In this document: positions 1-64,000 of the stretch, piece by piece
How positions within the stretch are numbered: position 1 is the first letter of the stretch
Layout: every line of letters starts with the position of its first letter
Source: a virus
IMG/VR virus record: IMGVR_UViG_3300045988_172415
DNA length: 64,000 nucleotides
Strand: one strand, 5' to 3'
Made by a program: the position numbers and the translations under genes
The notes under the pieces: generated by a model
Databases searched by the model: none
What the model was told of the DNA's origin: nothing
Seen by the model: the letters and a program-made list of their open reading frames with translations, nothing else

Positions 1-417
1 AGAAGTTTGACGCGGATTCTCCCCGCTTAACGCCTCATATTGGCTAACATACTTGTCTAGTTGCTTCTTGGTTTCTTCGATTTGCCACAGTAGTTCCTTC
101 TTGCTCAAGTCGAGAATGTGTTCTGCGGCACCTTCGACGGTCTTATGAGTTTTGCGCCATTCGAGATAGTCGGGATACTCGTCACAGTTGAATAGTTCGA
201 CGGTGAATGGCCCAGACCACATTTTCAGCAGCCCAATTCTTTGAGCGTCCTCCGCGATGAAGTCCGTATCCCAATCCTCCCATTCGGGAAGATTATCGAA
301 ATCGGTTGCGTCTAGGATTGTCCGGGCATCGATGATAATGGTTTCGACTTCCATGTAGTTGTCATGTATCCACTGTTCAAGACGGATGGGAATGTTAATG
401 GGAGTGTTCGCGTCCAT
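1..417 (-). CDS. hypothetical protein, 3' end runs off the window edge (starts MDANTPINIPIRLEQW...)
   Basis: Open frame on the minus strand from the ATG at 417 to position 1, with no in-frame stop. It is not in the ORF track because it is truncated by the window edge. Confidence 0.3.
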   Translation of the reverse strand, partial: MDANTPINIPIRLEQWIHDNYMEVETIIIDARTILDATDFDNLPEWEDWDTDFIAEDAQRIGLLKMWSGPFTVELFNCDEYPDYLEWRKTHKTVEGAAEHILDLSKKELLWQIEETKKQLDKYVSQYEALSGENPRQTS

Positions 418-433
418 TTGTACGACCCCTATC

Positions 434-697
434 TCAATTGAAGAATGCCAATGCCCGATGTTCGACATGCATTGACATGTCGTATCTGTCTTCCAGTTCT
501 TCGATGTTTTCCTCGTCGGAAAGTACCGGGTCGTACATGTTACAAGCGCCATCGCCGGATACAACGACCTTGGCGACTGAAATCGCGCGGAGGTCGGCCA
601 ACCAGTATTCATTGTTCGGATTGCCGTCCATGATGGGGCGTTCGCGTACTTCCTTGGGTAGGTTCTTTAATTGTTCGATGAGTTCGTTGACGGTCAT
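434..697 (-). CDS. small hypothetical protein (87 aa, acidic)
   Basis: ORF-track ORF. A conserved promoter/operator motif and an RBS lie directly upstream on the minus strand. Confidence 0.5.
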   Translation of the reverse strand: MTVNELIEQLKNLPKEVRERPIMDGNPNNEYWLADLRAISVAKVVVSGDGACNMYDPVLSDEENIEELEDRYDMSMHVEHRALAFFN

Positions 698-716
698 TTG
701 GTTTTCTCCTTTGGGT

Positions 717-740
717 CTATATGTGTGAACAGTTCCACTG
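717..740 (-). promoter_or_regulatory. copy of the conserved promoter/operator module (minus strand 'TTACAGTGGAACTGTTCACACAT')
   Basis: Reverse-complement match to the ~23-nt motif repeated ~20 times in the window. A -10-like TATAGT/TACAGT is followed by GGAAnTGTTCACA. Confidence 0.5.
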
Positions 741-761
741 TAACTCAGTTTGTTGAATATG

Positions 762-1019
762 TCAATCAGGCCGAACCATTTGGAAAGAAACCGGATACAC
801 GTTCACGCGGGCGCAGTCCTCAAAAAGCCCTTTTTCGATAGCGCGACCAATGAGAGTGGATGCAAGCGTCCTCAACAGTTCCCAACGTTCCCCTGTTCCC
901 GGCAACGCGTCGGCGTGCAGGTAGAGCCGGAGCAGGTCGGCCAGCTCGTGGCAGAGGTCGTCACGGTATACGATACGTTTCGCTCCGTTGTTGAGAGTGA
1001 TGAGGACTTTTTGGTTCAT
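762..1019 (-). CDS. small hypothetical protein (85 aa)
   Basis: ORF preceded on the minus strand by a promoter-motif copy at 1037–1062. Confidence 0.5.
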   Translation of the reverse strand: MNQKVLITLNNGAKRIVYRDDLCHELADLLRLYLHADALPGTGERWELLRTLASTLIGRAIEKGLFEDCARVNVYPVSFQMVRPD

Positions 1020-1036
1020 AGTCTTCCTTCGAATCT

Positions 1037-1062
1037 GTTTTATGTGAACAGTTCCACTATAA
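1037..1062 (-). promoter_or_regulatory. copy of the conserved promoter/operator module ('TTATAGTGGAACTGTTCACATAAAA' on the minus strand)
   Basis: Reverse-complement match to the repeated motif. Confidence 0.5.
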
Positions 1063-1091
1063 CATAGACAGACGCAAAGAAAACCAAATAC

Positions 1092-1376
1092 TCAGCGGGC
1101 CGCGCTCCAAGCCCTCTCCCGCTCATCCTCCAAACGGTCATACTTCCGATTCTCCTCATCGCACACCTTCCGATGCGTGTCGGCGGCAATAACATCTATA
1201 GAACGGTTGAAGGAGTGCAACAGCGCGCTCAAATACTCCAGATGCCGTGCGGGGCCGTACTTGTATTCGTTGCCCACATCATGTAGTTTCTTATCCACAT
1301 ATGCGAGGGAGCCGAGCATGGTGATGATGGACGCCAGCCCGGTCAAAGCCAATAGGTTCTTTAGGAAGCCTTTCAC
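1092..1376 (-). CDS. small membrane protein (N-terminal TM helix)
   Basis: ORF with a hydrophobic N-terminus (LLALTGLASIITMLGSLAYV). Confidence 0.4.
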   Translation of the reverse strand: MKGFLKNLLALTGLASIITMLGSLAYVDKKLHDVGNEYKYGPARHLEYLSALLHSFNRSIDVIAADTHRKVCDEENRKYDRLEDERERAWSAAR

Positions 1377-1491
1377 GTTTCCACCTTTCGAGTCTTTCCT
1401 TTCCTAGATTAGTCGGCTGGAACACTGTCCCATACTTGATGCGGGAAACAAAAAAGGGACGGCATCAAGCCGTCCCCGTCAAGGGAAAAAG

Positions 1492-1782
1492 TCAGATGAC
1501 CACTACCGTGAGAACCGCTACGATGGTCAGGATGACCACAGCCCATCTCATGTTCGGCCTTTCGCAGAATTCTCCCAACGGAGTATACGTGCCGACCAGT
1601 TCCTCGACGGCGGGGATGAGGAACATGAGCAGTAGGATGATGGCTCCAATAGCAATCGCCACAAGCACGTTCTGTTGAGTCAGCCAGCCCAGCATGTCAA
1701 GCCGCCTTGTCGAGCTTGGACAGGAGTTCCGTTCCCGCAGGAAGCAGGGTGAGGGTTCCGGAGGCGATGTCAAGTCGGACAA
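1492..1782 (-). CDS. small integral membrane protein (2 TM)
   Basis: ORF with two hydrophobic segments. Confidence 0.4.
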   Translation of the reverse strand: MSDLTSPPEPSPCFLRERNSCPSSTRRLDMLGWLTQQNVLVAIAIGAIILLLMFLIPAVEELVGTYTPLGEFCERPNMRWAVVILTIVAVLTVVVI

Positions 1783-2140
1783 GCCGGTCGGTCAACAGTT
1801 CGACGGCGGCGTTTTCGAAACCGGTCTTGTATGCGTTGGCCGTTCCCTGTCCGGCTTGGCGGAGCAGCGTTTCGCTGTTGCGCTCGTATAGTCGGATTGG
1901 ACGGTCTGCCTCGCCTTGGGCGAGCGTGGATACGAGGCGCATGCCATCCTTGGTGAGGGACGGGGCTGATTGCCCGTTACGTCGGATGAGTCCGGCATCC
2001 AGCAGTCGTCTGCCGATGTTGCTTTTGAGAATGTCGGCGGTCAACCTTCCATTTTCGATGTTGTAGAGGATTCTGGTCTCACCTTCGCTGATACCGGCCA
2101 TGAGGACACGGAAACGTTGGGTGGAGGATTCTTCGTCCAA
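1697..2140 (-). CDS. hypothetical protein (147 aa)
   Basis: ORF co-oriented with its neighbours. It overlaps the downstream gene by 86 nt, so the start is uncertain. Confidence 0.35.
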   Translation of the reverse strand: MDEESSTQRFRVLMAGISEGETRILYNIENGRLTADILKSNIGRRLLDAGLIRRNGQSAPSLTKDGMRLVSTLAQGEADRPIRLYERNSETLLRQAGQGTANAYKTGFENAAVELLTDRLVRLDIASGTLTLLPAGTELLSKLDKAA

Positions 2141-2177
2141 TGCTGCTCCTTTCAGAGGTTTTGGGGTTTTTCTAAGC

Positions 2178-2495
2178 TCAGAGGATGTTGACGGGAGTGT
2201 CGTTCAGACAGTCCCAGTATTCGAGTAGCGCCACCGGCGATAGTTCTTTGAAGGTTCTGACCACGCCGTCATGCATGGTTTTCGCTTGCCAGTATTCCTC
2301 GCTGGACGATTCGGGATTGTCCATCATTTTGGTGGAGTATTTTTCCATTTCCAACAGGTCGAGTCTGCGTATGAGTGCTACGCCGTTCTCTTCCAGCCCG
2401 ATGTTTTTCGCCACCCAGTCCCGGAGCATCCAGCAATTGTCGGAGAACATGTGGATTCGTCCACTACGAGCGTCCCGTAGCATCTGATAGTTCAC
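2178..2495 (-). CDS. hypothetical protein (105 aa)
   Basis: ORF that overlaps the upstream gene's stop by 4 nt, suggesting translational coupling. Confidence 0.4.
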   Translation of the reverse strand: MNYQMLRDARSGRIHMFSDNCWMLRDWVAKNIGLEENGVALIRRLDLLEMEKYSTKMMDNPESSSEEYWQAKTMHDGVVRTFKELSPVALLEYWDCLNDTPVNIL

Positions 2496-3331
2496 AGTAC
2501 ACCGCCGTCCTCATAGCCGACGGTGTACTTTCCTGCGGTACCGTGCAGTCCGCAGTTAATCTGCAATCCGTCCAAGATGACCATGCGGTGTGGGGAGAGT
2601 TGCACGTCTTCGCGTAGGTTTTCCAAACGCATGCCTGACGTCAGTTTTATTAACGTTTGACGGTAGGCTCCGTCCAGTTGGCTCCAATATTTGAGATGCG
2701 AGTCTTTCAACTGTCGGAATAGAAGGAGAGCATGAACGTATTGGCCTGTCCAATCCACTTCGTGCATGAGCCGTTCCAACCGGTTCAGTTGGATGGTCAC
2801 GTCTTCGGGATTGTTCGCTTGGAACAGTGGCCCGTACTCATCCAATGCCTCACGTAGTTCCTGCTGTCGCATATCCCGGATTGGGGTTCCTCCGAATTGC
2901 GGACTGTTGGCGAGCCATACTGCCAAATCCCATGTTTCAGCCGCGTTCGCGTCGATGTTCGGATACGCGCAGTCACGGAGCGTTGTCCAGCTGGCGCTTA
3001 CCTTGACGAGTCCTCGGATTCCGGACACGAAGTTCAGGATGGACAGGAACAGGAAGATGATTTTCCATCCTCCCGTCAGGGAGTTCGAATATGCGAGAAG
3101 CCATACCGCCACCAGTAGTCCGAGCGCGTACACCACGACCTGTGGGAGGACTCCCCTACGGAAGATGGTCTGCAAGACTGCTTCCCGGTCTCCGTTGGAG
3201 TATAGGCAGTTTTTGTTCACGGTGTTGTTCTGATATTCCAAGTATTCAGGCTTTCGACGCTTTGACGTATTTCTTTTTCTTGAATCGTTCATCGACCCGG
3301 ATGACCCAGCCGGTGTCGCTGGTTCCGGCAA
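2492..3331 (-). CDS. membrane protein (2–3 TM); start uncertain
   Basis: ORF with hydrophobic helices (VVVYALGLLVAVWLLAY, IIFLFLSILNFVSGI). Confidence 0.4.
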   Translation of the reverse strand: MPEPATPAGSSGSMNDSRKRNTSKRRKPEYLEYQNNTVNKNCLYSNGDREAVLQTIFRRGVLPQVVVYALGLLVAVWLLAYSNSLTGGWKIIFLFLSILNFVSGIRGLVKVSASWTTLRDCAYPNIDANAAETWDLAVWLANSPQFGGTPIRDMRQQELREALDEYGPLFQANNPEDVTIQLNRLERLMHEVDWTGQYVHALLLFRQLKDSHLKYWSQLDGAYRQTLIKLTSGMRLENLREDVQLSPHRMVILDGLQINCGLHGTAGKYTVGYEDGGVL

Positions 3332-3578
3332 TCTGGTAGCGGACTCTTCGTTGGATTTTCAGTGGCCGCAGATATTTGTTGAGTCGGAGTTGTCCGACGG
3401 TGGGCGGGTCTCCTAGGATGTGGGGGATTCTTTGTATTCCGTCGTTTGTGTTGAAGTAAAGCAGGATTGGCGTCTCGTCCTTGCAGGAGTCAAGGAACCC
3501 TCCTACGGTGTCAAGGTCTTTGCGCGGACGGGAACGTTCTTGGGTTTGACTGTCCGTGATGTCCGTTTCGGTGTTCAA
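3246..3578 (-). CDS. hypothetical protein (probable TTG start, LNTETDITD...)
   Basis: The promoter-motif copy at 3589–3618 and the RBS 'AAGGAAGG' lie inside the longer track ORF 3246–3635. This implies a downstream TTG start. Confidence 0.3.
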   Translation of the reverse strand: MNTETDITDSQTQERSRPRKDLDTVGGFLDSCKDETPILLYFNTNDGIQRIPHILGDPPTVGQLRLNKYLRPLKIQRRVRYQIAGTSDTGWVIRVDERFKKKKYVKASKA

Positions 3579-3588
3579 AAAGGAACCT

Positions 3589-3618
3589 TCCTTGTTTGTG
3601 ACTGGTTCCACTATAACG
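3589..3618 (-). promoter_or_regulatory. variant copy of the conserved promoter/operator module ('TATAGTGGAACCAGTCACAAACAA' on the minus strand)
   Basis: Reverse-complement match to the repeated motif. Confidence 0.4.
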
Positions 3619-3660
3619 TAGTTTTTCGCAAACAAGGAAGGTTGCAGGAAAAATTCTTTC

Positions 3661-4032
3661 TCAGGCGAGCTTCGAATCGTAATCGTCGATGGGCTGGGTG
3701 AGCGTTTTGCCTTCCCTGACCATTTTTTCTATGTCCTCGTAGTCGTCACAAGCCGCCCACAGTCCGAGGTCAGGGTTGAGATGATACATGGTTCCAGATT
3801 TCACACCTTCGTCAACATAGAGTCCGTGACTGCAAGTGTTGTTGACGTTGGTGGGCTGTGGGTCTTGCTCGTAGTCATCGATGTTCCACGGGTCGCCTTC
3901 GGGCAACAGCACGTAGTCTCCGATGCCGTCGTGAATATCCCGTAGGCGCTGTTCCTGTTCGTCTTGGAGGTCTTGTTCCCTGTCGAGCATGAGGTTGATT
4001 TGATGTTCGATGCTGTTGAAGTAGTTGCTCAT
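3661..4032 (-). CDS. acidic hypothetical protein (123 aa)
   Basis: ORF with an RBS 'AAGGAGAAAAACATG' and a promoter-motif copy immediately upstream. Confidence 0.5.
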   Translation of the reverse strand: MSNYFNSIEHQINLMLDREQDLQDEQEQRLRDIHDGIGDYVLLPEGDPWNIDDYEQDPQPTNVNNTCSHGLYVDEGVKSGTMYHLNPDLGLWAACDDYEDIEKMVREGKTLTQPIDDYDSKLA

Positions 4033-4056
4033 GTTTTTCTCCTTGGCTGGCTTTTT

Positions 4057-4089
4057 CTGTTATTGTGTGAACGCTTCTAGTATAACATC
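4057..4089 (-). promoter_or_regulatory. copy of the conserved promoter/operator module ('TATACTAGAAGCGTTCACACAATAA' on the minus strand)
   Basis: Reverse-complement match to the repeated motif. Confidence 0.5.
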
Positions 4090-4465
4090 ATTCTCTTCTC
4101 AAATCGCCACAATGTCGATTAGAAAAGAAAATGGTTCCGCCACCCAAAAAAAGAATCCACACACGGGTGGCGGAACCCGAAACACACTCCCCGTGAGGAG
4201 CGTTCCACAGAGACCGGGAAAGAAACCAGATGGTGGAAGATATACCACGAAAACCCGGTCTCAACTGTTACAGTAAACGACCTCGAACATTCATCTGGTG
4301 AAAAACCGGAAAAACAGGAAAAATTTTCCCAACAAGGGGTTTAACGGGTGTTTTTCTCTTCTAGATGAACCCTTATCTCTCGCGCAAAAAGACGACCCGC
4401 CGCCCTCATATGGAATCTCTATAACCATAGATTACAGGCGACGGGTCTCATGGAGAAACCGGCTA

Positions 4466-5491
4466 TCAGTTCCCGTCGGCCACGCATTGCGTGAGGAACG
4501 ACTTCGTTTCGGCTTTTTCCCAACTGCTCATGGACAGTTTGTACTTGTCTTTGATGTACACGCGTTTAGCCATATACGAGCATTGGTACGTCTTGTTGGA
4601 CGGGAGCCAAATGCTGGGCGTTGCGTCCTTCCACCTGGTCGAGGAACCGTTCAACGCCTCGTCCTTAACAAGGTTCACGCCCTGCTGTTTGATGTTGTTC
4701 GCTTCTCCTTCGGACGCGACGAGCACTTCCGGGTCGTTCGCATAGGTGATGCGGTCGCCCTTGCGCGAGTCCTTCCACAGTCCGCTGGCCCAAGCGTCGT
4801 TGACAGCCACCACATGGTCGATTTGGACGGCCATGCTGTCTCCGCCTGTTTTCTTCTGTTTGCCGTTGACGGTCTCGTAGGTGTCGCGCTGGAATTTGAT
4901 GGCATTGCCTGTATATGGGTCTTGGAGGGTGCCGGTGAGCACCTTGCAGTTCTTGTCCATGGTCACGTCGGTCATGTCGCGTTTGAGGATGTAGTCGCGG
5001 GTGGTGCCGTATCCGCAGAGCTGGTTGCTGTTCTGCCATGTGCCGAAGTCGGTTTTGCGATTGTACCCTTTGGTGTGCGGGGTTGCGGTTTCGATGTCAG
5101 CGAGTTTGTCAAGCGCCTGTTTCGTGCTGATAGGGCTTAAAGCACCTTCAGGAACGCTTGTGGAGGCTTTTTGTGCTTGACTTGAGGAATTGTCCCCATT
5201 TTGTGTCTGCGTCGTTTCTGAGGGCGTTTCTGCGGCTTCTGGAGTATTGGTTTGCGAATTGGAGCCGGACGACTTCAAGGAAGGCTCCTTCAACCCTAAT
5301 TTCACATCCGGCTTCACCTTGGAATCCTCACCCGGCATCAACTGGGATAGACTGTTGATTTCCGGCAATCCGAAAATCTTCGACATGGGAGTCCACAATC
5401 CAAGATTCACGATGAGCACCATGGCCGTCAACACGACCAGAATGCCGCCAAGCAGGGAACCGGCGGACATTCCGCCTTTCTTCTTAGCCAT
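4466..5491 (-). CDS. membrane-anchored extracellular nuclease-like protein (DUF1524/HNH His-Me finger type)
   Basis: An N-terminal TM anchor (LLGGILVVLTAMVLIVNLGLW) is followed by a Ser/Thr-rich linker. The C-terminal domain carries 'IDHVVAVNDAWASG', the DH..N spacing typical of DUF1524/GmrSD-C HNH nucleases. Confidence 0.4.
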   Translation of the reverse strand: MAKKKGGMSAGSLLGGILVVLTAMVLIVNLGLWTPMSKIFGLPEINSLSQLMPGEDSKVKPDVKLGLKEPSLKSSGSNSQTNTPEAAETPSETTQTQNGDNSSSQAQKASTSVPEGALSPISTKQALDKLADIETATPHTKGYNRKTDFGTWQNSNQLCGYGTTRDYILKRDMTDVTMDKNCKVLTGTLQDPYTGNAIKFQRDTYETVNGKQKKTGGDSMAVQIDHVVAVNDAWASGLWKDSRKGDRITYANDPEVLVASEGEANNIKQQGVNLVKDEALNGSSTRWKDATPSIWLPSNKTYQCSYMAKRVYIKDKYKLSMSSWEKAETKSFLTQCVADGN

Positions 5492-5666
5492 AGGAAACCT
5501 CCAAAAAATCTCATCACAGGTTCAAGATGATGCTGATGACGAGACACACGATGAACGCGATGGCGATAATCGCACCGGTCAACGGGCCATTGCTGTTGAT
5601 GAACTCAGCGAACTTGTCACCCTCACTGGGCTTGTTATGTCCTGTCAATTTAGTTTTCCTTTCGGA

Positions 5667-6947
5667 TTAGTCGTTCGGCCCCTCATTGGGGTCGCCGGTT
5701 ACGGAACCGTCATCGGAATTCTGGGATGAACTACTGCCGTTGTTGTCGGACGAATCCGAATCGGAGGAGTCGGAATCGTCATTGTCGGAACCGTCATCAC
5801 CGGAACCGCTATCGGAATCCGATGAACTGGAATCGGAAGAATCATCATCGTCATCACTGCTGGAAGAGCCAATCAGCGAACGGTCGATGGCATTGCTGAA
5901 CGCCTTCAACGTGGTCAGACTGCCTTCGGCACCCCAGTCAACGATTTTCGCGCTACCACGGGTCGGATTATGGATGAGGACGGTGACGCTCGTCTCCACG
6001 TTGCTCGTTGAACCAGTGTCCGCGTTCGGGTCGTTGGCGGTGCTTGCGTCAACCTTCTTCTCGTAGGGTTTGAACGAGATGCTGACGCTCGCCGCCGCCC
6101 ATTCGGGATTGTCGGACTTGTTCTGCTTGTCAACGGTCTTGCCGTCCTTGGTGCATTGCACAAGCCAGTCGAGGGACGAGTTCAGATACGAACCCAAGCT
6201 TGCTGGCTGGTACATGTGGTCGCTGTTCGGGTCTCCGACAAGTACCGTCAAAGCGTTGGCGTCTTTGCCGATGTACGCTTTAGACCAAGCGCTGACCACG
6301 TTCGTCAGGCTTGTGTTCTGGTCAAGCTGAATGTAACCGTCGGGACGGTACGTGTCCGTATTGCTGTTCGAAGTGACGGTCTTGGGAAGCACGGTCGGCG
6401 TTCCCACCGCAGTAGCCACACCATCGGTGACGGCGACAAGCTGGGTGATATCCCTCGTGCTTCCATCCGACTTATCGGTGAGGGACATCTGATGGCTCCA
6501 ATACTGAGTCGTGGCACCATCGGAATCATCCGACGTGGAAGTGCTGACTTCAGTGGCACCATTCCACCACAAATTCGCATACCCATATTGGAAAGCGCCC
6601 TTGTCATCATCCAGCCAACTGTACACGGCTTGCAATGCGACCTGCTTGCCGGGCTTGTCGCCGCTGATTTCCTTGTACTTCTCCGTCAGGTAGGAACCCA
6701 TTTCGTTCAACGTGTTGATTGCGCGGACGGAAATCATCGGGGCGACCAGACCGGTGCAGATGAACAGGATGATGAGAACCTTCCACTTCTGTGTGTTCTT
6801 CAACGCCTTCTTCCACGCGGTGAGTTCTATCTCGTCCTTGCGTTCTTTTTCATCAGCGAACAGGTCGGTCTCATTGTTCGGGTTCTGCTTCGCCTTCTGC
6901 TGGCCCATCGGCTGTTTGCCGTTCTTGTCTTTCTTGCTTCCGAACAC
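5667..6947 (-). CDS. bitopic membrane protein with a Ser/Asp-rich acidic tail (possible VirB8/TcpC-like conjugation component)
   Basis: Basic N-terminal cytoplasmic segment, a single TM (VLIILFICTGLVAPMI), a large extracytoplasmic domain, and a C-terminal poly-Ser/Asp low-complexity tail. Confidence 0.35.
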   Translation of the reverse strand: MFGSKKDKNGKQPMGQQKAKQNPNNETDLFADEKERKDEIELTAWKKALKNTQKWKVLIILFICTGLVAPMISVRAINTLNEMGSYLTEKYKEISGDKPGKQVALQAVYSWLDDDKGAFQYGYANLWWNGATEVSTSTSDDSDGATTQYWSHQMSLTDKSDGSTRDITQLVAVTDGVATAVGTPTVLPKTVTSNSNTDTYRPDGYIQLDQNTSLTNVVSAWSKAYIGKDANALTVLVGDPNSDHMYQPASLGSYLNSSLDWLVQCTKDGKTVDKQNKSDNPEWAAASVSISFKPYEKKVDASTANDPNADTGSTSNVETSVTVLIHNPTRGSAKIVDWGAEGSLTTLKAFSNAIDRSLIGSSSSDDDDDSSDSSSSDSDSGSGDDGSDNDDSDSSDSDSSDNNGSSSSQNSDDGSVTGDPNEGPND

Positions 6948-7204
6948 AGTTCCGCTCCGAATTCATTTCCGCTTGTCATGCACTGTCTTCAAGTCTACCT
7001 TCCGTCCGAGGTTTCCTATATCGGCTTCGGGGTTTTCTACATGCATCCACCGGCGGTGTCGGCTTCTCTGTTTTTCTTTTTCCGGAACTTTTCTTTTTCT
7101 CTCTTCCCTCGAAAACATTCAGACCTGTCTAAACGTCAACGTTGTTGAAACGAAAAACAGCATTGAGGATAATCGTTGCTCAGGGTTCACCCTGTCTGAA
7201 CGTA

Positions 7205-7325
7205 GAATCAAAAAATGGTTTTATTCTAATTTTTTGATTTTTTGCTTCTTTTTGAAAAACTTGTTTTTTGAAAAAGAAGGGAATACAAGGGATATTAATA
7301 TCTTTTGTAATCTTTTGTATACCTT
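7205..7325. promoter_or_regulatory. AT-rich tract, candidate DNA-unwinding element of the replication origin
   Basis: This is the only strongly AT-rich block in the window ('ttttattctaattttttgattttttgcttctttttgaaaaac...'). It lies directly upstream of the iterons and repA. Confidence 0.45.
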
Positions 7326-7374
7326 TTGCAGGTGTCGAAATCCCTTATGGGAGTAGGCGTTTCGGGTTGAAAGC

Positions 7375-7462
7375 GTGTCGAAAGTGCCCACTTTCCGTGT
7401 CGAAAGTGCCCACTTTCCGTGTCGAAAGTGCCCACTTTCCGTGTCGAAAGTGCCCACTTTTT
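7375..7462 (+). repeat. iterons: four tandem 22-bp direct repeats 'GTGTCGAAAGTGCCCACTTTCC'
   Basis: Four head-to-tail copies. Three are perfect and the fourth diverges at its 3' end. A partial copy 'GTGTCGAAATCCC' sits at 7332. All are upstream of repA. Confidence 0.75.
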
Positions 7463-7700
7463 TGTCTATGTGTGTCAGAAGTTCCAACTTTTGGTTCCGC
7501 TTTCTCACGTTCTGTGGCACTTCCTCATGCCCCGTTCGACCTTTTTCGCAAGCAGTTCGAAGCTACAAAAAGACGGAGGGTAGAAAAGAATCTATAAGGG
7601 GTAGGTAGTGACGTATACTGTTCTGAGAAAAGAAAATCCCCGCACTGTTGGAACCAGCCGGGGAATGGCAACCACCTAACACTGAAGGAGTCGTGGTCAC

Positions 7701-8570
7701 ATGACCAATCATAGCAAAGACCTCTACAAGTCGAATACATACAACTACACGCCGTCGGTTATGTCTAAGCTGAGTTTCCTGCCGCAGTCGAAACCGGAAT
7801 CTCAGTCCATGAGAAAAATTAACGGAAACTCGTCAATCACAGTCTCGGCCTCCACCGGAGAATGGGCATACGGAGCAGCCCCCAGAATGTTCCTCATCCA
7901 CATCCGTTCTCTCATCAAGAACAGTAGCGACTGTGTGGACGCAGAGAATCATACCGTCTACTTGGACGACACCTATCGTTCATTCTGCAAGAGCACTGGA
8001 ATCCACTATTCAGGGTCCAGCAAGGAGACGGTAATGAACATGGTCAGGAATCTAGCGACAACCTCCATCGTCCTTGAAAACTGGTCCACTGGCGGATTCA
8101 CAGCCCACTCTTTCTTCGTTGCCAACATAGTGTCACTCAACTACGACGATGACGGGGCGAAGAAGTCTTACATAAAGTTCTCCCCCGAGATGTGGGCACT
8201 GCTGACGGAGAACTGCGTTCCTCTCAACCCATCCATCGTTCGCCAGCTTCGCAACGATGCCCTCGCGTTGGACGTATACCAGTGGCTCGCGTTCCGTGCC
8301 CATGCCATGCGCCATGAGACGCGCGTGACATGGGAAGCCCTGTTGATGCAGTTCAAGTATGACGGGTATCCGATGCGTGAATTCAGACGCAAGTTCAAGA
8401 GAGCGTTGGAGAAGATTCAGCTCGCATGGCCGGAATTGAAAGTCGAAGTCACGGAAACCGGTGTCATAGTCCGTCCCAGTCTCCCTTCCATCCAGTCGGC
8501 TAACGATGATGCCGACACGGACGCGGGCGTGGCAGACGATGAAGAGCCGATGAACCCGTTCGTATCCTAA
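7701..8570 (+). CDS. repA: plasmid replication initiator protein (theta-type RepA family)
   Basis: 289-aa ORF downstream of the iterons and AT-rich region. Architecture is Rep-like with an acidic C-terminal tail. Promoter TATACT at 7614 and RBS GAAGGAG. Confidence 0.65.
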   Translation: MTNHSKDLYKSNTYNYTPSVMSKLSFLPQSKPESQSMRKINGNSSITVSASTGEWAYGAAPRMFLIHIRSLIKNSSDCVDAENHTVYLDDTYRSFCKSTGIHYSGSSKETVMNMVRNLATTSIVLENWSTGGFTAHSFFVANIVSLNYDDDGAKKSYIKFSPEMWALLTENCVPLNPSIVRQLRNDALALDVYQWLAFRAHAMRHETRVTWEALLMQFKYDGYPMREFRRKFKRALEKIQLAWPELKVEVTETGVIVRPSLPSIQSANDDADTDAGVADDEEPMNPFVS

Positions 8571-8589
8571 CTGTGTTTTAGAGAAACCA

Positions 8590-8624
8590 ATGGGGCGTCC
8601 GCTCTGTTGTGAGTGTCGCCCCAT
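8590..8624. terminator. bidirectional hairpin terminator between the convergent repA and par genes
   Basis: Inverted repeat ATGGGGCG...CGCCCCAT with a 19-nt loop. Confidence 0.45.
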
Positions 8625-8678
8625 CTGGAAGACTTCGGTGAAGTCTTTTTGTTCATCCGAATATTAGTATACCGGAAC

Positions 8679-9134
8679 CTATTCCTTCTGCTCGTACTTG
8701 TCGATGAGCGTCTGGTCGAAGTGTCCCTGCTGGAAGCAGTAGTCCATCGCGGCATTCAACAATACAGCCTGTTTCGTCCCGTATTCGATGCTTTTCAATT
8801 TCCATGCCCGCCAGTTCTCGACGGTGACGTTGCTGCCGATTCTTTTCTCTTTCGGCGGCTGATGCGTTTCGGATGGTGCCGGTGTTTCAGGATGGGTTAT
8901 GTCGGTGATGAGCCGTGCCCGACGGTCGGCTTCTTCCTCCGTGAGCGTTTGGGCGTGCATGTCGGCGGACGTTTGGACTGACTGGTCTGACGGTTCCCGC
9001 GTTTCAGGAACGGCCTGTGTCGGTTCCTGCTCCGTGTTCGGTTCGCTAATGTTTTCCGGTGATTCCAATGGGCGCATGTCACGCTTGTCCTGCATTCCTG
9101 TTGCGAAAGCGTTGCGTTTGATGTTCTTGACCAT
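8679..9134 (-). CDS. small partition/centromere-binding protein candidate (ParB/ParG-like partner of ParA)
   Basis: 151-aa ORF immediately downstream of parA in the same operon. The acidic, Pro/Thr-rich N-terminus and short helical C-terminus are typical of small ParA partners. Confidence 0.35.
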   Translation of the reverse strand: MVKNIKRNAFATGMQDKRDMRPLESPENISEPNTEQEPTQAVPETREPSDQSVQTSADMHAQTLTEEEADRRARLITDITHPETPAPSETHQPPKEKRIGSNVTVENWRAWKLKSIEYGTKQAVLLNAAMDYCFQQGHFDQTLIDKYEQKE

Positions 9135-9164
9135 GATTGCCTACTTACTCCCCTGCTCCTGTTT

Positions 9165-9827
9165 TTATTCTTCCACCAGATTGATTTCAGACAGATAGTC
9201 GATGAGTTCCTGCACGACGCTGGAATATTCCTTGTTGTCGATTTCGGTTGTGCCGTACATGTTCTTGACGGCTTCACGTTCCGTGATGACGGTTTCGAAC
9301 CGTGCGATGCCTTCCTCATCCAGTTCGCTGATGCTGTTCCGGGCGAGTTTCGTTCTCGGCTTCACGCGTGTCAACAGGACGATGCCGTTGCGTGCCGCCG
9401 CGTATGTGCGTCCCGCGTGGGTCAAATCGGATACGGATGGCTGGCATGGGATTATCACCACGTCGCCCGCGTTTATCGCCGCCTGTACCACTCCCGCGTC
9501 GGACGGTGGGGTGTCGATGATGACCCAGCCTGAATATTTTTCGCGGATGAGTTCCGGATTGTTCAATACGGCTTCGTTGGTTTGCACGACGGGGAAGCCG
9601 AGCGTGTATGGTTTCGCGTCCGGATTGTCCTGTCTGCGTCTGCGGTTTTCCTGTTCGACGTACATTTCCCACATGGTCGCGCCGCCCGTGTTGTCGGAGT
9701 CCAAGACTGTGACTTGTTCCCCGCGTTTGTGCAATAGTTCGGCCAATGCCATTGATGTGGTTGTTTTTCCTGAACCGCCTTTGATGATTGCGACGGTGAT
9801 GATGACCGTATGGTTTTTGACTCTCAT
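9165..9827 (-). CDS. parA: ParA-family partition ATPase
   Basis: Deviant Walker A 'KGGSGKTT' (IITVAIIKGGSGKTTTS). Start chosen at the internal Met (MRVKNHTV) with RBS AAAAAGGAAACC; the track ORF extends to 9950. Confidence 0.8.
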   Translation of the reverse strand: MRVKNHTVIITVAIIKGGSGKTTTSMALAELLHKRGEQVTVLDSDNTGGATMWEMYVEQENRRRRQDNPDAKPYTLGFPVVQTNEAVLNNPELIREKYSGWVIIDTPPSDAGVVQAAINAGDVVIIPCQPSVSDLTHAGRTYAAARNGIVLLTRVKPRTKLARNSISELDEEGIARFETVITEREAVKNMYGTTEIDNKEYSSVVQELIDYLSEINLVEE

Positions 9828-10046
9828 GTTCTGGTTTCCTTTTTCTGCTTCCGGTGTGGACGGAATCATGGTGGGGGTATGTTTTTTGTTTCGATGATAA
9901 CAACGGCGAAAAGTCGGCACGCCGAACTGGAAAACCGTTCGGAGAAACATTCCAGTAAAACAATGGAACGGCGTACAGGTTTACAGGCGGAACAGAAAAA
10001 CAGAAAGCCGCGTCCGCGATGAAACGGATACGGCTTTCTTTCGTTT

Positions 10047-10400
10047 TTACTCGGTAGCAGTGAACACCAGTTTGCGAAGGAACTCCATGAACAGTGAACC
10101 GATATCAGGCATCTGGGCCGCGATATCCTTCATCCATTCACGCACGGGCAAACCCATGACCTCCAAGACACCGGTGATAATCCACACGAACAACAGGAAC
10201 GCGCAGATGGTCAACGCGGTCATCAACGCGCGGGTGCTTTTCTGCAAGATGGCGAACACGACACTACCGGCGCAAATAATAATCATCAACAAAGTGAGGA
10301 TTGCGCCCGTCGGCGTGAACACCCAAGAGAAGAACACAGTGAGCACGTCACCCAACGTTCGTCCCGCAGTGTCAGCGGCTTGGTTTCCTACCTCTTCCAT
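10047..10400 (-). CDS. small polytopic membrane protein (conjugation-associated)
   Basis: 117 aa with 3 hydrophobic helices, first gene of a block of membrane proteins. Confidence 0.35.
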   Translation of the reverse strand: MEEVGNQAADTAGRTLGDVLTVFFSWVFTPTGAILTLLMIIICAGSVVFAILQKSTRALMTALTICAFLLFVWIITGVLEVMGLPVREWMKDIAAQMPDIGSLFMEFLRKLVFTATE

Positions 10401-10503
10401 TTTTCTAATCTCCTTGACGTTGGAAGGTTTTTCGAAAGGGAAACCGGCGTCGAATGCTGTGGAAGATGCTCAAAACATTCGACGCCGGATGGTCAAACCG
10501 ACG

Positions 10504-13500
10504 TCACTTCATGAACGGCGGTTTGGGTGTCGGCTGTCCTCCGGTCGGCGGTTTCTTCATACGAAGATTGCCTACGGAGGGGAAACCTGTCAGGTTTGAC
10601 GGGTTGGCGTCCACCGGCTGTTTGACGGTCGGGGAAGGTGTGGTTGGCGGTTGCATTCGAACCGACGGCTGTTGTCTTACCTGAGCTTGTGGCTGCGGTT
10701 GAGACTGCTGTCGCGGAGCTTGCGCCTGTACCGAACCCTGCTGTTGCGTCTGCCCGGAATCCACCGTGAATTTTCTACTCGGCTGAATTCCATTCGGGTT
10801 CATAGCCCGTTCGGCACCCGACGGCATCGTAGACCCCGGCAGTCCGGTCGTCGCAGTCCATTCCTCCTGAGCCATCCGCAAATGCTCCTCCGGAGACTGT
10901 TGCACCGGATTCTCGCGCATGTACGCCTGTTGCAGTGAATTGTTCACCGATTCAGGCATCGGAGTCGCATTGTCGGTTGCCTTCTGCCAAGTGGAGGCGG
11001 AGGACACGGCGGCGTCCATCGTTCCGGAGGGTAGGGTCTCACCAACAATCTCACCTGTCTCAGTGTTGTACACCGGCTGGTTGGCGTTCGTTTCGGGTTG
11101 AGCTGTCGCATTCTCATTAGGAGATTGATTGTTCTGGCTCATATACGCTTGGACGGAATTATCGACCTCGCCGGAGGAGACGGCCTCTTGGAAAGCCTGT
11201 TCCGCATCCTCTTGGGACATGTGCTGGTTATCCACGAAGTCGGCCATCATTCCCTCACGAACCTGATTGAACGCGGACTGTTCAGTCAACACCGGAGCAT
11301 GCTGTCCTTGGGCGTCCGCTGGAATCGGACCAGTCGGAGCGCCAATCGGAATCGTCTCAGTCTGCGCGTCCGTCGGAATCGGCGACGCGCCACCGACACC
11401 ACCGGTTTGGGTTGGGACATCCGGATTCGGAGCCGACGGAGAAGGCATAGGACTGTCACCATTGTCGGAACCACCGTCACCGGCGCCGGAGAACGGAGAC
11501 GACAACGGAGCGTCACCATTAGCCATGCCCAACACGTCGCGACGCCACTGGTCGCGTTCTCTCATACTGCCGGGAGCGGCGTTCCTGATGTCGCGGATTT
11601 TATCCATCGCGGCTCCCGCACCCACCGCTATACCATGATGCAGGTTACGGTCGGCGGCCAGCTTTCCAGCGGCAATCAATCCCAACGGTGCGGTAATCGG
11701 ATTGGAGAACAAAGCTCCGGTGACAGCGGCTTTCGCGGCGACCTTCGCGCCACGTGCTACGACGTTACGCAACGGTGCGCTCTTCGCGGCTCGTGCGGCG
11801 AAAGCGAGACCGGCACCGGCCATTGCGGCTCCGGCTCCGGCGACTCTTGCCGCACCTTGGAGTTTGCGTCCGGCATTGTTCAGATGGTTCATCCTTTGTG
11901 CTTTGCGTTGCACATCGTTGAGGGACATGCCCGGGTGACGTTGGGCGATACTATGGGCGAACGCCTCCGTATTGTCCTCGCCATGGAACTTGGAAACGGC
12001 TTTGTTCAACCGTCCCTTGAACTTGCCCGTGGAATCCTCAAAATGGAGTTTCGCACCGGCAAGACTTCCTCTCACTGTGCTCTTGTCCATTCGTGCCCAG
12101 TTCTTGCTTCCGCGTCCACGCGTCTGAATCGCCTCGAACTCCTTGGCGTTACGATTCATCAGATTCCTATCGCCCTGACTCAACGAATCCTGTTGTGCGC
12201 GGCTCATCTTGCTTAGGACGGTCTCGCTTTGACGTGCTCCGTTATGGGCCATGCCAGCGCCGGTACCGTTCGTGGACAAACGTCCGACACCATTGCCGCC
12301 ACGACGGAATCCGCCACGCATGGCGCGAATCATACGGTGCTGTCCAATCATGTGCATTCCCTTGCGAAGACCGGAAGCCATTGCGGTTCCACCCGCCATT
12401 CCCATGAGAGCGTTGATGCTGAACGGATTACCCCACTTCAACACTTTCGAACAGAACATGCCGATTGCGGCGATAGCCAACACCGGACTCAATCCCGCAA
12501 TCAACTGGTAGGTGAACGAACCACTGCTGGCAGAGGTGAACTTCAACGTCAGGCCACAAATGAATGTTGCGAGAGTACCGAGCGCACCGTACAACGCTCC
12601 TACCATACTCAACTGGCAGGTGTACGTCGCCCAGTTCTTCAACGCGTTCTTCGGCTTCTCGCCAATCGGGAACGCTTGGACAAGGAACGTGACCACGAGG
12701 AACAACGCCATCATTATCAGCATGAGCTTCGTCAGTATTAGAACAAGGCTCAACAATCCCCAGACCACGAGATTGACGATGCCTCCGATAAGTGTTCCGC
12801 AAGCACCCAACGTATCGACGTTGTTGTTGCCATACATGTAGTCGATGGTTTTCTTCGCACCGCCCGTGACAGTGGAATCATCCTGAGCGTCACGAAGATT
12901 CGCCTCACTCCAAGTTCCGGAAACGTTCGGCACGTCGAAACGCCATCCGACCGTAGCGGAGTCGCCCCAGTTGGTGTCGTTCTGCTGGTCTTTATATGTT
13001 CCGTCATCCTCCTTGTTGATATCGGTGGAACGGGAGAAGATTACGGAACCCTGTTTGAGAATCGTCTGGCAGACCGAAGTGGTCTGTTGGATGGTTTCGT
13101 CTTCACTGCCGTTCTGTTTCGCGTCCATCACGCCTTTGCCACCGTTGGTCGGTTTCACATTGTCCAAGTCGTCAATCTTGACACGTACTTTCGTACTGCC
13201 GTTCTTGATGTTCTTGGTTCCTGTGTCACCGAGGTTGTTGATGAGTGTCGCCCATCCGGCTCGCGCGTAGATTTCCTGATTGCGTTTCGTGCCACAGGTT
13301 TCCCAGAACACGCCCGCACGGCTGAGATATGTCGCGTTCTCCCTTTCCAACGGTTTGTCGGTGAAGTAAGGATTACGCGGGTCTACCCAACCGTCCACGG
13401 AGAACAACCATTTGGCTCGCTGGTCGCTGATGTGCAACGCCATGGCCTTGTTGGTCAAATCCTTCTGGATGGTCGTGTTCGTGTTGGCTTTCATCTCCAA

Positions 13501-14511
13501 CACGTGGCAGTAACCTTGCCGGGCGTTTTCCGCGATACGGAACGAGGATGTTCCGGTGGTCTGCGGGTTTCCGTACTGCATGGTCACGAACGAGCGAAGG
13601 GAGGTCTCCTCCCAAATACGGTTGATGGCCTTGGTGATGTTGCTTGTATCCTGATTGCCGTTGGACTTCGCCTGTTCGTCATACGCCTGATGCATGAAGT
13701 ACAGGTAATCCTGACAATTGGTTTTCGCACCGTTCGCCGCATGATGGTAGGACATCATGTTTTTATCACTGTCTGCCATGCCGTCAAGGTCGAGGTTGAC
13801 CGAAAGCTTGTTGATGGTGTTGTTGATTGTCTGCACGACCCACCATGGGCTTCCGGTCGCCGGTTCTGTGGCGTTCTTTCCGGTTTTGGCCGCTCCAGCT
13901 CCAAGCATCGTGATTGAAGCGAAGCAGAGAACCATGATGACGATTCGTTTGCTCGCCTCTTTGACGGTGCCGATTTGGAATCCAGCCGCGCCAACCCAAG
14001 CCACGATGCCGAGCACTGCGATGGTGGCGGGGATACCGCCGTCCATCAGACTCGTCACCATGGTGGACACTGCGGAGTCGATGTTCGCACCAGCCTGTTT
14101 CATCGGTTCGAACGAAGCGGCGAACTGGCTGATGGACAATGCGGAAGACCAGCAGACCTGAGTCAACTGCATCAGAATGTTGGGAAGGACGATATGGGTC
14201 TGCGAGCTGATGGTCTGCTTGACGTTCGAGAACCAACCGGCGACATCGCTGCCACTGTACGGTTCCGTACGCGAAGTGATTTCCCCAACGTAGTTTCCCC
14301 AACGTCCGGAAGGAAGACAACTAGAGATGTCTGATGTAGCACTGTCAGTCCCGCCGTTGGCGCATGTTATCGTCGTGGTCGAATCGTTGACCTGTGCGGC
14401 GAACACGCTGGACGGCAAGACGAACAATGTCATGACCACGCACAACATCAGAATGACGAGCAGGTTCCTTCTACCCGCCCGTTTCACTGGGTCTCGATAT
14501 TTTGTATTCAA
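10504..14511 (-). CDS. large polytopic membrane protein with a Gly/Ala-rich and Pro/Gln-rich C-terminal extension (VirB6/TrbL-like mating-channel candidate)
   Basis: 1,335 aa. Signal/TM at the N-terminus, a cluster of ≥5 TM helices in the middle, then A/G-rich and P/Q/T-rich low complexity. No NTPase motifs. Confidence 0.35.
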   Translation of the reverse strand: MNTKYRDPVKRAGRRNLLVILMLCVVMTLFVLPSSVFAAQVNDSTTTITCANGGTDSATSDISSCLPSGRWGNYVGEITSRTEPYSGSDVAGWFSNVKQTISSQTHIVLPNILMQLTQVCWSSALSISQFAASFEPMKQAGANIDSAVSTMVTSLMDGGIPATIAVLGIVAWVGAAGFQIGTVKEASKRIVIMVLCFASITMLGAGAAKTGKNATEPATGSPWWVVQTINNTINKLSVNLDLDGMADSDKNMMSYHHAANGAKTNCQDYLYFMHQAYDEQAKSNGNQDTSNITKAINRIWEETSLRSFVTMQYGNPQTTGTSSFRIAENARQGYCHVLEMKANTNTTIQKDLTNKAMALHISDQRAKWLFSVDGWVDPRNPYFTDKPLERENATYLSRAGVFWETCGTKRNQEIYARAGWATLINNLGDTGTKNIKNGSTKVRVKIDDLDNVKPTNGGKGVMDAKQNGSEDETIQQTTSVCQTILKQGSVIFSRSTDINKEDDGTYKDQQNDTNWGDSATVGWRFDVPNVSGTWSEANLRDAQDDSTVTGGAKKTIDYMYGNNNVDTLGACGTLIGGIVNLVVWGLLSLVLILTKLMLIMMALFLVVTFLVQAFPIGEKPKNALKNWATYTCQLSMVGALYGALGTLATFICGLTLKFTSASSGSFTYQLIAGLSPVLAIAAIGMFCSKVLKWGNPFSINALMGMAGGTAMASGLRKGMHMIGQHRMIRAMRGGFRRGGNGVGRLSTNGTGAGMAHNGARQSETVLSKMSRAQQDSLSQGDRNLMNRNAKEFEAIQTRGRGSKNWARMDKSTVRGSLAGAKLHFEDSTGKFKGRLNKAVSKFHGEDNTEAFAHSIAQRHPGMSLNDVQRKAQRMNHLNNAGRKLQGAARVAGAGAAMAGAGLAFAARAAKSAPLRNVVARGAKVAAKAAVTGALFSNPITAPLGLIAAGKLAADRNLHHGIAVGAGAAMDKIRDIRNAAPGSMRERDQWRRDVLGMANGDAPLSSPFSGAGDGGSDNGDSPMPSPSAPNPDVPTQTGGVGGASPIPTDAQTETIPIGAPTGPIPADAQGQHAPVLTEQSAFNQVREGMMADFVDNQHMSQEDAEQAFQEAVSSGEVDNSVQAYMSQNNQSPNENATAQPETNANQPVYNTETGEIVGETLPSGTMDAAVSSASTWQKATDNATPMPESVNNSLQQAYMRENPVQQSPEEHLRMAQEEWTATTGLPGSTMPSGAERAMNPNGIQPSRKFTVDSGQTQQQGSVQAQAPRQQSQPQPQAQVRQQPSVRMQPPTTPSPTVKQPVDANPSNLTGFPSVGNLRMKKPPTGGQPTPKPPFMK

Positions 14512-14930
14512 CGGATTTCCATTTCTTGAAGGTCGATAATGTTTTCCGGCTGAGTGGAATTCGGGTAGAAGACCTGCCCTTCAATCTTGCGGCTCTTCAT
14601 ATCCTGCAAGGTTCTCTTCCACCGTGTCTGTTGGGTGCGGTCTCTAATGGTGCCGACTGCGAAGAACGGAGCCAGTATTCCGCCCAACAGTACGAAGAAC
14701 GAGCTGAACATGTATCCGAGCAACGGGGCGAATATGAGGCAAAGAGCCAAGCCCGCCAATGCGCCGACGATAACGGAGAACACGGTTTTGGAACGGGCCT
14801 CAGTGTTCTTGGTTATCTGGAACGTGTTCTTCCGTTCGATTTCCTCCGGGCCGGACACTTCCGTGATGTCGTCCATTGTCAACCTCGGATGCAAGGGGCC
14901 TTTGTATCCTTCGTCTTCCTCATCGCTCAT
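14508..14930 (-). CDS. small membrane protein (2 TM)
   Basis: ORF overlapping the downstream gene by 4 nt, with two hydrophobic helices. Confidence 0.35.
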   Translation of the reverse strand: MSDEEDEGYKGPLHPRLTMDDITEVSGPEEIERKNTFQITKNTEARSKTVFSVIVGALAGLALCLIFAPLLGYMFSSFFVLLGGILAPFFAVGTIRDRTQQTRWKRTLQDMKSRKIEGQVFYPNSTQPENIIDLQEMEIR

Positions 14931-15035
14931 GATTCAACTCTTTTCGTACGTAAGGTTCTTAAAAGAAAACCGGAGTGGGAACAGAACCGGAAAGGTCCTC
15001 TTCGCATATCCACTCCGGTTTTCCTTCTGCGGATG

Positions 15036-15380
15036 TCAGATTCCCAGATAGGTCTTTCCACTGCCGCCAACCGCGTCAACGAACCAGTCAATCAACTTAA
15101 GAATTGCCGGAATGGTGAAGGTCGGGCCAGCGAGAATGAATCCGACTGCGAGGACGACGAGAATACGTCCGATGTTCGGGCAGAACATCTGCACGAGCTT
15201 GTTTTGGCGTCCCAACGCCTTGCAAATGCCACCGACGATAAGGCCGAGTGCGAGAAGCACTGCGGCGGCAAGACCGATGTTGGTCAACACGGTTCCCGCG
15301 CTACTGCTCAAAATGGTGTCGAACATCTTATGATAGGTGCTCTCAAGGCTGCTTCCAGCCAAGGTAATGGTTCCACCCAT
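15036..15380 (-). CDS. small two-TM membrane protein (VirB2/TrbC-like pilin-size protein)
   Basis: 114 aa with two long hydrophobic segments. The size and topology resemble T4SS pilin-like proteins. Confidence 0.3.
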   Translation of the reverse strand: MGGTITLAGSSLESTYHKMFDTILSSSAGTVLTNIGLAAAVLLALGLIVGGICKALGRQNKLVQMFCPNIGRILVVLAVGFILAGPTFTIPAILKLIDWFVDAVGGSGKTYLGI

Positions 15381-15487
15381 TTTTTGAGTTCCCTTTCGTT
15401 TTCCAAACGGAACTCTCCTGCATTTTTCATCCTATCAACCTACGCGGTTGTTTACAGTCATAGCGAGGTTTTTAGGTATAAAAAATC

Positions 15488-15525
15488 CGTCCGGAAGTTG
15501 AAAGTTCCGAACGGATTTTGAAAAG
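15488..15525 (-). terminator. imperfect palindrome after the coupling-protein gene
   Basis: AAAATCCGTCCGGAA...TTCCGAACGGATTTT immediately downstream, on the minus strand, of the 15547 stop. Confidence 0.3.
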
Positions 15526-15546
15526 CAATATGATGAACGCTAAAAG

Positions 15547-18207
15547 CTAGTCATCATCGTCCATGTCACCATTGCGATAACCGTTATCGAAATCGTTCAC
15601 ATGGACAAGGAATGTCGGCTGCAACTGTTCTTGGGTTCGAGTGCGAACAGCCGCCGCATAACGCGGAAGATTCATGACCGCACCTGAACGCCAACCATCC
15701 TCCCCGTCATTGTTCGTCAGACGCTTCGCCGTCATATCGGCGATACGCGGAATCGTCGTATTGTATGTGATGAACGTCGAATAGCCGATGAACGAATCCA
15801 ACATCGCGTCGGACAACTGGGTCGGATACTGGGTGGCGAACACGAGAAGAAGACCGAACGAACGGCCCTGCTCGCGCAATGCGGGCATGATGCCATCATT
15901 GCCGTTAGCCAACAGGCTCAACTCGTCGCACACGAGCATCGTCCACTTGCCCGCCTTGTCCCAATCCTTGCAATGCGCGAACACCGTATTCCAGAAACGG
16001 TACATGAGCCAGCCGCCGAGAATCTTATCCATACGTTCCGGCAACGAATAACCATTATGTGGTGCGAGCACAATGTGATAATCGCCAGCATGGTCGAGAA
16101 TGTTCGTCCAAGTCACCTTGCCGCGGCGTGCGGTGAACATGTGTTCGATGGGAAGGAACTGGTTCACCTTGTTCAACGAAGCGTTCGTCTTCGTAAGAAT
16201 GTCACGGTCGGAACGAACCGTATGACCAGCCGCATCCGGACGGCCATACAATTGTTCGGCCGCACGAGCCGCATACGTCATCTCCTCGAACATGTAGCCA
16301 CTCTTCAACTCCATGCTCAACGCGCGGCACACATGGCCCAACGCTTTCGCGGAACCGGCCTGACCGTCGGAACCGCATAATGCGACGACGGCCCATCCGA
16401 TTGGACTCAACTGCATTCGCAACTGTTCCGCACCCGGATACGATTGTTCGAGCTGGTGGCAACGTTTCACAATCTCGCTTTCCCAATCCTTGTTCGCGGA
16501 TTCGGGATTATGCTTGCGCTCCTCCTGCACGTAACGGTCAACCGCCACGCCGATGGTCAACGCTTGGGTGATGATGTTCTGCGAGTCGTTCAGAATATCA
16601 CCGTCATCGAACGAGTAGCGCATGGTTTTCGCCACGCTCGCCGCAGTCTCCATCGCATTGTTCCCGTCCTTCATGCCAAGCATGTCCAAACATACACTGT
16701 TCGGGTCTGCCAAGTAGACGACTCGCTGCGGACTGGTGAAACCGTGACGTTTGCGATAACGTTCCAACACGTTGACGCCGGTATCATCCTTCATCCAAAA
16801 ATGGATGATACGGGAGTCGCGCCCCCAGATTTTCGGACTGGTGGTTTCTCGTGCGCTGATTGCCCACTGGCTGATGCCATGAGTGAGAACTGTCTTACCG
16901 GAACCGGCTTCACCGTTGATGGCGATACCGCCGAACAATTGCGACGGGTCGAGATAACAGTTACGTCCCGTATCGTCTTTCCCGAGGAAGATGCCATCAT
17001 GAGACAATACTTCCGGAACCGGATGCAACTCCTGCTTCATCGCCACTCCCTGAGTGACCGGAGTGAACACGGAACTCACGATAATCGGGGAAAGAATCAA
17101 CGTGGTACGTTGCGCACCATAAGCCGACACACGCTCCTTATGAGTTCGCACGCCAAGACGGGTCTGATTATCGGACTCGTTCGCGCCACGGTCGTTCGCA
17201 ATCGCATAATATCTGCGTGGCGTTTGGAAAATGTCATCCCACAACGTCCAATTCTTCCAACGGATGAACGCGAATACAAGAAGAGGAACGAAAAGAATCG
17301 GAATGAATGTCGGGAGCGGAAGCAACCCCAACAGCAGGTAAAGCATGAGAGCCACCGCGCCACCGGCAATCTGAGGTCGCGGAATGTAAACGAACGGAAT
17401 GCACGACAACAGCATGAGGAACAGGAACACGACCAACGTCACCGCAAGCAGTGGAAGCGCGATTCCGAAACCCCAAGCGGAATGGAACAATGGGAACACG
17501 CCATCCATCACGTATCCTCTTGCAAGACCGCACACACTCCAAATCACGGACAACACTTCCAACAGCATGCTGACGAACAGCAAACCGAATTTCGGACGGC
17601 TCGCATGACTGGACATGTTGGATATGAGCGGACAGATGATTTGACCAATCTTCTGCGCAAGCTGTCGGTTACGCGAAGCCTGACGGCAACCGAAACTCAC
17701 ACGGGCGCACATCGTGTTGGTCGAAGCGAGTTCGCTTGAATCCTCCACCGCATTGTATTCGTCGCTAATCCAATTACGAATGCGAATCTGCTCGAAGTAT
17801 CCCTGATTGCGAAGCGTGACGCTCACATAACTGTCCGGCGGCATGACCTTCTCGATGCTTGTACGAACGCCGGAATAGTTCGTCCGCATCTTCTCCATGT
17901 TGCTTTTCGAGTTCAACCGGGCGCGAAATGGTACAAGAGGATGCGCCGCACTGTTCACGCCATCCGGCAACACCGGCCCGTCGTCGTCTTCGACCAGTCT
18001 CGCGTCAAAACCAGCCAACTGTCCGGCGTTGACGATTCCCTCGCCGTCACCGTAAATATATTCCTTGACCGGCTCCTCGCCCTTCTTGATGAGGAGAAGG
18101 GTGCAACCATCCAGTTCGGCTGGAATGCTCTCCACTTTAGAACGTTGCTCGTCCGGGTCTAACTGTTGCAACGTTCTGGTTATCTGATACCAGTTCGGAT
18201 TACCCAT
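15547..18207 (-). CDS. type IV secretion coupling ATPase (VirD4/TraG/TraD-like)
   Basis: 886 aa with an N-terminal polytopic TM domain. Walker A 'INGEAGSGKTVL' and Walker B-like 'MLVCDELSLLA' (the DEL..L form typical of coupling proteins rather than the VirB4 DEAW). Confidence 0.5.
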   Translation of the reverse strand: MGNPNWYQITRTLQQLDPDEQRSKVESIPAELDGCTLLLIKKGEEPVKEYIYGDGEGIVNAGQLAGFDARLVEDDDGPVLPDGVNSAAHPLVPFRARLNSKSNMEKMRTNYSGVRTSIEKVMPPDSYVSVTLRNQGYFEQIRIRNWISDEYNAVEDSSELASTNTMCARVSFGCRQASRNRQLAQKIGQIICPLISNMSSHASRPKFGLLFVSMLLEVLSVIWSVCGLARGYVMDGVFPLFHSAWGFGIALPLLAVTLVVFLFLMLLSCIPFVYIPRPQIAGGAVALMLYLLLGLLPLPTFIPILFVPLLVFAFIRWKNWTLWDDIFQTPRRYYAIANDRGANESDNQTRLGVRTHKERVSAYGAQRTTLILSPIIVSSVFTPVTQGVAMKQELHPVPEVLSHDGIFLGKDDTGRNCYLDPSQLFGGIAINGEAGSGKTVLTHGISQWAISARETTSPKIWGRDSRIIHFWMKDDTGVNVLERYRKRHGFTSPQRVVYLADPNSVCLDMLGMKDGNNAMETAASVAKTMRYSFDDGDILNDSQNIITQALTIGVAVDRYVQEERKHNPESANKDWESEIVKRCHQLEQSYPGAEQLRMQLSPIGWAVVALCGSDGQAGSAKALGHVCRALSMELKSGYMFEEMTYAARAAEQLYGRPDAAGHTVRSDRDILTKTNASLNKVNQFLPIEHMFTARRGKVTWTNILDHAGDYHIVLAPHNGYSLPERMDKILGGWLMYRFWNTVFAHCKDWDKAGKWTMLVCDELSLLANGNDGIMPALREQGRSFGLLLVFATQYPTQLSDAMLDSFIGYSTFITYNTTIPRIADMTAKRLTNNDGEDGWRSGAVMNLPRYAAAVRTRTQEQLQPTFLVHVNDFDNGYRNGDMDDDD

Positions 18208-18233
18208 GTTTTACCTTCCTTTCCTTTTTTTGT

Positions 18234-18743
18234 TTAATCATTCGTGCTCTGCTGATACAACTGCGCGTATGGGAAACCTTCCGGCTTCTGGAAAGTGGAA
18301 AGCTTCTCACGTAACGACAATTGGAGAAGCCATGTAGTCATACGGACGGTTTTCTCCTTCGACTCCAAAGCCCAACCCAATGTCACGTAACCGTCGTTCA
18401 CGCTCGAATCATCGTTGATGGTTTCACGCATGACGCGGATTGTTTTGTTCGCAATCCGCCGGGAAGTGTTGAACATTATCGAATCCAATTGCCAGAGTCG
18501 TATCTTCCGTAATGCGGGAACACGTTGCATGTTCGCCATCAGAAACGGAATGACCAAATGTCTACGTCCCGTCTCACATAATGTCTGAACCTGTTGCAAA
18601 GCCCGCGCACGTTCCAATCTTGCTACATCCAACGCGTCCTGCGTCTGTTGGAATGATTCCTCAGTGGAGACCATCGCAATCCTTTCCAATGAAACCGTAG
18701 AAACCGCCACGGTACGCTTCCGGCATTGTCCAACCGGAAACAT
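18234..18743 (-). CDS. hypothetical protein (169 aa)
   Basis: ORF whose start overlaps the upstream gene. Confidence 0.3.
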   Translation of the reverse strand: MFPVGQCRKRTVAVSTVSLERIAMVSTEESFQQTQDALDVARLERARALQQVQTLCETGRRHLVIPFLMANMQRVPALRKIRLWQLDSIMFNTSRRIANKTIRVMRETINDDSSVNDGYVTLGWALESKEKTVRMTTWLLQLSLREKLSTFQKPEGFPYAQLYQQSTND

Positions 18744-19857
18744 CCCAACCCCAATCCTTCTTTATGATGTCTCGCGTCACGTCCCAACCCCATTCGCTGA
18801 CTTTGCGAACGTCACGAACCTGCGGAGTATATTGCGCCCACTCGTCGGAGAAAATGTTGCGTCGTGTTCCACTCATATCCGTATAGTCACCGAACCTGTC
18901 GGTCGGCATCCCATGCTCGAACCATTCGTCCCAGACCGCGATTCCCATTCGTTGCGACACGGTAGGATTGCCCACGACCATTTCCGTCATGCCTTGCGTG
19001 CGTTGTACCACCGCGTTGAACGATTCGTAACCTTCGTTTGCCTTCGGTATCTGCAACCATACGCAGATGAGTCCGCGACGCTTCATCGGAGAATAGGCGA
19101 GCATCTTAGCCCAGTTCTGCATCTTCTTATCCAATTCGCTGTTGGACGTTTGGATTTCGATACCCGCCAACACATTGTTCCGGCACAACGTCACCACGTC
19201 GGTCGCGCAAGCCTTGCCGACCTTCGACTCGGCAACAGCCTGTGGGTCAACGCTACGGAATTTTCCCCAACCATCACCGGATGAGAATTTCACGCGTGAA
19301 TCGCGTGCCAACATCAATCCCGCGTGCGCCGCATAAGTGTTATGCCGAACATGGAAACGATTCCCCGCGTAATAGGAAACCGCCATCGTCTCACGCATCC
19401 ACTTTTCCATCCCGTACAATTTCATCGCACGGTTGATAAGACGTGGACTGTTCGACGGTGAAAGCCAAACATGATTCACGGTCTGACCGTACAATCGTTC
19501 CGCCTGACTGAAACCGACGTTGATGATTCCCAAACGGTTCATCGCACCATACAGGTTCGGTTCGTCACGTTCGAAAGCGGGAGCGCCTTTGATGGAAAGT
19601 CCCGCACGTAGTTGGTCAACCGTGCATGTCTTCCAAGTGAACAATGCGCCGAGGATACTCGAAACGAGTTCGCTGTTCGCTTTCACCATTGTCTCCGCGA
19701 ACAGTTTGTTCGCAACGAACCACGGGTGGGTCTGCGCGAACAATCCGGGATGCTCCATCTCGAACATGTCGTTGCCTTTATACCAGTCGGCAATGCTTCC
19801 GGTCTTCCAAAGATTCTCGTCGTTCGGGTCGAAAAGAAAACGGTCATCGAATGTCAC
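18661..19857 (-). CDS. hypothetical protein (398 aa, Trp-rich C-terminus), conjugation-operon member
   Basis: ORF. I could not recognise a relaxase or primase motif with confidence. Confidence 0.4.
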   Translation of the reverse strand: MTFDDRFLFDPNDENLWKTGSIADWYKGNDMFEMEHPGLFAQTHPWFVANKLFAETMVKANSELVSSILGALFTWKTCTVDQLRAGLSIKGAPAFERDEPNLYGAMNRLGIINVGFSQAERLYGQTVNHVWLSPSNSPRLINRAMKLYGMEKWMRETMAVSYYAGNRFHVRHNTYAAHAGLMLARDSRVKFSSGDGWGKFRSVDPQAVAESKVGKACATDVVTLCRNNVLAGIEIQTSNSELDKKMQNWAKMLAYSPMKRRGLICVWLQIPKANEGYESFNAVVQRTQGMTEMVVGNPTVSQRMGIAVWDEWFEHGMPTDRFGDYTDMSGTRRNIFSDEWAQYTPQVRDVRKVSEWGWDVTRDIIKKDWGWDVSGWTMPEAYRGGFYGFIGKDCDGLH

Positions 19858-21068
19858 TTACGCCCACGACCTTTCTTTCCTTCACTGTTCTTAGCGTTCG
19901 GATTGAATCTTTCCGGATTGAAACCACGGTCGGGCAAAGCCCAGTTAAGAATGTTCTCCCTAGCAAAAGCAAGACCGGGGTCATCCCATCTGACATCACC
20001 GTTGGCGATATGGTTGCTTGCCTCGACCGTCTGATATTCGGTTCCGAGAAACGTTCCGTATCTCGTATAGTCGAGTCGTCTGTAACCTTGCAGTCCGACC
20101 GGAACGGTGTCCTTGATTCCGATGAGTTCCTTCGGAAGATGATGCTCAGCCAAGGCCGTCAGCAGATTCAACGCGTCTATCTGCGTCTGCCTTCCAGCCT
20201 TGATGATAACCAGACAAGGGTCTCCCGATTGAATGTATGGAAGCAGTAAACCGTTGGCGATATTCTCCCTATCATCCAAATCGTCCGCGCTGATTCGGTC
20301 AAGGTCGAGCACGACGAAATCCCACAGTCGGCGTGCCGCTTGGATGTACTGACGGTATATCTGCCAGTCCACTCCGACGCCTGCTGGAGGTGCGAAACAG
20401 ATGTCGTATGGAACCCCAAGGTCACGTCCTCGATTGGCTCCGACCTGCACCTGCATGCCCGGTCGCCAGTCGGCTATCGTATGCAATGGCTTGTCCTGTC
20501 TCGGGTCGAAAAAACTACGTTGACTGGACTGTCTGATGTTGCCGTCGATGAGCAGAACACGCAATCCGGCTTGCGACGCACGGTCTGCCAACTGTCGGCT
20601 GGACGTGGTCTTCCCCACTCCTCCGGTGTTGGATGTGATGGGTAGGAGAACCGCAGTTTCCTTCACTTTGTTTTGGAGGATATCGACTACGAGACGCTTG
20701 TCCGCAAGCTGGATTCCCCAATAAGTCCGTGCGAAATCAGCCACGCTCATGCGTAACATCTGTTCGCTCATGCCTATGGCTCCGACCGGTATCTGACCGG
20801 TGTTGCACCAGTAGACCATGTATCCGGCGTTGGCTATCGGAAGCCAGTTTCCAGCCCTGTCAGTGAAGATGATTCCCTTGAACCCGGAGGGCACCGGATG
20901 TCTTACCAGATAGTCGGCCTGTGCTTGAATATTGTCTGCGGCGGGCACCTGCCAACGCATGTTTCCAGCTCTCGTAAGGGCCTTTTTGATGGTTGTGAGA
21001 AGCCCTCCGGAGCCGATTATCAGGGAAATCGTTCGTTTTTCCAATAAGACCGCCTCCTGATGGGTCAT
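19854..21068 (-). CDS. ParA/MinD-superfamily P-loop ATPase with a ~140-aa N-terminal extension
   Basis: Walker A 'TSNTGGVGKTTSS' in the middle of a 404-aa protein. First large gene after the T+G-rich leader tract. Confidence 0.5.
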   Translation of the reverse strand: MTHQEAVLLEKRTISLIIGSGGLLTTIKKALTRAGNMRWQVPAADNIQAQADYLVRHPVPSGFKGIIFTDRAGNWLPIANAGYMVYWCNTGQIPVGAIGMSEQMLRMSVADFARTYWGIQLADKRLVVDILQNKVKETAVLLPITSNTGGVGKTTSSRQLADRASQAGLRVLLIDGNIRQSSQRSFFDPRQDKPLHTIADWRPGMQVQVGANRGRDLGVPYDICFAPPAGVGVDWQIYRQYIQAARRLWDFVVLDLDRISADDLDDRENIANGLLLPYIQSGDPCLVIIKAGRQTQIDALNLLTALAEHHLPKELIGIKDTVPVGLQGYRRLDYTRYGTFLGTEYQTVEASNHIANGDVRWDDPGLAFARENILNWALPDRGFNPERFNPNAKNSEGKKGRGRK

Positions 21069-21109
21069 GTTCCGTTGTTTTCATCGGAACGTTTACGGTT
21101 TTGTCCGAG

Positions 21110-21700
21110 TTCTGGCATTTATAGTTTTTTGATATTTAGTTTTTTGTTGGTTTTGCTGTTGCTTTTTTCATTGCATTGGCTGTTCCTGTATTGATGTTAC
21201 CTTGTTTTGATTGTCGTTGACCTTGTTAGTGAGACTATTGACCTTTTTGTTGTTTTTGTTGTTGTAGTGGCTGTTGGTTGTTGTTTGTGCTGGTGCTGGT
21301 GCTTGACCTGTTGCCTTGTGGTGCTGTTGCTTGGCTTTTCTTGTTTCTTGGGGTGTTTGGTGCTGTTGTTCTTCTGTTTTGTATGCCATATGGGTTGATG
21401 TGCTGTTCCTTTGTGGATGGTTGCGTTGCTTCTGTTGTTTTCATACGTTGTATTCCCGATTTAGGGGTAGGTGTTTCTTCTTTTATTGTCCTGTTCTTCT
21501 GTTGCTTCTATTTGATTAAGATTGCTGCTCTTATATTCTCCTTTTCTTCCTTTTGGTTTTTCTTTTCTTTCTGATTTTCTTGGTTATTCTTTTTTGATGT
21601 GATGGTGTTTGGTTTCTTTTTCTGATTTTTTGGTGGGTAGTGCTTCCTTTCTTTTAGTCTTTTTGATTTTTGGTTTTTCTCTTTTTTTTGAGTCTGCTAT
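21110..21700 (+). other. ~600-bp extreme T+G-rich, strand-asymmetric tract (A/C-rich on the minus strand), probably non-coding
   Basis: In 60-nt blocks I tallied, T+G is roughly 72–88% and A roughly 2–15%. Both strands give only low-complexity 'ORFs' (Cys/Leu/Phe-rich on the plus strand, Gln/Asn/Lys/Thr-rich on the minus strand). Confidence 0.5.
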
Positions 21701-21977
21701 TCATGTTGACCTACCGGCGTGGACTGGATGGTTTTCATGTTTTTTCTGATAATGGTCGGGTGTTGTTCCTTTTTTCATATTTGTTGGGGACTCTTTTTGG
21801 TTCCGCTTTTCTGTTGGAACTACCGGCGCGGGCGGCGCGGGGAATTGTTTTTCCCGTTTTCCCCGTTTAGGGATGCTGTCGGGCGTTACACTCGTGAATT
21901 GAAAATACAGAACACCTCGTTCCGACTGTTAACAGCCTGTACGACCGGAGTGTTCGCTGGATATGACGAAAGAAGGT

Positions 21978-22685
21978 ATGATGCCAGACTTCACCAATTG
22001 GGGATTCAACAACAACCAGCAGTCGGAGCAGGACAATGGTTACGGTTCCGACAATTATGCTGAACCGGAGCAGTCTTCTGTCGAGGAGTCGCAGACGGAA
22101 TCCGATTCTCTTAATCAGGAGAGTTCGGAGCCTGTCTCTGACGTGTCCGCACCGGCTGATGGTGAGGATGTGAACGTGGACGCTGAGTCCACTGAAACCG
22201 AAGACAAGCCGAGGGGGAAGGGTAAGGGCCGTTCCAATCGCAAACCGCGTGAGAAGACCATGCCGCACATCGAGGAACAGTTCGGCAAGAAGCTGATTCC
22301 TCTTGTCAAATCGTTGGATGACGAGCGTGTGGTTTCTCTCGCCAAGGCGTTGACTGATACGAAGAAGAGCACTCCGGAAGCAGTGCTGGACGCATTGACT
22401 GAGCCGAAGAACCAACGTCGAATCTCTGAGTTCGCGTCCGCGTTGGAAGGGTTGGCTACAGCCGAGCCGGGCATGATTGCCGCAGAGGTGACGTTGGTGT
22501 TCGCGCAGGGCAAGGATATGACCAACCTGCTGTTCTCCGTGCTGAACGCGGTCGCGCCGGAGAAGAATTTCGGACGTCCGGTTGACGACCAGTCTCCTGC
22601 CGGAATGCGTAAGAACCTGAGCAAGATTGTCGATAATTGGGGTGACGGTGTTGACCTTTCCGTTATCGATGAGCTGAAAATCTGA
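21978..22685 (+). CDS. hypothetical protein with an acidic low-complexity N-terminus
   Basis: Start chosen at 21978 with RBS GAAAGAAGG; the track ORF starts at 21963. Confidence 0.4.
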   Translation: MMPDFTNWGFNNNQQSEQDNGYGSDNYAEPEQSSVEESQTESDSLNQESSEPVSDVSAPADGEDVNVDAESTETEDKPRGKGKGRSNRKPREKTMPHIEEQFGKKLIPLVKSLDDERVVSLAKALTDTKKSTPEAVLDALTEPKNQRRISEFASALEGLATAEPGMIAAEVTLVFAQGKDMTNLLFSVLNAVAPEKNFGRPVDDQSPAGMRKNLSKIVDNWGDGVDLSVIDELKI

Positions 22686-22751
22686 GTTTCCAACCCGACA
22701 TCATTGAGGGGAGTCGGCCTTACGGTCGGCTCCCCTCTTTTCATGCTTGGA

Positions 22752-23516
22752 CTATTGTCTGCGACGTAATCTCAAAGCGTCTTCGGATGAGTACACTCCG
22801 AACGGGCTGATGGTCACACTGTATTTCGTTATACGATACGTCCACTCGTTCTGACTGTCGTTTAACTCCTTGAATCTATTTAGAAGATTCTGCTTGGAGA
22901 GGCTTTGCCTGCTTGCTGGAAGCAGTGATGGAAGGTCTGCCCGTTCGATGATGAGCCTATGGTCGTTCGGACAATACAATGCCGCCAATGCGAGCAGGTC
23001 TATCGCTATGGCGCTACCCGCGTTGGGGTACAGACACTTCAACGGCATCTGCCGGACGTTCCTTGTCATCATTTTTACGAACGGTTCCGTGAACGTGATT
23101 TTCCGATGCTCGATAGTGAGACTGTCGGCGGTGATTTCGGTGTGTTCGACCGGCGTGACTTTGACTCCGTCCGCTCCGGTGAACTGGATTGACGAGAGCA
23201 TGAGAAGCTGGTTCCGGACGGTAGTGCGTCCGTCTCCTCCACTGTTCAAACCGCATTTGTTGGCGAGGAAGAAGAAGTCGTCGCCGATGGTGAGCGTGCG
23301 GGTTTCCGCATCCCATTCGCGGCTTGGCGTGTTAATGAGAGTGGTGATGATTATGCTTAACAGTCTCGGTACTCTACCGGAGAAACTGTTCTTGGTTTTC
23401 GCACGATAGGGTGCGAACAGTGGATAGGATTCCGCGGTGAGATAGCCGATATCGTAGCCGAGTATCGTATGATAGTCGGCTTTCAGGGTCTCCAGCCCAT
23501 AGGTTCCTTCGTTCAT
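22752..23516 (-). CDS. hypothetical protein, possible second Rep-like/DNA-binding protein
   Basis: 254 aa. Weak architectural resemblance to plasmid Rep proteins only. Confidence 0.25.
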   Translation of the reverse strand: MNEGTYGLETLKADYHTILGYDIGYLTAESYPLFAPYRAKTKNSFSGRVPRLLSIIITTLINTPSREWDAETRTLTIGDDFFFLANKCGLNSGGDGRTTVRNQLLMLSSIQFTGADGVKVTPVEHTEITADSLTIEHRKITFTEPFVKMMTRNVRQMPLKCLYPNAGSAIAIDLLALAALYCPNDHRLIIERADLPSLLPASRQSLSKQNLLNRFKELNDSQNEWTYRITKYSVTISPFGVYSSEDALRLRRRQ

Positions 23517-23640
23517 TGTGTCTCCTTATAAAAATGACGGGCGTGTGGTTCCGTCGATAACACAATGATACCCCCAGTATTGTGAGGTCGGATACCAAAA
23601 GGTGCCGGTTGACAGCACCGTCCACCGGCACCCTAATGGG

Positions 23641-23949
23641 TTACAAGTCTTTCCTATCCGGCTTTGAACCGTTCCCATCCGTATCGGGTTTTTTATCCCT
23701 ACCCACAGGTCTACGAAGTCCAGAACCGGATTGTCCGGCCACACGACGTTCCAATCGAAGCTGATACCGAATCTTCTCCAAGGTCTTCGACGTGTCAGTG
23801 ATGTTCCCTTTACGGGCTTCACGAATCCACAGTTGACAACCCCGGTCGAGCATGACGACGTCGGATAGTTTCGGTTGCCTTCCGGAACGTTTCAGTGACT
23901 TCGCCGGTGTCTGGTTTTGGTGTTGCTCATCGTCGTACATTCCGCCCAC
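23641..23949 (-). CDS. hypothetical basic protein (102 aa)
   Basis: ORF in an operon with the AAA ATPase. Confidence 0.3.
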   Translation of the reverse strand: MGGMYDDEQHQNQTPAKSLKRSGRQPKLSDVVMLDRGCQLWIREARKGNITDTSKTLEKIRYQLRLERRVAGQSGSGLRRPVGRDKKPDTDGNGSKPDRKDL

Positions 23950-24158
23950 CTTTCCTTTTCACTGGGGTGGGCGAGCTGGTGTTGCGCCCACTTTCTCGCT
24001 TGTTTCATAGCGGCTTTCTTGCCGCCGTTGAGAGTGTGGGCAGTACCGTTCGCAATGGGAGTGAAGAATCCTTCATCTTCCACTTCAGCACTCCACAGAT
24101 ATGACATGAAACCGTTTCTGCGGACATTGATATCGAACTTGTATCCGTCACGGTTCAC
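23892..24158 (-). CDS. hypothetical protein (88 aa)
   Basis: ORF overlapping its neighbours by 4 nt (coupled). Confidence 0.3.
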   Translation of the reverse strand: MNRDGYKFDINVRRNGFMSYLWSAEVEDEGFFTPIANGTAHTLNGGKKAAMKQARKWAQHQLAHPSEKERWAECTTMSNTKTRHRRSH

Positions 24159-25147
24159 TGGTTGGAAACCTCCATCTTCAGAGAGTTGAAAGCATTGACG
24201 AACAGGTCGGCCGGAATGGTTTCCGAACCGGAAATCAAAGTCTTACGGGCAAGATTGTCCACTGTTTGGACGATAAGGGCTGGACTTATGTTCTCTACAT
24301 TGATGTCGCATGGTCGAACGTCGGCTTGGATATTCAACTCCTTAAGCCGGTGCATGATAATAAGCCTTGTCGTAGTCTTGTCGGGAAGTGTCATGCGAAC
24401 TCGAACGTCGAACCGACGCCATGCGGCACGGTCGATGAGACCGTCCATGTTGGTCGCGCAGATGAGAATGCAATCCTCCGGAAGCAGGTCTATTTTCTGT
24501 AACATGAGATTGGTTGCCCGACGCATTTCGGCAACGTCATGGGAGTTGTCGCGTCGTGCCAGAAGCATGTCGCATTCGTCTATGAACAGGAGCTTGCGTT
24601 CCATGTGGAGCCGGTCGAACACCAAGGCGATATTGGTTAACGTCTTACCGAGCTGACTGCTGATAACACGGTCTGCACGAAGGATGACCCCGTCCAGTCC
24701 AAGCCTCTCCGACAGGATGGAAGCGAAGGTGGTCTTGCCTGTGCCGGGCGCTCCCGTGAGCATGATTCGATTACGGGGAGCGAGATTATGCGCGGTCAGG
24801 ACATCCAGTTTCCCATATTCGGCAACCAGTCCGTCCAACAATCCCCGCATGGTCTTATCCCACACAGGCTTATGAGTACCGTCCGGTGGGAGCAACGGTT
24901 CGGTCAACCCGTCAACCGGTGCCAGATTCGTGTTGACGGACAGTCCCTTCTCTCGTTCCGACTCTGCCAGCCGACGCAGATTCGTAGTGTAGGCGGTCGG
25001 CTTGGCTTTCTCCACCGAGTCGGCCAGCAAGTCGATTTGCTGGGACAGTTTCAAATGGTCTCCGTTGCATGCGGCTCTGACCAGTCGAAGCATTTCCGTG
25101 CTGTTTAACAACTGACCTTCCTGCTTTCTGAAAATGATTTTTGTCAA
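24155..25147 (-). CDS. AAA+ family ATPase
   Basis: Walker A 'LTGAPGTGKTT' and Walker B 'LLFIDECD', with an arginine-finger-like region downstream. Confidence 0.6.
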   Translation of the reverse strand: MTKIIFRKQEGQLLNSTEMLRLVRAACNGDHLKLSQQIDLLADSVEKAKPTAYTTNLRRLAESEREKGLSVNTNLAPVDGLTEPLLPPDGTHKPVWDKTMRGLLDGLVAEYGKLDVLTAHNLAPRNRIMLTGAPGTGKTTFASILSERLGLDGVILRADRVISSQLGKTLTNIALVFDRLHMERKLLFIDECDMLLARRDNSHDVAEMRRATNLMLQKIDLLPEDCILICATNMDGLIDRAAWRRFDVRVRMTLPDKTTTRLIIMHRLKELNIQADVRPCDINVENISPALIVQTVDNLARKTLISGSETIPADLFVNAFNSLKMEVSNQ

Positions 25148-25207
25148 TAAACGTTATGGTCAATGTTTGAGAAGTAGAAGGAATTAGTAATATGGCAGTC
25201 TTCCAAT

Positions 25208-25438
25208 CTATTTGAGAGAGGAACCGTAGACGATGATGGAACCCACCGAAACCGACAACACCAGCAGTGACACGACGGTCATCAGCCGATAGTTGAACAG
25301 GTCTGAACGGGATTTCTCGTCAGGCATCCGACTCATTCTCCCTATCGACAGTCGAGCGTAATGCACCAGCGCGGCCAAGCTCAACGCCGACAATATTATG
25401 AGAGAAACCATGCAACATATCTGCTCTTTGGAATACAT
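25208..25438 (-). CDS. small membrane protein (2 TM)
   Basis: ORF with two hydrophobic segments. Confidence 0.3.
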   Translation of the reverse strand: MYSKEQICCMVSLIILSALSLAALVHYARLSIGRMSRMPDEKSRSDLFNYRLMTVVSLLVLSVSVGSIIVYGSSLK

Positions 25439-25779
25439 CAGACGCCTTTACGAAGCCACAAATCTGGATGGTCGAGATACGGGTACAGTTCGGGAATCTT
25501 TCGCACAGCTTCCCGAATCCAACCGTTCTCGCAGATACGTTCTAAATAATCTAATGGCTTGCGTTGCAGGGACTTCGACTTGGTGTTCCGTGCCTTGTGG
25601 ATTGCTTCCACAGCCTTCTTGTTCGCCTGTTGGAATGTGATTTTCCCTTTGGCCTTATCGTCCGAAATGGTTTGCAACCTTGCTATCAGACGGTTGATGG
25701 TAGCCATATCCTTGGCGTATGGGCGTGCCGGAATGGCTGTTCTGCTTATGTCTTCCTTGCCGAATCCGTTGCCGCTCAA
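25438..25779 (-). CDS. hypothetical protein, tandem paralog A (NGWIREA motif)
   Basis: 113 aa sharing 'NGWIREA...YP.LD.P..W' with the adjacent 25776–26117 gene. Confidence 0.4.
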   Translation of the reverse strand: MSGNGFGKEDISRTAIPARPYAKDMATINRLIARLQTISDDKAKGKITFQQANKKAVEAIHKARNTKSKSLQRKPLDYLERICENGWIREAVRKIPELYPYLDHPDLWLRKGV

Positions 25780-26117
25780 ACCGTTGCCTTCCTTTCCTTT
25801 TTACGGCTATGGTCTCGATGTTTGCCCCACCGTTCCGGGCAGTCCAAGTCCGGGTAAACCAAGCCCATCTCGTTTGCCGCTTCACGAATCCAACCGTTGG
25901 TGCAAAGCTTGCAGAGTCGTACCATGGGGCCGCTCGTGGCGCGTGGCATTCCTCCGTTGGCGGTCGCCACCGCGTCCACGGCGAGATGGTTCGCCTCCTC
26001 ATATGAGATTGTTCCGTCGCTTTTACCGTCGGCTATCTCCCACAATCTTTTACGCAGGTTGAAGAGCTTCTTGGCCTTCTCGAACGTTGGATGGTATGTC
26101 TGTATGGTTTCCGGCAT
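25776..26117 (-). CDS. hypothetical protein, tandem paralog B (NGWIREA motif)
   Basis: 113 aa sharing the motif and nucleotide identity ('CGAATCCAACCGTT') with 25438–25779. Confidence 0.4.
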   Translation of the reverse strand: MPETIQTYHPTFEKAKKLFNLRKRLWEIADGKSDGTISYEEANHLAVDAVATANGGMPRATSGPMVRLCKLCTNGWIREAANEMGLVYPDLDCPERWGKHRDHSRKKERKATV

Positions 26118-26176
26118 TGTCCTGTCCGAATACTCCTTTCAGTGTTGTCCACTGTGCTCGGATTGCGTTTTTCAGG

Positions 26177-26557
26177 TCAGAGTCCGGCCTGTTGGAAACG
26201 GCCAATCCAATATTTGTAGTCGGCGTCCGCATACGCTTTGTTGCATGTGGTGAGAATTTCCTGATATCGGACTTGAAGGTCGGGTTGGTATCGTTCAGTG
26301 GACTTCGGGAGCACTGTGGTCATGGCCCCATGGTTGAACAGCAACACCTCACGGTCAGCGGCCTCGTGTTCGAGTTTGCGGTCGATTCCCTCAAACCATT
26401 GGTGTACCTCGTCGTCGTTTGGCAGTCGGCCTTCGCCAATCATTCTGCTCATGGTGTCCTTGAGGCTGAGTAACGCGTCCTGCATGCGTTCGTTTTTGAA
26501 CAGGAGTCGTTCCACTTCGGTTCTCGGCTCTCGTTCGGTGTTGTTTTTATCGTCCAT
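26177..26557 (-). CDS. hypothetical protein (126 aa)
   Basis: ORF. Confidence 0.4.
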   Translation of the reverse strand: MDDKNNTEREPRTEVERLLFKNERMQDALLSLKDTMSRMIGEGRLPNDDEVHQWFEGIDRKLEHEAADREVLLFNHGAMTTVLPKSTERYQPDLQVRYQEILTTCNKAYADADYKYWIGRFQQAGL

Positions 26558-26627
26558 TGGTTTCCTTCGTTCTTGCGAACATGCCTATGCCCCAGTCCGT
26601 TCGGGCTGGGGCATTCCTTTTTGTTTT

Positions 26628-26804
26628 TTAGGCGTCGAGTTTCTTGATGAAGTGAGCGAACAGTGCGGTGGAGCTGAGTAGAAATGTGATGCTGGTGATT
26701 GCCATTACCACGTGGCCGTAATCCTGTCTCCACATGAGGAGTGCGCTGACGATTGTGATGAGTGTCAATGTCAGGTTGATGTTGTTTTCCGTCTGTTTGC
26801 TCAT
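26628..26804 (-). CDS. small membrane protein (59 aa, MSKQTENNINLTLTLITIVSALLMW...)
   Basis: The promoter-motif copy at 26853–26876 lies inside the longer track ORF, so the start is placed at the internal Met with an RBS. Confidence 0.4.
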   Translation of the reverse strand: MSKQTENNINLTLTLITIVSALLMWRQDYGHVVMAITSITFLLSSTALFAHFIKKLDA

Positions 26805-26852
26805 GGTTTCTTCTTTTTTTTCTGGCGTGGTTGGGAGTGTGTGGCTCCCTTT

Positions 26853-26876
26853 TTTTGTGGACGATTCCAGTATAAC
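26853..26876 (-). promoter_or_regulatory. copy of the conserved promoter/operator module ('GTTATACTGGAATCGTCCACAA' on the minus strand)
   Basis: Reverse-complement match. It probably drives the minus-strand operon 26804→22752. Confidence 0.45.
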
Positions 26877-27004
26877 AAAGGGTATGGTCGAACGCAAATC
26901 ATCCGACCGCGAATCCCCGAACGGTTGCACACCCCCACCTAATGTGTTAAGCTGACCTCGCCCACACAAAACATTCCACAAGAACGGGAAAGACCACAGA
27001 AACA

Positions 27005-27229
27005 ATGAGCGCAACCAAATACGACAACGGCAACACATCCACACTCCAAGTCATCGACAACGAGGGAACAAACAAGCTCACCATCCTCCAATCCCCCAGC
27101 TTCGGCAAGGAACTCATGTTCACCATCACCAACAGCGACACCGCGACCAGCGTCGTCGTCAACGACATAGAAACCCTCCGCAAAATCAGAGACTTCCTCA
27201 ACGAAAGCATCCACTGGATGGAAGCGTGA
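27005..27229 (+). CDS. small hypothetical protein (74 aa)
   Basis: ORF, first gene of the plus-strand block. Confidence 0.4.
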   Translation: MSATKYDNGNTSTLQVIDNEGTNKLTILQSPSFGKELMFTITNSDTATSVVVNDIETLRKIRDFLNESIHWMEA

Positions 27230-27232
27230 ACC

Positions 27233-27784
27233 ATGGTCGAAGACACCGTTTGCACCATCGGCGTATATGGTGGCCGACAACCGTCCATACTCGTCAATAA
27301 CCATCTCGTCTACGGTCGGATGCCCGACTCCGAAACCCAGCCGGACATCATCGCGGACGTTCCGAAGAACAGGCTCGTTGCCAACCTCAACCCAGCCTCC
27401 GACGGCATGACGGACAGTCCCAGACTTCCGTTGGAACTGTTCGCCGCATGGCTCGCCAACGGTGACGTGGGCCTCAGCTCGCTCGCCATCGTCCAACGGC
27501 TCACCGGAATCACAATGACCGTGAACGGCACGCGCGAACATGGTTGCGAGGACACTCCGAAAGACCCCGGAGACCTACGTCGGATACTCGGAATGTTCGA
27601 CATGGTGCCAGTCGCACGTGCCTATCTGAGTCTCATGCGCGACGTGTCGGACGATTGGAAAACCATCATCGACCATTGGAGCGAACTCGAAAAACAGTAT
27701 CGGAAAGAGGAACACAATCCATCCGGTTGCGCTCCCAAAACCTACCGGATGCTGAAACGATTGAAGGAAGGAAACCATGCCTAA
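27233..27784 (+). CDS. hypothetical protein (183 aa)
   Basis: ORF whose end overlaps the next gene by 8 nt. Confidence 0.4.
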   Translation: MVEDTVCTIGVYGGRQPSILVNNHLVYGRMPDSETQPDIIADVPKNRLVANLNPASDGMTDSPRLPLELFAAWLANGDVGLSSLAIVQRLTGITMTVNGTREHGCEDTPKDPGDLRRILGMFDMVPVARAYLSLMRDVSDDWKTIIDHWSELEKQYRKEEHNPSGCAPKTYRMLKRLKEGNHA

Positions 27785-29540
27785 TAAAGACATTAAAACC
27801 GAACCACGGTTCATGACCATGATTCAGAAAGACCTCCTCCCGACATGCAAGGCGTTGAATCTCGACGTTGACCCGTTCGCCAACGCGCGAACCGTGTTCA
27901 TCGACCGTGACAGCGTAGGACGGATTCTCTCCTACATGAGCGACCATGAAATCAACCCCGAATGGTACGGCCTACTGCCTGATAATCTGTTCGTCGGAAC
28001 CGGACTGCCGGTACTCACCGGCGTCGAAGGCGAATACTTCGCCCGTATGACCGGACGAAACCTCGACAAGAAAGTCGCGGCGAAAACATTCATCGCGGAC
28101 ATGGAAGCCTACTGGCTGAGCAAGAACAATCTGAAACGGACTGACGGTACGAAAAGCAGCGGAACCACACTCGGTTTCGGACGTTGCCCCGGACTACGCG
28201 AAGCCAGTCGATACAACGAACGCATCTTCAAAAGCAACGAATACGAGTACACGAATCCCGTGGACGAGTACGGCATCGACACTGTTTCACGTTACCGTCA
28301 GGTTGGTGAAATCTACAATGAGGTCGGCCAATGCTTCAGGGGAATGGCACAGGCGCGTACTCCCCTCGCACCATTCGTCTTCCTCACCCATAAGGAATAC
28401 GAGGACGGACTGGACACGGTTGTGAACCACTGCCCATACATCACCCATTCGGACGCCACCCGCATCATCGACGGGATGAGACAGTTCCCTCCGAAACGTA
28501 GCGTGGACAGGTTCATGCTCGCTTTCACCATGACAGCGTTCGCGTTCGCCATGAATCAGGTCGAGGAATCCGAACAGTACGAGACGGTCGAAGTGAAACC
28601 ACCGAAAACCGAAATCAGACGTCATTCCGGCGCTCCGAAAACCACGTTGCTCATCCATTTGAAACCGGAAGAGCCAGCACCCAAGGCCACGCCATCCTAT
28701 GCCGGTGAAACCGACGAATACGATTGGGATAGCATCACCGGACGGGTCGAAACCATCACTCCGGACGTTGCCAAGGAAATGCTCGGCGTGAACACCAACA
28801 ACCGCAACGTGAGCCGCACACAGGTCGAACTGTTCGCCCGAACCATGGCGCAGAAGGCTTGGAAAATGAACGGCGAAGCCATCAAATTCAGCAACACGGG
28901 ACGCTTGTTGGACGGCCAGCACAGGCTCCTCGCATGCGTCGAATCCGGTGTTCCGTTCCGCACTCTGGTCATTCGCGGACTGCCCGAAGACACGCAGGAG
29001 ACCATGGATGCGGGCAAGAGCCGCACCATGGCTAACGTGCTCGAACTGAAAGGCCGTAACAACGCCAAACAGCTTTCCACCGTGGCCCGTTCCATCTATC
29101 TGAGCGAACAGTTGGGTGTGGAAGCCGCATGCGTCAACAACATGTCACCGACCCGAAATGAACTGTTGGCATTCATCGAAAGCACTCCGCAATTGGAGGA
29201 TACGCTACGACAGGCCAGCACGTTCTACACGAAAAGCAACCATCTCATGTCCATCAGCATGGCCGCGCTCCTCTACTGGACGTTCAACGAAATCGACGGT
29301 GAGGCGTGCGAACGGTTCTTCGACATGCTCGCCACCGGCGCCAACCTTGACGAGGGAAGCCCCATTCTCGTACTCCGCAACACGCTGTTCGACATCAACA
29401 AGCGTGGAGCGCACAGCGACCGTCCAACCCGCCGACGCATCGTCGGAATCACCATCAAAGCGTGGAACAAATGGCGTGAGGGAGCGACTGTGAAACTCCT
29501 CAAATTCTCTCCGAACGAACAGTTCCCGGACGCAATCTGA
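27777..29540 (+). CDS. DGQHR-domain (DndB/ParB-like superfamily) protein with a ~300-aa N-terminal extension
   Basis: The C-terminal half contains 'NTGRLLDGQHRLLACVESG', the exact DGQHR motif of the DndB-type ParB-like fold. The N-terminal 300 aa is not recognisable. Confidence 0.5.
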   Translation: MPNKDIKTEPRFMTMIQKDLLPTCKALNLDVDPFANARTVFIDRDSVGRILSYMSDHEINPEWYGLLPDNLFVGTGLPVLTGVEGEYFARMTGRNLDKKVAAKTFIADMEAYWLSKNNLKRTDGTKSSGTTLGFGRCPGLREASRYNERIFKSNEYEYTNPVDEYGIDTVSRYRQVGEIYNEVGQCFRGMAQARTPLAPFVFLTHKEYEDGLDTVVNHCPYITHSDATRIIDGMRQFPPKRSVDRFMLAFTMTAFAFAMNQVEESEQYETVEVKPPKTEIRRHSGAPKTTLLIHLKPEEPAPKATPSYAGETDEYDWDSITGRVETITPDVAKEMLGVNTNNRNVSRTQVELFARTMAQKAWKMNGEAIKFSNTGRLLDGQHRLLACVESGVPFRTLVIRGLPEDTQETMDAGKSRTMANVLELKGRNNAKQLSTVARSIYLSEQLGVEAACVNNMSPTRNELLAFIESTPQLEDTLRQASTFYTKSNHLMSISMAALLYWTFNEIDGEACERFFDMLATGANLDEGSPILVLRNTLFDINKRGAHSDRPTRRRIVGITIKAWNKWREGATVKLLKFSPNEQFPDAI

Positions 29541-29562
29541 CCTTGGAAAGGACAAACAAAGC

Positions 29563-29940
29563 ATGGTCGAAAAACCGAAAAAACCGAACACATCCCCGGC
29601 GAAGCTTCTGACCGCAGACGAGGCTTTGGCCTTGGGAAGACGACCGGAAGTCGTCAACGTCTTGAAAAACAAGCACGGATGGTGGGTAATCTTCACCACC
29701 CAATTCCAAGACGAAGTGACCCTCCGATATCTGCAAGGGGAACGTCCCTCGGAGATATTCCGCAGTCACAATCTCGGGCCGGAAGTCCTCGGATACAAGC
29801 GCATAGAACGTTGCGTATACCGGTGGGTCAACCATCCCAGCAAATCCCGTGTCAAACGTTGGCAAGCGGAACACCGCCTGTATGAGACGTTGAACAAGAA
29901 TCAGACCAACACCGGCAAGAAGGAGAACGGCGACAAGTGA
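29563..29940 (+). CDS. small basic protein, possible HTH DNA-binding (transposase-OrfA/excisionase-like)
   Basis: 125 aa; the segment 'VTLRYLQGERPSEIFRSHNLGPEVLGYKRIERCVYRW' resembles an HTH. Confidence 0.25.
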   Translation: MVEKPKKPNTSPAKLLTADEALALGRRPEVVNVLKNKHGWWVIFTTQFQDEVTLRYLQGERPSEIFRSHNLGPEVLGYKRIERCVYRWVNHPSKSRVKRWQAEHRLYETLNKNQTNTGKKENGDK

Positions 29941-31277
29941 GCGTCCCCACACCAATCCACAAGGATATGGCCGAACAAGTATTGTTGGGGGCCATGCTTC
30001 AAGACTCGGAAACGTTGGACAAGGTCATCAGCCAACTTTCCGAAGAGGACTTCTACCAGCCGACCAACCAGACCATCTTTCATAATATAAAGGAACTGGC
30101 CGCAGACAATAACCGTGTGGACGCGCAAATGCTGTCCTCGCACATGATGGACAACGGACAGTTGGAACAGGTCGGCGGTATCGACTATATCGCCCAGCTT
30201 GTCGGCTCCGCGCCCACGTCGAACAACAGTGACTATTTCATCAAGCAGATTCGTGACGCGGCCATCCTCCGCCACATCAACGTGGTCGGACAACAGTTGC
30301 AGCAGATGAGCAACGTGTCCAACGCGTCAGCCGAAGATGTGCTCAGCAAGTCGTTGGAGACCGCGTTCTCGTTGGAGGATTCGAGTCGTTCCGAAGACGA
30401 CGAGTTGAAGACCGCATACCGTCTGTCCGACGAAATGCTCCAACAGTTGGATGAAATGTCACAGAATCCGAACGAGTTCGGAACACCCACCGGCTTCCGT
30501 GACATCGACGCGTTGACACACGGATTGCAAGCCGGACAAATGGTCATAGTCGCGGGACGTCCGGGCATGGGCAAGAGTACTCTCGGCATGGATTTCGCGC
30601 GTAACGCCGCACTGCACAAGGGTCTGCCGACTGTGATTTTCAGTCTGGAAATGGGCGGTCACGAACTCATGCAACGCATGTTCGCAGCCGAAACAGGCAT
30701 CCGTCTCGCATCGTTCCAACATCCCGAGAATCTGAACTCGAATGATTGGAACAAACTCAACGCGCTCTGCCATCAGGTCGAGAAGGCACCATTGTGGGTT
30801 GATGATTCCGCCATCATCAACATGAGCACCATCCGTGCGAAATGCCGTGCTCTCAGCCGCAAGGTCAACGGGTTGAAGCTTATCGTCATCGACTACCTGC
30901 AACTCATGTCCTCCGGTAAAACCGTCGAGAACCGTCAGCAGGAAGTGTCGAACTTCTCCCGCCAATGCAAAATGCTCGCCAAGGAACTGCAATGTCCCGT
31001 GGTCGTGCTGTCCCAGTTGAACCGTAATGCGGAACAGCGTGCCGACAAGAAGCCGGAACTGTCCGACCTGCGAGAGTCCGGTTCCATCGAACAGGACGCC
31101 GACATGGTGTTTCTCGTGCATCGTCCCGAATACTACGACCGTGAGGAACGTCCGGGCGAAGCCGACGTGATTCTCGCCAAACATCGCAACGGGCCTACCG
31201 AAACGTTCAACCTTGCGTTCATGGGCGAATGCTCCAAATTCGCGGACATGGCCGCAGGTTTCGAAAACGAGTTCTGA
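29937..31277 (+). CDS. dnaB: replicative DNA helicase DnaB
   Basis: N-terminal DnaB domain (MAEQVLLGAMLQD...). Walker A 'GRPGMGKST', Walker B 'LIVIDYLQLM', the 'VVVLSQLNR' motif, and 'SGSIEQDADMV' near the C-terminus. Confidence 0.85.
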   Translation: MSVPTPIHKDMAEQVLLGAMLQDSETLDKVISQLSEEDFYQPTNQTIFHNIKELAADNNRVDAQMLSSHMMDNGQLEQVGGIDYIAQLVGSAPTSNNSDYFIKQIRDAAILRHINVVGQQLQQMSNVSNASAEDVLSKSLETAFSLEDSSRSEDDELKTAYRLSDEMLQQLDEMSQNPNEFGTPTGFRDIDALTHGLQAGQMVIVAGRPGMGKSTLGMDFARNAALHKGLPTVIFSLEMGGHELMQRMFAAETGIRLASFQHPENLNSNDWNKLNALCHQVEKAPLWVDDSAIINMSTIRAKCRALSRKVNGLKLIVIDYLQLMSSGKTVENRQQEVSNFSRQCKMLAKELQCPVVVLSQLNRNAEQRADKKPELSDLRESGSIEQDADMVFLVHRPEYYDREERPGEADVILAKHRNGPTETFNLAFMGECSKFADMAAGFENEF

Positions 31278-31328
31278 AACAAGTTCTGTCATAGTGGGTA
31301 CTCCCACAAAAAAGAAAGGAAAAAGTCA

Positions 31329-32726
31329 ATGCCAACAACATTGATAATCGTCGCGGCAGTGGCGATACTCATCATCCTGCTCGCAACCGCAAGCTACAAG
31401 GTCTGCCCCGCCGACCGAGTCATGGTCATCACCGGGCCGGGTGGACGACGCTTCGTTTCCGGCGGAAGCGCGTTCATCATACCCTTCATCATGCGCGTGG
31501 ACTGGCTCTCCCTCGGAGCGGTGCAGTCGCTCCTGAGAACCGACACGCCGATTCCGACGAAGGACGCAATCCTCATCGACGTGAACGCCGTCGCGAACTT
31601 CCAGATAGCATCCGAGACCATGACCGTGGACGAGAACGGTAAACAGGTGAAGGCGTTGGAGAACGCCGCCAAGAACTATCTGAACCAGTCCAAGGAGCGC
31701 ATGGAGAAGGACGTGACGCAGGTGCTTTTGGGCAAGCTGCGCGAGGTCATCGGCAAGACCGAGTTGAAGGAGCTCATGGAGAACAGGGACACGTTCGCTG
31801 CGACCGTGGCCGAATCCGCCCGCGTGGACATGGAACGGCTTGGCCTTCAATTGACCACGTTCAACATTCAAGACTTCACCGACCGTCAGAACGTCATCGC
31901 CAACATGGGCGCTGAAATGGCCGCCGAAATCAGCCGGAATGCGAAGCTCGCGTCCATCAACGCGGAACAGGATGTGGCCGTCCGTCAGAACCAGCTCGAC
32001 CTGAAACGAGCCGAACTCCAATCCATCTCCGACAAGGCGCAGGCCGAGGCTGACGCGGTGAAGGGCATCACCGCCGCCGAACAGTCCAAGACCCTCAAGG
32101 TCAAGGAGCAGGAGGCGGAAATCGCCGCCGCCGAAAAGAAGGCAGTCCTCGAACAGAAGAACGCCGAAATCGAAGAGCAAAAACTGAACGCGACCATCCG
32201 CAAGAAGGCCGACGCCGACAGATACGCCGCCGAACAGCAGGCCGACGCGCAAGTGTACACGACCCGCAAGCATGCGGATGCGGAACTGTATCTACGCCAG
32301 CAGGAGGCTCAGGCCACCCAATCCACCGCCGACGCGGACGCGCACGCGACCGAGGTCAAAGGCAAGGCTGAAGGTTCCGCCGCACAGGCCAAGGGCGTGG
32401 GCGAGGCGGAGGCAATCCGCGCTCAGGGCGAGGCGTACAACTCGATGAACAACACGTACATCCTCGCCCAACAGTACATTCAGATTCTCCCCGACATGGT
32501 TCGAGCCGCCGCCGAACCGCTCACCAAGGTTGACCACATCACCATGTATGGCGACGGAAACAGCACGAAGCTCGTGGGCGACACGGTGAACAGTGTGAGC
32601 CAGTTGAGTGAGGGATTGTCTCAATCCTTGGGCATCGATTTGAAAGCCTTGCTGAACAGTATGGTGGCCGGTCATGCCGCCGGTTCCGCACTAGGTGGGA
32701 AAGGTTCCGAACAGTCCGGAAACTAA
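31329..32726 (+). CDS. flotillin-like SPFH/band-7 protein
   Basis: N-terminal TM followed by an SPFH domain. A long coiled-coil region has Ala/Glu/Gln/Lys repeats (KAQAEADAVK..., AEIEEQKLNA...). Confidence 0.7.
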   Translation: MPTTLIIVAAVAILIILLATASYKVCPADRVMVITGPGGRRFVSGGSAFIIPFIMRVDWLSLGAVQSLLRTDTPIPTKDAILIDVNAVANFQIASETMTVDENGKQVKALENAAKNYLNQSKERMEKDVTQVLLGKLREVIGKTELKELMENRDTFAATVAESARVDMERLGLQLTTFNIQDFTDRQNVIANMGAEMAAEISRNAKLASINAEQDVAVRQNQLDLKRAELQSISDKAQAEADAVKGITAAEQSKTLKVKEQEAEIAAAEKKAVLEQKNAEIEEQKLNATIRKKADADRYAAEQQADAQVYTTRKHADAELYLRQQEAQATQSTADADAHATEVKGKAEGSAAQAKGVGEAEAIRAQGEAYNSMNNTYILAQQYIQILPDMVRAAAEPLTKVDHITMYGDGNSTKLVGDTVNSVSQLSEGLSQSLGIDLKALLNSMVAGHAAGSALGGKGSEQSGN

Positions 32727-32744
32727 CCCGTTCAGGGATATGTT

Positions 32745-32779
32745 GGAGGGTATGGGAAGCCATGCCCTCCTTATTTTTA
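32745..32779 (+). terminator. rho-independent terminator after the flotillin gene
   Basis: An 11-bp stem GGAGGGTATGG/CCATGCCCTCC with a GAAG loop, followed by TTATTTTTA. Confidence 0.5.
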
Positions 32780-32905
32780 AGGGCTGAAAGCATTCTTTCA
32801 AGGTTTTTAATGAGGGTGCGTGCGGTATATTAGGAATGTAATCCGATATTGACCCCGTTCGAGGAATGAACGCGCGCCGGGTCTAGTAAGGAAAGGAAAA
32901 CAAAG

Positions 32906-34636
32906 GTGAAAACCAAAAACCTGTTGAAGGCAACGGTCGCCACGCTTGTGGCCGGTGCCATGGGTTTGGCTGGAGTTGGCTCCGCCATGGCGGCTGATAC
33001 TCGTGTTGACGCATCCAAGCTTGGTGAGGCTGCTCGTCAGACGTTGACCGTCGCTGCTAATGGTGATATTAGCAATCGCACGTTGAAGGCTGTGCCGCTC
33101 GCCTACTATTCGTATGCGCAGACTGATGGTACTAATATTACCGGCTTTGACCTGATTGACGCGGGCAAGGCTTCTGCCATTGCTGACGCACTGACTAAAG
33201 CCCATATTGACACCCAGTCCAAGAAAGACCAGACTGCCGGATACGACTATAATGCGTCCAATCCGATGGTGTGGGTCGTGCAGAATCTCCTTGATTCCGA
33301 GAACAGCCCGTGGGCTGGCAAGCTTCGTGACTTCATCGACCAGTTGAAGAACGAGGCCGCCGTCACCGGCGACAAGGGCACCGCGTTCGCCAAGGGCGCC
33401 GACGCCAAGCATATGACCGCATCAGTCCGTCCGGGCGTGTATGCGGTCGTGGACACCACCACGGCCGGTCAGGCGTCCATCGTCATGTTCAACGGCACCG
33501 GCATCGACGGCAAGACCACGTTGAAGAACGGCGACAAGACCTACACGCTGGGCACCGTGGACTATAAGGTGCATGACGCCGCAGTCAGGAAGGCTATCAC
33601 CTCTGTTGAGAATGGTGATGTGGATGAGAAAATCGGTGAGGACCATGAGGATGAGGGGGCTCGCCAAGCAGGGAAGAAATATTATGCGGTAGCCAAGACC
33701 TCCATCGGCAAGAAGGTCTCTTTCACGATGGGCGGCGCGGTGCCTGTTTGGACTGGCTACGACCATTATTATTATGCGCTCAACGATACGTATTCGGATG
33801 GTCTGACTTTCAACCCGGATAGTGTGAATGTCACTGTCGGTGGTAAGGCTTTGACTGCTGGCAAGGATTACAAGGTGACGACCGAGGCGGGCAAGTTCCA
33901 TATCCTGTTCGCCCCGACCGCTGATGGTTCTTCCGACATCATCGCCGCCAAGACCACGTTCCCGGTCGATGCGGAAGTGCTTGTCACTTATGACATGACC
34001 GTGAACAAGAACGCCCACGTGGACGGTGTTGACACCAACACGAGCGAGGTCGAATACTCCCATAATCCGAACACCGTCACCGACCATGAGAAGACTCCGG
34101 GCGACACCAACTACGTGTACGTCGGCAAGTTCACTCTGACCAAGACCGATACGAACAATGCTCCGCTCGCGGGTGCCGTGTTCAACATCAAGGATGCCAA
34201 GAGCAATATCGTCAAGTTCGTCAAGGTGGGTGATAACGAGTATCGTGTTGCCGACTCGACTGAGGCCGCTACCGCAAGCGCCGACATCACCACCACCGAT
34301 AAGAACAATGGCGTCATCACCTTGAAGGGCTTGTACGGTGCCTACACGGTGACTGAAACCAAGAGTCCGTTCGGCGGCAGCATTCTGCCGGAGTTCACTC
34401 TGACCGTTGGCGTGGCCCAGTCCAAAGACCATAACACCAGCACTTCGTCCCTCACCAAGTTCAAGGATGATGCCAACCATCTGGCCTCCAAGACCAGTGA
34501 CGATGGAGTGACCGTCATCAACGCCCGCAACATCGCTGACATGCCGAAGACCGGTGCGGTCTGGCTGTCCATCTTCGGCGTGATGACCGTCCTGTTGGCT
34601 GGCGCTTCCGCCCTGCTGCTTCGTCGCAAGGCGTGA
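32906..34636 (+). CDS. sortase-dependent pilus major subunit (LPXTG-like cell-wall anchor, MPKTG variant)
   Basis: GTG start with an RBS. Signal peptide, CnaB-type pilin E-box 'YGAYTVTETKSPFGG', and a C-terminal 'MPKTG' followed by a hydrophobic helix and 'RRKA'. Confidence 0.65.
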   Translation: MKTKNLLKATVATLVAGAMGLAGVGSAMAADTRVDASKLGEAARQTLTVAANGDISNRTLKAVPLAYYSYAQTDGTNITGFDLIDAGKASAIADALTKAHIDTQSKKDQTAGYDYNASNPMVWVVQNLLDSENSPWAGKLRDFIDQLKNEAAVTGDKGTAFAKGADAKHMTASVRPGVYAVVDTTTAGQASIVMFNGTGIDGKTTLKNGDKTYTLGTVDYKVHDAAVRKAITSVENGDVDEKIGEDHEDEGARQAGKKYYAVAKTSIGKKVSFTMGGAVPVWTGYDHYYYALNDTYSDGLTFNPDSVNVTVGGKALTAGKDYKVTTEAGKFHILFAPTADGSSDIIAAKTTFPVDAEVLVTYDMTVNKNAHVDGVDTNTSEVEYSHNPNTVTDHEKTPGDTNYVYVGKFTLTKTDTNNAPLAGAVFNIKDAKSNIVKFVKVGDNEYRVADSTEAATASADITTTDKNNGVITLKGLYGAYTVTETKSPFGGSILPEFTLTVGVAQSKDHNTSTSSLTKFKDDANHLASKTSDDGVTVINARNIADMPKTGAVWLSIFGVMTVLLAGASALLLRRKA

Positions 34637-34715
34637 GATTGGAGATTGGAATACTGCCGTATGAGAAAACTTTTCTGACCGTTTGACGGTTGGAAAAGCA
34701 TGAAATGTTCCGCTT

Positions 34716-34753
34716 GGCGTGTCGGGAACCCAAATATCGACACGCCACTTTTT
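34716..34753 (+). terminator. rho-independent terminator between the pilin and sortase genes
   Basis: Stem GGCGTGTCG...CGACACGCC followed by ACTTTTT. Confidence 0.5.
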
Positions 34754-34770
34754 AGATTCTTTATAACCGC

Positions 34771-35676
34771 ATGGGAGGGGTTTTGGGAAAACATACGGCG
34801 AAACCGAAAGGCTTGGGAAATCGAGCCATAGCGGGACTTCTCTGCCTAATCCTATCCGCCCTGTCCGGAACCATCCCATTCATTCTCATGATTTCGAACA
34901 GCAGCCAATCCAACCGGTTGACCGACTCCCACGCGCAAGCCGTGGAAAACACTGACGTGAAACGAATCGCCCAAGAGTATGCGGACGCGCAAGCCTACAA
35001 TCAACGCCTATACGAGGAAGGCCAGCCCATTCTTGGTGAGGCGGAAGACCCTTGGACGGGCGTCAACAAGTCCGAAACGGACAACACGTATCGGAAGCAA
35101 CTATCCACCCCCAAGGATGGGGTCATGGCTACCATCAAATATCCACGCTTGGGCATCAACCTGCCCATCCGGCATGGCACGTCGCAAAATGTGTTGGCCG
35201 CTGGAGCTGGACACTTATACGGTTCCAGTCTCCCCGTCGGTGGCAAGAACACGCATACTGTCATATCCGCTCACACGGGTTTGGCCGACCAGCTCATGTT
35301 CGACAAGCTGCGAGGCTTCGGCAGTGAAGCCAAAAAGGGAGACGTCTTCTATTTGATAACCGCCGGACATATGCTCGCTTACAAGGTCACGGATATTAGT
35401 GTGGTAGACCCATCCGACTTTTCTAAACTGAAAATCGTCGCCGGAAAAGACCTCTCCACACTATTGACCTGCACGCCATACGGCATCAACAACAAGCGAC
35501 TCTTGGTGACCGGCACGCGCGCCAGCATGCCACACCCCGCGCCCAAACCCGAAAACGCGCCGAAAGACCACACGAACCAATGGCTCATGCTGTACGTCGG
35601 CGGCTTCTGGCTTGCGGTAATCATCATCACCATTCTCATCATCCGTAGAAAAAACCACGCAAAGAAGGAACACTAA
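34771..35676 (+). CDS. class C (pilus-specific) sortase
   Basis: N-terminal TM, catalytic 'HTGL' His, 'TLLTCTPYG' Cys motif, and the C-terminal TM anchor typical of class C sortases. Confidence 0.8.
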   Translation: MGGVLGKHTAKPKGLGNRAIAGLLCLILSALSGTIPFILMISNSSQSNRLTDSHAQAVENTDVKRIAQEYADAQAYNQRLYEEGQPILGEAEDPWTGVNKSETDNTYRKQLSTPKDGVMATIKYPRLGINLPIRHGTSQNVLAAGAGHLYGSSLPVGGKNTHTVISAHTGLADQLMFDKLRGFGSEAKKGDVFYLITAGHMLAYKVTDISVVDPSDFSKLKIVAGKDLSTLLTCTPYGINNKRLLVTGTRASMPHPAPKPENAPKDHTNQWLMLYVGGFWLAVIIITILIIRRKNHAKKEH

Positions 35677-38600
35677 TGGGTATTCTCAAAAAGCATGTGG
35701 CACATCCGGTAGCATTATTGGCCGCAATCGCCACACTGGCATCCGGCCTGACATGCATGACCAATCCGGTAGCCTCTCCAAAAGCGCATGCGGACGAGTT
35801 GAAACCTGCGTATGCTACTGCGAAAATCGTTAAGAAAGCCGACGGTACGGGGCATGGCACGAGTTCGCAAACGTTCGTGAATTCGAAGAACGGGTTCGCC
35901 ACGGGCGATGATTCCCCTACCGATGGCGTGGTCGCATCCGGTGATACGGTCGAATATTCATTGACGTTGAACTTCAACGCGGCGGGCAAGCGTACCATCA
36001 ACGTGAAGTTCGACTTGGACGACGCGCCGTATTTGCAGACTGCTGACGGTGGTGGCTTCTGCCAGCCGGGACAACTCGTCACCGCGAAGAAAAACAGTGA
36101 CGGCTCCTGCTCCTACACGGTTCCAGCCGGTGGCGTGGAAACCATGACCCAAACCTTCTATCTGAAAGCAAAAGACACGGGAGGCTTGGTCAAGCCGGGT
36201 CAGATTCCGAAAATCGTCGTCGCCCGCGAAGGTGGAACGTCAACCACGTATCGTACGGATGAGCTGACTGTAGTATCCGCTCCGGCGGCTGACTTGGTCA
36301 TTGACAATGGCGGCAATCCGGTGAAAGGCCAATACTCGTATGAGCATCGTACTTATTGGAGTCAGAACACCGACGCGACCGGCGATTTCACTATTCGTGC
36401 CGACGCGTTGACCTATCCGGGTTATTCGTCCACGAAGGGCGCGTCCACCAGCATCGATTGGACTACCAAAGTGGATATTTCCGACTTCCCGCAGAACACC
36501 GTGTGGACTGTAGGCGGTCAGCGGATTACCCGTAACAGTGATAAAGAACAGTATCTGACCGTATCCAGTGGCAAGAACGGTGCGGCGGCGACAATCAGCT
36601 ACAGGATTCCCGCCGGAACCGACGCGCTCAAAAACATGAAAGAAGGAGACGTCAAATATTACGATGTCCACCTTGTTCCCGACGAAACCGTGTTCAGCGT
36701 CAAAGACGATAACGGCGACGCACTGTTGAACATGGGCAAAGGTGGAGAACCCGGCTGGAACATTGGACGGGACAAGAGCACCTACAACAAGGATACGGGT
36801 GCCCGCGTCGGCTACCCGTACGCGAATAATGACTGGTCACGAGCCATCATCCAACGGCTCAAGCCGACTCCAGCTGGCAAGATTCCACTGTTCGGCAAAG
36901 GACTGCAACGTCCTAACACTGCGTCCAAGACCATGTTCGACAAGGAGAATCTGACGTTCGACGCCGCCGAAGGCAAAGCCGACATCTACCATTACTATTC
37001 CGACGGTTCCGGCGACACCGTGTCCCGTGGAACGCAAGTCAAAACCATTTTGGAAATGTATGCGGCGAACGTTACGGCGGACAAGCTTAAAAACACTACG
37101 CCGACCATGCAGGACGAGTGGGATAATACGCGCATGCGGTGGGATGGAAGCTTGGAAGTCACCCAGAACGGCGCTCCGGTTTCCGACTACAAAGTTCAAT
37201 GGGATGATAGCAAAGACAATTGGCATGACGGGGAACCATCCGACACAGACGCTCCGAACGTCAAGAAGATTCGGGTGACGTTCAACCCCGACACTTTGAC
37301 TTTGGGAAAGGGTGCGCCGAACGTTCAGGTCACGTTCAACACGCTCGCCATAGCCGACGTGTCCAAAGGCAATGTGGAAGCTTTGGATACGCTGACCGCA
37401 TGGCTTACCGAAGACGATAAGGCGAGCGTCACCAATTGGGTGTGGATTGCCAAGCCGGTAGACCCGACCACCAGTATCGACATCAGTCTAAAAGCCTACG
37501 ATGGTGAAGGCAATCAAGTGTATGCGAACAACAGTTCCAATCACCCGTCCGGAAGCGCAGTCGATTTGACTCCCGGCATGCGAGTGGATTATACGGTCAC
37601 GGAACAATTGCGCACCATTCTCCTGTCCAATACGAGCATGACGCCGACCATCACGGTGCCGAAACCGAAAGGCTTGTACAATCCGACCTGTGATGATTCG
37701 TTCTGGCAGATGAAAGTGGACGGGAATAATCTCGTGTTCACGCCACGTTCCGGCAAAGTCACGCCGGAAGTAGACCGTATGGGGTCGGCCACTTTGCCTG
37801 ACCTGCATTTCAGTGGCATCGTATCCAATCTCGCCACCGGGACTGTGACCGCCAGTGCGAATATGAGCGTGGACGTTGACGAGAACGGCGCATTGCAAGC
37901 CCAAACCATCAAAAGCAATACGCCCAGCGTCCCATTCCCTGTCTCCAATGCGGAAACCAACAGTGGCATCATGCGTGTGAAGACCACGAAGGCTGAAATC
38001 AGTGACCCGCTTACTTGGGAGTTCAACGTGTACGGCAAGGGCGGCGGACATACCGGCACCATGGATAGCATGCTACTGCTTCCTGCGAATGGTGATGAGA
38101 AGTACGTGCAGGACAAGCTGGTCGAATATGAGCGTGGATACAGCAACTATCATGGCTCCTACGAACTGACCCAGCCCGTCACGGTCAATATGGACAATTC
38201 GACCAGTACGACCGTCTACTATTCAACCACCACCGGAAAGAAGTCGGATAATCCGGCTGACTACGAGTGGAAGACATGGGATGAATTGTCCTCCATCGAG
38301 AAGAAGAACATCATCGCCATCCGACTGACCAGCACAGTCGTCGCGTCCGACGATAAACTGTCCTATTCGGCGGTGAACGGCGCCATCACGCTCACCCCAT
38401 CCGACAATGTGAAAGACGACAAGTACACGCTGTGGCTTGGCCGTAACTATTATTCCGACGCTTCCGACAAACCGGCGGGCAACCAGCCGTGGCCTGACGT
38501 GGCGAAGGTAGTGGCCGGTAGCATCAGCGGCACCGTCTGGTGGGATAAGGATGAGAACACGCTCATCGGTGACAGTGAAGAACGTATCGAAGGAGTGGAA

Positions 38601-41054
38601 GTCACCCTCGGCAAGCAGGATTCAAGCGGCGGCTGGCAGGCCGTCAAAACGGTGAAGACCGACAAGGACGGCTACTACGAGTTCAACCTGCTCCACTCCG
38701 GCACCTACCGTACTTCGGTGAAACGCAACACTGGCACCAGTACGGGTGATGGCGTGCAGACGCAGGTCAAAACCTACTATGGCAAGCTCGAAAACGTGAC
38801 GAACACGCGAAGCTGGTCGAACAAAATCAAGTCCAACGCGAAAGACACGTCCGACGACATCCACCTAGGCATCGGCGCAGACCAGAAGAACGTGGACTAC
38901 GGGTATGCGAAACCAGACCCGAAAGCCACCGTGGACAAAACCGTCACCGGCACCAGTTGCACCGATACGAAATGCGTCATCAACTGGGATGTCAAAGTAC
39001 AGAATTCTGGCACTAGTCGTTTTGATACTTCCAGTGTCGTTTCTGACCGTATGAGCGCCGACGTGCATGATGTTTCCGCTACCGCCGGTACGGTTTCTAT
39101 CGAGTCTGGTGGTGCGAAGCAGGTTGCGACGAGTGGCGACCATAAGTTTGTGTTGACGAACGAGGGCTTGTTGTATGCGTGGGGTAACAACCAGTATGGT
39201 CAATTAGGTTTCAAGCCTGACACGACGAATACCGCTACCCCAACGAACGTGAACAAGCCGACCATCGTCAACGGTAGTTGGCTGAAAGTCGCCGCCGGTG
39301 GCAAGCATTCCGCCGCCATCAGCACGGACGGCCACTTGTACACGACTGGTTGGAACGGTAAAGGCCAATTGGGTACGGGTGATACGGATAATCGTGACCA
39401 GTGGACTCTAGTCGCAGAAGATAAGACGTTTGTTGACGTGGCGTGCGGCAACCAGTTCACTGTGGCGATAGCAAGTGACGGCACCTTGTGGGTGGTCGGA
39501 AAAGTCAGTTCCACCTCGTATTCAACGTGGACGCAAATCCAGTCGGGTAAAACGTTCACGCAGGTCAGCGCCAGCACGTACAGGTGGGTCGCGTTGACGT
39601 CCTACGGCGGTTGTGTGGTGGACGGCGACGAGTTTTTCTCTATTGGTTTCACGCAAGTTGTCGCCTCATTCGGCAACGCCTACGGGTTGACTGACGCGGG
39701 TACAGTGATAGTGCTCGTCGACGGAGGTGATAGCGGTATCGGCCAGTCCAATGTGTCTAATCTGAGGTACATCACCCGTATCGGTGGCGGATACAACACT
39801 TTCTACGCCATCGACAAGAACCAACACTTGTGGGCGGCTGGCTGGAATGGTGACGGCCAATTAGCGAACGGTAAGACCGGTACAGGCAGGTATTGGACCA
39901 ACGGCAGTACGAGCGGCAACGCGGATATTGTTTCCACGCCAATCGATACGGGCATTACCGCATCCGACGTTGCGGGCGGCGACCGTGACGTGCTCATTGT
40001 CGGCAAGCAGGTCATGATTGCGGGCTTCGACCCGTATGGTGACGGCAAGACGGGTGGCGCACGTTCCACCGGTTTGAAGGGAATGGTCGTATCGTCCGAC
40101 CCGACCGCCGTACCGGTCGAACCGTTGAGCGAGTCCACGGAGAAGGGGTTGACGACCCGCACGTACAATCTGCCGTATGCGATTGAGTCGGGCGGCTATG
40201 TCATCTACCATTTCACTGGCACCGTTGACCGTGAAACTGCGGATACTACCAAGTGGTCTCCAACTGAGAAAGACGAGTGGGTCAAGAAGAATACGAAGAC
40301 CATTCTCAACCAAGCATGGTTCACCTCCGAACACACGCCATACTCAGGCACGCCACATGCAAGCGGCAAAACCAAGCCGGACCCTCCGAACGCATCCAAA
40401 CTGGATACGAACACGAATGACGTGACCGGCAATCCGACATGCCGCACCGACACCGACTATACGGAGGAAGGACGCCAACACTGGTTCAGCACGTCCGATG
40501 AGGACTCCTGCGACCAAGTCGGCACCATCATCACACCAACCACCACCGCGAAGAAACTCGGTTCCATCAGCGGCCTGTATTGGGAGGATACCAACAAGAA
40601 CGGCATTCAAGATGAAGGTGAGAACACGCATTTCGCCGGTCAGACGGTCATTCTGACTGACGAGAACGGCAAACAGTTGGCAACCACCAAGACCGACAAG
40701 GATGGCAAGTACATTTTCGAACGTCTGGACGCGAACGGCAACAAATACCGTATCCAATTCACCAAAGTGAACCACCGGGACTTCACCACGCCGGATGTGG
40801 GAGACAAGACTCCTGCGACGGATGGAAGCTCCACTGATTCGGATGCTTACACGGATGAAGCCAACAAGCTGACCATCACCCTCACCCAAGATGCTCCAAC
40901 CAAGGAGCATGTGGATGCGGGTGTCCTGCCTGAAACATGGTTGGCGACCATGCCGCACACGGGCATGGGATTGCTGTTGCCGCTCCTCATGCTCGTCAGC
41001 ATCAGCGGACTCGTCGCGGCAATCATCCTCCTACGAAAGAAGGAAGAACAGTGA
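35676..41054 (+). CDS. giant cell-wall-anchored adhesin (putative pilus tip/ancillary adhesin) with RCC1-repeat β-propeller and SdrD-B/CnaB-like domains
   Basis: 1,792 aa. Signal peptide. RCC1 repeats ('LYAWGNNQYGQLG', 'LYTTGWNGKGQLGTGD', 'LWAAGWNGDGQLANG'). Two SdrD-B-like modules ('SGTVWWDKDENTLIGD...DKDGYYEF', 'SGLYWEDTNKNGIQDEGE...DKDGKYIF'). C-terminal 'MPHTG' followed by TM and 'RKKEEQ'. Confidence 0.7.
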   Translation: MGILKKHVAHPVALLAAIATLASGLTCMTNPVASPKAHADELKPAYATAKIVKKADGTGHGTSSQTFVNSKNGFATGDDSPTDGVVASGDTVEYSLTLNFNAAGKRTINVKFDLDDAPYLQTADGGGFCQPGQLVTAKKNSDGSCSYTVPAGGVETMTQTFYLKAKDTGGLVKPGQIPKIVVAREGGTSTTYRTDELTVVSAPAADLVIDNGGNPVKGQYSYEHRTYWSQNTDATGDFTIRADALTYPGYSSTKGASTSIDWTTKVDISDFPQNTVWTVGGQRITRNSDKEQYLTVSSGKNGAAATISYRIPAGTDALKNMKEGDVKYYDVHLVPDETVFSVKDDNGDALLNMGKGGEPGWNIGRDKSTYNKDTGARVGYPYANNDWSRAIIQRLKPTPAGKIPLFGKGLQRPNTASKTMFDKENLTFDAAEGKADIYHYYSDGSGDTVSRGTQVKTILEMYAANVTADKLKNTTPTMQDEWDNTRMRWDGSLEVTQNGAPVSDYKVQWDDSKDNWHDGEPSDTDAPNVKKIRVTFNPDTLTLGKGAPNVQVTFNTLAIADVSKGNVEALDTLTAWLTEDDKASVTNWVWIAKPVDPTTSIDISLKAYDGEGNQVYANNSSNHPSGSAVDLTPGMRVDYTVTEQLRTILLSNTSMTPTITVPKPKGLYNPTCDDSFWQMKVDGNNLVFTPRSGKVTPEVDRMGSATLPDLHFSGIVSNLATGTVTASANMSVDVDENGALQAQTIKSNTPSVPFPVSNAETNSGIMRVKTTKAEISDPLTWEFNVYGKGGGHTGTMDSMLLLPANGDEKYVQDKLVEYERGYSNYHGSYELTQPVTVNMDNSTSTTVYYSTTTGKKSDNPADYEWKTWDELSSIEKKNIIAIRLTSTVVASDDKLSYSAVNGAITLTPSDNVKDDKYTLWLGRNYYSDASDKPAGNQPWPDVAKVVAGSISGTVWWDKDENTLIGDSEERIEGVEVTLGKQDSSGGWQAVKTVKTDKDGYYEFNLLHSGTYRTSVKRNTGTSTGDGVQTQVKTYYGKLENVTNTRSWSNKIKSNAKDTSDDIHLGIGADQKNVDYGYAKPDPKATVDKTVTGTSCTDTKCVINWDVKVQNSGTSRFDTSSVVSDRMSADVHDVSATAGTVSIESGGAKQVATSGDHKFVLTNEGLLYAWGNNQYGQLGFKPDTTNTATPTNVNKPTIVNGSWLKVAAGGKHSAAISTDGHLYTTGWNGKGQLGTGDTDNRDQWTLVAEDKTFVDVACGNQFTVAIASDGTLWVVGKVSSTSYSTWTQIQSGKTFTQVSASTYRWVALTSYGGCVVDGDEFFSIGFTQVVASFGNAYGLTDAGTVIVLVDGGDSGIGQSNVSNLRYITRIGGGYNTFYAIDKNQHLWAAGWNGDGQLANGKTGTGRYWTNGSTSGNADIVSTPIDTGITASDVAGGDRDVLIVGKQVMIAGFDPYGDGKTGGARSTGLKGMVVSSDPTAVPVEPLSESTEKGLTTRTYNLPYAIESGGYVIYHFTGTVDRETADTTKWSPTEKDEWVKKNTKTILNQAWFTSEHTPYSGTPHASGKTKPDPPNASKLDTNTNDVTGNPTCRTDTDYTEEGRQHWFSTSDEDSCDQVGTIITPTTTAKKLGSISGLYWEDTNKNGIQDEGENTHFAGQTVILTDENGKQLATTKTDKDGKYIFERLDANGNKYRIQFTKVNHRDFTTPDVGDKTPATDGSSTDSDAYTDEANKLTITLTQDAPTKEHVDAGVLPETWLATMPHTGMGLLLPLLMLVSISGLVAAIILLRKKEEQ

Positions 41055-41065
41055 AAGGAACAAGA

Positions 41066-41998
41066 ATGGGCGAACACGCCACACAATCACACGGGAGCCG
41101 TCACATGGTTCGGCGGCTCCTCGCCACCCTCGCCATCATGAGCGCGGTCTGCGGCGGCTTCCTCACCGGTAGTGCAATAGCCGCCGAACCAGCCAAATGC
41201 AATACTGGCGTGGACAAGGTTTGCTACGCGGGCTATAACGCGGCGGGATTGAAACAGATTGCCGACGATTTAAGCGAGAAAGGCAAAGGAAGCACATACT
41301 ATGCCGCAATGGAAAAGAACCTGACCGACGGGGTCAAAGGCACGCTCACCCTATCAGACGGCTCGAACCTCCCATTCCGACTCATCGGCATCCTCCACGA
41401 CGACAAAGCCGACGGAAGTGGACGAAAAGCAGGATTGACGTTCATGGCTTGGAACGCGTTACCGAAAGCGTATGCCATGAACAATAGTCACACCAATAAT
41501 GGCGGCTGGCGTGACAGTCTTCTCCGCAATCAGATGAACAATGGTGAAATCTGGAACCAATTCCCAACCGACTTCCAAAACAACGTCACAACCGTGCTGA
41601 AACAAACCAACAACATGGCCTACGGAAGCACAGTCGGTTCAAGCGCGTCAGCCACGGCAGACAAAGTATGGCTCGTCTCCTACCGTGAACTCGTACCAAC
41701 CTTATACGATGGTTGGAAGACCTCTGGTGGTTTCCAAGCGTTGAATCAGGAGGGAAGCCAATACGAGTATTTCCACGGTAAGGTGACAAATAACTGGTCG
41801 GGTAATAGCATTCTCTCCGGCATCTACAAGACCGTTTCCGGTTCCGCTCCTCTTGGTGCTTACGGCAGCTTTTGGTGGGAGCGTTCGCCCGACCCGGACC
41901 TCTACGGCCATTTCCTCCTAGTGAGCTCGTACGGCGACCCCAGCTACAGCGACCGTGCCGACTATCGCTACTCCGTTGTCCCCGCTTTCTCCTTCTAA
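41066..41998 (+). CDS. DGR target protein: secreted protein with a C-terminal variable region
   Basis: Start at 41066 with RBS GAAAGGA; the track ORF begins at 40937 inside the adhesin gene. Sec signal peptide (MVRRLLATLAIMSAVCGGFLTGSAIAAEP). The last ~50 codons are a VR homologous to the downstream TR. Confidence 0.7.
   Translation: MGEHATQSHGSRHMVRRLLATLAIMSAVCGGFLTGSAIAAEPAKCNTGVDKVCYAGYNAAGLKQIADDLSEKGKGSTYYAAMEKNLTDGVKGTLTLSDGSNLPFRLIGILHDDKADGSGRKAGLTFMAWNALPKAYAMNNSHTNNGGWRDSLLRNQMNNGEIWNQFPTDFQNNVTTVLKQTNNMAYGSTVGSSASATADKVWLVSYRELVPTLYDGWKTSGGFQALNQEGSQYEYFHGKVTNNWSGNSILSGIYKTVSGSAPLGAYGSFWWERSPDPDLYGHFLLVSSYGDPSYSDRADYRYSVVPAFSF
41831..41984 (+). repeat. DGR variable repeat (VR) at the 3' end of the target gene
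   Basis: A 154-bp match to TR 42629–42782. All 24 mismatches fall at positions where TR has adenine. The 3' ~19 bp are identical to TR (IMH-like GC-rich end 'CGCTACTCCGTTGTCCCCG'). Confidence 0.85.
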
Positions 41999-42011
41999 TC
42001 CCCAATCCTTG

Positions 42012-42036
42012 GGTGGTGGGGTTCATCCCCACCACC
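42012..42036 (+). other. GC-rich hairpin just downstream of the VR/target stop
   Basis: Perfect 10-bp inverted repeat GGTGGTGGGG-TTCAT-CCCCACCACC, 14 nt after the stop. Confidence 0.6.
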
Positions 42037-42070
42037 CCTCCAAACTCAAATCTCACACAAAAGGAGTCCT

Positions 42071-42586
42071 ATGACGGTTCCCGCAAGCAAACGTACAAAA
42101 GCCAAAAGCGAATATGCGAATCAGGCCAGAATCGTGCTCTTGGCTACCAGAAATCTGTTCCGCAAATGGCCTAAAAGCCGTAACTGCATTGAAACCGTGC
42201 ATGTCATGCATATCGCCTACGAAATGTACTCCTCCGCCTACAGTGCCGACATCATTTATGCAAGCACTGTAGAAGAGCATGAGATGAAACTGCAACTGTT
42301 GTGCAAGGCCCAAGGCATGCTGAACTCACTCTCCGGTCTTGTGGACGATTGGATGGAGTTTCCTCCACGGGAAAAAGACTTGGAAGCCTACAGGAAATAT
42401 CCGGAAGGCGACCCCAGATACAATCCCGTCGTCAAGGAGAAGAAATTCGTGAACTATGCGGGAACCCTCTACAAGGCGATGGGCGTGTTCACCGGAGCCG
42501 TCAAGTATGAGCGAGACCAGTTGAAGAAAGCTAAAAACGCCGAGTCGAAAACGAACACTATAATGGATACTCGGGCGCAAGCCTAA
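42071..42586 (+). CDS. avd: accessory variability determinant (Avd)-like protein
   Basis: 171-aa basic helical protein with RBS AAGGAG, sitting between the VR gene and TR, which is the canonical DGR Avd position. It is larger than typical ~120–130-aa Avd proteins. Confidence 0.45.
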   Translation: MTVPASKRTKAKSEYANQARIVLLATRNLFRKWPKSRNCIETVHVMHIAYEMYSSAYSADIIYASTVEEHEMKLQLLCKAQGMLNSLSGLVDDWMEFPPREKDLEAYRKYPEGDPRYNPVVKEKKFVNYAGTLYKAMGVFTGAVKYERDQLKKAKNAESKTNTIMDTRAQA

Positions 42587-42628
42587 AATATAATTGAACA
42601 AAATCGGCCATATCCAAACTATGGTGAC

Positions 42629-42782
42629 ACCGTTTCCGGTTCCACTCCTCTTGGTGCTAACAACAACAATTGGTGGGAGCGTTCGCCCAACCCGAACAAC
42701 AACAACAATTTCCTCCAAGTGAACTCGAACGGCGACCCCAGCTACAACAACAATGCCAACAATCGCTACTCCGTTGTCCCCG
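42629..42782 (+). repeat. DGR template repeat (TR)
   Basis: A non-coding copy of the VR, rich in AAC/AAT triplets. Every difference from VR is at a TR adenine. A spacer of ~190 bp separates it from the RT start. Confidence 0.85.
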
Positions 42783-42976
42783 ATTCCTCTTACCAAAAAC
42801 TAACATCAGATAGGCCAGTAGCCCAATGGGTGAAAGCCTCCCGAAGGGGAAGGGGATATGGTCGAATGCGCGGCCCCTCGAAAAATGGGTTGCGTGTGAA
42901 ATAGGTTGAGGGAGATATTAAGACTGTCGGGAACGACGGATACTCGCCCCTTAAGCTGGGCGTCCAACATCATTGC

Positions 42977-44206
42977 ATGTCTTGGGTTGTTGCCGACGAC
43001 CTGCCCTCAACCATTCTTTTCTCTTTCCCTAGTGAAGGAAGCATTAAAATCGTGAATGCGAGTCAAAGACGTAGAAGACGCCAACGCAGACTGCAACAAC
43101 GCTCGGATGATAAGTACAGGAAGCTCCACCGTTACATCGACTTCCAACAAACATTCGGATTCGACGCGCTCTACCAAGCCGCAAGAAAATGCAAACGCGG
43201 CGTCACATGGAAAAACACAGTGTTGAACTTCGACAATAGGCGTGCCGTCAACTGTTGGAAACTCGCCCAAGAATTAGAGGACGGCACATACAAGAAGAGA
43301 GCGCCAATCCGATTCGACATTCCCGAACGAGGCAAACTCCGCCACATCAGCGCGGTATCCTTCCGAGACCGGGTGGTGCAACGCGCCTTATGCGACAACA
43401 GTCTCGTCCCCATCGTGGAAAGCCAACTGATATACGATAATGCGGCAAGCCTACCGAAACGTGGAACATCGTTCGCCCGAAAACGGTTCGAACTACACTA
43501 TAAGCGGGCTTTGGGCAAATGGGAGCATCCGTATGCTGTCATCTTCGACTGTTCCAACTATTTCGGAAGTATCAGCTCCCAACGAGCGTTCGATATGATT
43601 TCCACCCTGTACCGGAGCATCGCCCGCACCGGACGGGAGAAGCAGGATGTGGAACGGATTCTAACCGTATTGAGAATCTTCGTATTGGACGAACCTCACT
43701 TGGGTTTAGGCAATCAGACAAGCCAAACCATGGCTATCTGGTATTTGAACAAGGTTGACCACTGGTGCATGTCACAAGGATTCTACGGACGGTATATGGA
43801 TGATGCCTACTGTTTCTGCAAGAATCGTGAACAGGCCGAACGTGTGCTGGCCGGTTACGAGCGGCATGTCAATCAATTGGGATTGCGGTTGAACAAGCGC
43901 AAGACCCGCATAGTGGACTGTCGCACCGGTCAACTCACATTCCTGAAACGCGTATACAGCGTACAGGATGACGGCAGTATTCTTATCCGCATGCACCATA
44001 AGGCGTTGCGTGCAAGCCGACGGCATGCGCGTAACCTTATCCGCTCATATGATGGCGTGCATGTGGGATTGCGGACAGTTCAGGATTCTTGGACGAGCCA
44101 TGAGAGCACACTGTCGGGTCTAACTCACCGTCGTGGACTGTGCGCTCGGGAGAAAGCGTGGTATCGGAGGCATTGTGAAATGCGGAAGCTGGCTTTTCAC
44201 CCGTGA
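42977..44206 (+). CDS. DGR reverse transcriptase
   Basis: RT motifs 'ISAVSFRDRVVQRAL', 'LGLGNQTSQTMAIWYL' (the DGR-specific GNxTSQ in place of the group-II QGxxSP) and 'YGRYMDDAYCF' (YMDD). The start codon is uncertain. Confidence 0.85.
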   Translation: MSWVVADDLPSTILFSFPSEGSIKIVNASQRRRRRQRRLQQRSDDKYRKLHRYIDFQQTFGFDALYQAARKCKRGVTWKNTVLNFDNRRAVNCWKLAQELEDGTYKKRAPIRFDIPERGKLRHISAVSFRDRVVQRALCDNSLVPIVESQLIYDNAASLPKRGTSFARKRFELHYKRALGKWEHPYAVIFDCSNYFGSISSQRAFDMISTLYRSIARTGREKQDVERILTVLRIFVLDEPHLGLGNQTSQTMAIWYLNKVDHWCMSQGFYGRYMDDAYCFCKNREQAERVLAGYERHVNQLGLRLNKRKTRIVDCRTGQLTFLKRVYSVQDDGSILIRMHHKALRASRRHARNLIRSYDGVHVGLRTVQDSWTSHESTLSGLTHRRGLCAREKAWYRRHCEMRKLAFHP

Positions 44207-44475
44207 TTTCCGGACTTTCCAGATTGGTGGAGGGGTGTAATCTGCTGGAAGCGGTGGCGCAGAATCTTCCGCTTCCTCAATCGTTTGGATGAGATTTCGT
44301 GAGGCTTGGATTGTATCGTATTTTACTCGGCATGCTTGTCGGCTAGTTTTTCTTCCCAGCTTGGTGTTACACTGGGTTTACTTGCATTTCCTTCCTCGGG
44401 ACTTCGCCCATGTGGGGCTTTAGAGGTTATCAGCGCATTGGTCAGAGTATGCCGTTTGAGTGAAAGGAAACTGTC

Positions 44476-45087
44476 ATGGCAGGTTTTGATGATATTACGG
44501 TCACTCGCAGTGATGGCCGTTTGAAGGTTAAGGCTCCATATAATCCGTTGTTCGCCCGTCGCTCCCGCGCGTTGGGTGGAACGTTTGATGACAAGTTGAA
44601 GACTTGGACGTTCGATATGCGTGTGGAAAGGCTGGTGTTCGAAGCTTTAGACAAATACTTCTGGTGGCATAAGGGCGTGGACGCTGAAAAGCGTGTCACA
44701 GTCACCATCGACCCCTACGACTACTTGTACGCGTACTCCAAGCAGGATAGCGACATTATCTGGTTCGCTGGTCGAATCCTAGTCGAAAAATATCAGCCCG
44801 ACCGTCCACCGCGCATGATGCCGAATGTGGCTCTCGTGGATGGCATGTGGCCTAAAACCGGCTTGTACACGGGGTTGAATCTCAGTCCCGACAAACTCCG
44901 ATTATTGGTATGGGATGTTCCAACCAGTTTTCTGGAACGACTGTCGTCCGGCAAGTATGAGTTGTCTGAGCCGGATGGTGACACGTTGACTGCGGTTGAC
45001 GTTCGTATTCAGGCTATGGAGGAACGGTTAGGCCGGTTGAGGGAACTCCGAACCCGACTCGCCTCTAATAGTGAGGATGGTGAATGA
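44476..45087 (+). CDS. hypothetical protein (203 aa)
   Basis: ORF with RBS GAAAGGAAA; its end overlaps the next gene (ATGA). Confidence 0.4.
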   Translation: MAGFDDITVTRSDGRLKVKAPYNPLFARRSRALGGTFDDKLKTWTFDMRVERLVFEALDKYFWWHKGVDAEKRVTVTIDPYDYLYAYSKQDSDIIWFAGRILVEKYQPDRPPRMMPNVALVDGMWPKTGLYTGLNLSPDKLRLLVWDVPTSFLERLSSGKYELSEPDGDTLTAVDVRIQAMEERLGRLRELRTRLASNSEDGE

Positions 45088-46091
45088 TGCTCTCCGTGCC
45101 GATTAATGGTCAAGTCCAGTCGCGTCTCATTCCGCCCACGTTCGTGGAAGACAACATCAGCGACATGTTCAAGGCTGTGGACGCCGGACACAATATCGTC
45201 GTGACGGCAGTGGACGAGTACGGTAATCGAACCAGTATTACCACGCCGGATAATGTGAATCATGACATGCTGGGGCGTCCTCTCGAATTCGCGTCCCATC
45301 CCGTACTGATGCGGAATGTGCGCCGTTGGATGGTTTGGCTGTTGCAAGCGCAATACTGCAAGGATTACAAGTGGGATACGAACAGGCTTGGAGGTTGGAT
45401 GGAAGTGTTGGGTTTACCAGCCGACCTTGATATTCCCGTAACGGAGGAACATTTACGCGTGTTGAAGCCTGTGTTTAACAAGGATGATGCCGACCCGTAT
45501 CGGCTTGTCGCACGATACGACAAGCAACATTATGCTTCATGCACCCTCAGCACTCTCATACGGTTAGCCGAACAAACCACGCCAAACTATGCCCTGAACA
45601 ATCCCACCCGCTGGTGCCAAACCGACCGATACCGCAAACTCAGCATCCAACCCAATCCGAAAGAAAACTGGGACGGAATGGACAGGGTACGCGACTGTTG
45701 GAGCGGATGCGAATGGGCATACCCCGCATTGGAACGCTACTATAATCCGATTCGACTATTACGCGACGAATACCGGCGGGGAGGACTACCTGAAACCTTC
45801 CACTATCCAATACACACGACAAAAGGCGAATACCGGTTGGCGAAAGGACAAATCAGCCCCCACGCAACAATCCTCCTCAACGGCAAGCCCGTAGGACTCA
45901 TGTTCAGCGACGATTGCGAGGAACCATTCACCGACCGGATACCACCCGAATGGTGCGCCACACCCTTACCGGAAAACTATAAGACCACGCCACTCAACAG
46001 AAACATTCCCGTAAACGGCGAATTCAAACCATCATTCCAGCAAGCCATGCTGGGATTCGTGGAATGGTATGAGAAAACGCACAAGGGATAG
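45084..46091 (+). CDS. hypothetical protein (335 aa, Trp/Cys-rich)
   Basis: ORF translationally coupled to the upstream gene. Confidence 0.4.
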   Translation: MMLSVPINGQVQSRLIPPTFVEDNISDMFKAVDAGHNIVVTAVDEYGNRTSITTPDNVNHDMLGRPLEFASHPVLMRNVRRWMVWLLQAQYCKDYKWDTNRLGGWMEVLGLPADLDIPVTEEHLRVLKPVFNKDDADPYRLVARYDKQHYASCTLSTLIRLAEQTTPNYALNNPTRWCQTDRYRKLSIQPNPKENWDGMDRVRDCWSGCEWAYPALERYYNPIRLLRDEYRRGGLPETFHYPIHTTKGEYRLAKGQISPHATILLNGKPVGLMFSDDCEEPFTDRIPPEWCATPLPENYKTTPLNRNIPVNGEFKPSFQQAMLGFVEWYEKTHKG

Positions 46092-46199
46092 CAAAAGAGG
46101 AAAGCCCCCTTAGTTGAGGGGCTTTCTGGTAAATGTCAAATGGTGGCAAGCTTGAATTCTTCCAGCTTGTCCATGCTAAACCGCCCAGAACAACAAAAC

Positions 46200-47357
46200 C
46201 TAGTTCTCCGAGCGTTCGCTGATATTCTCCCGCATCTGCAAATAAGCCCCATGCTCACGCAAGTAATCCCGCAAATACGGCATTTTGAAAGCGACTTCAC
46301 CGTAACCGACCGGCTCAATCAAATCGTTCTCAATCAGCTTGGTTCTATACACGTTGGCGAACTGTGGCGAACGGTTCAACCGACGGGCGATTTCACCTGT
46401 ATTCGACACCGTATCATCCACCGACATGGCAAGCAGATAGTTCACCGCATGGGATGGCAAGCCATGCAATGCTGGGGCGTGAACCATATCCCCTAGTTTG
46501 GCTTGGGCTTTTTCGATACCCTTGACCGCGTCCTCCTCGGTCACTTGATTCACATGGCCGTTGGTTTCGGAAACCCTCCAAGCCCAATAACCCACCAGCT
46601 GAATCATGAACGGATAACCATGAGTGGCATTGGTCAACCGTATCAAGGTTTCCATTCCGGCTTTCTTTTCCCCGCTGAACGATTCCTCGAATGCTTTCAG
46701 AACCTTCTCCGTGGGCACGGAACCTAAATGGTATCGTTCTGCCCGTTGGAGGAATGTGATGGCGTTGTCTGACAGCACGTCGTTTACGGCTGAGGGTAGT
46801 CCTGCGAAAATAAAAGCTATATTCCGTCCCTCTCGTATGAGATGTTGCACGGCGGTAGACATTGCTCTGATTTCATCCATGGAACCGGATTGCACTTCGT
46901 CCAAGGTGATGAGGATTCCTTGCCTGTTTTCGTTCATTTTGTCTAGACGCTTGCCGACTGCTTGGCGCAATGTCAAGGAACGTTCCTCTTTGCGTTCGAG
47001 TTCGATTCTTCCCAGACTCAGTTCGAGGTTTCCGGTGTTTCCCGTCAGTCCGACACTGGGCATGTCGTATGCAGATATGCGGGTGGTATCTTTGCCGGTA
47101 AGTGAGTCCACGAGTCTTTGTGTAAAACCGCTGTCAGCGCTTTCGTTGTAGACTTGCCATCCTTGTTTTTGAGCGTGTGTTCCCAATGTGTCCAGCATTA
47201 CGGTTTTGCCGACTCCTCTGGCTCCGGTGAGAAACATCAGTCGTCCGGGGCTTCCTACTCCGTCTTTTAGGGCGTAGTCGAAGTCTTCGATGATTTCTTC
47301 TCGTCCAACAAGAATTGGGGGTATGCGTCCGGCGGTTGGTTTGAATGGGTTGGTCAT
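46200..47357 (-). CDS. AAA-type ATP-binding protein (archaeal-ATPase/DUF234-like)
   Basis: N-terminal 'LVGREEIIEDFDYAL' followed by Walker A 'LTGARGVGKTVML' and Walker B 'LITLDEVQ'. A winged-helix-like C-terminus. RBS AAGGAG. Confidence 0.55.
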   Translation of the reverse strand: MTNPFKPTAGRIPPILVGREEIIEDFDYALKDGVGSPGRLMFLTGARGVGKTVMLDTLGTHAQKQGWQVYNESADSGFTQRLVDSLTGKDTTRISAYDMPSVGLTGNTGNLELSLGRIELERKEERSLTLRQAVGKRLDKMNENRQGILITLDEVQSGSMDEIRAMSTAVQHLIREGRNIAFIFAGLPSAVNDVLSDNAITFLQRAERYHLGSVPTEKVLKAFEESFSGEKKAGMETLIRLTNATHGYPFMIQLVGYWAWRVSETNGHVNQVTEEDAVKGIEKAQAKLGDMVHAPALHGLPSHAVNYLLAMSVDDTVSNTGEIARRLNRSPQFANVYRTKLIENDLIEPVGYGEVAFKMPYLRDYLREHGAYLQMRENISERSEN

Positions 47358-47472
47358 TGCTGTCTCCTTGATTTTATAATAATTATAATAAGTATAATGC
47401 TTTAAAAGTTAATGAGGAACAGTTTTCGTTTTGGTTCCCGTCTCTCTTTTTGTGTTTTATCCTCTCTTGAGG

Positions 47473-47496
47473 TATACTGGAATCGTTCACACAAAA
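47473..47496 (+). promoter_or_regulatory. conserved promoter/operator module copy ('TATACTGGAATCGTTCACACAAAA')
   Basis: First plus-strand copy of the ~23-nt motif. Each copy lies ~25–45 nt upstream of an RBS and ATG. Confidence 0.55.
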
Positions 47497-47523
47497 GTAA
47501 GTTGAAGGACATAAGGAGAAAAA

Positions 47524-47865
47524 ATGAACAAGTCCACATATTTCACCCAATATGGTGCCGAGGATTACAACATCTTCGCCAACGCTAACAAGTCCAAGTC
47601 CTATGTTCTGAGCCGTTTCATGGACGACCCCGAGGGTGCCTACTTCATGCTTTTCGAGCATGTCGAAGGATGTGAGGGTGTCAACTATTACATGTTTGAG
47701 CGTCTTCCGGAGTCCCTTCCAGACATTCCGGAGAACGTTCTGAATGGTATTCCGGATGGTGAGTATTCCGATGGGGAGTTCGCCAAGAGGATTAATGGTC
47801 ATAGTCGGTTCGTTCACAATATCCATATCCGTAGGCTTCTGCACCATTCCAAGCTTGGTGCCTGA
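47524..47865 (+). CDS. small hypothetical protein (113 aa), paralog of 53247–53555
   Basis: Shares 'GAEDYNIF', 'FEH(V/I)EG', and 'NI(H/N)IRR(L/I)L' with the 53247 gene. Confidence 0.5.
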   Translation: MNKSTYFTQYGAEDYNIFANANKSKSYVLSRFMDDPEGAYFMLFEHVEGCEGVNYYMFERLPESLPDIPENVLNGIPDGEYSDGEFAKRINGHSRFVHNIHIRRLLHHSKLGA

Positions 47866-47969
47866 GGTTTTTGTCGGATAGCGTTCTTCTTGCCTTTTGG
47901 ACTGGGGAGCGTTTTTGTTTTTCTGAGGGTTGTTTGCGTGTTTTTGGGCGTGTTGTGTTCATACTCAGG

Positions 47970-47993
47970 TATACTGGAATTGTTCACACAAAA
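47970..47993 (+). promoter_or_regulatory. conserved promoter/operator module copy
   Basis: 'TATACTGGAATTGTTCACACAAAA'. Confidence 0.55.
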
Positions 47994-48020
47994 AGAAGTC
48001 TGAAACACAAGGAGTAAAAA

Positions 48021-48845
48021 ATGAGCGACATCAACACCATCATCGAACGTATCAACAACCTTATGGCAATAGCCGAAAACGAAGCTTCCAGTGACAATGA
48101 GGCGCAAATGGCGTTCGAGCGGGCACAGAAACTCATCAACGAATATCGTATCGAAGACTGGAAACGCGACCGCACCCGCACGAACAAGCCAATCATCGAA
48201 CGTGGCGTGAACGTAAGCAAAACCACCATCTACCATCAGCAAGGCTACCTTGCGACCATCATCGCCCAAGCTAACGAATGCCGCGCCTACCTTCACGAAA
48301 GCCGGTGTGGCGGAAGGATTGAGGAACGTGCCGTCATGTTCGTAGGCGAGGAGGACGATGTGAACGCCGCAGTCATTCTCTTCCAAAGCATCGACCTGTA
48401 CTGCTCAGTCCACGCCCGCACTAGCTACGCGGACATGATTGACCAGCACGCCAAAGCGTACTATGAGGACAACAAGGAATACGTCGAAACGCATTACGGA
48501 CATGAATCCTATCCGACGCTGACGGAATGCAAACAGTACATGCGTCGTGATTATCCACGCGCCAAGTTCTACTATGGTTATCGCGGTGGATTCAACGAAC
48601 GTTTAAGCGAACGTTTCGAGGAGCTTCGCAAGCAGAGCTTGGACATTCCCTCCGGTCGTGAGCTTGTGGCCCGCAAGAGCCAGCGTGTCAACGACTATTT
48701 CGACAATCTCGAACTGGAAGCAGCTCGCGTCGCCACCGCCCGTGGTAGCAAGGCTGGGTTCGTTTGTGGTGTGAGCGACGCGAACAATGTGGGTTTGGGC
48801 TTGTCTGAAATGGGTGTTTCGTCCCATGCTTTGCTGAATGCCTGA
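48021..48845 (+). CDS. DUF2786-like protein (plasmid leading-region family)
   Basis: N-terminus 'INTIIERINNLMAIAENEASSDNEAQMAFERAQKLINEY' matches the DUF2786 helical N-domain pattern. Confidence 0.4.
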   Translation: MSDINTIIERINNLMAIAENEASSDNEAQMAFERAQKLINEYRIEDWKRDRTRTNKPIIERGVNVSKTTIYHQQGYLATIIAQANECRAYLHESRCGGRIEERAVMFVGEEDDVNAAVILFQSIDLYCSVHARTSYADMIDQHAKAYYEDNKEYVETHYGHESYPTLTECKQYMRRDYPRAKFYYGYRGGFNERLSERFEELRKQSLDIPSGRELVARKSQRVNDYFDNLELEAARVATARGSKAGFVCGVSDANNVGLGLSEMGVSSHALLNA

Positions 48846-48850
48846 CTTTT

Positions 48851-48896
48851 CAGCCCGTCTTCCTGATTTGGGAGGTGGGCTGTTTTTGTTTTTCTA
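48851..48896 (+). terminator. rho-independent terminator
   Basis: Stem CAGCCC...GGGCTG followed by TTTTTGTTTTT. Confidence 0.4.
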
Positions 48897-48906
48897 CCAA
48901 ACATGG

Positions 48907-48930
48907 TATACTGGGATTGTTCACACAAAA
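48907..48930 (+). promoter_or_regulatory. conserved promoter/operator module copy
   Basis: 'TATACTGGGATTGTTCACACAAAA'. Confidence 0.55.
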
Positions 48931-48957
48931 GATAGATTCCAACAAGGAGGAACAAAA

Positions 48958-49452
48958 ATGATTAAGACAATCACCAACCTCAAAATCACCAAACTACGCG
49001 AACTCTCCACCTTGTCAGTGGATAGTGAATATCTCACAATAGACTACTTGGACGAGGATGGCGAAGAACAGCGAATCGAAAAACTCACCCACGAGGAAGA
49101 CCTTGGCGAATACAATGTCAAGACCGACCCTTGGGCGGACATTCTCGAAGATTGGCGGCTCACCAAGCCGATTCCAGTACCCTCTGCCGAAAAAGAAGAC
49201 TGGAAACTACTGGAAGACTATCTCTGGAACCTCACCGACTCGAAGTATCAGGAACTTTTGGACAATCGCAACAAATTATACGAAGCCGACGACGTGGCGA
49301 GCATCCTCCGCAGCATCAGCCGTCTCAGCGACGTAGGACGAGCCACGTTGAACAAACTGCTGGACAATGGTTCCAAGGACGCGGAGGACGAGTATGAGGA
49401 ACAGTGGAACCGTATCGTCCCGCTCCGTCAGACGGACGGCGAGGAAGAATAG
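48958..49452 (+). CDS. acidic hypothetical protein (164 aa)
   Basis: Start after RBS AAGGAGG; the track ORF starts upstream at 48838. Confidence 0.45.
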   Translation: MIKTITNLKITKLRELSTLSVDSEYLTIDYLDEDGEEQRIEKLTHEEDLGEYNVKTDPWADILEDWRLTKPIPVPSAEKEDWKLLEDYLWNLTDSKYQELLDNRNKLYEADDVASILRSISRLSDVGRATLNKLLDNGSKDAEDEYEEQWNRIVPLRQTDGEEE

Positions 49453-49465
49453 GAGGAACGGGAAA

Positions 49466-49843
49466 ATGAAGGCAAGAGACGTTAGTTTCTTCAAAAGGAA
49501 CGCGTGGAAAGGCACGTATTCCAGCATCCTCACCATCCCAGTCGAAGCCTTGGCCGACAAGTGTTTCAACGCTTGGCTGGACATAGAGGATACGAATTTT
49601 GCGGAAGTCACCCTACCGGACAAAAAGCTTGCCGAACGGTTCCATGAGCTTGTCGATTCCGACGCCGAACAGGCGGAATGGGATAGATTCTACGGTTCCG
49701 TGGATAAGGCTTTTTCCGCCATGCCGGTGGATGAATTGGCGTCCAAGTTCGTGGAGCTGAACGACCCTGCGACCATCCGTCGTGTTCTTTGGGGTTACGG
49801 CGACAAATGGTATCTCGATTCCGATTGCGAGTATGAGTTCTGA
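49466..49843 (+). CDS. hypothetical protein (125 aa)
   Basis: Start after RBS AGGAGG; same cassette as the 48958 gene. Confidence 0.45.
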   Translation: MKARDVSFFKRNAWKGTYSSILTIPVEALADKCFNAWLDIEDTNFAEVTLPDKKLAERFHELVDSDAEQAEWDRFYGSVDKAFSAMPVDELASKFVELNDPATIRRVLWGYGDKWYLDSDCEYEF

Positions 49844-49855
49844 CCGTCGGGTTTT

Positions 49856-49895
49856 AGCGCCTCTCCCTTGGATGGGTGGGGCGCTTTTTGTTTGG
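49856..49895 (+). terminator. rho-independent terminator
   Basis: GC-rich imperfect stem GCGCCTCTCCC...GGGTGGGGCGC followed by TTTTTGTTTGG. Confidence 0.4.
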
Positions 49896-49917
49896 CGTGT
49901 CGTATCCCACCATGATG

Positions 49918-49940
49918 TATACTGGAATTGTTCACACAAA
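49918..49940 (+). promoter_or_regulatory. conserved promoter/operator module copy
   Basis: 'TATACTGGAATTGTTCACACAAA'. Confidence 0.55.
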
Positions 49941-49976
49941 CAAGGGTTCGCAAAACCCGTCACCAAAAGGAGAAAA

Positions 49977-50177
49977 ATGCATATCAAGGATGTTCTGCTC
50001 ATGACGCTCGTCACCATCGCGTTCTGTGGAGTGACCACCGCAGTCGCGTTCGGCATCTACTCGTTCGGCACTTGGCTGTTCACGTTTGGCCGCACGTTCG
50101 GCGTCGTGTCGGTCTGCGCCCTCATAGTCGCGTTGCTGGTCGTCGCGGTCAAGATTCGATTGAGCATGAATCGATAG
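49977..50177 (+). CDS. small two-TM membrane protein (66 aa)
   Basis: Start after RBS AAAAGGAGAAAA. The C-terminal stretch is hydrophobic. Confidence 0.4.
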   Translation: MHIKDVLLMTLVTIAFCGVTTAVAFGIYSFGTWLFTFGRTFGVVSVCALIVALLVVAVKIRLSMNR

Positions 50178-50179
50178 TT

Positions 50180-50215
50180 TTGGTTTGTGGCCCCGTCGTT
50201 TTGGCGGGGCTTTTT
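50180..50215 (+). terminator. rho-independent terminator
   Basis: Stem GCCCCG...CGGGGC followed by TTTTTGTGTGG. Confidence 0.45.
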
Positions 50216-50255
50216 GTGTGGACGTGTCTTGTTTTGTATATTTATCCAAACGTGC

Positions 50256-50279
50256 TATACTGGAAATGTCCACATAAAA
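50256..50279 (+). promoter_or_regulatory. conserved promoter/operator module copy (variant)
   Basis: 'TATACTGGAAATGTCCACATAAAA'. Confidence 0.5.
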
Positions 50280-50305
50280 CAGGCGGAGCCAACCAAGGAG
50301 AACAA

Positions 50306-50614
50306 ATGAACGACACCAAAACCTACTACCAGCCAATCTTCCACGACAACGGCACCATCAGCGTAGTCGCCGGAGACAACACCTACGACCACACCTACGC
50401 GGACAAGCCCATGAACGAAGCTATCGTGGAAACCTCCCACCACAAGCCCAATCCAATCAACTGGAAGCACGTCGTATCCAACTGCGACGAACGTTGGAAC
50501 CTCATCAAAGGCAACGTGTGCTTGGCTGTCCTGAGTGGCAATTGGGACGTTTTCGAGAACCGTCACGAAAACAGAATCATGCTCGTCACCCGCAAGGGAA
50601 CCCGAATCCTCTGA
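50306..50614 (+). CDS. hypothetical protein (102 aa)
   Basis: Start after RBS AAGGAGAACAA. Confidence 0.45.
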   Translation: MNDTKTYYQPIFHDNGTISVVAGDNTYDHTYADKPMNEAIVETSHHKPNPINWKHVVSNCDERWNLIKGNVCLAVLSGNWDVFENRHENRIMLVTRKGTRIL

Positions 50615-50702
50615 CCCACACCAAGATTGGAATTGGAAGACTGCCGTATTACTCCTTCCTTCTACTTCTCTCATATTTGGCAAAAAAGAAAGGAAGAATT
50701 AC

Positions 50703-51422
50703 ATGAAAGAACGGAACATCTCACTGGAAAACGACCTCATGATGTTAGGTCAGGAACCGATGGATGAACCCGACTCGTCCACCACCATCGAACTGCAAGA
50801 AATCGTGAAGAAGACGGAACGAAAGATGTTGAACCCACCGGCACCACCATTGAAATTCGAACCGAAAACAGCGGACAAGTCCACCGAAAACACCGACGAA
50901 ACCGCCAGCAAGACGAGCGAGAAAACCACTTCAACAGTAAACAAAACCGCTCCGAAAGCCTACAAGCCCGCCACACGCAAAACCAACAAAACCGCACCTC
51001 CAACACCAACCCCCACCAACCCGTACGCGCCCGTCGAATACGACTGCAACGGCAAATGGCGTCAACTGTTGACGGGAATCGCCGTCATTGGAATTCTCGT
51101 GGCGGCAATCGCATTGTTGGTAGGAGCGAAAACATGTTGGCGGTTCATCGCCGTAGGCGCATTGACCGCATTCGCCATGCTCCCGCTCTACGGCTGGTTC
51201 GACGAACTCGAACGGGACATGGCGGTCAAGGCAGTCGAAAAGGATTACGGGATTCGTATTCTGCAAACAAACGGAGGCAATGGACTCGCGGAAGTGCATT
51301 ACATGTTCCAGCAGAATCCAACCGTCGAAGCCGGTATGGTCTCCTATGGTCATGGCTTGGCATGGTTGCGGAGCGTGGGCGGCAAGAAGATTGTCGGACG
51401 AAGGCAGCAGGTGAAAAAATGA
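50703..51422 (+). CDS. membrane protein with an acidic/Thr-Pro-rich N-terminal region and 2 TM
   Basis: Start after RBS AAAGGAAG. A copy of the 'GATTGGnATTGGAAnACTGCCGTAT' motif lies upstream. Confidence 0.4.
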   Translation: MKERNISLENDLMMLGQEPMDEPDSSTTIELQEIVKKTERKMLNPPAPPLKFEPKTADKSTENTDETASKTSEKTTSTVNKTAPKAYKPATRKTNKTAPPTPTPTNPYAPVEYDCNGKWRQLLTGIAVIGILVAAIALLVGAKTCWRFIAVGALTAFAMLPLYGWFDELERDMAVKAVEKDYGIRILQTNGGNGLAEVHYMFQQNPTVEAGMVSYGHGLAWLRSVGGKKIVGRRQQVKK

Positions 51423-51814
51423 TACCCAGCACGGTAAGGCCGCACGTTTTCCCGCGTTCTTTTTCAACGGCGTTTGGCAAGGGCTTAAAACCGCGCTTGT
51501 ACCGCACGCTTGCATATCCGACCCGCTGCCTCCCATGCCGACCGTACGCGATTGGCTTCAAGCCCATGGAGGCACCGGCATGGATGCTGACGCATTCGAC
51601 CGGTGCGAAAGCGAATGGTATGAGCTGCTGGAGCAACGCAAACGGCAGATGAACGTGTTTTTGGCTGGCTTGTTCGTAGGTACGCTGGTGTATGCGATTG
51701 CGGCGCTTGCATTGCTGGCGCTTGTTGGCTGGTTGGTGTATTCGTTGGTTCCGTTTGATGGTTTCGGGCGTTTGGTTGATTGGGTTCGGGGTTGAGCATT
51801 TCTCTATTCTGTAC

Positions 51815-51837
51815 TATACTGGAACTGTTCACACAAA
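51815..51837 (+). promoter_or_regulatory. conserved promoter/operator module copy
   Basis: 'TATACTGGAACTGTTCACACAAA'. Confidence 0.55.
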
Positions 51838-51859
51838 CAGGAAACCAAAAGGAGCAGAA

Positions 51860-52801
51860 ATGAGCGACAACATCAACTGGAACGAAACCGCAATCTACGA
51901 ATTCATGCGATTCGAGCGCGAACCCGAACGCCGAGTATTCCCCGACCGCGACATCACCAAACTCGCCAAAGCCGGACTCATTCAGGAAAACGAGACGGGC
52001 GACTGGACTCTCACCCAAACAGGCGAAGACGAACTCGCCAACATTAGACAGCATTTCAACTCCGGCAAACTCTCCGAACTACCCCTGAAAGTCCGTAACT
52101 ACTACTTCGACTGGCGCGTATACGACGAAAAGAAACTACCCGTCAAGGAACTATCCAAAGTGGCCCTACATGACAGGAGCGCCGAGATTCGCAAGAAAGC
52201 GGCCACAATGCTCAACAAGTTCAGCAAGCTCGACAAGTTCAGCAAGCTCGACAAGGAAACGTCGAACGGTTTGGCCCACGACGAGGATTATCAGATTCGA
52301 CTCATGGCGGCAAAGAACGCAGACCCTCACCTCTTCTTCGAGGAGTCGGACGAGCGTGTGGTCAAAACCCTTATCTATAACCATAACTTCGATAAGGAAT
52401 GCGTCGAACATTGGCTGGACAATCCCAACAGTCAGATTCGCGTTCAGGCGGCTCTCCTGACCGAAGACGGCAAGGTGGATGAAGTGTTGGCCCGTCTTAA
52501 CCCGCAGGATGTGGCGCATGTGCTGGCCGACGAGCCGCAGTGGGCCACTTGTGAGCGTGTCATGAACGCTTGGGAGAACGCGGACGAGGTGGGACGTTAC
52601 AGACTGGTCAAGGTCATGCGCGACATGCCGGACTCGTTCATCAATCAGGCGTTCAAGAGCGACGCGTACATGGCCTTGCATGACCGTTTGGAGGAATACC
52701 GAGAAGCCGTCCGTCAAGTGTTGGAGCTTGGCTTCATGTTTTCCGAGGACAGTGAGATTCGCCGGAAGATTTGGGAGCGTGCCGAGCACGAGATTGGCTG
52801 A
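51860..52801 (+). CDS. HEAT-repeat protein (PBS-lyase-type HEAT-like repeats) with an internal 'KFSKLDKFSKLDK' tandem repeat
   Basis: Start after RBS AAAGGAGCAG. Repeats such as 'LHDRSAEIRKKAATML', 'HDEDYQIRLMAA' and 'NPNSQIRVQAALL'. Confidence 0.45.
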   Translation: MSDNINWNETAIYEFMRFEREPERRVFPDRDITKLAKAGLIQENETGDWTLTQTGEDELANIRQHFNSGKLSELPLKVRNYYFDWRVYDEKKLPVKELSKVALHDRSAEIRKKAATMLNKFSKLDKFSKLDKETSNGLAHDEDYQIRLMAAKNADPHLFFEESDERVVKTLIYNHNFDKECVEHWLDNPNSQIRVQAALLTEDGKVDEVLARLNPQDVAHVLADEPQWATCERVMNAWENADEVGRYRLVKVMRDMPDSFINQAFKSDAYMALHDRLEEYREAVRQVLELGFMFSEDSEIRRKIWERAEHEIG

Positions 52802-52812
52802 AAGGGGCAGCA

Positions 52813-53109
52813 ATGCGAAAAGCGACATTCATTAGGAAATACTACGGGCACGGATATGACGCACATATGGTCTATCTTGTCTACAGCTATCGTGGGCACG
52901 AATACACGGTGTATGAGAACCTAGCCCAAGGCAACGAGCCTCTCGCGTGGCAACACCGCAATGAGCAAAGCCAAATAGACCAGTTAATAGAGCAGAAAGA
53001 GCGGGAAAAGAACGCACAGCCGAAGCCATGCCGTTATGAGGATACCGCGCAATATGCCTTCGACCAGTTTTTGAACTACGTCAATGGTGAACCGTCGGAC
53101 TTTGACTAA
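52813..53109 (+). CDS. hypothetical protein (98 aa)
   Basis: Internal Met with an RBS; it overlaps the upstream gene's end. Confidence 0.35.
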   Translation: MRKATFIRKYYGHGYDAHMVYLVYSYRGHEYTVYENLAQGNEPLAWQHRNEQSQIDQLIEQKEREKNAQPKPCRYEDTAQYAFDQFLNYVNGEPSDFD

Positions 53110-53204
53110 CTAATAGTGGTAAAAATTTCCGAGTCGTGTGAATGCTTTTTGTATTTGCACGGCTTTTTGTTTTTTTGCGCTTTTGCGCTTTCTCTTAAAT
53201 ATGA

Positions 53205-53227
53205 TATACTGGAATTGTTCACACAAA
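53205..53227 (+). promoter_or_regulatory. conserved promoter/operator module copy
   Basis: 'TATACTGGAATTGTTCACACAAA', preceded by terminator-like T-tracts. Confidence 0.55.
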
Positions 53228-53246
53228 TATGAGAGAAAGAGCCACA

Positions 53247-53555
53247 ATGAACGAGTATTTCGCACGATTCGGAGCAGAGGACTACAACATCTTCCACAAC
53301 GGCAATGCCTCCTATGTCATGTTGCGCGTTGCGGACGAGAACATGACCTACTTCGCCTTGTTTGAGCACATCGAGGGTCATGCTGGCGTCGGCTGTAGGA
53401 TGTTCGACTCTCCGACTGAGGTGTTTTTGGATGCCGCCGTTGACGAGACGTGCTCCGACGAGCAGCTTGCCGACTTCGTTGGACAGCCTGACACCGCTTT
53501 CGTCCACAGTATCAATATCCGCAGGATTCTGTATCGCTCCGGACTTCTGAACTAA
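53247..53555 (+). CDS. small hypothetical protein (102 aa), paralog of 47524–47865
   Basis: Start chosen by alignment with the paralog (MNEYFARFGAEDYNIF...). Confidence 0.5.
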   Translation: MNEYFARFGAEDYNIFHNGNASYVMLRVADENMTYFALFEHIEGHAGVGCRMFDSPTEVFLDAAVDETCSDEQLADFVGQPDTAFVHSINIRRILYRSGLLN

Positions 53556-53610
53556 AACATGGGAATACGCCCGCAGGAAAATCATGTGGGCGTATTCCTT
53601 TTTTTTCGTA
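53556..53610 (+). terminator. rho-independent terminator
   Basis: Stem GGAATACGCCC...GGGCGTATTCC followed by TTTTTTTTCG. Confidence 0.55.
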
Positions 53611-53672
53611 TGGGCGGGGATTGCGTCTTCGTTTTGGCTTGGTTGCGTGTTGTGTTTTATCTCAACTTAGGC

Positions 53673-53694
53673 TATACTGGAATTGTTCACACAA
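53673..53694 (+). promoter_or_regulatory. conserved promoter/operator module copy
   Basis: 'TATACTGGAATTGTTCACACAA'. Confidence 0.55.
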
Positions 53695-53716
53695 GATATG
53701 CCGAGAAGGAGAAACC

Positions 53717-54682
53717 ATGGACAACGACGCAATCAACAGTCTTACCAAAAAGTGGACTGCCAACCTCGTTTACTGCTTCGAAGACTTCGACAATGAAACC
53801 CATTCACAACGACTGAGCGCATACATCGACCAGAAGCCCTTAGATAAATTCAAGGAAGCCAACCTAATCGAACTAAACAAGGAACGCGACCGTTGGAAGC
53901 TTACCAACAAGGGAATCGACCTGCTGGAAAGCATTAAGAACATCTACCAGAGTGGAAGAATATTCCCTCTCCCCCTACCGTTCCGCCACTACTACGTCAA
54001 CTGCAAACTGGAATACAACATGGAAGTCAAGGACGGAAACGTATACGACGGATTACGCGAAACCGTGTTGAAAGACCGGAGTCGGGACGTTCGCCGCAAA
54101 GTGGCCGAATATTTGGAATACAAGGGGAAAACTCAACTACAAGACCGCGACCAGCCTCGCTAAGGACAAAGACCCCGAACTACGCAAGCTCGCCGCAAAG
54201 CATACCGTTGCAAGCCTGTACTGGGAGGAAACGGATTACGACGTTATCCGCTACATGGTGGAAAACAAGCTGGCCGATAGGCTCTGCTTCGAGCATTGGG
54301 TGAAAAGCGATGATGAAACCATCCGCATCCTATCAGCACCGTTGGCGGAAGAAACGGACATAGACCCATTGCTGGACTCCCTCTCCGACGAATCCGCCAT
54401 CCAAGTCTTGTTTAATAATCCGGAATGGGTCAAAGGTAAGCGTGCCGTGCGCTTGTGGCGTCGCATGGGCGGGAAAACCGCCGTTGGATTATGTCCTTTA
54501 TGTGGGATGTTCCCGATTCTCTGATTGAGGAGTCGTTGGCGGAACCTCGTAATTGGCAAATCTCTTCTCGATTGGAGGAGTATAAGAAGGCGTTGCAGAC
54601 CGTGGCCCGTATGGAGCGCCTGTTCGCCAAGGGTAGCGAGATTAAACGCAAGATGCGTGCCCGTGCCGGTTTGTCTGATTAA
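53717..54682 (+). pseudogene. frameshifted paralog of the HEAT-repeat gene 51860–52801
   Basis: Three consecutive track ORFs (53621–54163, 54255–54524, 54455–54682) lie in frames 2, 0 and 2. Together they align colinearly with the intact paralog, for example '...MRDMPDSFINQAF...LEEYREAV' versus '...MWDVPDSLIEESL...LEEYKKAL'. This implies two frameshifts. Confidence 0.5.
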
Positions 54683-54689
54683 GGTTTGA

Positions 54690-54740
54690 CGGAGGGAAGG
54701 CGGGATGCTGTTTTGGTGTCCCGCTTTTGTTTTTTTGGGG
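54690..54740 (+). terminator. rho-independent terminator
   Basis: Stem GCGGGA...TCCCGC followed by TTTTGTTTTTTT. Confidence 0.4.
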
Positions 54741-54764
54741 TTTTGAGGTTTCACTCAAGTGTGC

Positions 54765-54787
54765 TATAGTGGAATTGTTCACATAAA
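54765..54787 (+). promoter_or_regulatory. conserved promoter/operator module copy (variant)
   Basis: 'TATAGTGGAATTGTTCACATAAA'. Confidence 0.5.
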
Positions 54788-54815
54788 GAGCGATAGGCAA
54801 AAAGGAGCACATAAC

Positions 54816-55076
54816 ATGTACGCAATCCACTACATCGGCGGCGCAATCAACGTCAAGAAAATGCCCAAAAAACAAGCAGCCGAATACGCCAAACAAATCA
54901 ACGACAACGCCCTCTCAAGCACCTTCCCCGAAAGCGTGAAACTCGTTCAAAGTCCCGAAGCCCGCACTATCATGCAAAACAGACTCTTCGCAAAAGACAT
55001 CTACCCCCGCCACAGCGACGTGTACGGCATGAGCATGGCTGAACTCGTCAACGCAGTCAACGAATACTGCTGCTGA
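54816..55076 (+). CDS. small hypothetical protein (86 aa)
   Basis: Start after RBS AAAAGGAGCACA. Confidence 0.4.
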   Translation: MYAIHYIGGAINVKKMPKKQAAEYAKQINDNALSSTFPESVKLVQSPEARTIMQNRLFAKDIYPRHSDVYGMSMAELVNAVNEYCC

Positions 55077-55119
55077 CCGCGCTGACACCTCCCGTACGTG
55101 ACCGAAAAGGAACAACGAA

Positions 55120-55506
55120 ATGGCAAGCAAACAACACGGGGAACGAATCGAAGAACTGCGCAAGGACATCGAAACCGGCGTGAAGGAGCTGCGAAACTCC
55201 GGCACTTGGCAGCGCTACCTCGATTTCATGGGACGTTTCCACCAATATAGCTGGAACAACATCCTGCTAATGCTCATGCAATCGAACGGCAACTCATCGC
55301 TGGTCGCCGGATTCCGCCAATGGCAGACACGCGGGCGCGTCGTGCGCAAAGGCGAACACGGCATGAAAATCTTCGGCTTCAGCACCAGAACCGTCAAGGA
55401 CGAAGACGGCAACCCACAGTTAGACGAGAACGGCGACCCTATCCAAAAAGTCTGGTATCCCATCTTGACGGTGTTCGACGTATCCCAGACCGACCCCATT
55501 GTATGA
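55120..55506 (+). CDS. ardC: ArdC N-terminal-domain-only protein (antirestriction ArdC/DUF1738-like ssDNA-binding domain)
   Basis: 'YLDFMGRFHQYSWNNILLMLMQ', 'GFRQWQTRGRVVRKGEHGMKIF' and 'VWYPILTVFDVSQTD' match the ArdC N-domain pattern. The ORF ends at 128 aa, overlapping the next promoter module. No metalloprotease C-domain follows. Confidence 0.55.
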   Translation: MASKQHGERIEELRKDIETGVKELRNSGTWQRYLDFMGRFHQYSWNNILLMLMQSNGNSSLVAGFRQWQTRGRVVRKGEHGMKIFGFSTRTVKDEDGNPQLDENGDPIQKVWYPILTVFDVSQTDPIV

Positions 55507-55529
55507 TATACTGGAACCGTCCACACAAA
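55507..55529 (+). promoter_or_regulatory. conserved promoter/operator module copy (variant)
   Basis: 'TATACTGGAACCGTCCACACAAA'. Its -10 overlaps the TGA stop of the ardC-N gene. Confidence 0.5.
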
Positions 55530-55563
55530 CAAGGGTTTGACCCATACAGAAAAAGGAAAAAGA

Positions 55564-55926
55564 ATGTACTCGAAAATCAGCGAAGACACCTACCGGAAAC
55601 TCATTGACAAGCTCGTCAAAATCCCATACGTGACCGGCGCACACGCCACCCACGCCATCTTCGGAGACGGAATCGAAGTCGCATTCCAATGCCCATACAT
55701 GGGCAAGATGTTCGAATACTATCTTGTGGCAGACTCGCAACATAACGGCAGACGTTCCTACCGTTGGAGTGGAGGAGTATACACGGTTTCGGTCGAGCAT
55801 TGGACTTTCGACGACGGGGAATACGCTCCCGTGGATTTGCCGTCGCACAAGCTGGAATCGTTGAACGTTGACGGACTGTATGACGCGATTGTGTCCGATT
55901 TAGACAAGGCCATGAGGGAATTGTAG
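55564..55926 (+). CDS. hypothetical protein (120 aa)
   Basis: Start after RBS AAAAAGGAAAAAG. Confidence 0.4.
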   Translation: MYSKISEDTYRKLIDKLVKIPYVTGAHATHAIFGDGIEVAFQCPYMGKMFEYYLVADSQHNGRRSYRWSGGVYTVSVEHWTFDDGEYAPVDLPSHKLESLNVDGLYDAIVSDLDKAMREL

Positions 55927-55936
55927 GAAAACGAAA

Positions 55937-56311
55937 ATGCGATTCACCGACGGTAGGGAAAAGCTGGAAATTGAAATCCACGAAGGTCAGCATTCTTGGG
56001 ATACGACGGTAGGATTCTTCGACCATTTGACGGCTCCCATTGTGAATGGGACTCGTCAGGCGGGAAACGTTCGCACTCTACTGACGAACGTGTACAACAG
56101 GATTCTAGGCATGTCCGGCTATCCCGCACCGGAAGCCGATACTCGGGCAATCTACACCATCACCGACTTGGCTGGTAACATTGTCGGGGAAGGTTTTTTC
56201 GCTTCGTCCGACAATCCGGACAACATGTATTGCATCGGTTGCGGTTGTCTGCTAACCGACGAAAACGAGAATCCGTGCGGGGACACCGGTTGGTGCGATG
56301 ACTGCTACTGA
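55937..56311 (+). CDS. hypothetical Cys-rich protein (124 aa, C-terminal CxxC...CxxC)
   Basis: ORF with 'CIGCGC...CGDTGWCDDC', suggestive of a zinc ribbon. Confidence 0.4.
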   Translation: MRFTDGREKLEIEIHEGQHSWDTTVGFFDHLTAPIVNGTRQAGNVRTLLTNVYNRILGMSGYPAPEADTRAIYTITDLAGNIVGEGFFASSDNPDNMYCIGCGCLLTDENENPCGDTGWCDDCY

Positions 56312-56323
56312 AAGTAGAAAAAA

Positions 56324-56488
56324 ATGAGCAACCACGACTGGATTAACACCGGCAATGCCAACAAGAACAACACTCACAGGGAAAACCGTTCCACTCACAT
56401 CGAATGGGATGCAGGTAGCGCTTGGAATCCGCAAGCCAAGAAACGAAACAAATATGGCAGACGCAACACCGACTTGTGCGACGAATAA
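56324..56488 (+). CDS. small basic protein (54 aa, below the track cutoff)
   Basis: ATG after an A-rich RBS (GAAAAAAATG). Basic and Asn-rich. Confidence 0.25.
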   Translation: MSNHDWINTGNANKNNTHRENRSTHIEWDAGSAWNPQAKKRNKYGRRNTDLCDE

Positions 56489-56580
56489 AAGTCGGTAAAA
56501 AAGTCTATTATTGAGCGCGATTGCGCTGGTGTTTCAGACAAAGTTCTGAAGCCTCGCGAAATCGAATAATAAGCCAAGAA

Positions 56581-56620
56581 TGCCTGTGGAAAATCGTTAC
56601 CCACAGGCTTTTTCTTTTCA
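56581..56620 (+). terminator. hairpin plus T-tract immediately upstream of the 56640 gene (terminator/attenuator-like)
   Basis: Stem GCCTGTGG...CCACAGGC followed by TTTTTCTTTTCAATTTTT, then the RBS GGAAGGAG. Confidence 0.4.
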
Positions 56621-56639
56621 ATTTTTGGAAGGAGCACGA

Positions 56640-56855
56640 ATGCCCCACTATTTTTTGGATGCAGCCAATAATGCGACAGAACTTCCCTTCGCAGACTTAG
56701 ACTCCGTCCAGTCGATTCTGAACACCATGCCTACTCTGGCTCCGGAAGCACCCGTATTGGCTTGCGAAATTTTGGACGCGTGGGCAGAGGATTGCAGGAT
56801 TCTGCGCCGCCGTCCGAAACTGGTGTTGCTGAATGTCGAGGAGCCGGAATTCTGA
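56640..56855 (+). CDS. small hypothetical protein (71 aa)
   Basis: Start after RBS GGAAGGAG. Confidence 0.4.
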   Translation: MPHYFLDAANNATELPFADLDSVQSILNTMPTLAPEAPVLACEILDAWAEDCRILRRRPKLVLLNVEEPEF

Positions 56856-56900
56856 ATGTGGGGAGGGGGATTTTTCTTCTTCACGCCACTCCGGTTGTGT

Positions 56901-56923
56901 TAGAGTGAGATAGTCCACACCAA
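56901..56923 (+). promoter_or_regulatory. divergent copy of the promoter/operator module
   Basis: 'TAGAGTGAGATAGTCCACACCAAA'. Confidence 0.35.
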
Positions 56924-56936
56924 AGAAGGAAAACCA

Positions 56937-57182
56937 ATGACCTTAAAAGAACTCCCCTACCAAGACGGAATTAACTGGAAGGAACTCGAAGGCAAGCCCG
57001 CAATTTTCAACTGGAACGGCAAACCCATGGCCGGAACCCTCTACTTGGACGGTTTTAGCAATCTCGCCGTTCGAGAACTGTCCGGCTATATGCCGGTTTT
57101 ATATGTTTGGCCGGATGATACGACTCATGTCAATGTCGAGTGTGTGACGGATTTTCATGTGTTCAGTTTCGTTGAGGATTGA
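56937..57182 (+). CDS. small hypothetical protein (81 aa)
   Basis: Start after RBS AAGGAAAACCA. Confidence 0.4.
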   Translation: MTLKELPYQDGINWKELEGKPAIFNWNGKPMAGTLYLDGFSNLAVRELSGYMPVLYVWPDDTTHVNVECVTDFHVFSFVED

Positions 57183-57612
57183 CGTAGTTCGGGATGCTGA
57201 AACTGCGGCTTCTATTCCTATTCCGGAGATAATCCGAACGTATTATCCCGGCTTTGATACGTGGTTCGACCGCACGGTTCTCCCCTCCTTGGGGAAAGAC
57301 CGTGCGATTCTTTTAGCCCGCACGGATGATGGGTTGGCGGGGTTTTGCGTTCTCAAGAGAACTTCATCGGAACGGAAGATTTGCACTTTATGCGTTTACG
57401 AGGGCTTTCGGAATCGAGGAGTCGGTTCCGCTCTGGTCGAATATGCGTTGGGTTTGCTGTGCGAGCAGTTTCCTCTGGTGACGGTGCCGGAGGAACTGTT
57501 GCCGGTGTATGAGGGTTTCTTCCGTCGTTTTGGTTTTCGTTTGTCTGGCTCGCGTGTGGGTTTGTATCGAGGTGGGAAGAAGGAGTTCTTTTTTAATCGA
57601 ACGCTGGCTTAG
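57157..57612 (+). CDS. GNAT-family N-acetyltransferase
   Basis: Acetyl-CoA binding motif A 'VYEGFRNRGVGSALV'. The start is uncertain because it overlaps the upstream gene. Confidence 0.55.
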   Translation: MCSVSLRIDVVRDAETAASIPIPEIIRTYYPGFDTWFDRTVLPSLGKDRAILLARTDDGLAGFCVLKRTSSERKICTLCVYEGFRNRGVGSALVEYALGLLCEQFPLVTVPEELLPVYEGFFRRFGFRLSGSRVGLYRGGKKEFFFNRTLA

Positions 57613-57646
57613 GTTTTCGTGTTGCGTTTTTCTACCCCCCTTGTGT

Positions 57647-57670
57647 TATAGTGGGATTGTTCACAACAAA
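57647..57670 (+). promoter_or_regulatory. promoter/operator module copy (variant)
   Basis: 'TATAGTGGGATTGTTCACAACAAA'. Confidence 0.45.
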
Positions 57671-57701
57671 AACAAAGACAAAAACCAAAAAGGAGGACGC
57701 A

Positions 57702-58073
57702 TTGAATCAAGCAACTAAATTCGGCAAACGAATCCTCTTCGATGACCACCCAACTCGCGCGGTGTTCGACACTGAGGAACTGCCAACAGATGATTCCTAT
57801 GCGCTTTATCGCGTGTATCTGCGTTCTTGGCAACGGCATTCCTGCCGACCGGGAACCGAGGATACTCCCATGTTCGACGTGATATGCCCTGCAAGATGGT
57901 GCCGTTGGATTGTCCACGTCAGCATTCTGAACTATTTGGACGGCATAGGCTGGCTGGCTTGGCCGGTGGAAGGTGGCGTCAGCTGGCGGCATAGGACAAT
58001 CGACCCTTATTCCGTCCACTATTCCACCGATACACATATTCCGGTAATCGACCTGCGCGAAAGCGAAGAATAG
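57702..58073 (+). CDS. hypothetical protein (TTG start, 123 aa, Trp-rich)
   Basis: TTG 14 nt after RBS AAAGGAGGAC. The track ORF starts at 57651 (a GTG inside the promoter module). Confidence 0.35.
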   Translation: MNQATKFGKRILFDDHPTRAVFDTEELPTDDSYALYRVYLRSWQRHSCRPGTEDTPMFDVICPARWCRWIVHVSILNYLDGIGWLAWPVEGGVSWRHRTIDPYSVHYSTDTHIPVIDLRESEE

Positions 58074-58081
58074 GAGAGAAC

Positions 58082-58477
58082 ATGTTCGACACTCAGAACA
58101 CGCCCCGATTCTTGACCATAGGCGTCACCTACACGAAGCATCAGAACAATGCGGCGCTTAGCATGAGTCCCGCCGAAGATTCGACCATGCGCCGACTGGG
58201 GTTCACTGACCACCGTGAGGGGTATTGGTACCTCTGCTGTTCAGTCTCCCCCGACCATGACATGACATTGAATGTCGAGATTGCCAAGGACGGTAGCGAC
58301 TGGCAGATAGACGTGTTGGACGAGAACTTCTGCCAACCCTACGACTACCAGTATTTACTCAACGTGAACCCGACGTTGGATTATCCCAACAAGGTGGCTG
58401 ACGAATGCGAGAAATGGTTCCGGAAACTATCCGAATGGGGTTTGCTACACGGCTGGCATGAGGGAATGTACGTCTGA
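58082..58477 (+). CDS. hypothetical protein (131 aa)
   Basis: Start after RBS AGGAGAGAACATG. Confidence 0.4.
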   Translation: MFDTQNTPRFLTIGVTYTKHQNNAALSMSPAEDSTMRRLGFTDHREGYWYLCCSVSPDHDMTLNVEIAKDGSDWQIDVLDENFCQPYDYQYLLNVNPTLDYPNKVADECEKWFRKLSEWGLLHGWHEGMYV

Positions 58478-58502
58478 AAAAACAGAAAGGAAAAACAAAA
58501 AA

Positions 58503-58772
58503 ATGAGCATTCTCAACGAGGAATTGGAAGAACGGTATCCCATCGAGGAAGGCGATTGCATCACGCTCACACGGGAACAGTTGGCGTTACAGTTGCGTCG
58601 CGCATACAAGGCGGGTGCGACCCGCGACTATAAGCGCACTCCGCACGGGCATACGGAACTGGTGGAGATTATCGGAAACCTCCAAGACTCCCACTTATTG
58701 CCTGATGGCACGGACTTCGAGGATGTCGTAAGAACAGTTCTGGACGGGCGTGTCAAGGCCATCACCAAATAG
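58503..58772 (+). CDS. hypothetical protein (89 aa)
   Basis: Start at the internal Met after an A-rich RBS. Confidence 0.35.
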   Translation: MSILNEELEERYPIEEGDCITLTREQLALQLRRAYKAGATRDYKRTPHGHTELVEIIGNLQDSHLLPDGTDFEDVVRTVLDGRVKAITK

Positions 58773-58776
58773 GCGT

Positions 58777-58798
58777 TATACTAGAAACGTCCACACAT
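58777..58798 (+). promoter_or_regulatory. promoter/operator module copy (variant)
   Basis: 'TATACTAGAAACGTCCACACAT'. Confidence 0.45.
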
Positions 58799-58822
58799 TC
58801 ACTTATCCAAGGAGACCACACC

Positions 58823-59407
58823 ATGAGCTGGGACAAATACCAAAGTCGAGACCCCAGAAGAATCGACCCAATGAAAACACCACTCTACGATTACGTGGTC
58901 TTGGATACCGAAACCACCGGCTTCAAACCCGAAAACGGGGCTAAACTCATCGAAATCGGAGCCGTGAAAATCCATGACGGAAAACTCGTAGACCGATACG
59001 AGCAACTGATTGACCCACACCAGCCAATCCCCGAATACATCACCTCGCTCACCGGAATCAACGACAGCATGGTCATCGGACAACCCGACGTAAGCCAAGC
59101 CATCATCCGATTCGACAAGTGGCTTGGCCCGCGAACCATCATCATGGCGCATAACGCGTCATTCGATTTAAGTTTCTTGGACGCGGCCATGAAAACCGTG
59201 AACGGTGGAATGTTCTTCTTTCCACACCGGTTCGTGGACACGTTGGAAATGAGCCGGAAAATCCATCCCGAAAAGCCAAGCCATAAGGTTGCCGTGCTTA
59301 TCCGCGACTATGGTATCGGTGACGTGGAAGAGCATCGCGCCTTGTCCGACGCGACTCAGGAAAACATGCTGTATGAAGCCATGCGCAGAGAGGAATTTGG
59401 CCGCTAA
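58823..59407 (+). CDS. DnaQ-like 3'-5' exonuclease (DEDDh family, DNA pol III epsilon-like)
   Basis: Exo I 'VVLDTETTGF', Exo II 'IMAHNASFDLSFL', and Exo III with 'HRALSDA'. Confidence 0.7.
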   Translation: MSWDKYQSRDPRRIDPMKTPLYDYVVLDTETTGFKPENGAKLIEIGAVKIHDGKLVDRYEQLIDPHQPIPEYITSLTGINDSMVIGQPDVSQAIIRFDKWLGPRTIIMAHNASFDLSFLDAAMKTVNGGMFFFPHRFVDTLEMSRKIHPEKPSHKVAVLIRDYGIGDVEEHRALSDATQENMLYEAMRREEFGR

Positions 59408-59665
59408 ATGGGATACGAGGACATGTTCAGTCCCGAATGCAGGGACTATCTGAAATCACGCAAGCCGTCGCAACGGGAGCGGGAGATAGCGAAGCTTGAG
59501 AAACAGGCCGACAAGAAGCATGACATGTATGGCAACAAAACCCTCTACGAAGTCTCAGGAGAGGTTGCGGCCATCTACGAAAGCCAGAAGGCGTTGCGCT
59601 TGAGGTTGGAAAGCATCGAGGAAAAACTGGACGAACTCTTAAGGACTCAGAAAGGACTGGGGTGA
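59408..59665 (+). CDS. small coiled-coil protein (85 aa)
   Basis: TAAATG overlap with the upstream stop. Confidence 0.4.
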   Translation: MGYEDMFSPECRDYLKSRKPSQREREIAKLEKQADKKHDMYGNKTLYEVSGEVAAIYESQKALRLRLESIEEKLDELLRTQKGLG

Positions 59666-60231
59666 GAAACCTTCTTACATGCCCATGCTGTAACAGCATT
59701 CCCGAATTTAAGTATCGGGCTAAATCTGAACTCCACTGCACTTGGGACGACGAGCAATATTTTCTGCCGAAAGGTTGGGGATACTCCCACTTTTGTCCAG
59801 TGGATAATGGTTTGCAAACATCTGGCGGAGTCGGCTTCCAAACCTTGCACGACGCACAGCGCGACTGGAACTGTAAGGTTGGAAGTTTTCTCCGTAACCC
59901 GCTGAACAGTTTCCACTCGTCCATCGAGACCGGTGCGGAACTGCTGACCGAATTAGATGATTGTTTCGTTGGGCAGCGAATTCAGCTTGGCGACCGGATA
60001 TTATTGAGTCGGCGTTCTCTAACCGTTCGAGGTATCGTGCAGTTCATCCAACGGGACAGTGTTGGCGAAATCAGCGTCATCCTGCGGGATACGGACACCA
60101 TCAAGTATGTGATTTATTCGCCGGTCTGGGAGCGTCGGAAGTACATGTTCTCGTATTATATCGAAAGGCGAATGCATTGGATAAAAAAGCCGAAAGGCTC
60201 CTCTGCGACGCATACCATCGTGGACGCTTAG
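59662..60231 (+). CDS. hypothetical Cys-rich protein (189 aa, GTG start)
   Basis: ORF whose 3' end overlaps a protein-like alternative frame, so a frameshift or overlapping gene is possible. Confidence 0.35.
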   Translation: MRNLLTCPCCNSIPEFKYRAKSELHCTWDDEQYFLPKGWGYSHFCPVDNGLQTSGGVGFQTLHDAQRDWNCKVGSFLRNPLNSFHSSIETGAELLTELDDCFVGQRIQLGDRILLSRRSLTVRGIVQFIQRDSVGEISVILRDTDTIKYVIYSPVWERRKYMFSYYIERRMHWIKKPKGSSATHTIVDA

Positions 60232-60380
60232 CGGAGGTTAACGAACATAATCAGGACGCGGCTATGTCCCTTATAGATAACGGGTATGCCGACTATTGGC
60301 GTACTCTGTTGGGACACGAGGACATCAGGCTGACCGACCATGGGCTTGGTGCCGCACGGAGGTTGGAGTCGGATTACTGA
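60177..60380 (+). CDS. possible small protein (TTG start) or the frameshifted continuation of the 59662 gene
   Basis: The track's 59961–60380 ORF looks protein-like only in its last ~70 codons. TTG at 60177 has an AAAGG 7 nt upstream. Confidence 0.25.
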   Translation: MDKKAERLLCDAYHRGRLAEVNEHNQDAAMSLIDNGYADYWRTLLGHEDIRLTDHGLGAARRLESDY

Positions 60381-60408
60381 GTTCTTAGCGTTTTCCAAAT
60401 CTCTATTG

Positions 60409-60431
60409 TTACACTGGAACAGTGGGCACAA
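60409..60431 (+). promoter_or_regulatory. divergent copy of the promoter/operator module
   Basis: 'TACACTGGAACAGTGGGCACAAT'. Confidence 0.3.
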
Positions 60432-60470
60432 TATTGTGCTCGCTGTTTTTCTTTTTTAGGAGGAGCCGGA

Positions 60471-60731
60471 ATGTCCCAGCATAGCGACAAAAGCCACAAG
60501 AACAAGAAGGTCGTGGTCATTGAGAAGGTGCGGGACAAGTATGGTTCCGTCATCGCTTTGAAGGTTGTATTGTATCGTCGGCATGATAGTGAGAATGGGA
60601 AGGTTTGGGATATGAAGCGTTCTCATACGTTCAGTGCGGCTTTCAGTCGTCGTGCTTGTAGGGAACAGGCGAAGACGTTGGCTCGTCAGTGGGCTGATAA
60701 GTATGGTGCGAAGGTTGTGAAGAGGGGGTAG
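60471..60731 (+). CDS. small basic protein (86 aa)
   Basis: Start after RBS TAGGAGGAGCC. Confidence 0.45.
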   Translation: MSQHSDKSHKNKKVVVIEKVRDKYGSVIALKVVLYRRHDSENGKVWDMKRSHTFSAAFSRRACREQAKTLARQWADKYGAKVVKRG

Positions 60732-60754
60732 TTGCCCTCTTTAATGGTTTATGT

Positions 60755-60778
60755 TATACTGGGGGTGTTCACATAAAA
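60755..60778 (+). promoter_or_regulatory. promoter/operator module copy (variant)
   Basis: 'TATACTGGGGGTGTTCACATAAAA'. Confidence 0.5.
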
Positions 60779-60803
60779 AACCATTCCAAAAAAGGAGAAC
60801 ACC

Positions 60804-60884
60804 ATGAAAAAACATCGACCCATACGAACTCATGCACGATTGGGATTGGAATACTGCCGTATTACTACTTCCTTTTGCTGAACA
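60804..60884 (+). CDS. 26-codon upstream ORF/leader peptide containing the 'GATTGGGATTGGAATACTGCCGTAT' motif
   Basis: Strong RBS AAAAGGAGAACACC then ATG. It encodes MKKHRPIRTHARLGLEYCRITTSFC and ends 19 nt before the RBS of the 60904 gene. Confidence 0.3.
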
Positions 60885-60903
60885 GTAAGAGGAGACGGAC
60901 ATC

Positions 60904-61530
60904 ATGCACAGCTTATACAAGACCGCAGGTAAATGCACTCTCAACCGAAACAAAGTGCGTTACCCCAACCAAAAGGAAGCCCAACTCGCCTTGGCCGTCA
61001 TCAAAGGACGAGGAAATCCGAAACACACTGAGAAACGCGCATACCATTGCCCCGTCTGCCACGGATGGCATCTGACCAGCGCCGAAACCGTGAACGACAC
61101 CATCCTGTCCGGGAGCGTGCTCCAACACACCAATCCAGACGCGTTCGACACAGGAATGAAAGCGTTCCTCTCTGGTTCCAAACGCGGCAAATATTCCGCA
61201 AGCAAAGCCAGCCTGACCCGACGTGTCCGACATTTGCTCCACTTGTTCGCGGCTAACGATATTCCGAAGGACTCTTGGGACAATCCATGGTTGTGGGCAA
61301 CTCTTAGATTCCAAGTCATGTGGAGGGGCGGAGACCAGAAGGCCGAACAGCTTCTATCCACTTCGAAAAAAACGGTCAAAATGGCGGGCGACATGCTCAC
61401 CGAAGACAAGGAGCCGTTCCTTCGCGTGGCTGAAACCCGGAAGGAAGCACAGAAATTACAGAATACACCACTACCGGCATGGTTGGCCGTCGCACTGATG
61501 GCCGACAAGGGAAAGGAGCAGAAAGTTTGA
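60904..61530 (+). CDS. hypothetical protein with an N-terminal Cys4 cluster (208 aa)
   Basis: Start after RBS AAGAGGAGACGG. Contains 'CPVCHGWH'. Confidence 0.45.
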   Translation: MHSLYKTAGKCTLNRNKVRYPNQKEAQLALAVIKGRGNPKHTEKRAYHCPVCHGWHLTSAETVNDTILSGSVLQHTNPDAFDTGMKAFLSGSKRGKYSASKASLTRRVRHLLHLFAANDIPKDSWDNPWLWATLRFQVMWRGGDQKAEQLLSTSKKTVKMAGDMLTEDKEPFLRVAETRKEAQKLQNTPLPAWLAVALMADKGKEQKV

Positions 61531-61706
61531 ACGAAAACGAACTGAAAGAAAGGGCCGTACACTCATTGCTCCAATCGAAGCTTGGTAAAGTCGCCCCGGC
61601 GGAAGCGTTTGTCATCGGATGGCGGAAAGGCTGGGACGAGGCTATCGACATGGCTTTGGAAATCCTTCGCAATGAACTCGATAAAGATGGCGAGAACGAA
61701 TCGTGA
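61527..61706 (+). CDS. small protein (59 aa, TTG start overlapping the upstream stop)
   Basis: RBS GGGAAAGGAGCAG then TTG; in frame with the track ORF 61479–61706. Confidence 0.3.
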   Translation: MNENELKERAVHSLLQSKLGKVAPAEAFVIGWRKGWDEAIDMALEILRNELDKDGENES

Positions 61707-61975
61707 TTTGTTCCAAATACACATGCATGTTGTGCGGAAGAGTCACCGACTTGGACACCGGCTACAAGTACATCATCTCCGTCGTCCAAACAGGCGGTCA
61801 CGGTCGATGCTCATACGCTCGAACATTGGTCATCTGCCAGCATTGCATGCGCACGCATAAAACCGTCATGACCTTGCAACGCAAATCCTTGAATGAGGAA
61901 AACGTTCTTGAATTCCACAGACCACCGAAAACCCGAAAAACGTCCACCAAGAAAACCAGCGAGAAGAAAGGCTGA
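61703..61975 (+). CDS. small zinc-ribbon-like protein (90 aa; CxxC...CxxC)
   Basis: GTG start overlapping the upstream TGA. Contains 'CMLCGR...CQHCMRTH'. Confidence 0.4.
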   Translation: MICSKYTCMLCGRVTDLDTGYKYIISVVQTGGHGRCSYARTLVICQHCMRTHKTVMTLQRKSLNEENVLEFHRPPKTRKTSTKKTSEKKG

Positions 61976-61983
61976 ACCGTTTT

Positions 61984-62871
61984 ATGGACACCAGTGAAAA
62001 GCAGATTATCGGAGAGAACGCCAAATACGTTTCCGACACCATCCCGCAGGAAACCAAGGATGGGCTTCGCACTCATTTGAAGCCCGGATACGCCATGCCG
62101 GACGGCACCCATTATGCGACAGGCAAGGATTATACGGAGTTGATGCGCAATCTGCGCAATATCCGATACTGCGGTTGTCCGCTATGCCATGACACGCAGT
62201 CCGGATTGGAAACCATTCTCGCAACCAGCGGCATGACCGTCCGTGAGATTGCCGAGGAAATCGCATGCGACGAATACGATTCGTATTCCGTTGACGAAAT
62301 CCGCGACCTCGACCCGGAACAGTTGAAGCCAGTGGACGAGATTATCGAGGATATCAACCGTTGGAGCCACGACCAGCATGCGCTCGAACACGCTTCCTTC
62401 GGCACCGTCAGGCTTCTATCCGTCTACTTGAACGTCAGCCTCGACCAAATGTACGACGAATTGGATTATCAGACGCTCATCTACACGCCATGGGAGGAGG
62501 ACTCCCACATTCACGGCTATGTGACGGTCATCCGTTACAAGGACGGAAAGTATGAGGTGGATGTTCCGGAATGCCGATACCAGTGCGACGAAACGTATTG
62601 GAACGCGCGTCGCAAGATGGAAGAATCCAACACTCCCCTCACGTTGGATGTTCTGCGTAGCGAGCCGTGGAGCAAGGAGCATCGCACTCCCGTGGCATTG
62701 CCGGAACAGTATCGTGGCAAACAGTATCATCTGGGAGACCCTTACAGCCTGTCAACTTTGCTGGACAAGCTGGCCTCACATGATGTTCCGGTGGACGAGA
62801 GGGTTCTTATCGCCCTCGAACTGGAGGAACAATTCCCGTTGCGGTTGACTCCACTGTCCGAAAAGGACTGA
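61984..62871 (+). CDS. hypothetical protein (295 aa)
   Basis: ORF. Confidence 0.45.
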   Translation: MDTSEKQIIGENAKYVSDTIPQETKDGLRTHLKPGYAMPDGTHYATGKDYTELMRNLRNIRYCGCPLCHDTQSGLETILATSGMTVREIAEEIACDEYDSYSVDEIRDLDPEQLKPVDEIIEDINRWSHDQHALEHASFGTVRLLSVYLNVSLDQMYDELDYQTLIYTPWEEDSHIHGYVTVIRYKDGKYEVDVPECRYQCDETYWNARRKMEESNTPLTLDVLRSEPWSKEHRTPVALPEQYRGKQYHLGDPYSLSTLLDKLASHDVPVDERVLIALELEEQFPLRLTPLSEKD

Positions 62872-62932
62872 CATTTTTCGGGGAGGAGCCGATATCATCT
62901 TCTCCCCTCTTACTGTTAGAAAGGAAAACCTG

Positions 62933-63988
62933 ATGGTTAGAAAAATGGTAAGCGTTCAAAAGATTGAGGGAGTGTACCCTATCGAGAACGCAGACCGTAT
63001 CGAGAAGGCTCGCATTGGCGGATGGATTGTCGTAGTAGGCAAGGACATGGGATTAAAGCCCGGCGACCATGTGGCATATTTCGAAATCGACTCCATGCTG
63101 CCCGCCGACGACCCACGGTATGCGGAATTGCAGAAACGTGGGCAGCGTACCGTGCCAGTGTCCAACACGATTACCGGCGAAGGACGCGAAATCACCGGAC
63201 ATGTGTTGAAGACCGCAAGACTGCGAGGCGTATACAGTCAGGGTTTGGTCATGCCGCTCTCGGCTATTGGCGTGCCGGAGGATACTCCAGTCGGCACCGA
63301 CGTCACCTTGCAGGCGAACGTGTGGAAATTCGAGGAACTACCGCCTTTGAAAGGCGGGGATATGGTTGGCGCTTTCAACGCGCCATGCTCCAAGTCCGAC
63401 GCTACGCGAGTGCAGAATCTCACCGCGTATTGGGATGAAATCAGGCGGATTGCGTGGACTCCGACCGTGAAGGTGGATGGTACCAGCACCACAATCTACC
63501 GTGATATGGATGATATGGTTCACGTCTACTCTCGCAATTGGGAGTTGAAGCCGGAATGCACGAACATGCAGGTGGCGGTGAAAACCGGATTGGTTGACGC
63601 GTTGGAGAAAGGCATGGTCTGCCAGTTCGAGCTGTGCGGTCCAAGTGTCAACGGCAACAGGTTGAAGCTGGCGTCCTATCGTCCATTCGTGTTCGCCGTA
63701 TGGCGTGACAATATGAAACTCGACCGTAGGGATTGGCCGAAAGCCATGCTTGACAACGCCGTCCCACTGTTGGATGAGACCGAGTGGAAGCCGACCGGCG
63801 ATGTGATGGACATGATTGCGAAAGTGGACGGTTTGCGCGGCAATGTGACTCCGAACCTGTTGGACGAGGGTATCGTCTGGCATGCGAAAGAGGATGAACA
63901 GTTGAGCGATGAACTATTCAACGAGTTGGGCCGTAATCGTTGCTTTAAAATCATCAACAATAAGTATCTAACCAAGCATGGTCTTTGA
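62933..63988 (+). CDS. RNA ligase/nucleotidyltransferase-family protein (KxDG motif I)
   Basis: Motif I 'TVKVDGTSTTIY' (KxDGxS). The N-terminus 'VQKIEGVYPIENADRIEKARIGGWIVVV' fits an RNA-ligase-like fold. Confidence 0.45.
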   Translation: MVRKMVSVQKIEGVYPIENADRIEKARIGGWIVVVGKDMGLKPGDHVAYFEIDSMLPADDPRYAELQKRGQRTVPVSNTITGEGREITGHVLKTARLRGVYSQGLVMPLSAIGVPEDTPVGTDVTLQANVWKFEELPPLKGGDMVGAFNAPCSKSDATRVQNLTAYWDEIRRIAWTPTVKVDGTSTTIYRDMDDMVHVYSRNWELKPECTNMQVAVKTGLVDALEKGMVCQFELCGPSVNGNRLKLASYRPFVFAVWRDNMKLDRRDWPKAMLDNAVPLLDETEWKPTGDVMDMIAKVDGLRGNVTPNLLDEGIVWHAKEDEQLSDELFNELGRNRCFKIINNKYLTKHGL

Positions 63989-64000
63989 TGGTGAATAGGG

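Follow-up and report, generated by a model that had tools for sequence, protein, structure and literature searches.

What keeps several hundred nucleotides of a plasmid dominated by T and G on one strand? The question arises from positions 21110-21700 of the 64,000-nucleotide stretch of DNA analyzed here (the window), where the plus strand holds A 8.3%, C 13.4%, G 23.2% and T 55.2%. An earlier note on this DNA had characterized the tract by 60-nt blocks, and its figures were reproduced (A 1.7-13%, T+G 72-85%). Skew computed across the window, a check which that note had proposed, makes the tract the single outlier of the 64 kb. T+G reaches its maximum over 600-nt windows at 21091 (0.785, z = 4.8), and AT skew over 200-nt windows falls as low as -0.87, where the standard deviation among windows is 0.24. 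The skew therefore stood but its limits did not, as it reaches to about 21830, and 21100-21830 (T 53% and A 9% on the plus strand) is the sole such outlier. The A/C-rich stretches at 50246-51099, considered as similar tracts, are ordinary coding sequence. The GC content of the window is 52.7%, and not about 58% as had been stated for the replicon.

The replicon and the adjacent operon

The replicon is a Bifidobacterium megaplasmid of the pMP7017 family. The exact ParA-like protein encoded next to the tract was found in 393 blocks of a public assembly collection, and the 47 homologs recovered all lie on Bifidobacterium megaplasmid-type contigs. Megablast with the locus as query matched nothing among the plasmids of PLSDB or the phages of INPHARED, and pMP7017-type plasmids were recovered by tblastn only, not by DNA-level search. 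A profile scan of genome contigs with the ParA-like alignment was dominated by generic P-loop patterns, its sole return being an irrelevant Klebsiella locus. A Pseudarthrobacter plasmid match was rejected as a distant relative, having the P-loop domain alone in common and carrying no comparable tract. In pMP7017 itself (190 kb), the tract is the only non-coding region that is strongly AT-skewed. The pMP7017 transcriptome paper (with its supplement) and the replication papers contain no transcription start site, coverage, oriT or mention for this region.

Three genes of the minus-strand operon bear on the reading of the tract:

19854..21044, minus strand: first operon gene, a ParA/MinD-type P-loop ATPase (Pfam CbiA/AAA_31 and NCBIfam ParA/SopA-like matches, all weak)
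18661..19857, minus strand: 398-aa protein with a predicted winged-helix plus PD-(D/E)XK nuclease fold
15547..18207, minus strand: 886-aa ATPase resembling coupling proteins of type IV secretion systems (T4SS)

The ParA-like protein has an N-terminal extension of about 135 aa. A 57%-identical homolog of the 886-aa protein is named a T4SS DNA-transfer protein by NCBI, and the AF2 model of the latter (pLDDT 80.7) matches Cag-beta, TrwB (TM 0.6 over target) and HerA in Foldseek. Together, the fold and the name of the homolog make the transfer operon proposed in the earlier note plausible. The operon also has a weak match to a VirB6-like membrane protein, while pMP7017 carries FtsK/SpoIIIE-type genes elsewhere, which were counted against the transfer-region reading. 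MOBC relaxases have a PD-(D/E)XK fold with an N-terminal wHTH, and the direct repeats that they bind lie 70-120 bp from nic (PMC12857230). The 398-aa protein has the same predicted wHTH plus PD-(D/E)XK architecture as TraX, the MOBC relaxase of pAD1, and we infer that it is a candidate MOBC-like relaxase, one that gave no sequence-level match to any relaxase family.

Layout of the divergent intergenic region

The tract does lie between the divergent gene at 21978 and the minus-strand operon, as first placed, although the region had to be redrawn to about 21045-21977. The ParA-like gene probably starts at the TTG at 21044 on the minus strand, preceded by an AGGAGG Shine-Dalgarno (SD) sequence at 21053-21058, and the start of the divergent plus-strand gene (234/235 aa) was moved to the ATG at 21978 or 21981. 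Synteny around the gap is identical in all relatives. The interval is not the uniform tract of about 600 bp that had been described, but a hypervariable core between two conserved blocks:

21045..21977, no strand: whole divergent intergenic region (ORF map, with starts re-assigned from cross-lineage alignment and SD sequences)
21069-21248: conserved proximal promoter/5'-UTR block
21249..21690, minus strand: hypervariable low-complexity core, from alignment (A 53%, C 24%, G 14%, T 8%)
21263..21362, minus strand: A/C-rich sub-segment, G-poor with T at 0-4% (50-nt bin composition)
21513..21712, minus strand: A/G-rich sub-segment, purine-rich and C-poor (50-nt bin composition)
about 21691-21900: conserved distal block

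On the minus strand the purine-rich sub-segment precedes the A/C-rich one in all lineages, and the order of sub-elements in general is identical throughout.

The proximal block, nearest the operon, holds the following elements:

21194..21199, minus strand: TAACAT, candidate -10 of the operon promoter, the only position-conserved sense TAnnnT
21238-21245, 21217-21224 and 21196-21203, minus strand: three CAAGGT(C/A)A direct repeats with 21-bp spacing (alignment)
21120..21125, plus strand: TATAGT, possible antisense -10 directed toward the T-rich tract, corresponding to the conserved sense motif CTATAAAT read in reverse
21069..21090, minus strand: GTTCCG-N10-CGGAAC inverted repeat, placed 25 nt before the TTG in what is probably the 5' UTR

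At the position of the candidate operon -10, three lineages (L005, L006 and L007) have TATCAT, and pMP7017 and L033 have TAATAT. This hexamer precedes the annotated start of the ParA-like gene by 126-167 nt and lies downstream of the skewed core; sequence conservation sets in about 50 nt further upstream. Sense-strand TAnnnT hexamers number 1-6 per gap, and in L006 the proximal one is the sole example in the whole gap; no distal sense TAnnnT is conserved in position across lineages. Because the only position-conserved -10-like hexamer in the sense direction is downstream of the core, most of the tract lies upstream of the probable operon promoter, and the leader is likely, from the sequence, to be at most about 145 nt (21045-21187). 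Both the operon and the divergent promoter candidates are -10-like hexamers with poor -35 boxes, and a scan of the tract for sigma-70 consensus promoters and terminators returned nothing usable. The third CAAGGT(C/A)A repeat overlaps the candidate -10. These repeats are invariant in the window clade, with related AGGTAA/AGGTAT repeats in L005 and L006. The TTCCG..CGGAA arms of the inverted repeat are retained in pMP7017, L033 and L005, and other palindromes take that place in L006 and L007. RNAalifold found no consensus structure in the 5' UTR.

The distal block, nearest the divergent gene, holds a second set of elements:

21794..21831, minus strand: copy A of an element of about 38 nt, CGCGCCGGTRG..TCC-N-AGCGGAAC, followed by an A run
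21800-21820: inverted repeat GTTCC-N11-GGAAC within copy A
21685..21722, minus strand: copy B of the same element, 109 nt from copy A (repeat D2, 74% identity)
21823..21842, minus strand: GC-rich 9-mer direct repeats (CCCCGCGCCGCCCGCGCCGG), a GC-rich block at the same position in every lineage
21887..21892, plus strand: TACACT, candidate -10 of the divergent gene promoter

Among 12 copies and lineages the motifs CGCCGGT and AGCGGA hardly vary, and they occur, together with the inverted repeat, in all lineages, the repeat being degenerate in some. The inverted repeat and GC-rich motif may resemble the nick regions of MOBQ type. The GC-rich repeat element is unique in the window and its 15-mer is unique in the 190-kb pMP7017, where the skewed non-coding region is likewise single, as expected of an oriT acting as a single cis site. 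All lineages have a TAnnnT 50-82 nt upstream of the divergent gene (TACACT, TAGATT, TATGCT, TAGAGT or TACAGT), at which its promoter may be placed.

Strand composition and sequence of the core among relatives

The comparison covered 48 distinct syntenic gaps of 518-1014 bp, from relatives with 56-100% identity in the ParA-like protein. The operon-sense strand is A-rich and T-poor in all 48, and the core on that strand has A at 42-54% and T at 4-11% in every lineage; in L008, whose ParA-like protein is 47% identical, the skew is weaker. A search of related plasmids for a syntenic tract, which the earlier note had suggested, thus found the same strand skew in all related replicons. In every lineage the AT content of the tract exceeds that of its own plasmid by 10-17 points, though it is just about 50% in the high-GC lineages.

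Core sequences are unalignable between lineages, indicating that many substitutions per site have accumulated, whereas the composition and fold energy of the core hold in 9 lineages. Within the window clade, core sequences diverge by 12-17% in substitutions, whereas the conserved ends differ by 1.7-3.7% and the flanking genes, at their 4-fold sites, by 4-9%; polarized core substitutions were too few to read the direction of mutation. Indels in the core span 1-113 nt, with many changes in homopolymer length and short motifs. In L019, a 113-column alignment gap (about 109 nt) joins two CGCCGGTAG repeats, and what is deleted is precisely the interval separating copies A and B of the distal element of about 38 nt. 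The core is without constraint on primary sequence or exact length, yet in every lineage it stays strand-segregated and AT-enriched in comparison with the plasmid.

No ORF on either strand is conserved among relatives, the positions, lengths and start codons all varying, and 34 of 40 indel runs between near-identical plasmids (flanking genes 98-99% identical) are not multiples of three. These two observations uphold the view that the tract is non-coding and remove both a decayed and an extant gene from consideration. Nor is the tract a simple microsatellite expansion, as the earlier note had likewise judged: TRF gives arrays of only 17-43 nt (e.g., TTG x12.7 and 9-mers x2), direct-repeat families have 2-3 copies each, and head-to-tail copies of one unit do not make up the tract. 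For the core, an iteron-like k-mer common to the lineages was rejected because enrichment across them is limited to low complexity of the GAA/AAG type; as to an iteron or centromere array, the proximal block has its three CAAGGT(C/A)A repeats. Curved A-tract DNA was rejected as well, AA-dinucleotide power at 10-11.5 bp exceeding that of shuffles in none of 10 lineages. Between 20500 and 22500 no Rfam family matched at E <= 1, nor did any reach its gathering score anywhere in the window, and searches for tRNA and tmRNA found none.

Measured over 300 or 600 bp, duplex stability is the lowest of the window at the tract (z about 4.4-4.5). No other single strand in the 64 kb folds as poorly as the minus strand of the tract, at -2 to -10 kcal/mol per 150 nt in comparison to -42 +/- 9. 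Across lineages, minimum free energies are -4 to -17 kcal/mol per 150 nt in the tract and -43 to -57 in adjacent genes, so that the description of a strand poor in secondary structure was correct in the window and in 9 lineages. RNA of the plus strand is likewise weakly structured. TAnnnT on both strands is 2-7 times rarer than in strand-symmetrized sequence of the same GC content. TA steps are depleted (observed/expected 0.4-0.9), and since these are the least stable steps, their depletion is not expected from selection for melting alone.

Candidate roles of the tract

The reading tentatively placed first, with confidence that falls short of even, is that the tract is a DNA-level spacer or unwinding zone in a transfer-control/oriT region and not an mRNA leader. 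The core would then be the non-coding middle of a divergent control region of about 930 bp belonging to the putative DNA-transfer operon, acting as DNA. Its two-letter local alphabets may give the duplex that is easiest to open in the replicon, with separated strands that would both be free of hairpins and would offer few -10-like hexamers and few start codons. It could thus serve as a spacer, or as a helicase/relaxosome loading zone, of a transfer-initiation region comprising oriT and promoters. Two conserved cis blocks bracket it, the distal one with the GC-rich repeat and inverted repeat beside the candidate divergent promoter and the proximal one with its direct repeats, -10-like hexamer and probable 5' UTR of about 145 nt. 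The candidate recognition/nick element is, on the plus strand, the conserved inverted repeat with (T/C)ACCGGCGCGG after it, and the candidate processing machinery, namely the predicted wHTH plus PD-(D/E)XK protein and the coupling-protein-like ATPase, is encoded just downstream. An oriT-associated region, ranked highest among the roles listed in the earlier note, is a live option. A fixed A-rich strand is not required by a pure DNA-level role, and common descent plus slippage could account for it.

This arrangement has parallels in known systems. In pIP501 the promoter region of the tra operon contains the oriT, which has inverted repeats (PMC4981023). Like that oriT (in Ptra) and oriT2 of pAD1, the region is a unique intergenic cis region upstream of an operon, here a putative one, for DNA processing and coupling (PMC4981023; PMC12857230). 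The pIP501 and pAD1 origins also have an inverted repeat by a short conserved core, direct repeats tens of bp away and overlap with a promoter, for each of which the region has a candidate counterpart. Unlike the known oriTs, which span about 40-500 bp, the region described here from its sequence has a strand-segregated hypervariable tract of 400-700 bp between conserved parts, and we know of no oriT described with such an A/T tract. DNA unwinding elements, and AT-rich regions destabilized by stress at origins and divergent promoters, offer a second parallel, as the tract is the least stable duplex of the replicon, enriched in AT, placed between divergent units and beside specific protein-binding repeats. 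It is far longer than an unwinding element, however, is depleted in TA steps and has far more extreme strand segregation. It is also not beside a characterized oriV, as the oriV of pMP7017, which consists of iterons and an AT-rich region (PMC8313286), is at about 118 kb and the tract at about 53 kb.

A bolder proposal, possible but rather unlikely, is that the core is a composition-coded cis element, in which selection would act on two-letter strands and not on sequence. The alphabets, A/G then A/C on one strand and T/C then T/G on the other, would mean that the opened stretch exposes several hundred nucleotides as two hairpin-free single strands. These may load a helicase or relaxosome, or may mark the identity of the transferred strand, in conjunction with an unrecognized relaxase of the PD-(D/E)XK type.

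It is unlikely that the core is instead a functionless, slippage-prone spacer that inherited its skew from an A-rich ancestor, with only the conserved ends, and perhaps a minimum distance between them, being of consequence. Such a spacer would fit a core that changes at least as fast as neutral sequence, with many homopolymer and short-motif indels, that contains only short microsatellite-like pieces and shares across lineages only GAA/AAG-type low complexity, and that tolerates the L019 deletion and the range of gap lengths. Neutral decay, however, should drive A to equal T and the GC content to that of the plasmid, whereas the A and T proportions on the same strand and the order of segments have persisted through many substitutions. 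Furthermore, no other non-coding region of pMP7017 behaves alike.

Quite improbable is a U/G-rich transcript of the plus strand from TATAGT (21120-21125), acting by interference and as antisense RNA and possibly forming a long leader of the divergent gene. The hexamer lies within a block nearly invariant in the clade, and a plus-strand TAnnnT occurs at the aligned position in 6/7 independent lineages, with TAGATT in pMP7017, TAGTTT in L033, TAGAGT in L006 and TATAGT in L005, and none in L007. Transcription-associated deamination is expected to give a T+G-rich non-template strand, which fits the direction observed, and RNA of the plus strand is also weakly structured. Against these points, a T-rich strand will often contain TAnnnT by chance (the gap of the window has 13), reading of the window and pMP7017 gave no acceptable -35 upstream, and the motif could equally be a 5'-UTR element of the sense strand. 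Searches for a terminator or conserved RNA structure found neither. The possible face-to-face -10 elements about 70 nt apart, where a Gram-positive transfer operon begins, recall prgQ/prgX of pCF10. Unlike in pCF10, however, both promoters here are putative, there is no homology, and neither antisense RNA nor terminators were detected.

Still more doubtful is the leader of about 600 nt, A/C-rich and unstructured, that the earlier note had assigned to the operon transcript. Such a leader might, for instance, serve for Rho loading or attenuation, or for ribosome standby. Like rut sites and unstructured leaders, the sense strand has C > G in all lineages and extraordinarily little structure, and its start codons are depleted 4-10-fold (0-14 per kb in the tract, 38-54 per kb in adjacent genes). 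The distal end in the window clade also has a weak ATGAAA-N18-CATTAT match and a TATTTT hexamer. This distal candidate is deleted in L019, though, and no distal sense -10-like hexamer is conserved, L006 having none upstream of the proximal one. Conservation sets in shortly before the proximal hexamer, as it would at a promoter, and SD-like motifs are not enriched. With its only conserved sense hexamer downstream of the core, the region thus fails to support a leader of this length; in contrast to rut, the probable promoter is downstream of most of the tract and the dominant base is A, not C.

There is little likelihood that the tract is a silencer platform, coated by a nucleoid-associated or plasmid protein that would repress both promoters, possibly with looping between 21069-21090 and 21800-21820. 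Conjugation operons are commonly repressed by default, the AT enrichment over the plasmid in every lineage would suit such a protein, and two GTTCC(G)-N10/11-(C)GGAAC palindromes flank the tract in the window clade. That pair is lost in other lineages, however, A-tracts show no helical phasing, the AT content of the high-GC lineages is modest for this purpose, and the conserved feature is strand segregation, which silencers that bind duplex DNA do not need. Finally, it is scarcely credible that the tract is a gene, whether for a Lys/Asn/Gln/Thr-rich protein of low complexity read from the minus strand or for small hydrophobic peptides read from the plus strand, as the ORFs of 55, 73 and 91 aa given by gene callers (e.g., B7017_RS00305 on the plus strand in the RefSeq record of pMP7017) are expected from T-poor DNA with few stop codons, differ among near-identical plasmids, are broken by the frame-shifting indels and, in the case of the ORF in the L008 / B. 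callitrichidarum tract, have no protein-level similarity to other tracts.

The tract itself is a clean natural case of non-coding DNA in which strand composition is conserved and sequence is not. Alignment-based conservation screens miss elements that are conserved in strand composition alone. Megaplasmids of the pMP7017 type are conjugative by experiment and typed as 'non-mobilizable' by standard tools, and we know of neither an oriT nor a relaxase for them. Reportedly, about 10% of microbiome samples from the human gut contain them (PMC10832533). The best candidate for their transfer-control/oriT locus is this intergenic region, and the adjacent predicted wHTH plus PD-(D/E)XK protein and coupling-protein-like ATPase are the best candidates for the machinery that would process it.

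Setting and physical properties of the tract

The tract occupies the gap separating a divergent gene from the ParA/MinD-type gene at the head of the long minus-strand operon. Cross-lineage alignment re-placed the start of the ParA-like gene to TTG 21044, probably its true start, with the SD sequence AGGAGG 8 nt upstream, and that of the divergent gene to ATG 21978/21981, which yields a conserved MPDF N-terminus. By the longest-ORF rule, both flanking genes appear to have been mis-started (start regions 21963-21981 and 21044-21068), and the re-placed starts leave an intergenic region of about 21045-21977.

On the plus strand, 21110-21700 is composed of A 8.3%, C 13.4%, G 23.2% and T 55.2%, with 60-nt blocks at A 1.7-13% and T+G 72-85%, in agreement with an earlier note that described it as T+G-rich and A-poor; the ~58% GC background given there is too high, as GC in the window is 52.7%. 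The tract is the sole compositional outlier of the 64-kb window, with a maximum 600-nt T+G fraction of 0.785 (z = 4.8, window-wide), and it stands out in the skew scan proposed in the same note, in which 200-nt AT skew falls to -0.87 against an sd of 0.24. Duplex stability is the lowest in the window at 300- and 600-bp scales, and no other single strand folds nearly as poorly as the minus strand of the tract, at -2 to -10 kcal/mol per 150 nt against -42 +/- 9. Locally two-letter alphabets make the duplex easy to open and hairpins impossible on either strand, lower the number of -10-like hexamers 2-7 fold below that of a GC-matched, strand-symmetric sequence, and leave start codons nearly absent. 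The other A/C-rich stretches of the window, at 50246-51099, are ordinary coding sequence. Duplex stability is second lowest at 7057-7660 (GC about 0.34-0.42), directly 5' of a RepA_C-domain gene (7701-8570) and close to a ParA gene (9165-9950); it may serve the second replicon as origin or promoter region.

The minus-strand operon is plausibly a transfer operon. Its 886-aa ATPase (15547-18207, minus strand) is without a Pfam match; the NCBI title for a homolog is T4SS conjugative DNA-transfer protein, and the fold of its AF2 model (pLDDT 80.7) matches the T4SS coupling proteins TrwB and Cag-beta as well as HerA translocases. A 1335-aa operon protein weakly matches the CD3337/EF1877 mobilome membrane family. 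The 398-aa putative wHTH-nuclease, with a predicted winged helix and PD-(D/E)XK fold, has no sequence-family match and no significant Foldseek match. Combined wHTH and PD-(D/E)XK domains are also the reported architecture of TraX, the MOBC relaxase of pAD1 (PMC12857230); this resemblance is a lead rather than a claim of membership. Other genes of the window, on the plus strand, are:

29937-31277, plus strand, DnaB helicase
31329-32726, plus strand, flotillin/SPFH protein
32906-41054, plus strand, sortase-dependent pilus cluster that includes a 1792-aa surface protein with RCC1/SdrD repeats
42977-44206, plus strand, RVT_1 reverse transcriptase

GTTCC-N6-16-GGAAC palindromes occur seven times in the window (1.3 expected), several of them just 5' of start codons or intergenic:

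1599, palindrome
8993, palindrome
15388, palindrome before a 114-aa gene
21069, palindrome
21800, palindrome
34707, palindrome between pilin and sortase genes
44917, palindrome

Conservation of strand composition rather than sequence

ParA-like homologs are confined to contigs of the Bifidobacterium megaplasmid type, about 200-220 kb long, with carriers including B. sp. SO1, B. callitrichidarum and pMP7017 of B. breve, which is experimentally conjugative (PMC10832533). The assembly collection lists the exact ParA-like protein of the window in 393 of its blocks. The syntenic gap was taken from 53 loci, representing 48 distinct sequences. In every lineage with a ParA-like protein 56-100% identical to that of the window, the gap measures 518-1014 bp and its operon-sense strand contains A 40-50% and T 7-15% (A 42-54% and T 4-11% in the core); the search for a syntenic tract suggested earlier thus recovered the same strand skew in all of these lineages. 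In B. callitrichidarum, the 47% relative, the locus contains an additional gene and the skew is weaker.

Core sequences are unalignable between lineages. All lineages share the order of divergent promoter, GC-rich repeat, ~38-nt element, purine-rich segment, A/C-rich segment and conserved proximal block, and the ~38-nt element carries an inverted repeat in which CGCCGGT...AGCGGA is nearly invariant. Neither an iteron-like motif common to the tracts, nor helically phased A-tracts, nor a match to Rfam families was found. Across the full 190 kb of pMP7017, no non-coding region other than the tract is strongly AT-skewed, and the GC-rich 15-mer occurs once; the characterised oriV lies far from the tract (PMC8313286).

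Within the window clade (ParA-like protein at least 98% identical), gap length is 821-938 bp and both ends are well conserved (substitutions 0-3.7%), while core substitutions reach 12-17%, compared to 4-9% at 4-fold sites in the genes on either side. The core contains 40 distinct indel runs, 34 of which are not multiples of three. Locus L019 (contig SKEL01000009.1) has lost 109 nt exactly between the two direct copies of the ~38-nt CGCCGGTAG... element, as recombination there, either repeat-mediated or site-specific, could bring about. A microsatellite expansion, named in the earlier note as an outcome that would count against it, was tested and rejected. That such a core is inert, slippage-prone DNA is unlikely, given a strand composition that recurs across lineages.

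Probable operon promoter and possible transcription of the tract

The sense strand is poor in T, and TAnnnT hexamers are very rare on it, at 1-6 in each gap. A single one keeps its position, in every lineage but the 47% relative. It lies 126-167 nt 5' of the annotated start and is spelled TAACAT in the window (21199-21194); three lineages have TATCAT there, and pMP7017 and its sister clade have TAATAT. In L006, another syntenic locus, the gap contains no further sense-strand TAnnnT. Conserved sequence starts ~50 nt upstream of this hexamer, opening at three CAAGGT(C/A)A repeats with 21-bp spacing, and runs to the start codon, a pattern suggestive, at the sequence level, of a promoter and ~145-nt 5' UTR. 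Inside this putative 5'-UTR block, a conserved plus-strand hexamer (TATAGT, 21120-21125) could act as an antisense promoter directed towards the tract, though a plus-strand antisense transcript or a convergent-promoter switch is a rather doubtful account of the tract. No distal sense promoter is conserved across lineages, from which we infer that the operon promoter sits downstream of most of the skewed tract, and that this part is not operon leader. The ~600-nt A/C-rich leader originally proposed is accordingly improbable.

A plasmid-specific motif reported to overlap promoters in pMP7017 (TATACTG..ATGTCCACA) has one copy in the window (50256-50274, plus strand), upstream of a small gene starting at 50307, and another at about 3801-3838 of L008, the B. 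callitrichidarum locus.

Candidate functions

A role as a silencer platform is also given a low probability, slightly below that of the leader. Since near-identical plasmids have ORFs, on both strands, that differ in placement, length and initiation codon, the tract is non-coding, as had been proposed, and a coding function is ruled out for practical purposes. For the same reason, the RefSeq CDS B7017_RS00305 (hypothetical protein), on the T-rich strand inside the tract (pMP7017 53034-53309; L009 4351-4626, minus in locus), is probably spurious.

What is maintained in the tract is its strand composition, not its sequence; the tract is unique per replicon and sits between conserved cis blocks where a probable transfer operon begins. 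The leading, still tentative, reading is that of a DNA-level spacer or unwinding-loading zone within a transfer-control/oriT region. The candidate recognition/nick site would then be the distal inverted-repeat element, and the processing machinery the putative wHTH-nuclease and coupling-protein-like ATPase encoded downstream. This spacer or unwinding role is consistent with the placement of oriT regions in tra promoters, as in pIP501 (PMC4981023), and with the binding of TraX to direct repeats at a distance from nic (PMC12857230). The tract, undescribed in the pMP7017 transcriptome and replication papers and in the Bifidobacterium megaplasmid/oriT literature searched, is best classed as a putative intergenic transfer-control/oriT-type region, with an unusual composition-conserved, sequence-free core. 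Its composition-only conservation is robust and directly testable, and the neighbouring genes suggest how megaplasmids typed as 'non-mobilizable' yet conjugative process their DNA.

Follow-up and report, generated by a model that had tools for sequence, protein, structure and literature searches.

The locus raises the question of why the target gene of a DGR should lie directly behind the genes of a sortase-assembled pilus, and what the diversified protein would be for. A sequence-only reading of the window (the whole 64-kb stretch of DNA that was analysed) had proposed programmed diversification of a mating-pair or host-attachment ligand of a conjugative element. At positions 32906-44206 of the window, genes for a major pilin, a class C sortase, a 1,792-aa adhesin and a 310-aa DUF6273 protein are followed by the DGR. 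The pilus part of the locus and the target comprise the following features:

32745..32770, + strand: terminator-like hairpin and T-run (11-bp stem with 7 GC pairs, then TTATTTTT)
32906..34636, + strand: major pilin, 576 aa (Pfam GramPos_pilinBB 1.5e-18, SpaA 2.4e-9)
34771..35676, + strand: class C (pilus-polymerising) sortase, 301 aa (Pfam Sortase 5e-21)
35676..41054, + strand: giant adhesin, 1,792 aa (Pfam RCC1/RLD and two SdrD_B domains)
41066..41998, + strand: DGR target, 310 aa (DUF6273 match, E 5e-13)

Domain and family matches confirmed the gene content that had been read from the letters alone, a 1,792-aa adhesin with RCC1, SdrD-B and MPHTG elements encoded after a major pilin and a class C sortase. 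The pilin has a signal peptide, a CnaB-type isopeptide domain, an E-box-like YTVTETKSP, an MPKTG sorting signal (of MPxTG rather than LPxTG type), a transmembrane helix and a basic tail. Its GramPos_pilinBB and SpaA matches exceed their cut-offs; it scored 56.5 bits against TIGR04226 (cut-off 30) and 78 bits against the SpaH/EbpB model, under the cut-off of 95, and no canonical pilin motif WxxxVxVYPK was spotted when its translation was inspected by eye. The sortase scored 223.7 bits against the NCBIfam class_C_sortase model (cut-off 160). By its class C sortase, and by a shaft pilin with CnaB-type domain, E-box and sorting signal, the locus appears to be of the SpaA-type sortase-pilus kind. 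In the adhesin, an N-terminal ~950 aa without an assigned domain is followed by SdrD_B/CarboxypepD_reg, an RCC1 beta-propeller, a second SdrD_B domain and the MPHTG sorting signal, which leads into a transmembrane helix and a basic tail. The adhesin is presumed to be the pilus tip subunit, as judged from a gene content of one shaft pilin, one sortase and one large CWSS protein. The terminator-like hairpin lies 3' of a flotillin gene and probably marks the upstream limit of the pilus transcription unit; no second comparable terminator was seen from the pilin gene through to the target.

The adhesin stop codon (TGA, 41052-41054) and the target start codon (ATG at 41066) are separated by an 11-nt spacer containing the ribosome-binding site AAAGGA. 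This bears out the earlier placement of the target start just past the adhesin stop, and the spacing suggests that the two genes are co-transcribed. The translation, read by eye, likewise agreed with the description of the target as having a signal sequence (basic/hydrophobic/AxA), no sorting motif and a variable region as its C-terminus; all homologues end in this region (...SVVPAFSF) and have no sorting signal. Lacking such a signal, the target cannot be a covalently polymerised pilin and was not classed as one. Nor is it a lipoprotein, which would have counted against the model of the sequence-only reading, since the Cys of 'AVCGG' (Cys29) is not conserved: chromosomal-type homologues have Gly, Ser, Ala or some other residue in its place, and what follows is instead a conserved A-x-A/D-E-P site. 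DUF6273 has been described as a C-type-lectin-like (CLec-like) DGR target domain (PMC10743442; bioRxiv 10.1101/2024.10.15.618418), and a sortase-anchored surface protein of Gram-positive origin has it as its N-terminal domain (PMC12402451). The target has the CLec fold and is predicted to be secreted, although its hydrophobic N-terminal segment is long (~22 aa) and it could alternatively be held by an uncleaved membrane anchor.

The DGR itself is made up of the following features:

41831..41991, + strand: variable region (VR), codons 256-309, about the last 50 residues of the target
42011..42037, + strand: GC-rich hairpin, 11-bp stem, loop TTCAT, 12 nt past the target stop
42071..42586, + strand: Avd-like accessory protein, 171 aa, basic, predicted four-helix bundle
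42629..42789, + strand: template repeat (TR), non-coding, flanked by avd and the RT gene
42977..44206, + strand: DGR reverse transcriptase (RT), 409 aa (Pfam RVT_1 2.7e-13)
44476..46091, + strand: two conserved genes, 203 and 335 aa, that accompany the RT in every DGR-bearing copy

The TR/VR pair, the RT, the 3'-terminal position of the VR in the target gene and the hairpin make this a canonical DGR. VR and TR differ at 26 of 161 nt and 25 of the 26 mismatches fall on TR adenines, of which there are 44 in 161 nt; hand arithmetic from these counts puts the probability of such a bias arising by chance at an estimated ~1e-14. In the VR frame the TR holds 17 AAY codons. The final ~10 nt of the VR show the same non-A differences from the TR in every locus, as in an IMH-like end. 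The hairpin (dG -14.7 kcal/mol, z -4.8, with 0 of 200 shuffles folding equally well) has a covarying stem and a conserved loop across loci, RT-less chromosomal ones included, and it appears to occupy the place expected of a DGR target-recognition hairpin. The combination of YxDD with [ILV]GxxxSQ in motif 4 is diagnostic of DGR-type RTs, and the translated RT reads YMDD and LGNQTSQ. Its best match among solved-structure sequences is the BPP-1 DGR RT (8ub7_A, E 3.2e-13), it matches the phrog_1423 RT at 2e-57, and among phage proteins it is closest to the RTs of gut-phage DGRs, at no more than 34% identity; it is from these matches and motifs that the RT was classed as DGR type. The Avd-like protein adjoins the TR and is not recognisable as such by sequence. 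The 203- and 335-aa genes, whose sole family match is phrog_18108 (unknown function), are gone in two of the three deletions that take out the RT and are candidate DGR-associated genes.

The adenine bias of the window's TR/VR pair recurs in 13 further loci, with 14-25 mismatches at A and 1-2 at C per locus across all 14. Among these loci there are 12 distinct VRs and a near-invariant TR; in all plasmid copies the TR is identical or nearly so, while the VRs differ, and TR polymorphisms reappear in the cognate VRs. A single target protein cluster at 90% identity holds 753 variants. All 12 members sampled from it differ from the window protein, at 26 positions of which 25 lie inside the VR, coinciding with A-containing TR codons; this cluster and another of 1,229 members both vary at A-coded positions. 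These data point to a DGR that is active in nature, with ongoing mutagenic retrohoming in natural populations.

Whether the neighbourhood of pilus and DGR is itself meaningful was assessed by synteny. The adhesin lies directly upstream of the DUF6273 gene in 44 of 45 informative contigs and the order pilin-sortase-adhesin-DUF6273 likewise recurs in 44 of 45, both counts being upper bounds on independent observations as contigs were pooled from different collections with duplicates kept. Contigs with the four-gene order include Bifidobacterium chromosomes and a contig assigned, through a MAG bin, to Senegalimassilia (Coriobacteriia), at only 44-61% aa identity. For the target, identity is 73-96% in plasmid-type loci, 53-62% in chromosomal-type loci and 48% in the Senegalimassilia-binned contig. 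The junction of adhesin and target is an 11-nt spacer on plasmids and a 14-nt overlap in chromosomal loci, where the module adjoins the housekeeping genes plsC-gpsA-ddl. The proposed tie between DGR target and pilus/adhesin locus is thus supported by this shared gene order.

A phage-derived DGR cassette might instead have landed by chance 3' of an unrelated pilus operon, on this plasmid only, and it is true that among related plasmids the DGR block (avd-TR-RT and the downstream genes) behaves as an indel. However, these indels take avd, TR and RT and never the target, and the target adjoins the adhesin in all plasmid-type, chromosomal-type and Coriobacteriia-binned loci except one. We rejected this explanation, which is contradicted by the conserved neighbourhood and is the least probable of those considered here; the adjacency of DUF6273 gene and adhesin is, to judge from its conservation, not accidental. 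RT-less chromosomal loci retain remnants of Avd, RT or TR together with the covarying hairpin, and their VRs show 53-68% nt identity versus mostly 77-89% for the rest of the target gene, the exception there being a stretch near 421-480 at 60%. This suggests that the DGR was ancestrally linked to the pilus operon and has decayed in chromosomal loci. On plasmids of the same backbone, the DGR has been lost via three independent deletions.

Taken together, we consider it somewhat more probable than all other readings combined that the target is a DGR-diversified lectin which is made along with the tip adhesin of the pilus and which this adhesin or the pilus probably displays. The main competitor, possible and clearly less probable, is that it is secreted, or retained N-terminally in membrane or wall, and is co-expressed with the pilus without touching it, acting alone by binding, for example, glycans, IgA, phage or other bacteria. 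The lack of a sorting signal and a hydrophobic segment long enough for a signal anchor are both consistent with this, as is the precedent of two cellular DGR targets, LdtA of Legionella and TvpA of Treponema, which are lipoproteins and stand alone on the surface. In one plasmid variant (L022/L050) the genes for pilin, sortase and adhesin are gone, as is the target signal peptide, and the DGR remains with a distinct VR, so diversification is not strictly dependent on the pilus genes; the target of this variant, however, being truncated and without a signal peptide, is probably a dead remnant. Against independent action stands the strict adjacency to the adhesin, which, with the 14-nt overlap, holds across ~45-60% sequence divergence, as is typical of proteins needed in a complex or in a fixed ratio.

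The nature of the element bears on two further explanations. RepA_C and ParA genes are present in the window, of which 5.6-31.3 kb is colinear with 39-60 kb of the megaplasmid pMP7017 of Bifidobacterium breve (~25 kb, 47-59% aa identity), and the terms 'conjugative' and 'plasmid-borne' rest on these two observations. The element is a diverged relative of pMP7017, whose transfer by conjugation has been shown experimentally (PMC8313286). The two share ParA, a 1,250-1,335-aa protein, an 873-886-aa P-loop ATPase and DnaB, and contigs related to the present element are similar in size to pMP7017 (185-223 kb). The kinship is only distant, and the present element is a putative conjugative one (for pMP7017: PMC8313286, PMC10832533); after dnaB, pMP7017 has a type I-E CRISPR-Cas region, and flotillin, pilus and DGR locus are absent there. 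The 64 kb, which are only part of the element, held no recognisable relaxase, coupling protein or VirB4 family; the 886-aa P-loop protein and 1,335-aa protein matched no curated family, and the sole hint of conjugation machinery is a weak match to a CD3337/EF1877 mobilome membrane protein (E 0.003).

The element might also be a phage or phage-plasmid, with the DUF6273 protein as virion receptor-binding protein and the pilus genes as unrelated cargo. Fifteen contigs (90-217 kb) with this RT are listed as viral in IMG/VR, the DUF6273 protein and RT are closest to gut-phage DGR parts, and a neighbouring 587-aa protein matches phrog_5931 (4e-70). By contrast, no capsid, portal, terminase or tail family was found among the window proteins scanned, the backbone is colinear with a plasmid of proven conjugation, and the target has a Sec signal and belongs to a sortase operon that is also chromosomal, without prophage-like surroundings. 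We regard a virion role as very improbable. The earlier concern that the target might be a phage-receptor-binding homologue unrelated to the pilus holds in its first half, at the level of the DUF6273 family (PMC10743442), and not in its second, as the conserved synteny indicates that the target was recruited to the pilus operon despite this homology.

The view that the DGR diversifies a mating-pair ligand and thereby widens the recipient range of the plasmid fared little better and is in our estimate improbable. Gram-positive conjugation can employ surface adhesins such as aggregation substance, and the intact DGR version of the locus is found on a megaplasmid backbone. Yet the four-gene module is also chromosomal, beside housekeeping genes, conjugative pMP7017 does without it, plasmids of the same backbone have repeatedly lost the DGR, and deletion of a DGR-diversified pilus adhesin borne on an ICE of Bacteroides left transfer efficiency unchanged (bioRxiv 10.1101/2024.11.15.621889).

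Under the favoured reading, that of a diversified lectin associated with the pilus adhesin, the TR would be transcribed and copied by the RT and Avd-like protein into cDNA, with random misincorporation opposite adenines, and this cDNA would replace the VR at the target 3' end, with the hairpin and the conserved final stretch of the VR as guides; these steps are modelled on the established BPP-1 mechanism. About 25 variable residues, including the 17 AAY codons, would form the presumed ligand-binding face and allow up to ~1e25 possible target sequences. As the putative translationally coupled last gene of the sortase-pilus operon, the target would be produced alongside the pilus adhesin and at a proportionate level, and, having no sorting signal, would be displayed by docking non-covalently to the pilus or to the adhesin anchored in the wall. 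Its most probable role is to give adhesion a variable specificity, be it towards mucus, glycans of the host or other microbes. Carriage of the operon by a pMP7017-like Bifidobacterium megaplasmid would let adhesion module and mutator move together between strains, while on chromosomes the operon appears to have outlived its DGR, which has decayed and left the VR frozen.

Among cellular DGR targets, the present one differs from LdtA and TvpA in having no conserved lipobox and in lying inside a pilus operon. With Bordetella phage BPP-1 (Mtd/bAvd/bRT) the system has in common the adenine-specific flow from TR to VR, a CLec target with C-terminal VR, a hairpin past the VR, a four-helix Avd (here a predicted Avd-like one) and an RT that matches bRT best; it differs in gene order, in host, in an Avd-like protein not recognisable by sequence and in a target that is a bacterial secreted protein. 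Gut-phage DGRs with DUF6273 targets, namely tentaclins and Mtd-like targets in the phages nd4/nd12 and Toutatisvirus (PMC10743442; bioRxiv 10.1101/2024.10.15.618418), share the target domain family, the VR at the domain C-terminus and the Avd (here Avd-like), TR and RT parts, and there too target copies outlast loss of the DGR. Identity to these is at most 35% for the target and 34% for the RT, and their targets belong to a virion module, whereas the present target has a Sec signal and lies in a cellular/plasmid pilus operon.

The closest parallel is in Bacteroides, where ICE-borne DGRs diversify the tip adhesins of type V pili (Macadangdang et al., bioRxiv 10.1101/2024.11.15.621889), a study that also mentions a group of Actinomycetota DGRs which is enriched in infants and uncharacterised. 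That a DGR can be joined to a pilus adhesin on a conjugative element is therefore already published as a general theme, for Bacteroides; for sortase pili, the earlier impression that no such case had been described agrees with the literature searched, in which none was found. Both systems involve a gut commensal, a transmissible element and an adhesive, pilus-associated target (here presumed to be so) with a CLec-type variable face, and the Bacteroides DGR is likewise active in human microbiomes. Whereas the Bacteroides pili are of type V and assemble by strand exchange, those encoded here are Gram-positive and predicted to be sortase-polymerised, and the vehicle is a megaplasmid rather than an ICE. 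Unlike the Bacteroides target, the present one is no pilin but a small protein in its own right, encoded 3' of the presumed tip adhesin and without an anchoring or polymerisation signal. We thus see the locus as the Gram-positive equivalent of the pilus adhesins that DGRs diversify in Bacteroides, and the new point is that the adjacency of DUF6273 gene and adhesin is conserved, chromosomes included.

The pilus and DGR genes lie together on one strand of the window, and their identity, order and coordinates are as the sequence-only reading had described them.

Features of the pilus operon and the DGR cassette
32906-34636, + strand: pilin, 576 aa, with GramPos_pilinBB, SpaA and a TIGR04226 isopeptide domain
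34771-35676, + strand: class C sortase, 301 aa (NCBIfam score 223.7 bits against a cut-off of 160)
35676-41054, + strand: adhesin, 1,792 aa, with RCC1/RLD, two SdrD_B domains and an MPHTG sorting signal
41066-41998, + strand: target, 310 aa, with DUF6273 as its sole match (5e-13)
41831-41991, + strand: VR, 161-nt repeat pair with the TR
42011-42037, + strand: hairpin with an 11-bp GC stem and a TTCAT loop, 12 nt past the target stop (dG -14.7, z -4.8)
42071-42586, + strand: Avd-like ORF, 171 aa, between the target and the TR
42629-42789, + strand: TR, 161-nt repeat of the target 3' end
42977-44206, + strand: RT, 409 aa (RVT_1; motifs YMDD and LGNQTSQ)
44476-46091, + strand: two overlapping genes (203 and 335 aa, 4-nt overlap), present after the RT, at 97-100% identity, in all copies that bear the DGR

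The VR (41831-41991) and the TR (42629-42789) differ at 26 of 161 positions, 25 of which are adenines in the TR; no second VR for this TR was found in the window. Across 14 VR/TR pairs there were 12 different VRs beside TRs that were identical or nearly so, with almost all VR changes at TR adenines, and rare TR polymorphisms turned up again in the cognate VR. The window target is also one of 753 distinct sequences in a cluster at 90% identity, and in all 12 of the members sampled 26 positions were unlike the window target, 25 of them in the VR and matching A-containing TR codons; NCBI assemblies include members of this cluster. With 44 adenines in the TR and 17 AAY codons in the VR frame, about 1e25 peptides are possible. 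The best match of the RT among solved structures was the BPP-1 DGR RT (8ub7_A, E 3e-13) and its nearest phage relatives were gut-phage DGR RTs (<=34% identity), while the identical RT sequence was found on many metagenomic contigs. Judged by these substitution patterns, the window element is an active DGR, and it acts in canonical fashion on the C-terminal face of a CLec-fold, predicted secreted protein. The Avd-like protein was left unnamed by Pfam, NCBIfam, PHROGs and PDB sequence searches; a word-indexed search returned only six close relatives, and its structural model is thus built on a shallow alignment. The 203-aa and 335-aa genes, matched only by phrog_18108 (function unknown), are taken out whole or in part by the deletions that remove the RT, and may be an accessory part of the cassette.

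The target begins with a basic, hydrophobic signal sequence ending in AIA-AE and terminates in ...SVVPAFSF, without a sorting motif. Because published work on gut phages (PMC10743442; bioRxiv 10.1101/2024.10.15.618418) has already identified DUF6273 as a DGR target domain resembling C-type lectins, the fold of the target and the type of cassette were already known. Named homologues come from Bifidobacterium pseudocatenulatum, B. moukalabense and one Bifidobacteriaceae isolate, and a protein search of plasmids matched only a Collinsella DUF6273 protein (27% identical). Two other identities for the target were considered and rejected: it is not a lipoprotein, the cysteine not being conserved, and it cannot be a polymerised pilin, since it has no sorting signal.

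Upstream, the adhesin stop codon (41052-41054) is followed by an AAAGGA ribosome-binding site and the target ATG at 41066. A hairpin resembling a terminator precedes the pilin gene (32745-32770), and none was found within the pilin-to-target operon. The pilin ends in ...IADMPKTG followed by a TM helix and RRKA, and both pilus substrates carry MPxTG in place of LPxTG (window 34600-34636 and 40990-41054; homologous loci L012, L013, L019, L020 and L008). The motif is kept in pilin (MPKTG; MPKSG in L020) and adhesin (MPHTG or MPMTG) across plasmid, chromosomal and Coriobacteriia-binned loci, which suggests that the class C sortase of this operon has a dedicated MPxTG specificity. Among plasmids that are otherwise near-identical (L002-L062), the sequence varies far more in the pilin (64-98% aa identity) and the adhesin (74-100%) than in the sortase (94-99%) or in Avd and RT (mostly 96-100%), suggesting that the exposed pilus proteins are under recombination or diversifying selection on top of the DGR. 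Every plasmid-type contig has a flotillin/SPFH gene (31329-32726) between dnaB and the pilus operon, with the hairpin at 32745-32770 as its own strong terminator. The gene is missing at the corresponding position of pMP7017, a megaplasmid of B. breve that is conjugative; microdomains formed by flotillin might help to organise the assembly of sortase or pili.

To assess the conservation of this arrangement, the contexts of target homologues were surveyed at falling identity and all fetched loci were compared by tblastn. An adhesin homologue lay directly upstream of the DUF6273 gene on 31 contigs of plasmid type, 12 of chromosomal type and one from a Senegalimassilia bin, counts that pool different collections and are upper bounds on independent observations, and sortase and pilin preceded the adhesin wherever the contig extended far enough. 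In the chromosomal-type loci and the Senegalimassilia-binned one, protein identity is only 44-61%. In the chromosomal loci the target ATG lies 14 nt before the adhesin stop, and the B. moukalabense chromosomal locus adjoins plsC-gpsA-ddl. The sole exception was one plasmid (L022/L050, IMGVR_UViG_3300029740_000003), in which a 9-kb deletion corresponding to window 32365-41332 takes the flotillin 3' end, pilin, sortase, adhesin and target codons 1-89. This plasmid still has avd-TR-RT and a VR unlike any other, so the DGR there may still mutate, or may once have mutated, a gene that is no longer exportable. The conserved adjacency indicates that the DUF6273 gene is a standing member of the pilus operon, not a passenger, and thereby strengthens the proposal made from the sequence alone that the DGR target is coupled to a pilus/adhesin locus. 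A scan of GTDB representative genomes returned only four loci, none from Bifidobacterium, presumably because such plasmids are missing from those genomes; a megablast search with the 11-kb locus gave no match in PLSDB (plasmids) or INPHARED (phages).

The target is thus encoded together with a pilus tip-type adhesin, to which it is tightly coupled. How a protein with no anchor of its own is displayed is a structural question that this arrangement raises. Pilin, sortase, adhesin and target would be made from one transcript; the target would be exported and its signal peptide cut at AxA, and the mature protein (residues ~41-310) would then bind non-covalently to the wall-anchored adhesin or pilus and so be displayed there, supplying variable specificity for host or microbial ligands. 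As a tentative and rather unlikely form of this mechanism, we propose a two-part pilus tip in which the covalently anchored giant adhesin is the dock for a separately secreted, DGR-hypermutated lectin, the docking perhaps occurring through the RCC1 beta-propeller of the adhesin. The main rival explanation makes the target a lectin, either free or tethered to the membrane, that is merely co-expressed with the pilus. A two-part tip, if true, would give a sortase-assembled pilus non-covalent, exchangeable and essentially unlimited binding specificities, an adhesin display mode undescribed for Gram-positive pili.

The DGR is not retained everywhere that the operon is. All 25 plasmid-type contigs with an intact RT had the full cassette, and the RT was absent from five plasmid-type contigs. 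Three of these were compared with the window, and their deletions have different end-points (in window coordinates, L016 42229-46248, L041 42184-47949 and L056 42157-45785), each leaving an avd stub. Among isolates, GCA_020526265.1 has the DGR deleted. No intact RT occurs in any chromosomal-type locus, and fragments persist in several: avd at 36-70% identity, RT in L020 (65% over 71 aa) and L070 (64% over 47 aa), and the TR 3' end in L012. The VR segment of chromosomal-type loci has 53-68% nucleotide identity, as against mostly 77-89% over most of the remaining gene. These sequence comparisons are most simply explained by a DGR that had joined the operon by the time of an ancestor and has been lost repeatedly, the VR thereby becoming frozen, with the megaplasmid lineage keeping the DGR active. 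Such repeated, independent RT loss, with VRs frozen on chromosomes and some plasmids, is a natural experiment from which one could learn under what conditions hypermutation is worthwhile.

The post-VR hairpin (window 42011-42037) is kept just past the target stop in RT-less chromosomal loci (L012, L013, L019, L020 and L068), its stem showing compensatory changes (GGGTGGTGGGG / GGGGGTGGGG / GCGGGCGGGG) around an invariant TTCAT loop. Its retention reflects either recent DGR loss, a second role (for example as a terminator without a T-tract), or VRs that can still be targeted in trans. Because the VR-end sequence and the covarying hairpin are kept, chromosomal 'orphan' copies might remain substrates for a megaplasmid-borne DGR in trans after conjugation. 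Homing of the plasmid TR into chromosomal VRs was looked for and no evidence of it was found: at non-A positions, none of the chromosomal VRs is similar to the plasmid TR (L012 has 72% identity to it over 90 nt). Separately, the chromosomal-type metagenomic locus L013 carries a second partial copy of the target 3' half (13304-13713), 2.8 kb downstream of its target, 97% identical over 300 nt and including a diverged VR end; this copy may be a piece of the target that was duplicated, or else a second VR.

The vehicle is probably a plasmid; the window carries RepA_C, ParA and DnaB genes, and contigs with the plasmid-type locus are up to 185-223 kb long. Window 5.6-31.3 kb is colinear with 39-60 kb of the B. 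breve megaplasmid pMP7017 (PMC8313286) at 47-59% aa identity; pMP7017 differs in having no flotillin, pilus or DGR genes after dnaB.

Other features of the element
4466-5491, - strand: GmrSD_C-type nuclease
10504-21068, - strand: block common to pMP7017, with a 1,335-aa protein, small TM proteins, an 886-aa P-loop ATPase, a 398-aa protein and a CobQ/ParA-like 404-aa protein
27777-29540, + strand: 587-aa protein, strong match to phage family phrog_5931 (4e-70)
46200-47357, - strand: AAA_16/STAND-like ATPase, just beyond the DGR block
62933-63988, + strand: PHA02142-OB/RNA-ligase protein

None of the window proteins could be assigned to a relaxase, coupling protein or VirB4 family by searches of Pfam, NCBIfam, PHROGs or PDB sequences, so that 'conjugative' is a presumption drawn from the distant relative pMP7017. 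The block at 10504-21068 matched no curated conjugation family, the sole hint being a weak similarity to the CD3337/EF1877 mobilome-membrane-protein family (E 0.003), and is a candidate for a divergent actinobacterial transfer apparatus. IMG/VR lists contigs of this megaplasmid family (L021-L051, 90-217 kb) as viral genomes; no virion gene families were found among the window proteins scanned, and the label either is mistaken or points to a phage-plasmid. The window contains no tRNA genes and no Rfam families. It had also been suggested from the sequence that the target is a mating-pair ligand widening the recipient range of the element. This idea is disfavoured because the locus also occurs in chromosomal copies, because pMP7017 has no such locus, and because in Bacteroides a DGR-diversified pilus adhesin is dispensable for ICE transfer (bioRxiv 10.1101/2024.11.15.621889).

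A transmissible pilus with a protein sampling up to about 1e25 binding surfaces could allow attachment to adapt to a given host within its lifetime, whether to host glycans, mucus, antibodies or microbial neighbours, and this capacity could also be passed on by conjugation. Bifidobacteria hold a key place among the early colonisers of the human gut, and the sortase pili that they make are established colonisation factors; for the biology of their colonisation the locus provides a concrete, testable hypervariable adhesion module.

Bifidobacterium DGRs have previously been counted in surveys and prophage studies, and DUF6273-targeting DGRs are known from gut phages (PMC10743442; bioRxiv 10.1101/2024.10.15.618418). 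In the literature searched, no paper was found to connect DGRs with sortase-dependent pili or with the pMP7017 family, and the present locus is a natural but undocumented extension of DGR biology. The closest described systems are those of Bacteroides, in which ICE-borne DGRs diversify the tip adhesins of type V pili; the same study mentions an uncharacterised, infant-enriched group of Actinomycetota DGRs (bioRxiv 10.1101/2024.11.15.621889), which may be the family described here. The theme is the same, although the pilus chemistry is different and the target in Bacteroides is the pilin itself; the locus extends the pairing of DGR and pilus from Bacteroidota to Gram-positive Actinomycetota.

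What the first reader, a model, noticed from the sequence alone, without database searches (positions are those of the whole stretch)
41066..44206. Complete diversity-generating retroelement (DGR) with adenine-specific TR→VR divergence
The last ~150 bp of the secreted-protein gene, the VR (41831–41984), are repeated non-codingly as the TR (42629–42782) between an Avd-like gene and a reverse transcriptase. I aligned the two repeats codon by codon and found 24 mismatches. Every one sits at a position where TR has A, and VR shows G, T or C there (for example TR 'gctAACAACAACAATtgg' versus VR 'gctTACGGCAGCTTTtgg'). No non-A position differs until the repeat ends. The TR is built of AAC/AAT triplets, which is the classic mutagenic Asn-codon design. 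The 3' ~19 bp (CGCTACTCCGTTGTCCCCG) are identical in both repeats, consistent with an IMH. The RT carries 'LGNQTSQ', the DGR-type GNxTSQ that replaces QGxxSP, together with YMDD. This is the textbook signature of mutagenic retrohoming acting on a surface or secreted ligand-binding protein.
Basis: partly seen in the sequence, partly recalled or inferred. Interest (0 to 1): 0.92.

Follow-up and report, generated by a model that had tools for sequence, protein, structure and literature searches.

The report
Active DGR on a bifidobacterial megaplasmid
This is a complete, naturally active diversity-generating retroelement that rewrites the binding face of a secreted lectin-fold protein encoded in a pilus/adhesin operon on a large Bifidobacterium-type plasmid; the mechanism is a textbook one and only its setting is unusual.

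Summary
VR (41831-41984) and TR (42629-42782) align without gaps over 154 bp. They differ at 24 positions, all at TR adenines and all at codon positions 1 or 2.

Twelve independent metagenomic copies of the same cassette each carry a different VR. Of 228 VR/TR mismatches, 224 lie at TR adenines. TR single-base variants at non-adenine sites are copied into the cognate VR, so information flows from TR to VR and the element is active in nature.

- **RT:** it carries LGNQTSQ and YMDD, and its best solved relative is the Bordetella DGR RT.
- **Target:** a DUF6273 C-type-lectin-fold protein, a published DGR target type.
- **Hairpin:** a GC-rich hairpin follows VR and keeps its pairing through compensatory changes.

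The cassette closes a pilin–sortase–LPxTG adhesin operon on a roughly 215-230 kb plasmid-like element. That element's RepA is 35-38% identical to those of Bifidobacterium megaplasmids.

Verdict: a new member of a known kind, of moderate interest.

The parts
41066..41998 (+). DGR target gene. It encodes a 310-aa protein with an N-terminal signal-peptide-like segment (MVRRLLATLAIMSAVCGGFLTGSAIA|AEP) and a DUF6273 domain with a C-type-lectin fold.
41831..41984 (+). Variable region (VR), covering codons 256-307 of the target.
   Evidence: 24 of 24 mismatches to TR fall at TR adenines. The VR differs in every one of 12 related loci.
41964..41998 (+). IMH-like 3' boundary. It consists of a 21-nt block identical to TR (41964-41984) followed by a partly diverged segment (VR CTTTCTCCTTC against TR ATTCCTCTTAC).
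   Evidence: The VR base C at 41985, against A in TR, is invariant (Ala307 in 51 of 51 homologues). Diversification therefore stops at or before 41984. The same GCT (VR) against GAT (TR) difference recurs in the distant cassette L032 and in the remnant L031. The function is inferred by analogy with BPP-1.
42011..42037 (+). GC-rich hairpin GGGTGGTGGGG-TTCAT-CCCCACCACCC, 13 nt after the target stop codon, with no U-tract.
   Evidence: DNA fold z = -3.6, and 0 of 200 shuffles fold as well. Stem variants in other lineages (GGGGGTGGGG/CCCCACCCCC and TGGTGGGTGGGG/CCCCACCCACCA) keep perfect pairing and the same loop. Different hairpins sit at the same place in L034 and L032.
42071..42586 (+). Accessory gene. 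It encodes a 171-aa basic protein (pI 9.4) that is a divergent Avd-fold four-helix bundle, with an insertion at about residues 97-122 and a long C-terminal helix.
42629..42782 (+). Template repeat (TR). It is non-coding and has 17 AAC/AAT triplets in the VR frame.
   Evidence: The TR is conserved across loci (0-17 differences) while the VRs differ by 18-41 nt.
42783..43051 (+). TR-RT spacer, presumed to be the 3' part of the DGR RNA. It contains a purine-rich motif GGGGAAGGGGA at 42846-42856.
   Evidence: A similar motif (GGAGAAAGGGGG) lies 58-76 nt after the TR end in the distant cassettes L034 and L032, and GGGGAAGGGGA is also present in L035. There is no Rfam match. The single-sequence fold is not significant (z = -0.46). 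The role is inferred.
43052..44206 (+). DGR reverse transcriptase of 384 aa, counted from the probable GTG start. The longest ORF, which gene callers use, starts at ATG 42977 and gives 409 aa.
   Evidence: RVT_1, E 2.7e-13. The best PDB hit is 8ub7_A, the RT chain of the entry titled 'Diversity-generating retroelement ribonucleoprotein reverse transcriptase', E 3e-13, with LGNQTSQ aligned to IGSLTSQ and YMDD to YMDD. phrog_1423 reverse transcriptase, E 8.6e-57. Scores are far below the cut-offs for group II intron, retron and Drt models. Start: L034 begins ATG-MNASQRARRR, against the window's GTG-NASQRRRRR.
32906..41054 (+). Context: the upstream genes of the same operon-like cluster. They are a SpaA-type pilin (32906-34636), a sortase (34771-35676) and a 1792-aa LPxTG-type RCC1/SdrD_B surface protein (35676-41054), which ends 11 nt before the target gene.
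   Evidence: Pfam annotations of the identical genes in L001 and L008. The same gene order, including the DUF6273 gene, is found in the B. moukalabense chromosome (L031) and on a B. pseudocatenulatum contig (L036).

Best explanation
This is a functional diversity-generating retroelement.

**Proposed mechanism (inferred from the BPP-1 paradigm).** The accessory gene, TR, spacer and RT are transcribed. The RT, together with the Avd-fold accessory protein, copies the TR RNA into cDNA and misincorporates opposite template adenines. The cDNA then replaces the VR at the 3' end of the target gene, which is mutagenic retrohoming. Direction is presumably set by the IMH-like 3' boundary and perhaps by the hairpin downstream of VR.

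**Outcome (shown).** About 24-26 codons with A at position 1 or 2, mostly AAC/AAT, are re-randomised on the C-terminal strands of a C-type-lectin-fold domain, while the scaffold codons stay fixed.

**What the target is (context shown, role inferred).** The diversified protein is signal-peptide-bearing and carries no anchor motif. It is encoded as the last gene of a pilin-sortase-giant LPxTG adhesin cluster on a roughly 215-230 kb Bifidobacterium-type plasmid. It probably serves as a variable ligand-binding partner of that surface apparatus.

**Shown here:**
- the anatomy of the cassette;
- adenine-specific variation among natural copies;
- TR-to-VR transfer of TR variants;
- the protein folds.

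**Inferred:** the cDNA intermediate, priming, the roles of the IMH-like segment and the hairpin, secretion of the target, and its ligand.
For: 1. VR/TR repeat: 154 bp with 24 of 24 mismatches at TR-A, all at codon positions 1 or 2.
2. Twelve independent loci carry an identical or 95-100% identical RT. They show 228 mismatches, 224 of them at TR-A. Of the A sites, 44.6% are changed, against 0.3% of non-A sites. All VRs differ pairwise by 18-41 nt.
3. L003 differs from the window at 4 positions in the 4.8 kb upstream of VR but at 25 positions within the 154-bp VR.
4. TR variants at non-A sites are mirrored in the cognate VR, for example L003 G>A at index 98, L020 at 128/131 and L013 at 134.
5. 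Among 51 target homologues, entropy is 2.24 bits at VR A-codons, 0.34 at VR non-A codons and 0.37 outside VR.
6. RT: the best PDB hit is the RT chain of the DGR ribonucleoprotein entry 8ub7, with aligned I/LGxxTSQ and YMDD motifs. phrog_1423 gives E 8.6e-57. The best plasmid tblastn hits are RTs next to annotated avd genes.
8. The target has a C-type-lectin fold that includes similarity to the DGR protein TvpA. DUF6273 is a published DGR target with the VR at its C-terminus (PMC10743442, PMC11792537).
9. The hairpin after VR is maintained by compensatory changes.
Against: - No reads were available, so diversification within one population, and in this particular copy, is not shown directly. 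The window's exact target protein recurs on 4 contigs.
- The accessory protein fails every sequence-level test for Avd.
- Four of 228 mismatches are at non-A sites. These may be assembly noise, ordinary mutations or rare non-A errors.
- The hairpin lacks a U-tract but could still be an Actinobacteria-style terminator rather than a homing signal.
- No RNA structure in the spacer is supported statistically.
Confidence: 0.95

Rival explanations
1. The cassette is a fossil in this particular copy. The DGR was active in the past, but the window's copy is now inert and its VR is frozen.
For: Decay does happen in this family. The B. moukalabense chromosome keeps only the hairpin, 9 codons of the accessory gene and the TR 3' end. 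A B. pseudocatenulatum contig has a deletion that removes the accessory 3' part, the TR and the RT. The window's exact target protein is found on 4 contigs.
Against: In the window all parts are intact: full ORFs for the RT and the accessory protein, an A-rich TR and an intact hairpin. Copies whose RT protein is 100% identical (L002, L003, L011-L014; TR identical or differing at 1-3 bases) carry completely different VRs. Diversification therefore occurred after these near-identical elements diverged.
Confidence: 0.04
2. VR diversity arises by homologous recombination or gene conversion among pre-existing alleles, or by diversifying selection on point mutations, and the neighbouring RT is unrelated (a group II intron, retron or defence RT).
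For: The locus is mosaic. In some lineages the target and accessory genes are 78-82% identical to the window while the spacer and RT are 98-99.6% identical, so recombination does act here. The RT gives weak hits to the group II (90 bits) and DRT models.
Against: Recombination or selection cannot confine 224 of 228 differences to positions where a separate non-coding repeat has adenine, nor copy TR single-base variants into VR. The RT scores are far below the family cut-offs (90 against 300 bits for group II; 43 against 450 for Drt4; 27 against 235 for the retron model). The RT carries the DGR-type LGNQTSQ motif aligned to the RT of the DGR ribonucleoprotein entry 8ub7. There are no intron or msr/msd RNA matches.
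Confidence: 0.01
3. The pattern is an assembly artefact, that is, a chimeric collapse of two repeats.
For: Several contigs break exactly at the TR start or just after the VR hairpin (L004, L005 and L006), which shows that assemblers struggle here.
Against: The same architecture was recovered in at least 12 independent assemblies from different projects and assemblers, on contigs of up to 223 kb. The reading frames are intact and the mismatch pattern is strictly codon-aware.
Confidence: 0.005

Closest known systems
Bordetella phage BPP-1 DGR (Mtd / Avd / TR / bRT), the prototype
   Same: - The gene order is target-VR, accessory gene, TR, RT.
- The VR lies at the 3' end of a gene for a C-type-lectin-fold protein.
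- Differences are adenine-specific and the TR is rich in AAC.
- A GC-rich identical block ends both repeats, followed by a diverged segment, and a hairpin lies downstream of VR.
- The RT has the I/LGxxTSQ and YMDD motifs and is the best PDB match.
- The accessory protein has the Avd four-helix fold.
   Different: - RT similarity to the solved DGR RT is low (phmmer E 3e-13), and the RT has an Arg-rich N-terminal extension and a longer C-terminus.
- The accessory protein is 171 aa, against about 128 aa for Avd (my recollection; the solved Avd chains 4dwl_A and 8ub7_B are 109 and 122 residues). It has an insertion and a long C-terminal helix, and no detectable sequence similarity to Avd.
- The target is not a phage tail-fibre protein but a small signal-peptide protein in a pilus/adhesin operon.
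- The carrier is a plasmid-like element of a Gram-positive bacterium.
DGRs of gut phages and prophages that target DUF6273 proteins (the Mtd-like target2 proteins in PMC10743442, Faecalibacterium prophages in PMC11792537, Toutatisvirus in 10.1101/2024.10.15.618418)
   Same: The target domain family is the same (DUF6273, C-type-lectin fold), with the VR at the C-terminal end of the domain. Some relatives keep the target but have lost the DGR, as seen here in L031 and L036.
   Different: Those are phage structural or receptor-binding proteins in Bacillota phages. Here no phage genes surround the cassette. The neighbours are a pilin, a sortase, an LPxTG adhesin, DnaB, ParA and RepA.
Bacteroides cellular and ICE-borne DGRs that diversify type V pilus adhesins (10.1101/2024.11.15.621889; Science 2025)
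   Same: A DGR on a mobile, non-phage element of a gut commensal is linked to a pilus/adhesin locus, and the VR differs between hosts.
   Different: The phylum is different (Actinomycetota) and so is the pilus system (sortase-dependent Gram-positive pilus rather than type V). The target is a separate small lectin-fold protein rather than a pilus subunit. That paper notes an Actinomycetota DGR group enriched in infants but gives no description of it.
Legionella pneumophila and Treponema denticola chromosomal DGRs (LdtA, TvpA)
   Different: LdtA and TvpA are lipoproteins of diderm bacteria (from my own knowledge). Here there is no canonical lipobox, the host is Gram-positive, and the target is linked to a sortase operon.
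Bifidobacterium megaplasmid pMP7017 family
   Same: Both are large plasmids with RepA_C-type RepA, ParA and DnaB. The best RepA matches are B. longum and B. breve megaplasmids.
   Different: RepA identity is only 35-38%. There is no megablast match to any PLSDB plasmid. No reverse transcriptase is mentioned in the pMP7017 transcriptome paper, and the library search listed no use of the term 'diversity-generating retroelement' in either pMP7017 paper.

Membership tests
Diversity-generating retroelement (DGR) | A TR/VR pair of imperfect repeats whose differences fall at TR adenines | tested here: met
   24 of 24 in the window; 224 of 228 across 12 loci.
Diversity-generating retroelement (DGR) | An RT of the DGR type, with [ILV]GxxxSQ in place of QGxxSP, YxDD, and closest relatives among DGR RTs | tested here: met
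   LGNQTSQ aligns with IGSLTSQ of 8ub7_A, the RT chain of the DGR ribonucleoprotein entry (Bordetella bRT, by my identification), and YMDD aligns with YMDD. That chain is the best PDB hit at E 3e-13, and no group II RT chain scores below 0.01. phrog_1423 gives E 8.6e-57. Scores are below the cut-offs for the group II, retron and Drt models. No formal RT phylogeny was built.
Diversity-generating retroelement (DGR) | The VR lies inside an ORF and codes the solvent-exposed face of a ligand-binding fold (C-type lectin or Ig-like) | tested here: met
Diversity-generating retroelement (DGR) | An accessory protein (Avd or HRDC type) encoded in the cassette | tested here: met
Diversity-generating retroelement (DGR) | IMH/IMH*-type 3' boundary and a downstream hairpin that set directionality | tested here: inconclusive
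   A 21-nt identical block is followed by a diverged segment. VR base 41985 is fixed as C where TR has A. The hairpin is conserved with compensatory changes. Their function cannot be tested in silico, and the hairpin could also be a terminator.
Diversity-generating retroelement (DGR) | Unidirectional TR-to-VR transfer through an adenine-mutagenised cDNA | tested here: inconclusive
   Transfer of TR non-A variants into the cognate VR is seen, which supports the direction of flow. The cDNA intermediate itself cannot be tested with these tools.
Avd / 23S rRNA-intervening-sequence four-helix-bundle family (Pfam PF05635) | A sequence match to the family model | tested here: not met
   No Pfam hit at E up to 1 for any of 23 family members. 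There is no NCBIfam hit, and no PDB hit by phmmer or by profile. The protein works like Avd by fold and context but is not a sequence-level member.
DUF6273 (Pfam PF19789), C-type-lectin-like | A Pfam match above the gathering score, and the matching fold | tested here: met
pMP7017-type Bifidobacterium megaplasmid | Nucleotide-level backbone similarity, or a close replication protein | tested here: not met
   There is no megablast hit in PLSDB. RepA is only 35-38% identical. The element is a distant relative at most.
Group II intron, retron or defence (DRT/UG) reverse transcriptases | A score above the family cut-off, plus the associated RNA or effector domains | tested here: not met
   Scores against cut-offs: group II 90 against 300 bits, retron 27 against 235, Drt4 43 against 450. 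There are no Rfam intron or retron RNA matches. PADLOC gives only generic RT and weak UG hits.

The most novel reading that the evidence does not exclude
The DGR-diversified lectin-fold protein is the ligand-recognition partner of the plasmid-encoded sortase pilus and giant RCC1/SdrD_B adhesin. If so, a conjugative-type megaplasmid carries its own hypervariable adhesin specificity. This could tune binding to host glycans or mucus, or even the choice of recipient cell during plasmid spread. That would make it a retroelement-based counterpart of the R64 shufflon, which varies the PilV tip adhesin, and the first DGR tied to a Gram-positive sortase pilus. The accessory protein would then define a new sequence family of Avd-fold DGR cofactors that travels with the target module rather than with the RT.
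Probability: 0.15. Interest if true: 0.7.

Novelty: new member of a known kind. Interest (0 to 1): 0.45.

Why it matters
DGRs are well understood in phages and in Bacteroides, but hardly at all in Actinomycetota. This locus gives a clean and demonstrably active example in the Bifidobacterium sphere.

- It sits on a widespread but uncatalogued megaplasmid-like element of about 215-230 kb.
- It is wired to a sortase-pilus/adhesin operon rather than to a phage tail.
- Natural 'knock-outs' exist: copies that have lost the RT, and copies that lack the whole module. These offer ready-made comparisons.
- The accessory protein shows that Avd-fold cofactors can escape all sequence models, so sequence-based DGR finders may score such cassettes as lacking an accessory gene.

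For bifidobacterial biology, the locus points to a programmable surface-binding specificity that could affect colonisation or plasmid transfer.

Tried and rejected
- **Plasmid and phage nucleotide searches.** Megablast of the cassette and of a backbone segment against PLSDB, and of the cassette against INPHARED phages, found nothing.
- **Species genomes.** The genome-contig scan with the RT found no relative. The host assignment therefore rests on named target homologues (B. pseudocatenulatum and B. moukalabense) and on RepA similarity.
- **Avd by sequence.** Pfam on the query and on 23 family members, NCBIfam, phmmer against PDB and a profile against PDB were all negative. Only fold comparison worked.
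- **Spacer RNA.** Rfam at E up to 1 over 40500-45000 gave no hit. The spacer fold has z = -0.46, which is not significant. An alignment of four distant spacers was too divergent for covariation. I therefore make no structural claim for the DGR RNA beyond a shared purine-rich motif.
- **Gene look-up.** The exact-protein look-up of the ORF at 51692-52801 found nothing on record.
- **Terminator.** The simple scan does not call the VR hairpin a terminator, because it has no T-run.
- **Frozen VR as a natural control.** I considered using the identical VR of RT-less copies (P0047 on 4 contigs) as a control. I rejected it as decisive because the window's own target protein also recurs on 4 contigs.
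- **Phage origin.** I considered and rejected this. No phage structural genes are nearby; the backbone has RepA_C, ParA and DnaB.
- **Remote targets.** No other VR-like copy exists in the window.


Full report
**1. Observation**

I read 40800-44500 and listed the ORFs. An ungapped comparison at an offset of 798 nt shows that 41831-41984, the last 52 codons but four of the ORF 41066-41998, is repeated at 42629-42782. The 154 bp differ at 24 positions. At all 24 the downstream copy has A and the upstream copy has G (13), T (8) or C (3), and all 24 fall on codon positions 1 or 2.

The downstream copy has about 43 A, so the chance that all mismatches fall on A is around 1e-16 to 1e-17. In the VR frame the TR encodes 17 Asn codons. 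The last 21 nt are identical. No other VR-like copy exists in the window on either strand.

**2. Is it active? Related copies**

An exact-protein look-up of the RT returned contigs from independent metagenomes, and a metagenome scan returned 20 more loci. L001 is identical to the window.

In L003 the 4.8 kb upstream of VR differs from the window at 4 positions, but the 154-bp VR differs at 25.

Twelve loci carry both repeats. Across them there are 228 VR/TR mismatches, of which 224 are at TR adenines (A>G 114, A>T 94, A>C 16). Of the A sites, 44.6% are changed, against 0.3% of non-A sites. Every VR differs from every other by 18-41 nt, whereas the TRs differ by 0-17 nt.

TR variants at non-A positions are found in the cognate VR, for example the single G>A in L003 and the variants in L020 and L013. 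This is the signature of TR-to-VR information flow.

At the protein level the target has 257 homologue clusters. In 51 close homologues the mean column entropy is 2.24 bits at VR codons whose TR codon has A at position 1 or 2. It is 0.34 bits at the other VR codons and 0.37 bits outside VR.

Several short contigs begin exactly at the TR start or just after the VR hairpin (L004-L006). This is what repeat or heterogeneity-induced assembly breaks look like, but I treat it only as suggestive.

**3. The parts**

*RT.*
- Pfam RVT_1.
- The best solved relative is 8ub7_A, the RT chain of the entry titled 'Diversity-generating retroelement ribonucleoprotein'. Its IGSLTSQ aligns with LGNQTSQ, and YMDD aligns with YMDD.
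- No group II intron RT chain reached E 0.01.
- The phage RT family phrog_1423 matches at E 8.6e-57.
- The NCBIfam group II, retron and Drt models score far below their cut-offs. PADLOC gives only generic or weak UG hits.
- The best plasmid tblastn hits are below 30% identity. They include cyanobacterial RTs, the top one lying next to an annotated avd gene.
- The distant homologue L034 begins ATG-MNASQRARRR. This matches the window's GTG at 43052 (NASQRRRRR), which is preceded by GAAGGAAG. The real start is therefore probably 43052 (384 aa) rather than ATG 42977.

*Accessory protein.* The 171-aa ORF has no Pfam, NCBIfam or PDB sequence match. It has only 6 close homologues and 30 representatives among 1.84 billion proteins. 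None of 23 family members hits any Avd model, and a family profile finds nothing in the PDB.

Distant family members also lie in DGR cassettes, between a VR-bearing gene and an AAC-rich TR. An RT gene follows in L035, and the start of one in L032 and L034. The protein is therefore an Avd-fold cofactor by structure and context, but not a sequence-level member of the Avd family.

DUF6273 has already been described as a C-type-lectin-like DGR target with its VR at the C-terminus in gut phages (PMC10743442, PMC11792537, 10.1101/2024.10.15.618418).

The N-terminus (MVRRLLATLAIMSAVCGGFLTGSAIA|AEP) looks like a signal peptide, and there is no LPxTG motif. Secretion is an inference.

*Boundary and hairpin.* After the identical block, VR reads CTTTCTCCTTC and TR reads ATTCCTCTTAC. 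The C at 41985 (Ala307) is invariant in 51 homologues, so diversification ends at or before 41984. The same GCT against GAT contrast recurs in L032 and L031.

Thirteen nt after the stop codon lies GGGTGGTGGGG-TTCAT-CCCCACCACCC (z = -3.6). Other lineages carry GGGGGTGGGG/CCCCACCCCC or TGGTGGGTGGGG/CCCCACCCACCA with the same loop. L034 and L032 have unrelated perfect hairpins at the same place. By analogy with BPP-1, where an IMH and a downstream hairpin/cruciform direct homing (established knowledge, recalled), these are the likely cis signals. A terminator role is not excluded.

*Spacer.* There is no Rfam hit and no significant fold. A purine-rich motif (GGGGAAGGGGA, 42846-42856) recurs 58-76 nt after the TR in L034 and L032 and is present in L035. 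In BPP-1, cDNA synthesis is primed from an adenosine 56 nt into the spacer (recalled, not tested here). The resemblance is a lead only.

**4. Context**

The cassette follows a SpaA pilin, a sortase and a 1792-aa RCC1/SdrD_B LPxTG-type protein. Backbone proteins of the window occur on contigs of 213-229 kb that carry ParA, RepA_C and DnaB.

RepA's best matches are B. longum and B. breve megaplasmids at 35-38% identity. There is no nucleotide match in PLSDB and none to the cassette in INPHARED phages.

Named target homologues come from B. pseudocatenulatum (86%) and B. moukalabense (61%). No phage structural genes are nearby.

The module is accessory cargo:
- L007 has the same backbone but lacks the pilus-adhesin-DGR block.
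- The B. pseudocatenulatum contig L036 keeps the operon and the target, but a deletion removes the accessory 3' part, the TR, the RT and two downstream genes.
- The B. moukalabense chromosome keeps the operon, the hairpin, 9 codons of the accessory gene and a TR 3' remnant.

Lineages L016, L018, L019 and L023 have target and accessory genes that are 78-82% identical to the window, but spacer and RT that are 98-99.6% identical. This implies recombination near the TR.

**5. Mechanism**

The best explanation is canonical mutagenic retrohoming (confidence 0.95). It diversifies about 24-26 codons on the C-terminal strands of a lectin-fold protein.

The anatomy, the adenine specificity, the TR-to-VR transfer and the folds are shown here. 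The cDNA intermediate, priming, the roles of the cis elements, secretion of the target and its ligand are inferred.

The rivals are a frozen relic in this copy, recombination or selection with an unrelated RT, and an assembly artefact. All three are disfavoured by the data above.

**6. Novelty**

The mechanism and the target domain are known. Three things are new:
- the carrier, a Bifidobacterium-type megaplasmid-like element absent from PLSDB;
- the linkage to a Gram-positive sortase pilus/adhesin operon, a parallel to the Bacteroides DGRs that diversify type V pilus adhesins (10.1101/2024.11.15.621889; that paper mentions an Actinomycetota DGR group without detail);
- an Avd-fold cofactor that is invisible to sequence models.

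I found no description of this element in the searchable literature, but the library is incomplete.

Verdict: a new member of a known kind, with interest 0.45.

Noticed in passing
window 1-64000; L007-L010: The window belongs to a plasmid-like element of about 213-229 kb. It carries RepA_C at 7701-8570 and DnaB at 29937-31277; the related loci L009 and L010 also show a ParA gene next to RepA_C. Its backbone proteins are listed in 633-760 blocks of the metagenome collection. RepA is only 35-38% identical to those of Bifidobacterium megaplasmids, and there is no nucleotide match in PLSDB.
   Followed up: partly
L007 15208-19232, against window ~32900-44500: A sister element with the same backbone lacks the whole pilin-sortase-adhesin-DGR block. 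In its place it carries an IS1595 transposase, RelB and an N6/N4 methyltransferase. The DGR module is therefore swappable cargo.
   Followed up: partly
L031 8780-9260 (B. moukalabense GCA_005405785.1, 745-kb contig): This is a chromosomal copy of the same pilus operon with a decayed DGR. The DUF6273 gene and the hairpin are kept. Only the first 9 codons of the accessory gene (MTVPASKRT) and a TR 3'-end remnant (TTCGTGCCCGATTCCTC) survive, and there is no RT.
   Followed up: yes
L036 and L037 10965-11123 (B. pseudocatenulatum GCA_020526265.1, 184.9-kb contig, and a Japanese metagenome): A deletion equivalent to window ~42229-46200 removes the accessory 3' part, the TR, the RT and the 203-aa and 335-aa genes. 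The target protein (P0047) is identical in an isolate and in a metagenome from another project.
   Followed up: yes
window 41066-44206, against L016, L018, L019 and L023: The locus is mosaic. The target (77-78%) and accessory (81-82%) genes are much more diverged than the spacer (99.3-99.6%) and the RT (97.6-99.1%). The breakpoint appears to lie in the 5' part of the TR, so the Avd-fold gene travels with the target rather than with the RT.
   Followed up: partly
window 41483-41500, 41618-41635, 41723-41728 and 41774-41809 (target residues 140-145, 185-190, 220-221 and 237-248): Four clusters of high-entropy columns (1.5-2.6 bits) lie outside the VR among 72-95% identical homologues. They may be loops next to the VR-coded surface that co-vary with it, or simply lineage divergence.
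   Followed up: no
window 42977-43052: Gene callers start the RT at ATG 42977 (409 aa). A distant homologue and the position of a ribosome-binding site point instead to GTG 43052 (384 aa, MNASQRRRRR...), which lengthens the non-coding TR-RT spacer to 269 nt.
   Followed up: partly
window 42846-42856; L034 1747-1758; L032 5007-5018; L035 ~1005-1015: A purine-rich motif (GGGGAAGGGGA or GGAGAAAGGGGG) is conserved in the TR-RT spacer of otherwise very divergent cassettes. In three of the four it lies about 58-76 nt after the TR end.
   Followed up: partly
VR positions across 12 loci: The substitution spectrum at TR adenines is skewed: A>G 114, A>T 94 and A>C only 16. This could reflect RT misincorporation bias or selection against His/Thr/Pro-type codons.
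   Followed up: no
window 44476-47357: Three genes lie downstream of the RT: a 203-aa gene (weak phrog_18108 hit), a 335-aa gene (no hit) and, on the opposite strand, an AAA_16 ATPase of 385 aa (phrog_6841, E 2e-12). All are of unknown function. The first two are lost together with the RT in L036.
   Followed up: partly
L009 18140-19997; L036 14342-15790: IS605-family OrfB/TnpB (Cas12f-like) genes are inserted at different places in sister elements; the L009 copy is paired with a Y1 transposase gene.
   Followed up: no
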